A DNA stretch of 34,303 nt, taken from contig RBNJ01000278.1 in NCBI GenBank assembly GCA_003990765.1, positions 1 through 34,303 of the forward strand. The letters run 5' to 3'. This stretch comes from Jimgerdemannia flammicorona (taxonomy: Eukaryota). Positions 1 to 34,303 of the stretch are shown here, one piece after another (within the stretch, counting starts at the first letter, position 1; every line of letters begins with the position of its first letter). Position numbers and translations under genes: made by a program. Below the pieces are notes generated by a model. That model saw nothing but the letters and a program-made list of their open reading frames with translations. It was not told the DNA's origin and searched no databases.

Positions 1-11
1 AAAAAAAAAAA

Positions 12-1900
12 GAGAGCATCTCACTATGATCTTCAAAGAAAATAACAAGGTTAAGAGCATAATGAAAACATATAGGATAAGCTGAATCAGTAAAGGAGAA
101 TTGAGAGAGAGTTATGGAAAAGACAAAGCAAGGACCCAGAGATAAGGCAAAGACTTGAAGAGGAGAAAGGGAGCAGTTAGCTAAAGAAAAAGAAGGAGAC
201 AAAAGAGCTCTAGAAGAAGAATAAACTCAAAAGTTTGGAACTAGTAACTGGGAAAGATGAAGGGGGGACAATATAAGGAACCACTCCAGGTATACCAGAA
301 GTGATGACAGAATCTAAGATGAGATAGGAATACCAAGGAAGAACTATACTAGAGGAAAGTTTAAGAGTAGGAGGCCTTCTTCTTTTCTCTGACTTTTTTT
401 GAAAGTAGTAAGCTTGATGAACAGGAGCACACTCTGTCAGAGTACCAGACCTTATAGCTACAGGCTTTCATCCAGCCCTTGCATTCAGAGGTATGGGTGG
501 AGAAGGTGGAGAAGAAACTGACAGAGGAGGTGGAGAGAGAGTGAGTGATAGAAGGAGCTGTAGGATGAGAGATACTATCATGGAGACAGATGGACTTGGC
601 TAGATATCAGTAGGTACAGTAGAGATGACTGGAGTAGATGGTATATGACCAAGCCCTAGTAGAGTAAGAACTAAGAGTGCAGCCATACTTGAGAGCAAAA
701 GAGACTAAGGAGGAGATCTTGGTAGAGGAGAGTGACTGAGAAGAGATTAATGAAGCCTTGTTTGGCTTAGTGGGGGTCTTGGCAGGGGTCTTGGTGGCAG
801 TAGTGGTGAAGGAGTGAACTTCAGCATAAGTGATAATATAAGCCTTGGTACAAATGGCCTCAGAGATCAAAATCTCAGAGAAGGTAGGCAGGGGAGCAGT
901 GGTGGCAGTGTGAGCTATGGTGACAGTAGTGGCAGTGTGAGCAGTAGTGGCAGTATGAGCAGTGGTGGCAGTATATAACAATTTCTGCTTATGGAGATGA
1001 GTAACAAATAAAGTACTGATGAGGAGGAAATAGTGAATGATATCAATATCAGTGGTAGTGGAGAGAACATTATAGACTTCAAAGCTACAAAAGAGAGTAG
1101 CATCCAGAAGATAAGAGAAGGCAAGGGCTATGAAGAAGGTATAAGTATATTAGAAAGAGGTAGAAGCAACAGTAGCAGTAGCAGTAGCAGTATTAGTGAT
1201 AGCAATCTTGATAGCAATGGAGGCAGCATAAATCTCTTCAGAGAGGGCTTGACAATAAGCCTTAAGGAGAATAGAGTAGCAGATGGTAGGCAGAGCAATG
1301 ATATCAACATCCTAGTAGAGATGAGTCTTCTTAGCAAAGAGGGTAAGAACTAACCAGAACTGAGAGAAGAATAGATAACTAGAAAGATGAAGGTCTAGAG
1401 AGAGAGAGAGGATGGTAGACAAGATATAAGTCTCAAATGAGATAGTGGCAGGAATGAAAGTGAGAGAAGGAGGAGAAGAACCTCATTTATAACTTTGTCA
1501 ATAGAGGTGGAGGTCCTAAGAGCAGATGGTATAGCAGAGGAGAAAGAAGACCCAGTAGGAGCCATGAGAGTGAACCCAGAGTCAGTGTCAAAGTAGATAA
1601 AAGACATATAGAAAGGTATGTATAAGAGGGGTGAATAAAGAATATAACTGAAAATGCATCAACTATTTATTACTATATAAAAGCATAGTCCTTATATACA
1701 ATATATAAGATTCCAAGAGAAAAGACATATCACAACTTGAGATAAACCAAATTAGGAACCACATGATAACTACTGAAGATAAGTAGAGATAAAGAGAGAG
1801 CCAATCCCAGTTGCAGAATAAAAATTACAAACAAATATAAATAAAACAAATCTAAATCAAGATTAAAAAATATCCACAGACTCCAAAGGAGTGAGTGCTT
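12..1900 (-). mobile_element. Degenerate 5' part (5' UTR plus ORF1/gag-like region) of a probable retrotransposon, likely a LINE; runs off or is truncated at the window start
   Basis: CpG-free. A minus-strand ATG at 1565 opens MAPTGSSFSSAIPSALRTSTS, followed by a long S/T/P-rich, stop-riddled coding-like stretch. The ~330 bp upstream is repeated in inverted orientation at ~2001-2372, so it is a repeat family. No RT seen, so the class is inferred. Confidence 0.5.
895..977 (-). repeat. Degenerate 18-bp tandem repeat (agcagtggtggcagtrtg), about 4.5 copies, encoding TATTAH-like units
   Basis: Read directly; ORF 607..981 shows TATTAHTATTAHTATT. Confidence 0.8.
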
Positions 1901-2372
1901 GCTCCAGGGTCTCAGCCTTCACTCTGCTCTCTTCTACTGCTTTTGATCCCTCACTTTACTTGGACTCACTGTGGCTCACTCTATTTTGGCCTCACTCCTT
2001 GCTTATGCTCATCTCTCTGAGGTCTGGAGATGTTTTTTAATCTTGATTTGGATTTGTTTTTTTTGTATTTATTTGTGATTTTTATCCTATAACTGGAATT
2101 GACTCTCTCTTTATCTCTACTTATCTCTAGTGGTCATATGGTTCCTAATTCAGTTTGCCCTAAGTTGTAGTATGTCTTCTCTTTTGAGATCTTATATTTT
2201 ATATATGTATAAAGACTATACTTTTGTATAGCAATAAATGGCTGATGTATTTCCAGTTATATTCTTTATTTATCTCTCTTATATATATCTTTCTATATAT
2301 TTTGTGTCTGCTTTGATACTAACTCTGGGTTCACTCTCATGGCTTCTACTGAGCCTTCTTCCTTCTCTCTTA
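1535..2372. repeat. Long inverted repeat, arms ~1535-1900 and ~2001-2372, ~100 bp spacer
   Basis: gccatgagagtgaacccagagt (1561-) pairs with actctgggttcactctcatggc (2322-2343); aaatcaagattaaaaaa pairs with ttttttaatcttgattt. Mismatches are mostly transitions. Confidence 0.9.
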
Positions 2373-3036
2373 TACTTAATACCCAATATTGGCCAATTCT
2401 CTATATAGTCTATAATATACTGAGATGATACTTTATTAATAATAGTAAAAGAAAGAAGATACTATATTAAAATAAATATATATCAGACATAGTTAGCAGT
2501 ACTAGAAACTGATAAAAAAGAGAAAAAAGCACTAATTTGATACTAATAAAGAGATACATAACTTATCACTATTATCTTTCTCTTACTAATATAGAAAACT
2601 ATACTGAGATAGAGAAATTGTAAGTTAGAAAAAAAAGACTTAGTCAGTTATCTATCAGATCTTATATATCTAGTATAGTAGTAGAGAAAGAAATATGATA
2701 CTTTTGATACTCTTTCTCTATACTTTTTCTTGGTACTTTATACTATCTTACTCTTTTTTATATATCTCTATCTCACTATTCATCAGTTTATTCTAACTAT
2801 ACCTATCAGTTCATTCTGATAATACTCTGCTCTATCCTGCTCTACTCTGCTCTATTCTGTTCCATTCTATTTTCTGATCAGTCTGTAATATCTTCTACTC
2901 TGATTTTTTAGCTCATTTTTGAGTTTCTCTGTCCCTCTGCTTTTTAGTTTTTTTTTGGACTAGTTTTCTAATACTCAGATATCTTTATTAAGCTCTGTAG
3001 TCTCATTCTATACTACTGGGTCCTACTCTGCTAGAA

Positions 3037-3252
3037 GGCTAGTTGAGAGATAACTCTGTCTCTCAATCTACACTATTATATATCTGTTCTCTTTAAATAC
3101 AGACCTCTTATATCTAGTCTTAAACAGATATAACATCTAATATCTAGAGTTCAGAGTTGTAGATTTTCTTACCCTCTTTAAGACTAGTTAAGAGTAGCTC
3201 TGTCTCTTAATCTATACTATCATATATCTGTTCTCTCTAGAGACAAACCTCT
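3037..3252 (+). repeat. ~72-bp direct repeat, two copies 144 bp apart (3037-3108 and 3181-3252), inside eroded TE DNA
   Basis: ctctgtctctcaatctacactattatatatctgttctct versus ctctgtctcttaatctatactatcatatatctgttctct. Confidence 0.8.
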
Positions 3253-3829
3253 TCAGGTATACTGAATCTATAATTAGAGACTTAGCAGTATCAGCTTTTT
3301 ATTATAATATTTAAGATAATTTTAATTAGATATACTCTAATTTGACAATTATTCTCTTCTATTATTAGTATACTCAGTATTATAACTAATAGTTTTACTC
3401 TAGAAGAAAATAATTTCTGTGAAATTTTATTTAAACTATAACTTATACTTACTACTATACTTAGAAAAACTACTATACATAACTAAAGACTATTAACTAA
3501 ACTTATTCTAGCTACTTTATAAAAACAATATAAAGATATTTCTGAATTTTTATATATATATTCTTTATTTAAGAGACTCTGTAAGAAACTTTCTAAAATT
3601 CTGAGCAGTGTGGTTTGAAGGAGCTATAGTACTTTTAGTTTCTGACTAGCTTAGCTTTAACTAGACAATAGATCTATAATTGAATCTAGTAGTTTTTAAT
3701 AGTATATATTATAGATAAATCAGAGCTATCTTTTGGAAACTGTTCTTTTAGATATTATTAATATATAAATATTCAATATTTTTATTACTGGTATTAATTT
3801 TTTAGAGTAGTGAGAAAGATTCTTAAAAG

Positions 3830-4195
3830 TAGTATTCTTAAATAAATTAAATTAATTCAAATCAAATTGAGATCTAATTCAATTCAATTAAATTTAATTT
3901 AATTTATAATATATATTTATCCCAAATTTAAAATATAATAACTTAATAGAAATATATCTAAATTTAATATTCTTTATTATACTAGATTCTCTATTATAAG
4001 ATATATTAAATAAGCTAAAATTCATTAAACTTAGTTATTGAATTTTGAAAAATTAGATTTAAATTAGACTTCAAATTAAATTAAGTCTTAATTTAAATTG
4101 AATTGAATTGAATTGACTCTTAATTTGATTTGAATATTTCAAATTAAATCAAATTGAAGATAAATTTAATTTAATTTAATTTATTCTAAGTATTA
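3830..4195. mobile_element. Non-autonomous hAT-like MITE with TIRs and AATTG/CAATT subterminal repeats
   Basis: Left end tagtattcttaaataaattaaattaa; reverse complement of right end taatacttagaataaattaaattaa. Inner inverted match attcaaatcaaattragrnnnaattcaattcaatt. Flanks cttaaaag (3822-3829) and cttaatag (4196-4203) give a 7/8 match for an 8-bp TSD, the hAT-typical length. Confidence 0.7.
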
Positions 4196-4661
4196 CTTAA
4201 TAGAAGCAGTTAGAGAATTTTTTAGTTTAGTAGTAAGATTGATAGTATTATTTATAGAAGCTAAAAAGTAGATTTGCTCAATTATAGTTTCAAATTTCAG
4301 CCTCAGGAGATTTTAAAGTATAATATATTCCCTGTCTTGATTTTTTAAAAATTTAGTCAATACTTTTTATCCAAGATCTAGCTATAGTTGAATATTGATA
4401 TTTCTGTTAGATCAACTGAAAAAAACAAGCAGAATTAATTTTACATAGTAATACTATTAGAATCTTCATTACTTCTGGTAAGAATTCTAGATTAAATATA
4501 TAACTATATTATTCTAAATATAACTATAGATGAGGTTATTCTTATTATCTAATAGAGAATACTTAAAACTCATATACTATATCTTTCTCTAATACTATTT
4601 GGGTTATATAACCTTTAAAAAGTACTTATAATATCATTTTTGGAGAAAAGAGACTAGCAAT

Positions 4662-6700
4662 ATGGTAACCAACAGACAATCTGAGGTATATACTAGACAG
4701 GGTGGCCTAAGCACATTCAACTGGCAGTATGTAGGAAGAGGCTCTGGTCTGGGGGGGGGGGGTATGGGGGGACTACTAGCTGGTAGATGTGGAAGGGGAG
4801 GAGATAGTGATAGAGGACAGGAGTCTGAGGGGGCAAGCTTTGCAGAGATGGTAAAGGAGAGATAGCAGACATCTGGACTAGAGAGATAGCTGAGGAAAAT
4901 CAAAGAGATGGAGAAGACAGCTGTTCATAAGGAAGTAGTTCTTAGTAGTGGAGACAGTGGAGCTGAGGGTATAGTAGCTGGGGTGAATATGATGGCTAAT
5001 GGTGATAGGACTGTCAATCTGGAAAAAAATCCAGATGTGACTGCTGATGGTGTGGCTGAGCAGTGGGGGCTTAGAGGGCAGGGAGATTTGGCAGATAGTG
5101 TGATGGACCTAGTAGTGGCCCCATTACTCAAAAAATCGATCTTGGTATTCATGATTATACTATACTTCTGGAGCCTAGTAGTGATGGTAAAAATGGTACT
5201 GGGGTTCATTGCTAAGTAGGTGGCTGGAGTAGTATCAGTAAAGTTTCTGAAGGAATTGGAGGAAGTGGAGGTGGGCTTTGAGGAGACTGAGCCTTTGGAG
5301 GAGATACTGAAGGTTAGTTTGATTATTGAGAAGGTATGTATCTCTATGGTATATTATCTGAGATGGGACACCAGGGTAGTACAACTACTGGTGAAAGGAG
5401 TATCTATAGTGATAGCAGTAAAGATGAGAAGGAGAGTTGAGGAGATCATGGTAGAGTATAATGAGGTAGTAGATATCAGATTCAGGGTCTGGGAGGGAAC
5501 CTTACTTAGGACAGAGGATGTTGATATGTAGATTCAGCTGGTAGGGAAGAAAGCTACCAGGAAGATAAGAAACTGGCCTTCAGTGATAGTCTGAGGGACA
5601 ATCTTGTATAAGGTAACAAGGGTAAAGGGGAGTAAGGAGGAGGAGGAGGACTTATTGGAAGTACTGGAAGAGCTGAGTGATATGGTGGAGTGGTAGGTGA
5701 AGGCTTGGAAGGCTTTTGTAGAGTTGACACACTTGAAGATAGTGGATGGGAAGTGAATTTAAGTAGATAAGAGGTAGTGAGAAAGAGCTCAGAGATATAA
5801 GCATTAGAAGGAACTGCTGGCTAAGCTAGAAAGTAGATCACAGAAGGATGCAGGTAGAATGGTAGAGAGGGGGGGTGCCAAAGTGAGTGTCTGGGCCAGC
5901 AAGGATGGCAAGAGTATAGGGAAGGAGATAGGAGAGGACAGGGAAGTGACTGGCAATGATCCATATACTGATGGTATGTTTGAGATCTGGGAGGAGACCT
6001 GGGAGAGATTGCCTACCCCTACTTTTCTTATCAGGAGAGGTCTGACTTCCCAAAGCAGAGTGGTAGAGGATGTGCCAATATGGGGGGCCCAGCAAGTACA
6101 ATTTGGAGTTTCTGAGATAGCAAATGGAAGACAAGTAGTAATGGTTGGAGAGAAGAAATTAGTAGATATCCTAGAGATATGAGATGAGTCTATAAGTACC
6201 AGAGCTGACACCATAATGTTGGATAGAGGGAGGCCAGCAACTCCTGGGGGGAAGGAGGTGGAGAACCTACTTTGAATGTGCAGGATGATGAATAATCTGG
6301 TGGCTGAGGAGTTGGGAGAGGTGGACTTGAGAGTAATGAGTGATGAGCATTGAACATAGATCCTGCAGGAGGATGGGGTGAAGTTGGCATTGAAGGCAGA
6401 AATCCTTGTAGTATATCTGAAGGAGAAAGAATATGAGGTGGATAAGGAGTGGGAAGCAAAGCTGGCAGGTATTTCTGAATACTGCTGGACCAAGCATTAT
6501 GGATTGTAGCTCTGGCAGAAGGCCTGCCTAGAGTATTGAGAGAAGTTTGAGAAGAAGGCAGATGAGAAGATAAATGAGCTATTGGCTGGATTGAAGGCTC
6601 AGAGGACTGAAGAGGAGAAGGTGACTACAGAATATAATCTGAACTTGATACAGAAAGAGATGAATATAGAGCAGTAGAGATAAACTGGATAATACACTAT
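4662..6700 (+). pseudogene. LINE ORF1 remnant (nucleic-acid binding/coiled-coil protein)
   Basis: First ATG 89 bp inside the 5' TSD. Chain of broken plus-strand ORFs (4662, 4908, 5220, 5859) and an E/K-rich coiled-coil-like end at ~6380-6690. Assigned by position upstream of ORF2. Confidence 0.7.
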
Positions 6701-6708
6701 ATTTCATT

Positions 6709-9700
6709 ATGAATAGTACAACTAACATTTTCTCTTTGAACATGAATGGGTTACTGATCACTTCTCAATATAGGAATACTTTTACTTGGCTAAAAGGATT
6801 GGAGGCCAATCTCTTTATCTTACAGGATATCAGATGTGAGGATGATCTGAATAGACTGGAATGGATGAAGGAATGGGGAGATGAGGCAGTTTGGAAGGGC
6901 AAGGTTGGGATTCTGGTCTTGAAAGGCAGAGGGGAGATATGGAACATGAGGAGCTAGAGAGATAGATTGGTCTGGGGAGAGTGGATATGTACAGGTTGGG
7001 AGCTAATCACAGTGGGCTTCTGTTACTGCTCTGCTGTATGGAGTGGGTATGTGGATTGGGTGAAGAGTCTACAGGAGAGTGGGGTTCTTACAGAGACTGG
7101 GGTAGATATACTTGGTGGAGACTTCAATATGGTCTGGGATATACTGATGGATAGAACAGATGGCAGATGGGGAGCTAAAAGTAGGAGTGGAGGGCTGACA
7201 GCATGGGAGGATGTGGAAAGGCTAAGTATTCTAGTAGATACTGGTAGGGAGTATTGGGGGGATAGGAGGATATATACACACTAGGCAGGGGGCCTGGGGA
7301 TGAGGATTGACTAGATGTTGATGGCCAGCTACTGGGGCTTAGATGTTTGAAAGTCACTAGAGGTAGAATGGTGTCCTTGGTCAGATCATTGGGAGCTATT
7401 AGGGCAGGGGCATTTTGGGGGGAGTGGGGATGGGCCTGGACATTAACACCTCAATTTCTCTTTATTAGATGACAGGGTCTGATAGGAGAAATGAGCTGAG
7501 GACATTTAACTAAGGGTGGAGAGCTGGAGGCAAGAAGGTGCCCCAGTTGGTGTTTGGTGGATGAGGATGAAAGAGATGGCCAGAGTCTACTGGAGTGAGG
7601 CAGACAGGGAGGCTGAGAAGTAGAGGAGATGATGGGTGAGATGGGCTTCTGTTAGACTGACTAGACTCTTAGAGGATTGGGCAGGGCTAGTGATAGTGGA
7701 GAGGGGAGAGGACTGGAGATTAATGAGGGTGAAAATAGAGGTTGGAGAATTACAACAGATACTGTGGGATGAGAAAGAGGTAAGGGGGCAGAGCCTGGCA
7801 GTATAGCTTCATTGGCAGGGTTTGGAGGAAGGGAAGAGGCCCTTTAAGTATCTCTCAAAGGCCCTTCAGGTGAGAAGGATACAGCAAAAATAGGAGGGGG
7901 TGCTTAACTCTGATAGTATACTGGTACATGGTATACAAGACATTCTTAGTTCATTAAAGGAGCAATGGAGTGGATTGTAGAGTGAGGAGGAGGGTGGGAC
8001 AGATGCTGCTACTATTGACTATGTATTGGAGAATTAGCACCCTCCACAAGTAGATGGGCTGAGTGACTTGGTATTGCTGATACAAGAGAAAGAGATCCAC
8101 CAGATTCTTGCCACAATAATCTTGGGTACAGCACCTGGGGAGAATGGTCTGCTCTGGGACTTCTGGAAGAAGATAGTGGGGGTCTCAGGAGTACTGAGTA
8201 AGATGATAGCATTGTGTGACTTTATATTACAGATAGGGAGGTGGGTGGGAGAGCAGGATCTGGAGCTGGTGACATTACTTTACAAGAATAAAGAGAGGTA
8301 AGAGGACTGGAAGAACTGGTAGCTGATTATACTACTAGATATGAACAGAAAGTTGGTAACTAAGGTGGTAGTCATAAGGCTACAGAAGGTGGCCCAGCAA
8401 GTCTTGGGTGTTGAGTAGAGGGGCTTTGTAGAAGGCCAGCTCATTAGAGATGACACAGCTTGGGTATATGAAGTTATTGAAGAGGCATAAGCTTGTGGAC
8501 TAGATGGACAACTGGTCTTCCTAGACCAGGAGAAGACTTATGACTGAGTGTGGTGAGTCTGGCTAGTGAAAGTATTGGATAGGACTGAGGTACTGTACCA
8601 GTTCCAGTCAGCAATGATCAGCCTACTAGAAGGGAGTAGGGCTGCACTCATATGTAATAGACATAGAGGGGTATCATTTCCTCTAGATAGGGGTGTACCT
8701 CAGGAGGATCTATTATCCCCCATTCTATATACCCTTTTTCTGGAGTCTCTAATAGATAGAATCAGGAGGAAGATAGTGGGGTTCTCCATCTTTGGGATTG
8801 AGTGGAAAGTTGGGGCCTTTGCTGATGATATGGTGGTTGGTCTGGGGTCTATCACTGATGTTGAGAAGCTCAAGAAGATGGTGGAGTAGTATGAGGAGAA
8901 CTCTGGAACTAAACTTAATTGGTATAAGTATGAAACAATAGTATTGGGCAATGACCTGATGGGAGGAGATATTATTGGAACAATTATCCATATTGGTGAG
9001 GCAGTGTGGTACTTGGGTATTTATTTATCAGTATATGGGTCAGTACTATCTAGACTTTAGTGAGAGTAGAGGGTTGGAATCTGGGGGGAGGCCCTGCAGA
9101 GCTGGGGGGGTTACTAATTGTCTCTAGTAGGGTGTATCTTGATTTTGAACATTTATTGGCTGCTGAAGTTATGATATCTGGCTTACTATCTAGACTTCCC
9201 AGCCTGGGTAGAAGTGATTGATGAAGCTGGCCAAGAGGTGGATCTGGGCTGGAAGAAGGAGTCAGATCAGTTAAGAGGTCTTATCTTTACTAGTGGAAAG
9301 AGGAGGGCTTGGACTGGTTGACTTTCCAAGAAGACTACACTGTTTGAGAGCATGGTGGTTGAAGAGGGCAGTAGAGTTGAGTGGGAGCAGATAGGTCTCC
9401 CTGTTGCAGAAGGTCTGAGAGATGAGGTCCTCATCAAGAGGCTTGACAGAAGATCTCTTATCATTGATTGGGCTTTAGAACACTGCATAATTGCAATATA
9501 AAGGCTTCTGATGGGGAGTAGTAGAGGGGGCACACTGCATTGAAATTCATTGGTAGAGTAATGATGGAGAGATAGCTTGGGACCCAATAATGTAGAGGTG
9601 GGACAGAGTATTGCTGGGAGGCATTCTCTTAATTGAATTCAACATTAGTGATGGGATAGATTGCCAAAGGGGACAAGGTCAGGATCTGTGGCCTAGTGGA

Positions 9701-10330
9701 TAGCAGGGAGTAGATATTAGAGAAGAGTAGAACTAACATGGTATATAGGCCTGAAGTGCTGAGGTGAGGAAATAGATACTGCTGAAGTACTGGGTGGTCT
9801 GGTGGCACATGCTGAGGAGGAATGTTATGCTCAACTTCCACTCAGATCACCTTATCAAGGGGGGTTGCTTCAACTATAAGGAGTGCCACAATATCAGGCA
9901 GGAAGGAGGATATGTGTAGATGTCTGAATATTAGCTAGGGGAGTATAAGGTACTTAGTGACTTTTGGTGGGCTATTGGAGACTGCTTGAAGGTAGTGTGT
10001 AGGAGTGATGGCACATAGAGTCAGTGGGAGGATTTGAGAGATAAACTGGTAGGGGGGATGGGAAAGGAGTAACTTACCTTAGGCTGGGTTTTGGTAATTT
10101 AGATGGAGCTGACCAGTCACTGGCTATTTGTTTTTGAAGATAAGAGGAGACTGGGCTTGGGGGACTGGTTATTGCATTAGTATATGAAAGACATCTTGAT
10201 GGACTGATGGCTTGGTTGGAGGCTGCAAGATAGTTGAAGACATCACTTAGTAGAGAAGATTTATAGGTAGAGTGAGAGAAGAGTGGAAGTAGTGGGTGAG
10301 AAGGTGGTCTTTATTTATGATGATGTAGAG
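6709..10330 (+). pseudogene. LINE ORF2 remnant: APE-type endonuclease (~6709-7400) plus reverse transcriptase (~8060-9030)
   Basis: IFSLNMNGL, LFILQD, ILGGDFN (7114), SDH (7381); APGENGL, NW*LI (=NWRPI, 8314), *RGFVEGQLI (=QxGFxxGRxI, 8416), LDQEKTYD*V (8521), GVPQEDLLSP (8692), AFADD (8815), YLG (9010). Many in-frame stops. 3' end approximate. Confidence 0.93.
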
Positions 10331-10409
10331 AGAGGCTCTCCTATGGGGATCAGGTAGTGGGGGAGATACTGTATACTTATTAATAGACTGATAATAAATA
10401 GTAGCATCT

Positions 10410-10465
<56 letters not shown>

Positions 10466-11172
10466 TACTTAAAACTCAAATGATACAAATTCTGACAAAT
10501 ATTTATAAGGAAGTATTTATATTTTAGTAAGCAGAATTATATAGTAAGACTAGGGCTAGAACTAGGCTTTATATATATATCTACTAATTATATATTATTA
10601 TTTATAGAAAAAATATACTATTATATTACTCTAATAAGTAATTTTAAGATAAAAACTAGATAAGATTGGTATAAAAAATATGAGACAGTGATCATGAAGA
10701 TAGTATTACTCTTCTTTACAACTTTTTGCTAAGTGTGGATACAAACTCTCTTTTTTAGTCTATTCTTTAATAATTTGAAGTTCTTTATTAGTAATCTGAG
10801 AGTCTGACTATAAATAATTCTGCTATAATATCTCAAAAATCTGCTATGAATCTTTCTAGAATTAATAGAGATTAGTTAAGTTAAACTCAGTCCAAAGTAT
10901 ACTTTTGGTTTAGTGGATTTGACTTTGAGTAAGATATTGTCAAAATTAGTAATATATTCTTTGAATACTATATTAGTTTACTAATATATATTGATAAGAA
11001 TATCACTGATTTTACTCTAAATAGTAAAATATAATAAATAATATACTTCAAAGTCTAGTAGCTTATTTTATAATCTTATATGGTTTTGATATATTATTGA
11101 AATCTGATATACATATCTGAGTTTTCACTCTAATCAATCTTACAAATTAACTGTTCTAAGTAATAGTGAGAT

Positions 11173-11709
11173 TAGTGCTCTGAATGAGTCAATTTAAATT
11201 AATTTAAAGTGGCTTATAGATAGTATAATTTGATATATCAACATTATTGTTTTAATTTCCAAATTAGATAATTAAATATTTATATGTATTAATAACTTGA
11301 TAAAAAAATCATCCAATTTTGATAATTATAATATCTTTTGAAAGTTCTTAATATAATCTTTCTAATGATATCAAGAATATTAAAATCAGATAATATATTA
11401 CTGAGTTATTAAGAAAAACATCTATTTTATCAATTTTGAAAATTTCTTTAAAAGAATATTTTTATTGATAACTTGACAATATATTATTCAATTTCAACAT
11501 TCTTAGTATCATTAGAAAGATATCTTTAAGGGCTTTTAAATAATACCATAATCATCAAAATTAGATAATATTTTATCAAGTTATTAATATAAACATTTTA
11601 TTATCTAATTGAAAATTAAAACAATGATATTGATATGTCAAATTTATACTATCTATAAGCTACTTTGAATTGATTAAAATCAATTTAAATTGACTTATTC
11701 AGAGTACTA
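11173..11709. mobile_element. ~537-bp foldback/MITE: near-complete palindrome with ~245-bp arms
   Basis: tagtgctctgaatgagtcaatttaaatt at the left end and aatttaaattgacttattcagagtacta at the right. Internal pairs such as gcttatagatagtataa/ttatactatctataagc and tctttctaatgata/tatcattagaaaga. No TSD recognised. Confidence 0.85.
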
Positions 11710-12842
11710 CTATATATCTTTTATCATATATATTATATTGTCTTCTTTGAGCTTAGAATATTCTTTTGGTAAAGTTATCTTTTATAGACTATGTCTTTGT
11801 CAGTTTTATATATATTAATATATTCTTGAATATAACTAATAAGGTTATATAAATAATTATAAGACTATAGCTTGATTACTATGTTAGAATACTTGAGCTC
11901 TATTGTTATATCTTTTTTACCCTCAGCATTATTACTGTCTTCACTATCTTTATCTTTATTTTTATCTTTACTTTTATCTTCAAGATTAAAGATAAATGTT
12001 GTTTTTACTATTGTTGATGTAGTTGTTATCAAGATTGTAATAGTAAAATGTATAAAATATAAGATTACTAATATATAGATATATATATATACTTTTCAAC
12101 TATTATTACTCTTAAAGTATTAATATAGTTATATATATATACCTTTTGATAGCAAATAACTTATATTAGTTGAAGTACTAATTGTGGTAATCTTTTTTTA
12201 TAATTTTACTATATGTTCTATTTTCTTAGTTAGGGTTTTTTTTTATAGAGACCTCTTTTCTTGGTCCTGGGTTTGATAAATTATAGTGGTGGAGGAAGAG
12301 GTGAAAGATTACTATCATCAGAGAGCTCTTACTGTAGTTTTTTTTACTGTATATTCTGTCTTGATGAGATTCTTCTGATAGAGACCTCACTTTCTCTTAG
12401 AATTGATAGATTGCTATAATAGTAGAGGAAAATCATCATTATCACTGATGGAGATATCAATGTTGAGATCAAGAGAATCATTTCTTTATAAGACAGGTAA
12501 TATTGAATGACTGGGCAACATAGAGGATTCTTTTCTGCTGCTCAGCAGTTTCTGAATGAACTTCATTTAGCAGGTGTGTGGTGAAAAATAAAATCACTTA
12601 ATTAGTATTATTAGTATATACTGTTTTATTCCAACCAATAGCTTTCAGATTACAGGAACCTAAAGTTAATATTTCAAATTTCGCCCCCAAATTTAAAATA
12701 TTTCAAATTTCGGTGATGTCTCCATTATTTTCCCTTAATGTATTGAAAAAATGGGAATGCATCGACATTTTCTAGAAAATACACAAATGTAGCCCAGTCT
12801 CCTAGTGCAAATGGCAGCAGACACAATCTAATTACTTCAGTC

Positions 12843-15800
12843 TCAATATCCGGGAATGTTGGGCAATGCGTCCATGGGTGGAAACCTTCCGTCATTCTGC
12901 ACGTTGGTCAGTGTCCTCGTATCGAGTATGTTATGTTCCGAAATCGTGGACGGACGCAGCGACGACTCCATGCAGGGGCCAACGAGGTTGGAGGGGAAGA
13001 AGCCCCGCCCGCTCTCGCACTCGCCGTACCACCAGCCTGAAGGAGAGGCCCGGAAAACTTCAATCGTCTGTCCCCGCTTGAAGGTAAGGTGGTCCGATTG
13101 ATTCTTAGTTAGATTGTAATCTACCAAAGCCTCAACTACGTCGGGAATATTTTCAAACACTGTATTTAAAAGAGGTTTGGTGTGAGTGGCGATGGATATG
13201 AGATATTGCGGTCGGCTATGATGGAACCTACCATCCGAGAACTGCTTGGCCGGGCCCCACTTCAGGATTTGCTGCTGTTGAGCCTCAATATAATCCCCCT
13301 GATTTTTGTGGGCTGTTTTTCCGTAAGCCTCGATTTCAACATCGTGTGCTATCGTTCGGAGAGGAAGAAAAGAAAAATAACATAAGATATTAGTTTTGTT
13401 GAAACCAATTATAATAAACAATCGAGCGCATATATACCAATGTAGTAAACATAGGGCGGGAACCAGTCCGTCCTGTGCCGCTGCCAATAAACATCGAGAA
13501 GCGGGTGAAGCTCGATATCGGCCACAATTTGTACAAACAGGAGGAGCCAAAGGCGTTGTCCAGATTTGAGAGCTGTGTTGTAGACATTGTTGACTAGGGT
13601 AGTAATTTCGGGAAAGTGCGATTAGTTTGGGGTTTATTCCTCAGAGTCATCAAAATATTCATTAAATGCAAACTCCACACAGCCTTCGCAAAATAAATAG
13701 GGTATGTCTACTCACGAAGGGCGATGAGGACGTTCAAGAACAGGATGTTTGTTACCACGGCAAAGATAACCATCACGCCCATGATGCTGGGGTCCGATTG
13801 GAATCTATGCGCATGTGTTGTAATATATAAGTCAATTAGCCAGGTGACGACAAGCACTGCTCTCTACCCTAACAACTTTTTGTCTCCCGTTCCCACCCGA
13901 AAAAGGTGCAACACGAAATAAACAAATAAACTTACATTGCCATCGTTGCATAGTTTTGGGATGTGAAAAAGAAAACATTACCCAAGACCGTTTTGAAGTC
14001 CTGATAGAAATTATCGCCAGATGGATCGAACGGAAAAGCACTCAAGCTGACATTTTCATTGCCAATGGTGCCATTAATAATGTTAAAAGCCGTGGTATTT
14101 GGGCTGGAATGCTTCAGGTGTTCATAGAAGGCCTGTGCAAAAGCTAAAAAGGCCATCGCAAGCACGATCAGGAAAGGGACCATCTTTTTGATGATCTTTG
14201 CATGCGGATTAAAATCGGATTCATCATTAAAAATAGGTGTCAATTCTTGAAGGAATGATTTCGGTGCAAGTCTGTCAAGTATCATACCTCGCTTATTACG
14301 GCAACAAAGATTCCAATAGGTTTAAAAACACGGAGCAGCATCATCTATAAGAGGAGAAAACTCGAGTTTGTTCTGGGTATTCAAAAACAAAAAACAAAAA
14401 AAGAAAAGAAAATGGGCCAAAAGTACCGCATAGAAACACACTCACCAAGCGAAACCAGACCAGAAGCACACTGGTTGGGCGGAGAAGAATTGGCATGGGG
14501 GCACCAGACACGAGATAAATCACGTATACAATTGGTAGGATGAATGCACCGAGCTCGAAAAGATTGGATAATGTAACAATGTATGCTCGGAAACGATGGT
14601 AGCATTTTAACAACTCCATAACGATGGACACGGCCGCCATCCCACAAACGACCACAGAATACCGTTTCTGCACTTCGGATAGTTGGTTGTCTTTGGGGGC
14701 TTCCGTTTCAAGTAACATTGTGAAGAATGTATAGTAGACAAGATACAATGCGAACATCGCGAAGAACCTCGTGCGAGCGAATGCTCGCCATTTCTAGAAT
14801 AGACAAAGGACGATCTAAGGACCACTGGAACACACTAGGGAGCGCAGCTTGTACGTGTACTTACTTGGTATACAACGGCCTCCAAAACCGGTTCCGCAAT
14901 CTCAACAACTTTTCGCTCAGCCGTTTTTCCGGCAATGCGGGCAAATGTACTCCTTCTAGTTCCTTCGTAGGAGCATAAATTGAGAAAAGGAACGACGCAG
15001 ACATGCGCAGGCCTCAGCCGAGGCTCGAACATTGGAAACCATTTCCTCAACTGCTTCAGTGACAACTCTGCCGAATACTTGAAACACCATCCGAATCCAT
15101 AGAGGAAAGCAGACCACGTATACGAGACGCTGCTGTTGGGGAATTCGACGTGGTTGGCGGGTTGAATAATCGGATATAAGTGGTTGTGGGGTGTCAAAAT
15201 CTCCATGTCGCGGTTTAAAAGACCTTCAGGCGAGCGTTTCTGACACAGAAAAATCGGTTTTTGGACATTGGGAAGGATGCCAACTTGGTAGGATAGAGCT
15301 CGCGCAATTTCTCCAACCAGCGCCGGGTTCTCATCCATCAAGTCTGGAATCTGCTGCTGGAGTAAGAGGCCGTACGCGGTTTCGCCACGTTGGATCTGGC
15401 GGATCATCCATCGAATAATCTTGCCCTCGACTACAGGGTCGCCCACGTAATCGAACAAGGTGTTTGGGATTTTGTCCGATTCGTAAATCCAGGAGAAGAT
15501 GCAACGGCGGTAATTTCGGTAGGTGGCAAAGACAGCATCGAGATCTTGAAAGTTGAAGAGATACAGAATGGGAGAGTGAAACAGGCGAATGTCGATGCGA
15601 GGAAACCGATGCCTTGGGATGTATTCAGCGAGAATCTGAATGATTTGAACCGTGAGGTATGTAAGGTCTTTGGTCTTGTGTGGTGGTGCCCACTTGATTC
15701 TCTTTTCCGTGATCATTCTCGAAAGTAGTAAGAAGTATCGGCAGCCACTGAATGCCTTTTGCTCTTGAGTTGATGTCCCCATGACAATTTCGTGATGTGT

Positions 15801-17635
15801 CTTGAATTCTGGTTGATCACCACTCTTCGGAGTAGTTACGCTCACGAACACTCTCACAGTTGCATTCTCTATGACAGCCTTCGTCTGGAGCTTGTTGATC
15901 GTGTTTGGCTGTTGTGCGCTGAGTCGACCTGGCTTGGGGATGCACCAGAAATCTTGAAGCTGGTAGTCGCATTCAATATTCAGTCGCGACCACAGCTGCA
16001 CGGTCATGACCGTAACGACAAGGACGGCGCCTTCCTTGGTCACTGCAAAATGGCATGGTCCACGGAAAGGCTCATCTTCGATGAACGGCTGAAACGTAAA
16101 ACTTTTCGGTTCACAAACTGGTGGTTTCAACGCACTCGTCACGCAGCAGATATAGAAATACTGATCTTTGTCATCTTCAACTTTCATTAACCAATCAGCG
16201 CCTTCGTAATTTACCCTCCAGTTTTCCTCCGGCTTATCTGGCTTCGATTCAGATGCCGAGATCCCCTCTTCCGCTTGACTTTCATCTGACGGTCCAGGTA
16301 CCAGCGATTTTGTCACGATCCCCCCTTCCGCTCCTTCTGCTTGACTAAGGCAGTAGTGCTTTTGACTGTGGAGCCAACTTTCCTTTGTTTGTTTGACTGG
16401 ATCCTTGAGTAGTGAGCCTGTGTTGACGTCGTAGACATGGATTCCCTCAGAAGCTACGATGATGAGTTTGTCGCCTGCGTCGTGGAAGATTAACTTTTGG
16501 GGTTTTATCTTGGCCTTCCATCGCATAATTTCGAGTCCGGTCTTTGTGAGCAGTATATGCACGGTTATGTATCGACTTCCCAGCACATAGAAATTAGAGT
16601 CGAATTAGTGAAGAAACGGCAAAAACAAAAATCAAAACAAATAATACATAAGAATAAACATAAATTAACAAAATACCTATCGATAACAGTTTTACAAAAG
16701 TTTGAAAGAACAGCGAACCGGGATCCATCGGATGACAGAGCAAAACGGGACCGCCATCGGGAATCCATAGGAGCAATGTTGCGCAACATCAACTCGCGAA
16801 GCTGGTACGAATCCTTGTGAAGCTGCGGGATGGACTGATACATGAGTGATAAGCGGTCCATTTTTCGATGTAGGGCTGTGACATTGTAATCGAGGTCAAG
16901 AGATCGGACGATGTTGCAAATGTCGAAGTATATTGTACGGGTGACGGTAAGATCTGGCAGGTGATACACTCGCAGGTAAGGCGGGCAACAATGGATCATG
17001 CTTTCGCTGCTGAGGAGATTATCATCACCAAAGAAAACGGTGCCGCTGCGCAGTTTGAGTTCCTGTATCTGGCCATCTGTACGTCGCCCTTCCTCGACAC
17101 TTCTGGGATCTTGCGAGGCAGGAGGACGGTTGGTGTCTGTATCGCCAGCGTTACTGAGCTTCCTGACGATGGACACAAAATTGTCTTCCTTACGGGGCGC
17201 AAGCCAGTCACCTTCGGCACACCAACGTTTGTAGGTGTATAGGATTTGGCCATTCATCACCGGCTTGTCGAGATCATCGTAGTCATCATTGTGCGGATTT
17301 TTCCTGGGTATAAATGACACAGCGCAGATGTCTCCCGAGTTGGCCACGGTGACGGACATGTTTACGGGCTCGCCAGTTTGGAGGATTTTGTGAATGTCGA
17401 TTTTTGTCTCGTACATAGCGGCTTTGTTTTCGAGCGTTGTCTGTTTGCCACCGTCGGGGGCCCGCCAGACCCGAACCACAACTTGTCCACCTTTTTGGTT
17501 CAGCGAAGCTACGAAATTGCCATTACTTGACATTTCAATAGACAGGATGTCACCTTCGCTCTGTGGAGGATTCAATATCGTGTCGCTTGACAGGGATTGC
17601 AGTTCGGTGCCGTACTCATTCGAGTCAGTCATCAT
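12843..17635 (-). CDS. TRP-like (transient receptor potential) 6-TM cation channel with long, possibly WD40/beta-propeller-like N-terminus and C-terminal SH3 domain; ~1361 aa, 8 exons
   Basis: Exons (minus): 17635-16677, 16575-14865, 14793-14446, 14344-14288, 14195-13936, 13804-13716, 13593-13438, 13348-12843. All introns are GT-AG with matching phases; total 4086 nt with no internal stop. Motifs: pre-S1 VCVVPFLNLCSY...PVLEAVVYQKWRAFAR, S4-S5 linker LLRVFKPIGIFV, S5 MVPFLIVLAMAFLAFAQAFY, pore FKTVLGNVFFFTSQNY, S6 ILFLNVLIALLNNVY, TRP-helix-like RLWLLLFVQIVADIEL, WQRHRTDWFPPYVYY. Start at the first ATG (MMTDS); the ORF track's 17668 start is TTG. Confidence 0.9.
12981..13139 (-). other. SH3 domain within the last exon of the TRP-like gene
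   Basis: VVEALVDYNLTKNQSDHLTFKRGQTIEVFRASPSGWWYGECESGRGFFPSNLV matches SH3 hallmarks (ALYDY, LxFxxGxxI, GWWxG, GxFPxNYV). Confidence 0.92.
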
Positions 17636-17760
17636 TGAGGTTTGGAGCTTGTTGCGGATACTAGGCAATGGTAGGTTAAGGGTGAGGTGCTGTTCAGCGG
17701 ATACGATACAGCTGAAAGACGTCGAAAGTGGGGCTTTTATTTATCTATTAGGTTGGCCCC

Positions 17761-17763
<3 letters not shown>

Positions 17764-17803
<40 letters not shown>

Positions 17804-17846
17804 CGGGTTTACTTTTTTGCCTTTTTTTTTTTTTTTTTTTTTTTTT
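17764..17846. promoter_or_regulatory. Two poly(dA:dT) tracts (T38 at 17764-17801, T25 at 17822-17846), 130-210 bp upstream of the TRP gene ATG
   Basis: Tracts seen directly. A nucleosome-depleting promoter role is inferred from general fungal knowledge; homopolymer lengths may be affected by sequencing error. Confidence 0.45.
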
Positions 17847-18229
17847 ATCCTTAGTATAGCCGCAGTAACGTTTGCACACTTTGTATTCTGGAACTGGCTC
17901 CATAGATTTTCCAGGCAACGGTTAGATGTCTCAAAGCGCAGAAGTCTTCGCTTTCGAGTGTTCTCTTGCGCAGTTGATTGCCTTAAGCAGCATCCGCAAT
18001 TTCCGCAGTTTGAATTCAAGCGATTTAAGATGCGAATTCTGACATTCTATGCAAACAGAGCTTACGACCCAAGCTGTTTGAAGAATTTCGGTTGCTTCAC
18101 GTCGGACGCTGGAAAATGCTATGACCAATTATACTCCAGAAGTAATACACTCAGCCTAATCCAAAATGTATGAATTGATGTTCCGATCTTAGTATTCGAA
18201 TCGGATCCAGCTCGATCAGGTAATCCGAG

Positions 18230-18420
18230 ACAGAACGACAGAACGGCGATTATAGAACGGCGGAACGATGATTATAGAATGACGAGCAAAGACGAAAAGA
18301 ATCGAGCGCCAATTAAACTATATGCATGGTACCAATCAATCAAATTGCGGTTGATCATGACATTCTATAATCGCCTTGTGGTTAGTATTCATTTTATAAT
18401 CGTCGTTCTGCGGTTAGTAT
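18230..18420. repeat. Small composite inverted repeat: two copies of gaacgrygattatagaa facing two copies of ttytataatcgyc; possible MITE remnant
   Basis: gaacggcgattatagaa and gaacgatgattatagaatg on the left; cattctataatcgcc and cattttataatcgtcgttctg on the right. Confidence 0.6.
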
Positions 18421-18899
18421 AGCCCTAGATCCCGAGATGACGTCTAGCAAAAGACTTTGATTATTACAATCTTAACGTACATATGTTTTTGAAGCTCTTC
18501 TGGAGTATATCGCCTCATACATATAAATAATCAACTAAATAATATTTTTATGAAGCCTTTTTGTCACATCTAGTATATGACTAAGGTCTCCAGATTACCA
18601 AAGGTCAGTGATTGCGGCGCGGAGTATATACAAGGATAAAAAGCACAAAGATTTGAATACATCCCAAAGGAATGTCACAACGACCGATGATTCTGCACAT
18701 GAGTCCAGGATGGCAGCTCCTGTTGCCACCTTAAAGATGGCCGAGGATTGTGACATATCACACCATAGCAGGTACCACAACCACGACCCTATCATTTTTG
18801 AACGAGAGAGGAATGCAGGGATGAAGAAAACAAAGTTTAGAATTAGTCGACTATTCTGTTAGAAATGGAATGATGATAATACGATCGTTAAATAATATT

Positions 18900-20990
18900 T
18901 ACGGTAATTGTTTATCTGAGAGTCACTCGCATTCTCGCTGCCGAGTTTCTTTCCTCCTATGCAGTTTCTTGTGCGATTTGCCGATGTGCGAGTTTCGGGC
19001 TTCGAAAATTATAATCGATTGCTTTTGGACTTACTGCCTATCGGGAGGGTGGCGGAAGAATCAGGCGGGGGCTGGTCGGTGTAGGAGTCCCTTATAAGAG
19101 ACCCGTTCTCGCCCTGGACGCGGTGGTTATGCGTTGTAGAGAATAAGAACGAAGATCGCCCTCGGCGGGGAGAACTCAAGAGCACGGAGAGGGAGATGGG
19201 GATGGGGATGGGATGGGGATGGGGATGGGAATGGGGATGGGGATGGGGATGGGAATGGGGATGGGGATGAGGATGGATGGAATGGATGGCGATGCGGCGA
19301 GTTGAGTAGAGTCGTTGGCATAGACGACGTCTCGCGGAGCCCATTCAAAAGGCGGTTGGGTTGATGTCGGTTGTCGAAACATCAATGGGCGGCTGAATAA
19401 CGATATCGGTTGAAGCCTCGACATGTTGGCTGGTACGGCGGGGGGTGCTGTGCTGTAGTTGAAGGGGTTGAAGGGTGGGTATGGCGAGTGGTGCTGTCGT
19501 TTTTGTAGTCGAAGGGTTGGGAACAGTTAGTAGGTTGGTAAATTATTCCTCTCCCTAATCCCAAAAAAACAAAAGCGCCATGGCAGTGGTTTAGTCCAGG
19601 GTTTCTGGTCCGTTTAGTGACGACGTCCGCCTCCACATTTCCTTATCAAACCTTATCTGCAGATCCCAATTCCCATGGTCCATCACTCCTTCGACGACTG
19701 GCGGTAACCATGTCTGTTCGCTTCTGATTCGTGACATCTTGATAGCAGGATGAGCTACCCCAGTACGTCTACCAATCGTCTCGACCACGGACGTCAACCA
19801 GAATGACGGAAGGTCCAAACGGGTACCTGAACTTTCGGACATAGGTAAGTGCCTCTTACTTGGGTGAAAATGAGTCCCATATAGTGAGGTGCACCAGGAA
19901 TCTTGCCAAAACATTATTTCCGCCACCGCTAGAGGTTTTAGGGAAGGGTTTATTGTTTGGAGAGAGGTTAGCGTCAGTTATTTCGGGTCTGCGTGGTCGT
20001 TGGGTTGACCTTTTTTTCGATATCCATGGTGGTTAACTCAGTATTGACGTCCGTATTGACAGGGATTTCGGGCTCTTGCACACTGACTTCCTCTTCCTCT
20101 TCCTTGGGTGGAGTATGGTTTGCGAACTGTCTCCATGACTAACGAGTGTTCTTGGCTGGGGGGCGGCTGTCCACCTATTGAATGATTGCGTGCTGATCGT
20201 TTCTTCGTCGTCGAAATGTCGTGCAGCTGGTCTTGTCTAGGTCAGCAACCAGTCCCGTATTGACTGATGGCTCCGCTTCTATAGTGAACGCCTGCGTGCC
20301 GACCTCTTCGTCTTCTTCGTCGTCGTCATTCTCTCCGTCCGAGGTATTGCTTGTCCTGCTGTCAAGGCCTCCGCCTATCGTCTCGGCACCTCTACGATGA
20401 TCTCTGATTCCTTGCGCACGATTTTCATGCTATGGGTTTGAAACGGACGGGCATCGTCGTCGGGTAAGCTTTGATACGCGGTGGGATCAGAATTATAGAG
20501 GTAGCCCTGATTAGGCAAACGGTTTGCGCCGGTGACCGGGTTGGGCTCTCGTGTTTGCCGGACAGAGTCTAGCAATATTCCCTTCTTCGCATTCATAGTA
20601 CGGCGGACATTGTCGTTCGTTGCTGTTGTATCTGTTTGTTCATTGCCACGCTTACTGCCTTTCATACTATCTCCGTTATCTCCTCATTGCTAGACACGGG
20701 CATCATTGCCAAGGCGGCCATCGTGATTGGTGTAGTCGTATCGATCGGAATTTGCCCTTGTCCCTGCATCAACGGAGCTGCCAAAGGGCTCGTCGAAAAA
20801 TTCGGCTGCGGCATTGGGTAAGGATTGGCGGGCTGCTGGTGTGCCTTGCTGTCCAAATGCTCGAGCGAAGTGTGGAGACACTGTGGGGACGAACAGGGTT
20901 GGGCGGAAGATTCTTATTTGACCGACGTAGTCCTCCCAGGCCCCTTTGCGCTGCGCATAGGACATGTCGAATCCTTCGTTATTCATCCTG
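18900..20990 (-). pseudogene. Disrupted gene(s) of unknown function in duplication copy A (acidic/low-complexity N-terminal part, His-Pro-rich C-terminal part)
   Basis: Fragmented minus ORFs (20690-21187, 20662-20856, 20375-20665, 19591-19926, 19009-19424) share peptides with copy B (DEEVGTQAFTxEAEPSVNTGLVA, FWQxxWxTSLYG, PTSTQPP, NGLRETSSMP) but switch frames with no clean intron model. Confidence 0.55.
19195..19290. repeat. (GGGGAT)n hexanucleotide microsatellite, encoding His-Pro repeats on the minus strand
   Basis: Seen directly; imperfect, with 5-bp units that shift the frame. Confidence 0.9.
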
Positions 20991-22079
20991 GCGGGTGCAA
21001 TCACATCGATGTGTATTGACAAAAGAGTAAATTGGCTCGCGCGAATGACTGTCCGCAGTGTCAAGCACACCGTCCCAGAGTCCAGAGTACACACAACATA
21101 GTGTTGTAAGCTAAAATATAATCCAATAAAAAAGCACAGAGATATGTGAGAAACTATAAAACCACAGTGGCCAACCAGTTCGGTCACGACTTTCTAAATT
21201 GACTGCATACGTATGTAGTTGTGTGGTGAATATGCGCAGAAGCATCATCGCGTCATTCGTATCCAACTGGGTTGCATAACACATACACATTACTCCTATT
21301 TAAAGATACATCACGCGGTCGCGCAGGAATCAGGAACGGAAGACAGGCTTGTATTCGATGAAGTCCTTTTACATGTTGTCAATGATGGTAATTCTCCTCT
21401 TCGCAAAATGCATATCGTCGCTTTTCGTTCACAGCATTTCCTCTTCCTTAGTTTTAACATTCTAGCACATAATCAGGGACTACTTTATCATCTTTACGCG
21501 GCACAAGTTTGAAATAGACGCTTTGGTATTCAATGGTTGCTGTGATATCGTACAACTTGCATACGGAGCAGGCCAACTTGCTACAGGTTTGACCAATAAA
21601 GCAGAGCCAGGCTCCCTTTTGCTCGTTTCCTCCTGATTTGGTATTTTGTTACTTGTCTTCGGGATTTATGCTGGGGAAACAGGAACTAGTACTGTTTTGT
21701 CAATCTTCAAGATAATAGGACTAATTCAAAGTCTCCAATGCAATGATCGACGTGGGTCGATCAATATGCCATGTGTACATTCCGATTACGATTAGCCGTG
21801 CTATCATGGACTGGGGACGATCGGTGAAACCCATCCTTTCGCGACGTTAGTGGCTTGGATATCAGCTGACGTAACACGTGATTCCGATGTTGTAACTTAG
21901 TATTTTATTTATCAAGCAGCTATAATAAGTGTCTCGGTTGTGCTAAAATAAATAAATAAGAGAACGATGTAAACCTCTTTCATATTTTAAGATCCTTCGG
22001 AATGGCAGAATTGCTACAATTAAAAAACAAATCGCTTGACAATGACAGCTTTTGATGACATATTGTCTACAACAACATT

Positions 22080-23545
22080 GATGCTTCGAAAAAATATAAA
22101 TATACCACATTTTTCCAGAAAATTCGTAAACGCAACCCAGCCCCCAGTGTAAATGACGACCTGAGGATCAATTGGACCATTTTCCCTTCAAGCGGGGACG
22201 GGCCTTCTCAGATTGGTGGTACGGCGAGTGCAAGAGCAGGCAGGAACTTCTCCCTCTAACGTTTTTGGTTCCTGCACGGAGGAATCGTAATATCTCTCCA
22301 TTTTTGTAGGCTGTTTTCCGTAAGCTTCGATTTCAGCATCGTGCGCTATCGTTCGGAGAAAAAAAAAAAAAAAAACGTAAGATATCGGTTTTTCTCGAAG
22401 TCAATTACAATAAAATCAGGCGTATACATACTGATGTAGTAAACATAAGGTGGGAACCAGACCACCCTGGCATGCCGCTGACAATAAACATCTAGAAACG
22501 GGTGAAGCTTAGGAGTCAAAGACGTTGTCCAGATTCGAGAGACATGTTGCAGACATTGTTGACTAGGGTAGTAATTTTGGAAAAGTGCGATTAGTTTGGG
22601 GTTTGTTCTTCAAAGCAATCCGAGTATTCACTTGATTTCATTAAATGCAATAAATGGGGTCTGTCTACTTAGGAAGTGCGTTAAAGAGCAGGGTGTTGGT
22701 TACCACGGCAAATATAAACATCGCGCCCGTGATGCTGGGTTCCGATTGGGTGTCTAAGCGCATGTGTTGTGAAGTGAGGTGCATATATAAATCACTTGGC
22801 CAGATGACGACAAGAATCCCCCCCACACACACATGGAAACACACTCACCAGCCGAAACCAGCCTAAAAGCGCACTTGCTGGACGGAGAAGAATTGGCATG
22901 GGTTCACCAAGTTTGAGGTCGCTTACGTATACGATTGGTAGGATGAATGTACCGAGCTCGAAGACATTGCATGGAGTGACAATGTATCCTCGGAACCATG
23001 GCAACTCTGTAACGATGAATAGGACTGCCATCCCGCGAACGACCCCAGAATACCATTTCTGCTCTTCGGACAGTTGATTTCTTTGGGTTCTTTCTTTTCG
23101 AGTTCGAGTAACATTGCGAAGAGCGCGCAGTAGACAAAATAGAACGTGAACATCACGAAGAACTTGTGTGAGCGGATGTTTGACATTTCAAAATTTCAGT
23201 CGCCATACTTCCCGAGGATCACTGGAGTACACAAGTGAGCGTAGCTTGTACTTATACTTGGTATACGACGGCCTCCCAAACCGGTTCTGCAATCTCAACA
23301 CTTTTCACTCGGCCGTTCTCCGGGCAATGCGGACAAACGTACTCCCTCTAGTTCCTTCGTAGGAAAATGGATTGAGAAAAGAAACAACGCAGACGTCATC
23401 CGGGGCCTAAACATTGGAAACCATTCCCTCGGCCGTCTCTGCCAAATACTTGAAACACCACCCGAATCCACAGAGCAAAGCAGAAAACGCATACGAGACA
23501 CTGCTGTTGGAGAATTCGATGTGGTTGGTGAATTGAATCTCGACA
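22080..23545 (-). pseudogene. Truncated, rearranged pseudogene paralog of the TRP-SH3 gene (3' third, introns retained)
   Basis: Collinear similarity to ~12740-15170: NHIEFSNSSVSYAFSALLCGFGWCFKY, FFVMFTFYFVYCALFAMLLE, FELGTFILPIVYV...PMPILLRPASALLGWFRL, S6 exon at ~22670-22755. Frameshifts, loss of exons 4-5, inverted SH3 piece. Confidence 0.9.
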
Positions 23546-24789
23546 TTGTTCCGCCTCACTGCCAGAGATTTGCGGTACCGTGTTGCATTCTGCACAGAAT
23601 ATCTTCTGCCAGAATGTATTGGCAATGCCAAACCGGTTTTCCGCGGTGTTGGGGAGCCATTTATAGGGCGATGTATCTCGCGGATATTTTGATCGTGAGT
23701 TGGTCCAAGTAATGCCAACTAATGTACTATGCAATTATCCGGCAGCAAATGTAACCTGAAAATTGTCGATCGTGCGACACTAATCTCAGGCTGGGCGGAA
23801 TCACGTGAGGCCTGCAAGGATTCAGAATGCGGAACCAAAAAGAGACCCAGAATGCGGAACCAAAACGAGATCCACAAGGGGCACAAAGTGCTGCGCACAA
23901 GATGCGGAACTGAAACAAGAATTCTATCGGGAAACGCGGTTTGGGAAAACTCACTTAGGGTTCAAGTGTCCCGATTCAGATTTCGTTGGGTCTATCATAA
24001 ATAAAGAGCAATATGCGTTCGTGCAAAAGTTTGAAATGTTCATTGTATCTACCTAGCCGACGGATGCATCTCTAGGCACAACCCAGGAATGAGCATCACA
24101 TCCAATACAACGATTCTAATTCGATGAATGTATCATTGGGTTTGGTGAGCGAACACTGTGCAGCCTTTGCTATCGGGAACGTAATATATGGGGCTATTGG
24201 TATGATTGCCCTTTCGATTCGGTTTGAACTCCGTTTTGCAGTTCCTCTGTCTCATCGACACAGCCTCATACACCAACGCAAGATTCGGATCCGGGTTCCT
24301 ACAAATGCACGGAAGTTCGGTAGTTCAATGGCATGAATGTTCTTTTGAGCTTGGGTAAAGCAGCACTTTTGTTCAATCAAGCTTTCTTGTCAATTGTCGT
24401 CCGTGGCAAAGACCCAATTACTGTCATAATGCTTCCGGTAAGAAGGTGCTATTACTTTTTAACTACAACTTTGAAATGTGAATTCAATAGGCGACTTTTG
24501 TGGCATATAGGCTTCGTGTTCATAAATTATTTACATATCGAAGAATATCACAAATGGATTACGAAGCAAATAAAAGCACAAAATTGGTTATTTCTCGAAA
24601 GACACAGGTCATTTTTTGAGATATTACTCGCAAAGGCACAGTACAAAATGGATTATTTTTTGGATGGCATAGGCATAGAAAGGTTGAGCGTCGCCGATCA
24701 GAGGGGCGTGGATGCTGAAACCTGGGTTTTTCAATTAGCCTGTTTCCCGTTACACCGTCTGTGTAGACCTCACAGGCTTTAGGCGATTT

Positions 24790-25560
24790 TGGTTCGGTAA
24801 TATTATCGCCCTCCTGGGCCCGTGTTCATAAGGAATATACCGTAAAGCTTTGGGCTTCGAACGGGACTAATTTGCCGGTGGACCGGGCGAAGGATTGGCC
24901 AGTGGGGCGGGCAAAAGCTTGGCCAATGGGGTGGACGAAAGCTTGGCCAGTGAGGTGGACGAAAGCTTTGGGCGAAAGCTTGGTAAGTGGGGTGGACGAA
25001 GGATTCGCCAGTGAGAAGGACGAAGGTTCGCCAGTGAGACGGACGAAGGATTGACCAGTGGGACGGACGAAGGGTTGGCCAGTGGGGTGGACGAAGGGGC
25101 AGATGAAGGATTGGCTAGTGGTGCGGACGAATGATGTGGGACGGACGAAGTATTGGCCAGTGTGGTGGACATAGGCTCTGAACCGGTATCAGCATCGGCG
25201 GTATTGGCAGCTGGAGGGATGAGTGATTGTTCATGATGTTATAATCTTGGATCTGCATGTAGCTTTATATACTCCACCAAGCCATATTCTTCCAAGAGAT
25301 TCATTATATGAAAGGTCCAAATTGCATAATTCTTTCCATTGAAGATAGAAATGGACCTTTTGGCTATATTTATGCTTACAATAGTAGAGACTGTATTTCT
25401 CATAATAGAGATATCTGTGGTTATAATAGGAACTGTATTTTCTATTACTGAGACCCTTATGCTTAGTATGTCTATATTGCTAGAGTTACTTATATTTTCT
25501 ATCTTAGAATATAGTATATGTTAAAGAGGTGTTTTTAGCCACTAACTGGGTCTCATAATA
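24790..25560 (-). pseudogene. Ty1/copia Gag-like N-terminal remnant, in frame with the PLANPSST repeats
   Basis: Manual translation of 25352-25266 gives ISIFNGKNYAIWTFHIMNLLEEYGLVEYI, matching the copia Gag N-terminal FxGxNYxxW..M..LL...L motif (DUF4219-like). One TAA (25239-25241) separates it from the repeat ORF. Confidence 0.6.
24867..25175 (-). repeat. 24-bp minisatellite (ggtggacgaaggattggccagtgg), about 11-12 degenerate units, encoding PLANPSST-like octapeptides
   Basis: Seen directly and in ORF 24867..25172. Confidence 0.9.
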
Positions 25561-27770
25561 TTTATAGTAAAATTTCTAAAATTTGAGCAAAAGAGAGTAA
25601 ACAGAAGAAATAATTTATTAATATTATATAAGTTATATATTTTATATATTACTGATAAATAATGTAAATTAATATAAAAAAAGATATAGTATATACTTAT
25701 ATACTTATATATTAAGTTATATATATAATTAGAATCTCAATAGAATATATGAATAAACCTCTTAAAAAAATACTCAAAAACTATATTTCTTATAAATAAG
25801 ATAATTAGAACTACTATCTAACTTATATAGAGATTATACAAAATAATATAGCTTAAATATCTATTAGTCTTTTTCTTTTTTAGCTACTTTATTATTAAGA
25901 TTCTAACATCTTTACAAATCAAGTTCTTTTTTGAAAAAATAGTTAAATTTAAGTTCTTATTATTAAAACTCTTATTAATAAAATAAATAAACTTCTCAAA
26001 ATTTTATTATTAATCTCTAGAAGATTAAATAGTATTAAGTGATAAGAAATAATAATATCACTTACATAATTAATAATTAAATTCTTTTATTTATTAAGAA
26101 TTTCAAAATTCAATTTTAAGTTAATTATCTATATATTAACTAAGTTTCAACTTAAGTTTATTAGATCTTTTAATATTACTAATTAAGTTTCTATATTATC
26201 TTATTATCTTAAGCTATCTGAGATTATATAAATTTATTTTATCTTTTATATATCTTATCTTAAGATCTAAAACTAATTATTATTCTACTTTAGTCAAATT
26301 CTTAAACTCTCTATCTTTATTATTATTAAAGACTATACTGAGTATAAGATAAAAAAATTTCTTAATAAAAGAATTTACTACTAAAATCTAAACATCTTAT
26401 CAAATAGATAAGATATTCTATATATAATATTACTTAAAAATTACTTATTAATTTTAAAAATATAAAGATCTTATTTAAGATTTTGAATAAAAATATATAT
26501 TTCTGATATCAATCTATTAGCTTAATATATTTATATATAAATATATTTACTATTAGCAGATCTACTTAGAATAATTAGAGTTGTTTTTTATATAGTTTAA
26601 ACTTTTAATTACTAAGTCTTTAACTCTTTATAATGATATTGATCTCTTTTATCTAACTTAGTTAAGTATAATTATTTATATATATAATCTTAAAATTCAA
26701 TAAGAATATTAATTTTTTTTTAAAAAAAGAGATATAATAATTTTATTAAATATAATATATTTTTATCTTTTCTTTAAATATTTTATAATATTTTAATATT
26801 TTCTAAATTTTTAGAAATCTTCTCTTAATATTAAAACTTTATTAAAATATTTTTATTTTTTCTTAGTACTAAGTATCTTATTTTAGCTAATTATGTTTTT
26901 TTTTTTAAATATTGTAAAATTTTATTTATTATTATTAGCTAAGACTTTATCTTAATATTCTTTTAGTATTTCTTTTCATTTCTAAGATTATTTCAGATCT
27001 TTCTTTCAGATTTTATATAAATATCCTCTTTGTTCTCTTAAATAAAGCTCAGAATAATTTTCTCTTAGAAATTTCATAAGAATACTTAAATTTATAATAT
27101 TTTTTCAAATTACTTAGATTATTAAAATATTTCATAACTCAGTTATGTACTTTCTTTTAAAAAACTAGAACTATTATATATATAACTTCTTAAAAGTTAG
27201 AAAATAATTCAACATATTAATTTTTTTATTATTATTCAGAGATAATATAAATAATTATATAAGATAATAATTTTCTATATTTAATATAAAAATATAACAA
27301 CTTAGTTTAATTAATTATACTTATATTTATATATATGTTATTTATTATATATTATGATAGTTAAGTATTTAGCTTAATATTTACTATTAATTATAGTTTT
27401 TAAAAATAAAATAAAATATAGTATATAGTATATAGTTTAAATTAATTAATTCTATGAGTTAAATTGAATTTATTATATACATATATATAATATAAATATA
27501 TAAGTGTGAGTACAGATATATAATATAGTCCTGGTGACTATTAATTAACAATTTAGAACACTCTGATAGTCATTAATTGAATTAGGCTCATCAATTTAGA
27601 AATTTATCATGACTATTTAAGTTCTTATTATATATATACTCCTACTAAAGTTATCTGTCAACTTGAGTAGATATTAGTGTTGGCAAACTTGTGACCAACT
27701 TAATATTACTAAATATATACATGCTACTGGACAGATACTTGATATCTACTTAAGTGCTTCTCATGCTCAA
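25201..27770. other. CpG-free, very AT-rich block of nested degenerate transposons
   Basis: No CG spotted between 25200 and 27771. 26490-27400 is unidentified eroded repeat DNA. Confidence 0.8.
25730..26490 (+). mobile_element. Heavily eroded chromoviral Ty3/gypsy pol remnant: integrase C-terminus, GPY/F motif and chromodomain
   Basis: NYISYK*DN*NYYLTYIEIIQNN...ISISLFLF*LLY (cf. YVxxxQDDWxxxLxxxEFAYNN...STGxSPFxLLYG); KFQLKFIRSFNI...YYLKLSEII*IYFIFYISYLK (cf. KLxPKFxGPFxI...YxLxLPxxxxIHPVFHVSxLK); EYKIKKFLNKR...LIK*IRY...T*K (chromodomain). Most deviations are explained by C>T/G>A. Confidence 0.8.
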
Positions 27771-28619
27771 CGGTAAAAATTGACCGTGGCCACCTAAGTA
27801 TGCTTTCGCCAACATCACGAGAGGCCGAAGAGAGATAGAGTAGTGGACGAAGGTTATTAATTCTCATTTTCGTGCTGCAGTAAGCGATTAAAGGTTTCTA
27901 TAGATTGGCCAAAGAGATTGAATTGGCCCTGATTTCAATGTCGGTTTTGTGCAACTTCTCGTAATTGTGAGACACAGTATTGGTGTAACACACGTTTAGT
28001 TTCGTTTTTGCCCAGATTACTATGAACTACTCATCGGATCCTCTGTGCAAATCCCTCAGCTCCACACACTCGAAGCAAGCGAACGACAATGGCAACCTCT
28101 ACAATCCCGCTGAGTTCTAGGTGTACAGGCGGATGGCGGTGCTGATGGCATGCAGGAGTCGAGAAGGAGGCATGCCGCTGCGAATGCTTCGGCTGCTTCG
28201 CATACGGGATCGATGGAACTCGAGTCGACGACCCCATCGGAGTCATGAAGATTGATGAGTCATATAAGGGGGATTATAATGTGGGTTTGGGGACTTCTAT
28301 ACACAGAGATCTCATTGTATAATAAAGAAGAGGGGAATGCGAGGCGTAATATTTCTACTCCTTGTCGAAAAGTCACTCATCGTCCTCTTTAATATTTGCA
28401 CATAGACCAAATTAATTAGGACACGTTCAACAAATTCTGGGAGGTAGTCGAAAATCATCTCCAAAAGCTCTCCAACCGGCCGTTGCGCAGAGTATTACTC
28501 CACGGCCTCTATACATCCTGCGATAGCTTATTTACGGATCTGCAAATATTGGTCACGGTATGTTTTTGACATTCTTTGGTTTGGTGTAAGTAAAAAAAAA
28601 ACAAAAAACACATCATAAC

Positions 28620-29110
28620 CAGTAGTCCATTGTTCAGTCCATCATCGATTCTGTCGCCGTTCAGCAGTCTATCATTGTCCACTGTCTATTCCATCATCGC
28701 TCAGCAATTCCATCCGTTGTCCATTTTGTCATCATTGTCGCTCAGAAATTCCATCTATTGTCCATTTCGTCATCATTGTCGCTCAGCTGTCCATCGTCAT
28801 TCAGTAGTTCATCGTCGCTCAGTAGTATATCGCCATTCATTGTTGAATTCATAAACCAATCCAGCCCATCGTCGCTCGGAAGGCTTTGTCCAGTTAATAT
28901 CATCGCTTAGCAGTCGCTCAGCAGTTATCATTCGGCGAATGCACATCGTCATTGTTCTGTGGGTATTCCTCTTCGTCATTCTGCGGATGATCACTATTCT
29001 GCAGATATTCCTCATCGTCGTTTTGCGGACGATGAACAGAATAATGGACTGCTGAGCGACGATTCAAATGGATGACGACGACGAAGGACTGCGTGATGGC
29101 GATTATGCAC
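28620..29110. repeat. Cluster of degenerate ~19-bp repeats (ccatcgtcgctcagcagtt) with an inverted copy near 29049; possible DNA transposon subterminal array
   Basis: At least 7 direct variants in 28690-28930, and actgctgagcgacgat in reverse orientation at 29049-29064. Confidence 0.65.
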
Positions 29111-29898
29111 AGAATATATTCGGGTTCGGTTTAATAAAAATACACAAAAAAAGTCATTTGTCAGTTAAAACTCTCCAAAATAGCTTTATATATCCGAATG
29201 TATACGGATATATGCCAGAGCTGCTGTAGAGTGTGGCTACAGATCATGAAGCCCAGGGTTTGAAAAGAATATTGGTACTTCCAGATATCGTTGGAGACCA
29301 CATCTCAATTTCGTGATGTAAATAGCAGAAGACAATTCGCACTTTAACAATGCGCAAGGTCATCTCAATCTTAACGTACTAAAAGTCTCTATTTTTGCAG
29401 CTTTACTGGAGTATAACTAGGGCCTAAGCTTCATACAATTATAGATAAATAACTAAATAATATTTCTATGAAGCTTTTTGTCATATCTATTCATTTGATT
29501 TCAAATGTTAAAGTTGGCGTACGATGACAGGTCTCTAGGTTACGAAAGGTCGGTGATTGCGACGCGGATAACAAGGAGAAAAGGCACAAGGATTTGAATA
29601 CATCCCAGAAGAACCGATGATTCCGATCGCGATCTATGGGCGCAGTAACAACGACCGAGGCATATAACAACCACAACTCAGGAGCAAGGCAAATAAATCT
29701 TAGCGTTAGTCGACTATTCTATTAGAAATAGAATGTGATTATACAAAGTGATTATAATACGATTGTTAAGCGACGATAGTTATAAAATGTGACAATGTGC
29801 ACTAAAATGCGACGACATGAAATAAGACGACATGACGACATAAATGTTTATGATAGACGACGTTTGTGTAACGAAGGCTTAGCCAAGCGTCACTCATG

Positions 29899-30411
29899 TC
29901 ATATTTCGCTCTCTCGTTCGTCCTGTATCTGCCGAGCTTCTGCCCTCTGGTGCTCCATCTTTGCGGTTTCCTGTGCGCCTTGCCGACGTGCGAGTTTTGT
30001 GTTTTGAAAATCATTATCGATCCCGCTTTTGGACTTCCTAACTATCGGGGGGATGGTGGAAGAATCAGGCGAGGACTGGTCGGTGTAGGAGCTCCCTTTG
30101 CGGAAAAGATTCCAGGACGTATTTGTCATATGAGACCCGTCCTCGCCCCCGACGCGGTGGTTGCGCATAGAAGAGAACAAGAGCGAAAAGCGCCCCCGGC
30201 GACGTATGGAATGCTGAACGTCGAAGGAGTGACGAGGGGGATGCGGATGAGGATACTGATGCAGTTGGAGATGCCGATGCCGATGCGGATGCGGCGAGTT
30301 GGGTAGGGTCGTAGAACTGGTGTTGGGCATGGACGACGTCTCGCGGAGCCCATTCAACGAAGGTGGTTGGGTTGATGTCGGTTCAGCCAGGGTCGCTGAG
30401 TGTCGAGACAT
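29899..30411 (-). CDS. Hypothetical 170-aa His/Pro/Ser-rich protein with charged helical C-terminus; may be the last exon of a larger, decayed gene
   Basis: Uninterrupted ORF whose peptide is recognisably shared with copy A (broken) and 33305-33607 (RxxRFSLxF, RNH, YTD, TKLxxRQxAxxTAKxE, EA...ERE). An AG precedes CCGCCC 9 nt upstream in both copies, a possible splice acceptor. Confidence 0.4.
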   Translation of the reverse strand: MSRHSATLAEPTSTQPPSLNGLRETSSMPNTSSTTLPNSPHPHRHRHLQLHQYPHPHPPRHSFDVQHSIRRRGRFSLLFSSMRNHRVGGEDGSHMTNTSWNLFRKGSSYTDQSSPDSSTIPPIVRKSKSGIDNDFQNTKLARRQGAQETAKMEHQRAEARQIQDERESEI

Positions 30412-30649
30412 AACGGGCGGCTATAATGATATCGGTATATAGAAGTCGAGACCAGGACAAAAACGTTGGCTGGTACGGTGAATTCTTCAATATGCTGTCG
30501 CCACGAAATCGTAAGACATATGTCCTGCCTATCAAGTCCTTTGTTCGGAACAGAACACGCATGATGACGCACTGCCAATTCCAGACATTCCAGACATTTC
30601 AGATCCCGACATAATTAATTATCTCCGCTGCCACGCCCTATTCTTCTGA

Positions 30650-32100
30650 CCCCTATAGACCCATTCCCATGGCCCATCTTCACTTGCCCGTTGCGCTTCC
30701 CATAGCGGCGCGTGATCTCCTTTGATGACTGACGGAAACCATGAGTGTCGTAAGCATGTCTGCTCGCTTCTGATTCATGCCATCTTGCTAGCTGGATGAA
30801 CTACCTCGGCACGTGTACTGATCGTCTCGACTAGGGTCTCTTCGTCGCCGACGTCAACCAGAATGGCGGAAGGTCCAAACGGGCACCTTGACCTTTTAGA
30901 CATAGGTAAGTGCGAATGAGAATGGGATCGTTACTTGGGTGAAAATAAGCTCCATATAGTGAGGTGGACCAGGCGCCTTGCCAAAACGTTATTCGCGCCA
31001 CCGTTAGAGGGAGATTGGTGTCAGTTATTTCGGGGTCTGCGAAATCATTGGGTTAAGCATCGCCGACTTCCGTGCTGACCTTTTTCTCAATGTCCATTGG
31101 TCTTTCATCTCTTTCATCTAGATCATCCGCGGCGATTTACTCCGTATTGATGTCCGTATTGACGAGGGTTTCGGGCTCCGCATCGAATGCTTGCACATTG
31201 ACTTCCTCTTCCTCGTCTTCTTTGGGTGGAGTATGGTTTGCGAATTACCTCCATGGCTAACGTGTGTTCTTGGCTGGGGAAGGCTGTCCTCCTATTGAAT
31301 GCTTGCGTGCTAATCGTTTCTTCGTCGTCGAAGTGTCGTTAAGGACGATCATAAGGTCGTGCAGCTGGTTCTTGTCTAGGCCAGCAACCAGTCCCGTATT
31401 GACTGATGGCTCTGCTTCCATAGTGAACGCCTGCGTGCCGACCTCTTCGTCGACATTCTCTCCGTCCGAGGGTATTTCCCCTGCTGTCAAGTCCTCGCCT
31501 ATCGTCCTTGGCACCTCTACGATGATATCTGATTCCTTGCGCGTTGGTTTTCATGCTATAAACAGACGGAAATCGTCGTCGGGTAAGCTTCATTAGTTAG
31601 GGGACGCTTACGTGATAGGCGGTGGAGATCAGAATTGTAGAGGGCAGGCAGTTCGCACCGGTAACCGGGTTGGGTTGCGCTACACTGGCTCTCGTGGTTG
31701 CCGTTCGAGCAGACAGAGCCTAGCAATATTCCCTCTTCGCGTTCATAGTACTGGTGGACATTGGTCGTTCGTCGCTGTTGTATCTGCTTGTTCATTGCCG
31801 CGCTAACTACCTTTCATACTATCTCCGTTATCTCCTCATTGCTAGGCACTGGCTTCATTGCCAAGGCGGCCATCGTGATCAATGTAGTCGTGCTGATCGG
31901 AATTTGTCCTTGTCTCTGCATCAACAGAGCTATTCGGCTGCGGCATTAGGTAAAGATTGGTGGTGGCGAACGGGCTGCTAGCATAGAGGGTCGGGCCTTG
32001 CTGTCCAATGGCTCAAGCGAAGTGTGGAGACACTGTGGGGGGAGAACAGGGTTGGGCGGAAAATTCCTATTCCGTTATTTACGCTGGTGGGTGATGTGTA
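30650..32100 (-). pseudogene. Disrupted upstream portion of the unknown gene in copy B
   Basis: Fragments 31257-31514, 31339-31593 and 31556-31795 are homologous to copy A fragments; stops and frameshifts present. Confidence 0.5.
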
Positions 32101-33304
32101 TTAGCAAAAGGGCTCTCGTGAATGACTGTCCGCCCGGTTATGAGTGTGTCAATACGCCATTATTACACACAATACAGTGTTAAGCTAAAATAAAATGCAC
32201 AATTATGAAGAATTGCGCGTTCATATGTGAGAAACTGTATTATTTATATAAAATCGTCAAATGTGACCAGTGTTTCGAACGAGTTGACCAGTCTTTCTAA
32301 ATTGACCGTTATGGCAATCGTTGAACAACGTGACACCAAGGCCACTTATTACAGGTTAAACCTTCTACAACTGATACAATGCAACACAATTGAACAAACC
32401 TATTATAATAGATATATGTGATCGGTTTTGTTTATGGCTATTTCAATAGTGTCGCATAATATTTTGTTAAGGAAACAGGAACTAGTACGTTTCAGAGATC
32501 TTCATAGGACTAAAGTTTCCAATGAAAATGGTTGATCAACATGCTGACCGTAGAACAGACCTTTGTTTCCAATGAAGTCACAAGATCATGTGATCGCTTT
32601 CGTCACAATGAGATTATCATTTTTGATAGCAGTTATCATGGCCATTTTACAACATGCAAAGGGCAAGCGAACGCGGACCATATCAACACCAAAAGCTCTG
32701 TGACTTTATATGTTTATAAAACAATACTCTATGAAGCTTTAAAGTTGGCATACAATAACTGAGGTCTCGTTGTCTGTCAAACGAGATAAGGGGTTTTGTT
32801 TTTGGATAATTCAAATGACTAATTCAAATGACTAATAGACTCGAACTTTCTGAGCCTGGCCGTTCACGTCATGAGAATCAAAGCCCATTTTCCCCCCAAC
32901 AACTGCGGCCAACCGATTTATTTTGGCACATTTCAAGGTTATGAACTACTATGCGACATAAGTCGAATAGCCATAAATAACCCTATTTTTACAATAGATA
33001 ATTACATGAGACGGCCACGTTTAAAAAGTTACCTCTGGTGTATGACTAAAGAAACAGGAGAAAAATGGGGCGTCAGGTGAGCTGGTTCTTTATCCGGCCT
33101 AGTTGAGAGGCGGATGATGCCGAAAATTTCGGATCAAGAATTGCGGCAATCCACGGGAGGAACAACAGAGAAGAGGAAAGCAAAGGCAAATTTTCTATTT
33201 GGAAAAAGAAAATATGGGACGCGAAACTTCCCGTGTTTCGTTACAACCAACTAAAATATAAAACCAAAGTGATAACAAAAGGTGAATTAATTCGCTAGGA
33301 GCAA

Positions 33305-33720
33305 CTAGTATTCTCGTTCCAACTCCACTATATGAGCTTCTCGCCTCTCCTGCTCCTTCTTTGCGGTTTTGTGTGCGTTTTGTCGATAATCGAGTTTTGT
33401 GAGTGGAGCTCTATTATCCGCGCGCTTTTCGCTCCTGTGGCTGCTGAGTCTACCTTTCGGGGACGTGTCGGTGTAGCAGCAGTAGAAAAGGCTCCAGAAC
33501 GAAGTGTCTGTTAGCTGAGGCTCGTCCTTGACTGCGACGTAGTGGTTGCGCTTTGAAGACCTCGAGTAGAATATGAGGGAGAAGCGCCGACCGCGGCCAA
33601 AGTGCATGTAGGTGGATTGTCGACCGTCGAAGGAGGGGTGAGGGTGATGGGAATGCGTCGAGTTAGTAGAGACGCGGAACTCCAGTTGTGCATGGACGTC
33701 TTGTCACAGATGGTGTGGGT
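33305..33720 (-). pseudogene. Third, more diverged copy of the His/Pro-rich ORF; 5' part lost near the AT-rich block
   Basis: TNSTHSHHPHPSFDGRQ...GRRFSLIF...RNHYVAVKDEPQLTDTSFWSLF...YTD...TKLDYRQNAHKTAKKEQERREA aligns by eye to 29899-30411; a frame change occurs near 33670. Confidence 0.6.
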
Positions 33721-33807
33721 AAACAAGCAGTACAGCAGAACTGCAGTACTGCCCCGATTTTTAGGGGTACAACCCAAATTATTTTTAGAAATTGCTTGTC
33801 GCGATCG

Positions 33808-34303
33808 GGAGAATTTAAATTAGCTTCTAAGATATTTATAAAATTATTAGTCTGTCTGATATTTTTTAGTTTTTTTTATTTTAAATTACTAATTTCTCAG
33901 TCATTCCAACAATTCATTTGAATGCTAAGTGATATTTGTTTGTCTCTCTTCTGTTTGACAAATTTGTAGTATTTCTACTAACTCATGATAAATCTTAAAA
34001 TTATTTTTACTATAAAGTTATTTATAAGATATTAGATAACAAATAAAGAATTATTAGTAATATTCTATAGCTTTCAAGTTTTGAACTATCTTATTCTTCT
34101 CTAATATTGATATTATAGCAAGAGTCTTACTACTAATTAATTTTATACTGAATATAGAAATTTGTAAATTTTATTTTAAAATATTAATATAAATAAGTAG
34201 TAATTAAGTAATTAAGTAATAAATAAGTAAGTAAGTAATAAATAAAAAAGTAAATAAAATTAAAATTATATATAATTTTCATTTTTTTTTTTTTTTAATA
34301 TTT
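33808..34303. other. Edge of another CpG-free AT-rich repeat block
   Basis: Last CG at 33806-33807; short taagtaa repeats at ~34190-34250. Confidence 0.65.

Follow-up and report, generated by a model that had tools for sequence, protein, structure and literature searches.

Decay of transposons in fungi

CpG loss restricted to transposons, through the deamination of 5mC, is already described in fungi. In the rust Austropuccinia psidii, 5mCpG is reported to be confined to transposons and to be followed by deamination, which results in transposons that are poor in CpG and low in GC (10.1101/2025.05.29.656941). The locus described here, a LINE and the DNA around it, resembles what is reported there: CpG depletion is limited to transposon DNA and spares the genes, older insertions have a lower GC content, the RIP indices are not diagnostic, and C>T transitions are found, which in the account of A. 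psidii are a secondary silencing step (10.1101/2025.05.29.656941). It departs from A. psidii in that the element is also altered at about 16–20% of its non-CpG sites, and methylation is only presumed here.

In Pucciniomycotina, fungi without a RID-type gene, a RIP-like hypermutation of transposons at TpCpG and CpG has been reported (Horns et al. 2012, PMC3318451; Amselem et al. 2015, PMC4352252), and our element has in common with these transposon copies a C>T bias with CpG as a target. The CpG signature is given for just 10–40% of the transposon copies, however (PMC4352252), whereas here the loss is total, one dinucleotide aside, across a 12.7-kb domain. In the ascomycete Zymoseptoria tritici, Dim2-dependent C>T mutation at CpA is reported to occur in transposons during mitosis (Moller et al. 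2021, PMC8016269). As described, this is a methylation-dependent decay at non-CpG sites that does not require a sexual cycle (PMC8016269), and by analogy it could plausibly serve as a model for the changes outside CpG in our element. The signature of Z. tritici is CpA-specific, while CpG dominates here.

With canonical RIP, as described in Neurospora crassa and other Pezizomycotina, the element shares a spectrum of C>T and G>A only, no indels (save one), a raised TpA and many stops. Unlike in canonical RIP, CpG and not CpA is hit first, the index based on CpA+TpG (1.34) is not depressed, and linked duplicates in the gene region of the same DNA are untouched. Last, APOBEC3-type editing of vertebrate retroelement cDNA results in a predominance of G>A on the sense strand and in W>stop codons. 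Both traits are found in our element, but its excess of G>A reflects a G-rich strand, and both strands as well as the flanks are affected.

Anatomy of the element

The window, by which we mean the whole stretch of DNA that was analysed (34,303 nucleotides), contains on its forward strand a coding-complete non-LTR retrotransposon (4555–10478), which consists of ORF1, ORF2 (APE endonuclease and reverse transcriptase), a poly(A) tail and a TSD. The 18-bp TSD, GAGAATACTTAAAACTCA, is perfect, as the original prediction stated: it occurs at 4555–4572 and 10461–10478 and nowhere else in the window. The tail is likewise the uninterrupted A47 that had been noticed (10414–10460), and the element thus ends as a LINE should, with poly(A) and TSD.

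The comparisons below rely on L001, an intact metagenomic relative which was found by a locus search with a single protein (P0153). Its ORF1 is intact and its ORF2 is open up to the end of the contig, which corresponds to position 9012 of the window; according to Pfam, the latter carries both Exo_endo_phos (E 1.3e-14) and RVT_1, and cluster look-ups with it returned generic APE-RT clusters only. L001 has diverged from the element at 43% of the aligned bases, with 855 transversions among the differences, so that ancestral states are reliable at conserved sites only; at this divergence, the scoring of dinucleotide context against L001 is too noisy.

An AT-rich 5' UTR of 89 bp (4573–4661) lies between the TSD and the ATG of ORF1. 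Since L001 has at least 202 bp ahead of its own ORF1, a truncation may have occurred within the 5' UTR of the element. ORF1 (4662–6686, 675 codons) contains 19 in-frame stops; it is 37% identical to the intact ORF1 of L001 over 4716–6668, and no known domain was found in it with Pfam. ORF2 is read in a first frame from 6709 to 9205 (832 codons, 27 stops), and its C-terminal part presumably in a shifted frame from 9206 to 10330 (375 codons, 25 stops, with homology verified up to 9445 only). This makes about 70 in-frame stops in the whole element, the many stops announced by the original prediction. The reverse transcriptase (about 8308–8943) is recognized by Pfam as RVT_1 with an E value of 2.7e-18 over residues 534–745 of ORF2, stops being read as X. 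The endonuclease (about 6730–7341) was located by alignment to the ORF2 of L001, which matches from residue 1 with 53% identity; in this copy itself, Exo_endo_phos is below the Pfam threshold. ORF2, with X in place of its stops, had no match in a word-based protein search, and the homologs of ORF2 were gathered by a full HMMER search instead; a homolog from Closterium is 25% identical and carries no information on the host. An Rfam search returned no match and a tRNA scan found none.

The reading frame has survived almost entirely. The nine ORF2 motifs listed at the outset do lie in one frame, all being congruent modulo 3 with 6709, and L001 aligns in one tblastn segment per ORF (4716–6668 in frame 3, 6709–9000 in frame 1). 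The claim that the damage occurred without indels is not exact: indels are few, but one frameshift has to be added. Among 152 homologous proteins, 44 go on in the +1 frame at 9206–9445, and none in the third frame; in these 44 homologs the second segment begins at 9206–9239 (median 9224), and the median end of the first-frame segment is 9150. The two-frame segments therefore indicate one +1 frameshift near 9205–9225, downstream of every motif listed and the only frame-breaking indel detected across 4716–9445. Pfam detected no family in any of the three frames of 9205–10331.

Regional loss of CpG

The element contains a single CpG, at 5137–5138, as had been seen, when about 231 are expected from its composition. 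The absence of CpG is real, but it is not specific to the element: the transposon island that holds the LINE (1–12681) has this one CpG for about 368 expected, with 0 for 110 expected in the left flank (1–4554) and 0 for 28 expected in the right flank (10479–12681). The loss of CpG is regional and not confined to the LINE. The right edge of the domain is sharp and adjoins an SH3-domain gene; we take the boundary at 12682 to be the end of a presumably methylated island. On its other side, CpG is found at the expected level in the gene regions (686 for 670 expected in 12682–25500, and 338 for 303 in 28000–34000), and AT-rich DNA beside genes (25501–27999) retains 11 for 21 expected. CpG has thus been lost from transposon DNA, and the neighbouring genes have been spared. 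GC content falls with insertion age, in an order of ages that we infer, from 54% in L001 to 45% in this copy and about 23% in the flanks, the oldest of which are at 14–23%.

Regarding the surroundings of the island, a neighbouring ORF gave no usable match in the Atlas, and a neighbouring ORF of 583 amino acids has two relatives only. An intron bounded by GT...AG, whose branch site resembles CTAAT, fits a fungal host, but does not prove it.

The window also provides internal controls, a few kilobases from the element. Four pairs of paralogs in the gene region (0.4–1.3 kb, 69–76% identical) have an ordinary spectrum, with transition/transversion ratios of 1.2–2.6, 5–28 gap events each (one per 5–18 substitutions) and an observed/expected CpG near 1. 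On the contrary, an independent inverted repeat in the CpG-free domain (1529–2375, with arms at 1529–1881 and 2022–2375) shows, over 350 aligned bases, 53 transitions for 5 transversions, with 2 gap events, and neither arm contains any CpG.

Spectrum of the changes in the element

The stops of the element point to a deamination-type process, as was proposed, although the route is mainly G>A on the sense strand and not C>T: among 38 stops that can be aligned to L001, 16 fall on W, 9 on R, 4 on Q and nine on other residues, W>stop resulting from the conversion of TGG to TAG or TGA. L001 has 56 aligned Trp TGG codons, of which 36 are kept in the element and 16 have become TAG, TGA or TAA by G>A; no other single-base change is seen, and 4 codons differ at two bases or more. 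At 8416, Q>TAG is a non-CpG change, as had been claimed, L001 having CAG there. The R>TAG at 8320 was put in the same class in error: L001 has CGC at this position, so that a CpG underwent a double change. A variant genetic code was considered and ruled out, since the stops align with W, Q, R and nine other residues, and invariant residues are altered too.

Sites whose ancestral state is reliable tell the same story. The set of conserved columns (L001 plus at least 50% of the 129 distant homologs) numbers 143, and the element differs at 27 of these; where conservation reaches 80% or more, C>T or G>A suffices to explain all 14 changes, Arg being taken as CGN. At positions 1 and 2 of the conserved non-Arg codons, G/C sites have undergone a GC>AT transition in 25 cases out of 128 and another change in 2 out of 128, and A/T sites are changed in 6 cases out of 136 (Fisher p = 1.8e-4). 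Non-transitions amount to about 2 of 44 changes at the clean sites (two sets that overlap at one Trp codon), when the share observed in the gene-region paralogs is 146/452 (binomial p = 8e-6). The element thus shows the exclusive C>T/G>A spectrum of canonical RIP. The directed, C>T-type spectrum of the original prediction is borne out, with very few transversions, few changes at A/T sites and few indels; its rapidity is not, as one copy cannot tell a slow decay from a burst.

Which strand was damaged deserves attention, because the strong excess of G over C in this element (GC skew of +0.35 to +0.53 along its length) mimics the result of editing on a single strand. The skew is a native property of the LINE family and not damage, since intact L001 has 39% G and 15% C; editing restricted to the sense strand, which the skew suggested, is ruled out. 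Compared with three closer relatives that do not overlap one another (691 codons), we count 89 G>A for 16 A>G and 22 C>T for 6 T>C. G>A is the commonest change on the sense strand because this strand is natively G-rich: per site, at the conserved codons, the rates are 12/45 for C>T (27%) and 13/83 for G>A (16%), with no significant difference between strands (p = 0.16). The damage acts on both strands. ADAR-like A>G editing was also tried, and the ratio of A>G to G>A rules it out.

CpG is the favoured target and other cytosines are hit as well, as had been suggested. From L001 to the element, the number of CpG goes from 125 to one; with 130 CpG kept in 4.5 kb of the intact relative (observed/expected 0.5), the near absence in our copy marks CpG as the preferred site of C>T. 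About 16–20% of the non-CpG C/G sites are altered, roughly one in six. The data on the context of these non-CpG changes conflict: on the sense strand of the LINE, ApG is changed in 0 cases out of 14 and CpT in 8 out of 29, whereas in the repeats of the domain, C/T differences affect 65% of CpA, a value inflated by former CpG sites, 60% of CpC and 21% of CpT. In RIP of the Neurospora type, (CpA+TpG)/(ApC+GpT) is below about 1.03 and TpA/ApT is above about 0.89. In our element the former is 1.34–1.36, which does not show the CpA preference of that process, and the latter, at 0.52 in L001, has risen to 0.98–1.00, which is in the range of RIP.

Possible origins of the damage

The reading that we favour, and which is probably the right one on the evidence of the sequence, is a deamination-type decay, in situ, of a presumably methylated transposon island. 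A LINE of a natively G-rich and C-poor family would have inserted into an island that was already AT-rich, and would then have been destroyed at that site, in the form of double-stranded DNA, by the deamination of cytosines on both strands. All CpG except one would have become TpG, CpA or TpA, and about one in six of the other C/G would also have become T/A. The length, TSD and poly(A) tail of the element would have come through nearly unchanged, as would its A/T sites. The driver would be a putative cytosine methylation aimed at the island and not at the neighbouring genes, the 5mC then being deaminated; a longer run of the same regime may have produced flanks of about 23% GC. We observe directly the spectrum, its symmetry between strands, the region over which it extends and how the gene region differs from it. 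The methylation, the enzyme or enzymes and the tempo of the decay are presumed from them. CpG methylation alone does not account for the 16–20% of altered non-CpG sites.

That share is not what CpG methylation alone would give, and is one reason to consider a RIP-like premeiotic hypermutation, triggered by homology, in which repeats would be deaminated within a single sexual cycle or a few of them, CpG being favoured, with some spill-over. It would also fit the nearly indel-free, transition-only spectrum, the rise of TpA/ApT, the 53 transitions for 5 transversions in the inverted repeat, and the TpCpG and CpG signatures reported in Pucciniomycotina (PMC3318451; PMC4352252). However, the four pairs of gene-region paralogs keep their CpG and ordinary ratios; duplication alone therefore gave no trigger, although selection on genes may mask an effect. 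The (CpA+TpG)/(ApC+GpT) index is above the Neurospora threshold, CpG is also gone from AT-rich flanks that contain no recognisable repeat, and G>A and C>T are not clustered by strand (93 runs for 90.4 expected, in a noisy test). We consider this explanation rather unlikely. Between RIP-like mutation and 5mC deamination, the two processes first proposed, deamination as such stands, and the paralogs argue against a purely homology-triggered RIP.

Neutral ageing under a strong spontaneous GC>AT mutation bias, with no dedicated process, seems quite improbable to us. The change of about 16–20% of G/C sites for at most 4% of A/T sites does fit the GC content at which the oldest flanks would be in equilibrium (14–23%), the A tract offers no cytosine target, and other long homopolymers survive in the window (at 17761–17835, for instance). 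But such ageing is at odds with the dearth of non-transitions at the clean sites (2/44 for an expected 146/452), and with one frameshift for hundreds of substitutions, when the controls have one gap per 5–18 substitutions; AT-rich DNA near genes, moreover, keeps half of its expected CpG (11 for 21).

Very improbable, in our opinion, is that the element was dead before insertion, the transcript of a decayed copy being mobilised in trans, so that TSD and tail are young and the damage is inherited. This would explain why about 70 stops are found together with a flawless TSD and an uninterrupted A47. Yet the TSD has just 5 G/C positions and no CpG, and the tail has none, the paucity of targets that the original prediction had itself given as a caveat; with so few targets, an intact TSD and tail are also expected if the C>T decay occurred in situ. 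Besides, the state of the flanks makes clear that the site of insertion has itself undergone complete CpG loss.

Editing coupled to retrotransposition, either APOBEC-like on the first-strand cDNA or C-to-U or A-to-I on the RNA, could explain the GC skew and the commonness of G>A on the sense strand, but it is hardly credible given that the skew is native, that the per-site rates of C>T and G>A do not differ significantly, that A>G is rare (16 for 89 G>A), and that the change is not limited to the element, the flanks and the separate inverted repeat bearing the same signature.

Significance

The element is a clear example of how a transposon can be put out of action purely by base substitutions: it has some 70 stops and has lost conserved residues of the catalytic regions, yet its frame (one shift aside), tail and TSD are intact. 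To judge from intact L001, members which may still be active exist in the family, or did so until recently. It is conceivable, though unlikely, that the locus records an undescribed RIP-like system, possibly of an early-diverging fungus: a cytosine-deaminating defence in a non-pezizomycete host, targeted to a domain and independent of homology, which would hit every CpG and about one sixth of the other cytosines on both strands, too fast for A/T changes or indels to accumulate, and in a non-CpG context unlike that of Neurospora RIP. Should the host prove to belong to none of the groups for which this type of decay is known, the damage at non-CpG sites would merit study as a genome defence.

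Structure of the element and its intact relative

The element, a dead full-length non-LTR retrotransposon (LINE) at 4555-10478, lies between two copies of an 18-bp target-site duplication (TSD), GAGAATACTTAAAACTCA, at 4555 and 10461, which occurs nowhere else in the window, and it ends in an uninterrupted A47 tail (10414-10460). ORF1 (4662-6686, 675 codons) contains 19 in-frame stops. ORF2 begins at 6709 and has 27 stops within its first 832 codons; its residues 534-745 match RVT_1 (Pfam, E 2.7e-18). The nine ORF2 motif positions of the original prediction are indeed in one frame, each being congruent modulo 3 with 6709. The statement that the sequence decayed without indels is not exact: one frame-breaking indel, and no other, was detected within 4716-9445. 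At 9206-9445 the +1 frame is continued by 44 of 152 homologs and the third frame by none, which indicates one frameshift, the reading frame of ORF2 being backed by homologs only as far as 9445.

A word-based protein search with ORF2 gave no match, and a full HMMER search retrieved 10,070 proteins at E up to 0.001. The full-length LINE ORF2 proteins among them are distant (about 25% identical), and the closest matches are a few short fragments (46-64% identical) from metagenome assemblies. One of these fragments led to L001, a 4,546-bp metagenome contig that appears, over positions 1-4546, to be an intact member of the LINE's own family. Its ORF1 is intact (671 aa, without known domain), while its ORF2 is open over 766 codons up to the contig end and carries Exo_endo_phos and RVT_1. 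Each protein aligns to the element in a single segment (ORF1: 4716-6668, 37% identity; ORF2: 6709-9000, 53% identity), and the start codon of the element's ORF1, at 4662, matches the start of that of L001. Of the aligned bases, 43% differ (978 transitions, 855 transversions); L001 is from another subfamily.

Mutation spectrum

Since these raw counts blend lineage divergence with decay, only sites with a safe ancestral state were scored; at the DNA level the comparison rests on one relative, L001, which is distant from the element. Opposite 56 TGG codons of L001, the element has TGG 36 times, TAG 8, TGA 7 and TAA once; the remaining four codons have changed at two or more bases, and there are no other single-base changes. 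This amounts to G>A at 17 of 104 G sites (16%). The 38 stops that align to L001 codons face TGG (16), Gln (4), Arg (9) and variable residues (9), and for those facing Arg an ancestral CGR codon would make them consistent with CpG double hits. When the stops are compared to three closer protein relatives, 12 of the 21 aligned face W.

Conservation in L001 and in no fewer than 50% of 129 distant homologs marks out 143 columns. The element matches 116 of these and departs from 27; where conservation reaches at least 80%, C>T or G>A changes suffice to account for all 14 differences. At positions 1-2 of conserved non-Arg codons, a GC>AT transition is found at 25 of 128 G/C sites and another change at 2, versus 6 changed among 136 A/T sites (p = 1.8e-4). 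Per site, neither strand is changed significantly more often than the other (C>T 12/45, G>A 13/83, p = 0.16). Against the closer relatives P0153, P0006 and P0003 (691 codons, of which 375 are identical), the single-base changes that can be read without ambiguity number 89 G>A, 16 A>G, 22 C>T, 6 T>C and 58 transversions, the latter probably due to subfamily divergence. The predicted directed C>T change is therefore supported: CpG is lost almost fully, other G/C sites changed at about 16-20% and A/T sites at no more than about 4%, with hardly any transversions and one indel. The damage is that of a deamination-type process acting in place on double-stranded DNA.

Compared with L001, the element has a lower GC (45 versus 54%), fewer CpGs (1 versus 125), a lower index (CpA+TpG)/(ApC+GpT) (1.36 versus 1.57) and a higher TpA/ApT (0.98 versus 0.52). 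Its strong G>C skew (G 32%, C 12%) was rejected as a sign of damage, since intact L001 (CpG observed/expected 0.5) is skewed as well (G 39%, C 15%).

Regional CpG loss and internal controls

The near-total absence of CpG is confirmed in the element (one, at 5137, versus 231 expected from composition) but is regional rather than specific to it: there is none in the left flank (1-4554, 110 expected) or in the right flank (10479-12681, 28 expected), and 1-12681 as a whole has one versus 368 expected. The gene region has 686 versus 670 expected in 12682-25500, and 338 versus 303 in 28000-34000. The boundary is sharp, within 12600-12720 (no CpG from 5138 to 12681, then 16 in about 320 bp), and sits 3' of an SH3-domain ORF (12843-13640, minus strand; Pfam SH3_1, E 1.4e-11).

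At the left end of this CpG-free domain, a purine-rich, CpG-free stretch (1-1528) precedes an inverted repeat (1529-1881/2022-2375, arms 82% identical); 1-2375 yielded no recognisable coding frame or family and is probably a further decayed mobile element. Between the arms there are 53 transitions, 5 transversions and 2 gap events, and between the copies of a short direct repeat (3035-3109/3180-3253) 9 transitions and 1 transversion. In the AT-rich palindrome at 11173-11709 (arms 77% identical), the arms are separated by 34 transitions, 12 transversions and 6 gap events. The more AT-rich one at 3855-4135 (70%) shows 17 transitions and 30 transversions, 22 being A/T exchanges, as expected once cytosines are exhausted.

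The gene region contains two sets of paralogous segments (13302-15167 versus 22300-23538, and 18467-20918 versus 29366-32071) that are 69-76% identical, with normal CpGs and many indels. In the copy at 22.3-23.5 kb all ORFs are fragmentary, and this copy may be a pseudogene. Both blocks of the second set carry low-complexity repeats resembling His-Pro and Gly-Asp dipeptides (19127-19344 and 30126-30306). Four paralog pairs, which kept their CpGs, have transition/transversion ratios of 2.59, 2.36, 2.61 and 1.16, with 28, 8, 10 and 5 gap events, respectively. Non-transitions make up about 2 of the 44 clean changes of the element (from two site sets that share one Trp codon), versus 306 transitions to 146 transversions in the control (binomial p = 8e-6).

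The same region holds a large minus-strand gene (14835-17740) in which an intron of about 100 nt, bounded by GT...AG and with a CTAAT-like branch site, separates two long ORFs of 589 and 391 codons. Pfam recognised no domain in this gene, and only two relatives were found among 5.8 billion proteins. Long T runs in an ORF-like region at 17761-17835, read as poly-Phe, show that the LINE tail is not the only long homopolymer to have persisted in this genome.

Regarding context, C/T differences between the repeats of the CpG-free domain affect 65% of CpA, 60% of CpC and 21% of CpT positions (p = 1.7e-10), versus a flat 19-26% in the gene-region controls; the CpA value is too high, since a former CpG that took different routes of decay in the two arms is counted as CpA. 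The changes in the LINE affect none of 14 G bases that follow A, but 8 of 29 sense-strand CpT sites, and on the non-CpG context the LINE and the repeats give conflicting pictures.

Origin of the decay

The original prediction also proposed a burst, based in part on the intact tail and TSD. The data do not show one: there is no cytosine in the tail, and just five TSD positions are G/C, none in a CpG, so that their intactness tells little. The ratio of changes at G/C and A/T sites would lead to an equilibrium GC of about 14-23%, the level observed in the most ancient parts of the domain, and the AT-rich flanks thus seem to be the final product of the regime that acted on the LINE.

We favour targeting by domain over triggering by homology: cytosine methylation would be directed to the transposon island, where 5mC would then deaminate. 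It may be that a RIP-like or Dim2-like enzyme contributed to the decay, given the non-CpG share of the changes. RIP in the strict sense, which is triggered by homology, is less favoured, since the duplicates of the gene region retain their CpGs whereas AT-rich flanks with no recognisable repeat lost theirs.

The proposed decay of a methylated island resembles what is described for fungi: 5mCpG restricted to transposable elements and past deamination, with depleted CpG, low GC and RIP indices that are not diagnostic, in Austropuccinia psidii (10.1101/2025.05.29.656941), RIP-like TpCpG hypermutation in Pucciniomycotina (PMC3318451), CpG signatures tied to Dnmt1 class IIA (PMC4352252), and Dim2-dependent mitotic C>T at CpA in Zymoseptoria (PMC8016269). 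By comparison with these papers, the decay of the LINE is a new case of an already described kind, in a family which may still be active somewhere.

What the first reader, a model, noticed from the sequence alone, without database searches (positions are those of the whole stretch)
12843..17635. TRP-like ion channel fused to a C-terminal SH3 domain
Seen: a phase-consistent 8-exon model joins a ~890-aa N-terminus (propeller-like starts ILSIEMSSNGNFVASL and FALSSDGSRFAVL), six TM segments with TRP-type S4-S5 linker, pore and S6, and a canonical SH3 in one frame. Known: characterised TRP families carry ankyrin repeats, MHR, Nudix or alpha-kinase modules, and yeast TRPY1/Yvc1 has none of these. 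I know no characterised TRP with a C-terminal SH3. A TM sensor plus cytoplasmic SH3 recalls the fungal osmosensor Sho1. Inference: the channel may directly recruit PxxP partners (MAPK, actin or endocytic machinery), coupling cation flux to signalling. The pseudogene paralog also carries SH3 DNA, so the fusion predates the duplication. The SH3 ends PSNLV rather than PSNYV, so ligand binding may be altered.
Basis: partly seen in the sequence, partly recalled or inferred. Interest (0 to 1): 0.85.

Follow-up and report, generated by a model that had tools for sequence, protein, structure and literature searches.

The report
Fungal TRP channel carrying SH3 domain
This is a real, spliced fungal gene for a TRP-type ion channel that ends in its own SH3 protein-docking domain, a combination found again in an Endogone fungus and not found in the papers searched, but whose function is untested.

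Summary
On the minus strand, 17635-12843 is one gene. Contigs of two public runs carry the intron-less form at 7 of the 8 junctions. These contigs join the SH3 exon to the channel exons.

The SH3 is genuine (Pfam SH3_1, 43.9 bits against a cut-off of 22.9).

The membrane part has six hydrophobic segments. It carries 9 of the 12 published group-I TRP fingerprint residues at exact spacing, and a tenth plausibly. The S6/TRP-helix of its only full-length relative matches solved TRPV and TRPM channels: 53 of 57 PDB hits, best E 1.1e-4. No Pfam channel model reaches threshold on the separate exons.

The relative is a 1287-aa hypothetical protein of Endogone sp. at 42-48% identity, and it also ends in an SH3. 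The fusion is therefore old.

The 890-aa N-terminus has almost no relatives: 4 hits among 1.84 billion representatives. "Propeller-like" is unproven.

My searches of the papers found no TRP-SH3 fusion.

Verdict: a new variant of a known kind, with an inferred mechanism and moderate interest.

The parts
16677..17635 (-). Exon 1 (aa 1-319). Start codon at 17635. First part of the N-terminal cytosolic region.
   Evidence: The frame is open from the ATG. It aligns to Endogone P0001 from aa 29. There is no contig cover over 17488-17800, so the start is unverified.
14865..16575 (-). Exon 2 (aa 320-890). Main N-terminal cytosolic region with almost no relatives, beta-rich and then helical in a low-confidence model. 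It ends in the pre-S1 segment.
   Evidence: There are 4 hits among 1.84 billion representatives. Pfam finds nothing even at E 10, and the profile against PDB finds nothing. The AF2 model has pLDDT 36.5. The junction 14793/14865 is bridged in X1 and X2.
14446..14793 (-). Exon 3 (aa 891-1006). Pre-S1 Trp and S1 to most of S4.
   Evidence: Hydropathy peaks lie at 900-918, 936-954, 968-986 and 992-1010. W892, F900 and Y907 sit at the +8 and +15 spacing of the TRP fingerprint (PMC9242649). Ion_trans reaches only E 0.43. The Atlas neighbours are YVC1_C, Ion_trans and PKD_channel clusters.
14288..14344 (-). Exon 4 (aa 1007-1025). End of S4 and the S4-S5 linker, with G1017.
   Evidence: Junction 14344/14446 is bridged in X2, and 14195/14288 in X1 and X2. 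A Gly lies in the linker.
13936..14195 (-). Exon 5 (aa 1026-1111). S5, a turret with three N-x-S/T sequons, and the pore helix.
   Evidence: The hydropathy peak is at 1030-1048. The sequons are at aa 1058, 1066 and 1073. Junction 13804/13936 is bridged in X1 (2 contigs) and X2.
13716..13804 (-). Exon 6 (aa 1112-1141). S6 with the N-x-L-I-A gate motif.
   Evidence: F1126, N1136, L1138, I1139 and A1140 sit at fingerprint spacing. The only PDB hit of this exon alone is TRPM5 S6 at E 8.8, not significant.
13438..13593 (-). Exon 7 (aa 1142-1193). TRP-domain helix with W1157, and the post-TRP segment.
   Evidence: W1157 lies 21 residues after N1136, across the splice junction. The equivalent region of the ortholog aligns to the S6 and TRP helix of solved TRPV and TRPM channels. 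Junctions 13593/13716 and 13348/13438 are bridged.
13232..13348 (-). Exon 8 (aa 1194-1232). Linker between the channel and the SH3.
   Evidence: X1 record 1 (608 nt, 1 difference) joins 13232-13348 to 12706-13159. X2 record 8 (950 nt) runs from the start of the SH3 exon to the S5/pore exon.
12843..13159 (-). Exon 9 (aa 1233-1337 plus the stop). SH3 domain at 12981-13130 (aa 1243-1292), then a 45-aa tail ending in a Pro-rich motif. The 3' UTR extends at least to 12706.
   Evidence: Pfam SH3_1 1.8e-11, SH3_2 7.9e-10, SH3_9 1.1e-07. There are 177 PDB matches, the best being GRB2 at 9.5e-13. Residues invariant with the ortholog include Y1247, W1275, P1288 and an F-P...L-P..P tail pattern.
13160..13231 (-). 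Intron 8, 72 nt, in frame and free of stops.
   Evidence: It is skipped in X1 (side 117) and in X2. It has GT..AG ends.
22161..23538 (-). Truncated pseudogene copy of aa 790-1204 with stops and deletions. The equivalents of exons 4-5 are missing. The SH3 fragment (22161-22281) is inverted relative to the rest.
   Evidence: blastn identities are 70-76%. tblastn shows in-frame stops, and the SH3 piece is in a plus-strand frame while the other pieces are in minus-strand frames.

Best explanation
The locus is an intact, spliced gene of an Endogonales-like fungus (Mucoromycota) that encodes one subunit of a group-I-type TRP cation channel.

Reading from the N-terminus:
- an 890-aa cytosolic region with almost no relatives;
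- six membrane helices, with a probably glycosylated S5-pore turret;
- an S6 gate of the N-x-L-I-A type;
- a TRP-domain helix with its conserved Trp;
- a linker of about 70 aa;
- a real SH3 domain;
- a 45-aa tail that contains prolines.

By analogy with solved TRP channels, four subunits should form the pore. That would place four SH3 domains under the membrane.

The most likely role of the SH3 is as a built-in adaptor. It would bind a proline-rich partner, in fungi most plausibly actin-patch, endocytic or polarity proteins. This would fix where the channel sits, or couple local cation or Ca2+ entry to that machinery.

Shown: the gene structure, the physical joining of the SH3 to the channel in contigs, the identity of the SH3, the TRP-type sequence signature, and conservation of the fusion in Endogone.

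Inferred: tetramer formation, ion conduction, SH3 ligand binding, and the identity of any partner.
For: Gene model: 9 exons, all introns GT..AG, one open frame of 1337 aa.

Splicing: the joined form is present in contigs of two runs at 7 of 8 junctions. One contig links the 3' UTR, the SH3 exon, the linker exon and 29 nt of the TRP-helix exon. Another links the start of the SH3 exon to the S5/pore exon.

SH3: Pfam scores are above the curated cut-offs. The domain matches 177 PDB sequences, with the GRB2 C-terminal SH3 best at 9.5e-13.

TRP type:
- There are six hydropathy peaks plus a post-S6 helix.
- Nine of the 12 GI-TRP fingerprint residues defined in PMC9242649 (passages read) sit at the exact spacing implied by rTRPV1 numbering: W892, F900, Y907, F1126, N1136, L1138, I1139, A1140 and W1157. 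G1017 in the S4-S5 linker is a plausible tenth. The paper states that 95% of TRPs have at least 9, while Kv and Nav channels have 3-7.
- The pore-S6-TRP-helix stretch of the ortholog gives 57 PDB matches at E<=10. Of these, 53 are TRP channels (Inactive 1.1e-4, TRPV3 0.017, Nanchung, TRPM2, TRPV1, TRPV4), aligned through S6 and the TRP-helix Trp.
- A profile that includes the window's own S6 and TRP-helix exons still finds Inactive at 6.3e-4. It is the only non-SH3 chain among the 60 shown.
- The Atlas neighbours of the S1-S4 exon and of the ortholog's pore region are YVC1_C, Ion_trans and PKD_channel clusters, with scores of 0.84-0.93.
- PF23317, which names YVC1_C, is precomputed on the ortholog.

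Conservation of the fusion: Endogone RUS22732.1 aligns at 42% over aa 29-888 and at 48% over aa 1032-1332, and has an SH3 at 1178-1226.

Topology: the three N-x-S/T sequons lie only in the S5-pore loop, which fits a cytosolic C-terminus.
Against: - No Pfam channel family reaches threshold. Ion_trans scores E 0.13-0.43 against a 25-bit cut-off, and my own scan did not recover YVC1_C.
- The window's TM exons taken singly find nothing in PDB or only a non-significant TRPM5 hit. The best TRP evidence therefore comes through the ortholog and through motif spacing.
- The spliced protein could not be given to the remote Pfam, PDB or folding tools, so no whole-domain test or fold was obtained.
- Both AF2 models were of low confidence, with pLDDT 36.5 and 50.0.
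- Two canonical ligand-contact aromatics of the SH3 are replaced: V1245, and L1291 in PSNLV.
- Among the differences listed for a roughly 92%-similar transcript in run X2, the SH3-plus-tail exon has 16 non-synonymous and 5 synonymous base changes. These include Y1247H, which alters the conserved Tyr of the SH3's ALYDY-type motif. The other exons have 4 non-synonymous and 14 synonymous changes. Only 40 of 247 differences were listed, so this sample is partial.
- Neither the model nor the ortholog contains a class I or class II SH3 ligand motif, and no partner is known.
- The library type of the two runs is not on record.
- The 5' end and intron 1 are not directly confirmed.
Confidence: 0.55

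Rival explanations
1. The SH3 works within the channel rather than as a recruiter. It would bind the conserved Pro-containing C-terminal tail of the same or a neighbouring subunit, or the N-terminal domain. This would act as an autoinhibitory latch or an assembly and gating element, comparable to the N-C contacts that shape the cytosolic skirt of other TRP channels.
For: The tail after the SH3 keeps an F-P...L-P..P pattern between the window and Endogone, although the rest of the tail diverges. The window ends in a PxxP at aa 1332. Neither protein has a class I or II motif elsewhere. The cytosolic domains of solved TRP channels commonly make inter-subunit contacts (general knowledge, not tested here).
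Against: The tail motif is not a canonical class I or II ligand. The AF2 model of SH3 plus tail was of low confidence (pLDDT 50.0, tail below 50) and shows no reliable docking. Only two sequences support the conservation.
Confidence: 0.25
2. The channel is real, but the SH3 is a weakly constrained appendage with little or no ligand-binding function. It would be a product of exon shuffling that has been kept by chance in a small lineage.
For: The C-terminal exon accumulates mostly non-synonymous changes in the X2 relative, with 7 non-synonymous against 3 synonymous inside the SH3, including Y1247H. V1245 and L1291 replace canonical aromatics. The family is tiny: 5 clusters in all.
Against: The SH3 is still recognised above Pfam cut-offs in both the window and Endogone, although the proteins are only 42-48% identical overall. 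W1275, Y1247, P1288 and the segment before the SH3 are invariant between them. The differences listed are a partial sample and may come from a paralog.
Confidence: 0.12
3. It is not a TRP-type channel. It would be some other 6-TM protein, or a gene-model artefact in which the SH3 belongs to a separate gene.
For: No Pfam channel family is above threshold. Single exons give no PDB hits. The run type is not on record.
Against: Contigs bridge every junction from S4 to the SH3 exon. Nine fingerprint residues sit at exact spacing, one pair of them across a splice junction. 53 of 57 PDB hits of the ortholog's pore region are TRP channels. The Endogone protein has the same order of parts.
Confidence: 0.05

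Closest known systems
Group-I TRP channels, in particular TRPV-type (Drosophila Inactive/Nanchung, TRPV1/3/4) and TRPM2
   Same: Both have a 6-TM layout, an S6 gate motif N-x-L-I-A, and a TRP-domain helix with its Trp 21 residues after the S6 Asn. Both also have the pre-S1 Trp and the S1 Phe and Tyr at fingerprint spacing.
   Different: Pfam detects no ankyrin repeats, MHR/SLOG, Nudix or kinase domain. The N-terminus has almost no relatives. A C-terminal SH3 is present. Similarity is confined to about 60 residues, at E around 1e-4.
Fungal TRPY1/Yvc1 (Pfam YVC1_C, LHD_TRPY1)
   Same: Both are fungal TRP-type channels. YVC1_C is the family precomputed on the Endogone ortholog, and it is common among the Atlas neighbours.
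   Different: LHD_TRPY1 was not detected, and my scans did not recover YVC1_C. This protein is about twice as long (recalled) and carries an SH3. From recall, Yvc1 has no SH3.
TRPW, the WD40-propeller TRP channels of choanoflagellates and filastereans (bioRxiv 10.64898/2026.06.15.732245; passages read)
   Same: Both are group-I TRP cores preceded by a large N-terminal region that may contain beta-propeller blades. The ortholog gives weak WD40-type Pfam hits at E around 1e-4, far below the cut-offs.
   Different: The window's own N-terminus gives no WD40 signal at all, and the fold failed. The passages I read do not mention an SH3 or fungal members. The phylogenetic relation was not tested.
Sho1, the fungal osmosensor (4 TM helices plus a C-terminal SH3 that binds the Pbs2 proline motif; recalled, not from a call)
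   Same: Both are fungal membrane proteins with a cytosolic C-terminal SH3.
   Different: Sho1 has four TM helices, no pore, and about a quarter of the length. No sequence relation beyond the SH3 fold was seen.
SH3-bearing auxiliary proteins of voltage-gated Ca2+ channels (the SH3-GK module of CaV-beta is recalled; STAC SH3 chains appear among the PDB SH3 hits)
   Same: In both cases an SH3 module is attached to a 6-TM-type cation channel complex.
   Different: There the SH3 is supplied in trans by a separate subunit. Here it is part of the pore-forming polypeptide.

Membership tests
TRP superfamily, group I | Six TM segments with a re-entrant pore loop between S5 and S6 | tested here: met
   Hydropathy peaks lie at 900-918, 936-954, 968-986, 992-1010, 1030-1048 and 1124-1142, with a long loop at 1049-1110.
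TRP superfamily, group I | [quoted passage not shown] | tested here: met
   Nine residues sit at exact spacing (W892, F900, Y907, F1126, N1136, L1138, I1139, A1140, W1157), plus G1017 in the linker. The two remaining aromatics (S5 and pore helix) are present within 1-2 positions, but the register is uncertain (definitions).
TRP superfamily, group I | Significant sequence similarity to solved TRP channels | tested here: met
   This was met through the ortholog: 53 of 57 PDB matches are TRP channels, the best at E 1.1e-4. The window-plus-ortholog profile finds Inactive at 6.3e-4. The window's exons taken singly find nothing significant.
TRP superfamily, group I | A Pfam channel model (Ion_trans, YVC1_C or PKD_channel) above its gathering score | tested here: not met
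   Ion_trans scores E 0.43 on exon 3 and 0.13-0.15 on the ortholog's pore region, at 10-12 bits against a 25-bit cut-off. Only exon-sized pieces could be scanned. PF23317 is listed as precomputed for the ortholog.
TRP superfamily, group I | Tetrameric cation-conducting pore | not testable with these tools
   The spliced protein could not be submitted for folding, and there is no electrophysiology.
TRPY1/Yvc1 | N-terminal linker helical domain (LHD_TRPY1) with a YVC1_C transmembrane domain | tested here: not met
   No Pfam family was found on exons 1-2 even at E 10. My scans did not recover YVC1_C.
TRPW (preprint) | N-terminal WD40 beta-propeller | tested here: inconclusive
   The ortholog has sub-threshold WD40-type hits (for example 22 bits against cut-offs of 110-305). 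The window has none. The AF2 model has pLDDT 36.5. The profile against PDB gives 0 hits.
TRPW (preprint) | Placement of the TM domain inside the TRPW clade | not tested
SH3 domain | Profile match above the curated threshold | tested here: met
   SH3_1 scores 43.9 bits against 22.9, SH3_2 38.7 against 21.8, and SH3_9 32 against 30.
SH3 domain | Intact canonical ligand-binding residues (ALYDY tyrosines, the WW Trp, the Pro and Tyr of P-x-x-Y) | tested here: inconclusive
   Y1247, W1275 and P1288 are kept and are invariant with the ortholog. V1245 and L1291 replace aromatics, where the ortholog has Phe at both positions.
Sho1 | Four TM helices followed by an SH3, about 370 aa | tested here: not met
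   This protein has six TM segments plus a pore loop and is 1337 aa long. The Sho1 features are recalled.

The most novel reading that the evidence does not exclude
This would be the first TRP-superfamily channel whose pore-forming subunit carries its own SH3. A tetramer would then be a four-armed scaffold that nucleates proline-rich actin, endocytic or polarity proteins exactly where cations enter. Together with its large, possibly propeller-containing N-terminus, it may be a fungal offshoot of the WD40-TRP (TRPW) lineage so far reported only from holozoans. That would move the origin of the lineage back to the opisthokont ancestor.
Probability: 0.25. Interest if true: 0.7.

Novelty: new variant of a known kind. 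Interest (0 to 1): 0.5.

Why it matters
TRP channels are known to be regulated by SH3-containing partners that bind proline motifs on the channel. Here the arrangement is reversed, because the channel brings the SH3 itself.

If the SH3 is functional, it offers a simple natural system for asking how a cation channel is wired to cytoskeletal or trafficking machinery. It would also give a handle, in the form of SH3 ligands, for finding the signalling partners of Ca2+ entry in early-diverging, mycorrhiza-related fungi, whose ion channels are essentially unstudied.

The finding also adds a lineage-restricted N-terminal domain of about 890 aa to the list of TRP cytosolic modules.

The limits are clear. 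The family is tiny (5 protein clusters found), the function is untested, and domain shuffling of SH3 modules is common in eukaryotes.

Tried and rejected
- Whole genome: none is held for this window.
- RNA evidence: no RNA holder is listed. The two runs laid are typed 'RNA?' by guess only.
- Word-index protein searches. The exon 2 query with 'longer' found only the Endogone protein. The ortholog's pore region found only itself. The S1-S4 exon with 'longer' found none of 72 candidates.
- Exhaustive HMMER with exon 2 found 4 fragments only. All of them stop at the end of exon 2, so no database protein supplies an intact TM domain. The cluster look-up gave no names except Endogone.
- Single exons against PDB gave no meaningful hits.
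- The A1 profile against PDB gave 0 hits.
- AF2 of exon 2 with 6 sequences gave pLDDT 36.5. AF2 of SH3 plus tail with 2 sequences gave pLDDT 50.0. Both are too poor for a fold search, so none was run.
- Metagenome scans. The alignment query was rejected for lack of conserved stretches. Exon 2 gave 78 pattern matches and no relative. The TRP-helix exon gave one locus, L001. This is a 65%-GC contig that shares only a 9-residue pattern, and I rejected it as spurious.
- Earlier notes of this scan held nothing on this genome or sequence. Two notes on algal Pkd2/Flc-like proteins are unrelated.
The whole N-terminus (exons 1 and 2 together) was therefore never folded as one unit.
- The spliced 1337-aa protein could not be handed to Pfam, PDB, Atlas or AF2, because only unjoined sequence may be submitted.
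- Complex prediction was not used. No binding pair was well enough defined.

Full report
**The gene.** The minus strand between 17635 and 12843 carries a chain of open frames. Read against the sequence, these frames join through eight GT..AG introns into one 4014-nt CDS of 1337 codons.

I laid the contigs of the two public runs that hold this stretch (the library type is not on record and 'RNA?' is a guess). They show the intron-less form at exactly the predicted places:
- 13159/13232, 13348/13438, 13593/13716, 13804/13936, 14195/14288 and 14793/14865 in both runs;
- 14344/14446 in X2 only, because X1 has no cover there.

All of these skips have CT..AC ends on the plus strand, which is GT..AG on the gene's strand. 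That is what spliced RNA gives. A processed DNA copy cannot be formally excluded.

X1 record 1 (608 nt, one difference) runs from the 3' UTR at 12706 through the whole SH3 exon and the linker exon into the TRP-helix exon. X2 record 8 (950 nt, from a copy about 90-97% alike) runs from the first 31 nt of the SH3 exon back to the S5/pore exon. The SH3 is therefore physically joined to the channel.

Intron 1 (16676-16576) is inferred. The resulting peptide has the same length as the Endogone protein at this point. Diverged copies in both runs join 16577 to 16688 or 16700 with a few replaced letters. However, one X1 contig with no differences continues 60 nt into the predicted intron. In addition, nothing covers 17488-17800, so the 5' end remains open.

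Its 8-exon, 1361-aa model differs from mine by 24 aa. That is the length of the 72-nt stretch 13231-13160, which is in frame and free of stops but is spliced out in both runs. The gene has 9 exons.

**The SH3.** The last exon scores above all three Pfam SH3 cut-offs, with SH3_1 at 43.9 bits against 22.9. It matches 177 PDB sequences, led by the GRB2 C-terminal SH3 at 9.5e-13.
- The domain is aa 1243-1292 (13130-12981).
- Kept, and invariant with the Endogone protein: Y1247, W1275 and P1288.
- Replaced: V1245 and L1291 stand where canonical SH3 domains have aromatic residues. Endogone has Phe at both positions.
- After the SH3 comes a 45-aa tail. Its only conserved feature is an F-P...L-P..P pattern at the very end.

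**The channel.** Hydropathy gives six segments (900-918, 936-954, 968-986, 992-1010, 1030-1048, 1124-1142) and a hydrophobic helix after S6. Three N-x-S/T sequons occur only in the S5-pore loop.

Evidence against, or neutral:
- Scanned exon by exon, no Pfam channel family reaches threshold. Ion_trans reaches E 0.43 on S1-S4 against the first part of the profile, and 0.13-0.15 on the ortholog's pore region against the last part.
- The exons taken singly find nothing meaningful in PDB.

Three lines of evidence nevertheless point the same way:
1. The pore-S6-TRP-helix stretch of the Endogone ortholog is 48% identical to the window over the whole C-terminal 300 aa. It gives 57 PDB matches at E<=10, and 53 of them are TRP channels. 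The best are Drosophila Inactive at 1.1e-4 and TRPV3 at 0.017. The alignment runs through S6 and the Trp of the TRP helix. A profile that also contains the window's own S6 and TRP-helix exons still finds Inactive at 6.3e-4, the only non-SH3 chain among the 60 shown.
2. The eLife study PMC9242649 (passages read) defines a 12-residue group-I TRP fingerprint by rTRPV1 positions. It reports at least 9 of the 12 in 95% of TRPs, against 3-7 in Kv and Nav channels. The window has W892, F900 and Y907 at spacings +8 and +15. It has F1126, N1136, L1138, I1139, A1140 and W1157 at spacings -10, 0, +2, +3, +4 and +21. It also has a Gly (G1017) in the S4-S5 linker. The +21 spacing crosses the exon 6/7 junction, which independently supports that splice.
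3. The language-model neighbours of the S1-S4 exon and of the ortholog's pore region are eukaryotic YVC1_C, Ion_trans and PKD_channel clusters, many of them from Mucoromycota, with scores of 0.84-0.93. I treat these as leads only. PF23317 (YVC1_C) is the family precomputed on the ortholog.

**Relatives.** The only full-length relative is RUS22732.1, a hypothetical protein of 1287 aa from Endogone sp. FLAS-F59071 (Endogonales, Mucoromycota).
- It is 42% identical over aa 29-888 and 48% over aa 1032-1332.
- It has an SH3 at 1178-1226.
- Its gene model evidently skips S1-S5.

An exhaustive HMMER search with exon 2 found only 4 further proteins among 1.84 billion representatives. All are unnamed fragments that stop where exon 2 stops. 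The fusion is therefore older than the split between this organism and Endogone, but the family is very small.

**The N-terminus.**
- Exons 1 and 2 give no Pfam match even at E 10.
- The six-sequence profile finds nothing in PDB.
- AF2 gave pLDDT 36.5.
- Only the Endogone protein shows weak WD40-type hits, at E around 1e-4 and far below the cut-offs.

'Propeller-like' therefore remains a lead. It matters because a June 2026 preprint (10.64898/2026.06.15.732245; passages read) names a TRPW clade of group-I TRP channels with N-terminal WD40 propellers in choanoflagellates and filastereans. The passages I read do not mention an SH3 or fungal members.

**The pseudogene.** 22161-23538 is a degraded copy of aa 790-1204, with stops and with the equivalents of exons 4-5 deleted. 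Its SH3 fragment (22161-22281) lies on the opposite strand to the rest. It agrees with an old fusion, but it is weaker evidence than the Endogone ortholog.

**Constraint on the SH3.** I classified the 39 coding differences listed for the X2 copy.
- The SH3-plus-tail exon has 16 non-synonymous and 5 synonymous base changes. Inside the SH3 the count is 7 against 3, and it includes Y1247H.
- The other exons have 4 non-synonymous and 14 synonymous changes.
- Only 40 of 247 differences were listed, and the copy may be a paralog.

On this partial sample the C-terminus evolves faster than the core.

**Mechanism.**
- Shown: a TRP-type pore-forming subunit with a covalently attached SH3.
- Inferred: four subunits form a cation channel with four cytosolic SH3 domains, which dock a proline-rich partner. 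This would localise the channel or couple ion entry to actin, endocytic or polarity machinery. My confidence in this full reading is about 0.55.
- Main rival (0.25): an internal latch or assembly role, acting through the conserved Pro-rich tail.
- Second rival (0.12): a weakly constrained, largely vestigial SH3.
- Third rival (0.05): a non-TRP protein or an artefactual model.

**Literature.** None of my searches returned a paper describing such a fusion:
- 'TRP channel' with 'SH3 domain', fungi and 'domain architecture';
- 'TRP channel' with 'C-terminal SH3 domain', 0 papers;
- TRP, SH3, 'ion channel' and 'early-diverging fungi';
- 'Ion_trans' with SH3;
- 'TRP channels' with WD40, fungi and TRPY1.

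PMC8778642 (passages read) notes only that the TRP-CC family is expanded in Glomeromycotina and Neocallimastigomycota. Subscription journals and InterPro architecture tables were not searchable here.

**Verdict.** This is a real and correctly spotted architecture, with a small correction to the gene model. It is a new variant of a known kind, a TRP channel with its own SH3. It is conserved in at least one other Endogonales-type fungus, and its function is untested.

Noticed in passing
window 18932-20779 versus 29934-31931 (and 33334-33418): A second duplicated segment, 81-91% identical, with copies about 11.0-11.15 kb apart. Its ORFs of 110-170 aa give no Pfam family. Together with the channel pseudogene, this points to a cluster of decaying segmental duplications.
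   Followed up: partly
window 5001-10000, ORF 8557-8886 (+): This is a degraded retroelement. A 110-aa ORF matches RVT_1 (E 5.9e-08). The surrounding 5 kb has a very strong GC skew of +0.35 to +0.53, so the plus strand is depleted of C.
   Followed up: partly
window 2001-4000, 11001-12000, 26001-28000: Blocks of very low GC (0.14-0.28) separate the gene-like segments, which have GC 0.43-0.52.
   Followed up: no
window 24871-25119: A tandem array with a 24-nt period, found as seven overlapping 69-nt copies at 61-100% identity. It lies just beyond the pseudogene.
   Followed up: no
window about 17750-17838 and 10393-10474: A long homopolymer run (T on the plus strand) lies directly upstream of the gene's start. 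It is scored as an inverted repeat with a complementary run at 10393-10474.
   Followed up: no
window 13125-13157: In both runs a contig matches only these 33 nt (the start of the SH3 exon) and continues on both sides with unrelated sequence. Depth here is the highest in X1, at 26. It may be another gene or paralog that shares the conserved segment just before the SH3.
   Followed up: no
window 13473-16330 (run X1): Besides near-identical contigs, run X1 holds contigs that are 90-95% alike and have small indels: +3 at 13473, -9 at 16330, and single-base gaps. This suggests at least one further expressed copy elsewhere in the same organism.
   Followed up: no
window 16577-16636: An X1 contig with no differences (record 6, 16284-16636) extends 60 nt into predicted intron 1. 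This could be intron retention, unspliced RNA or DNA carry-over.
   Followed up: no
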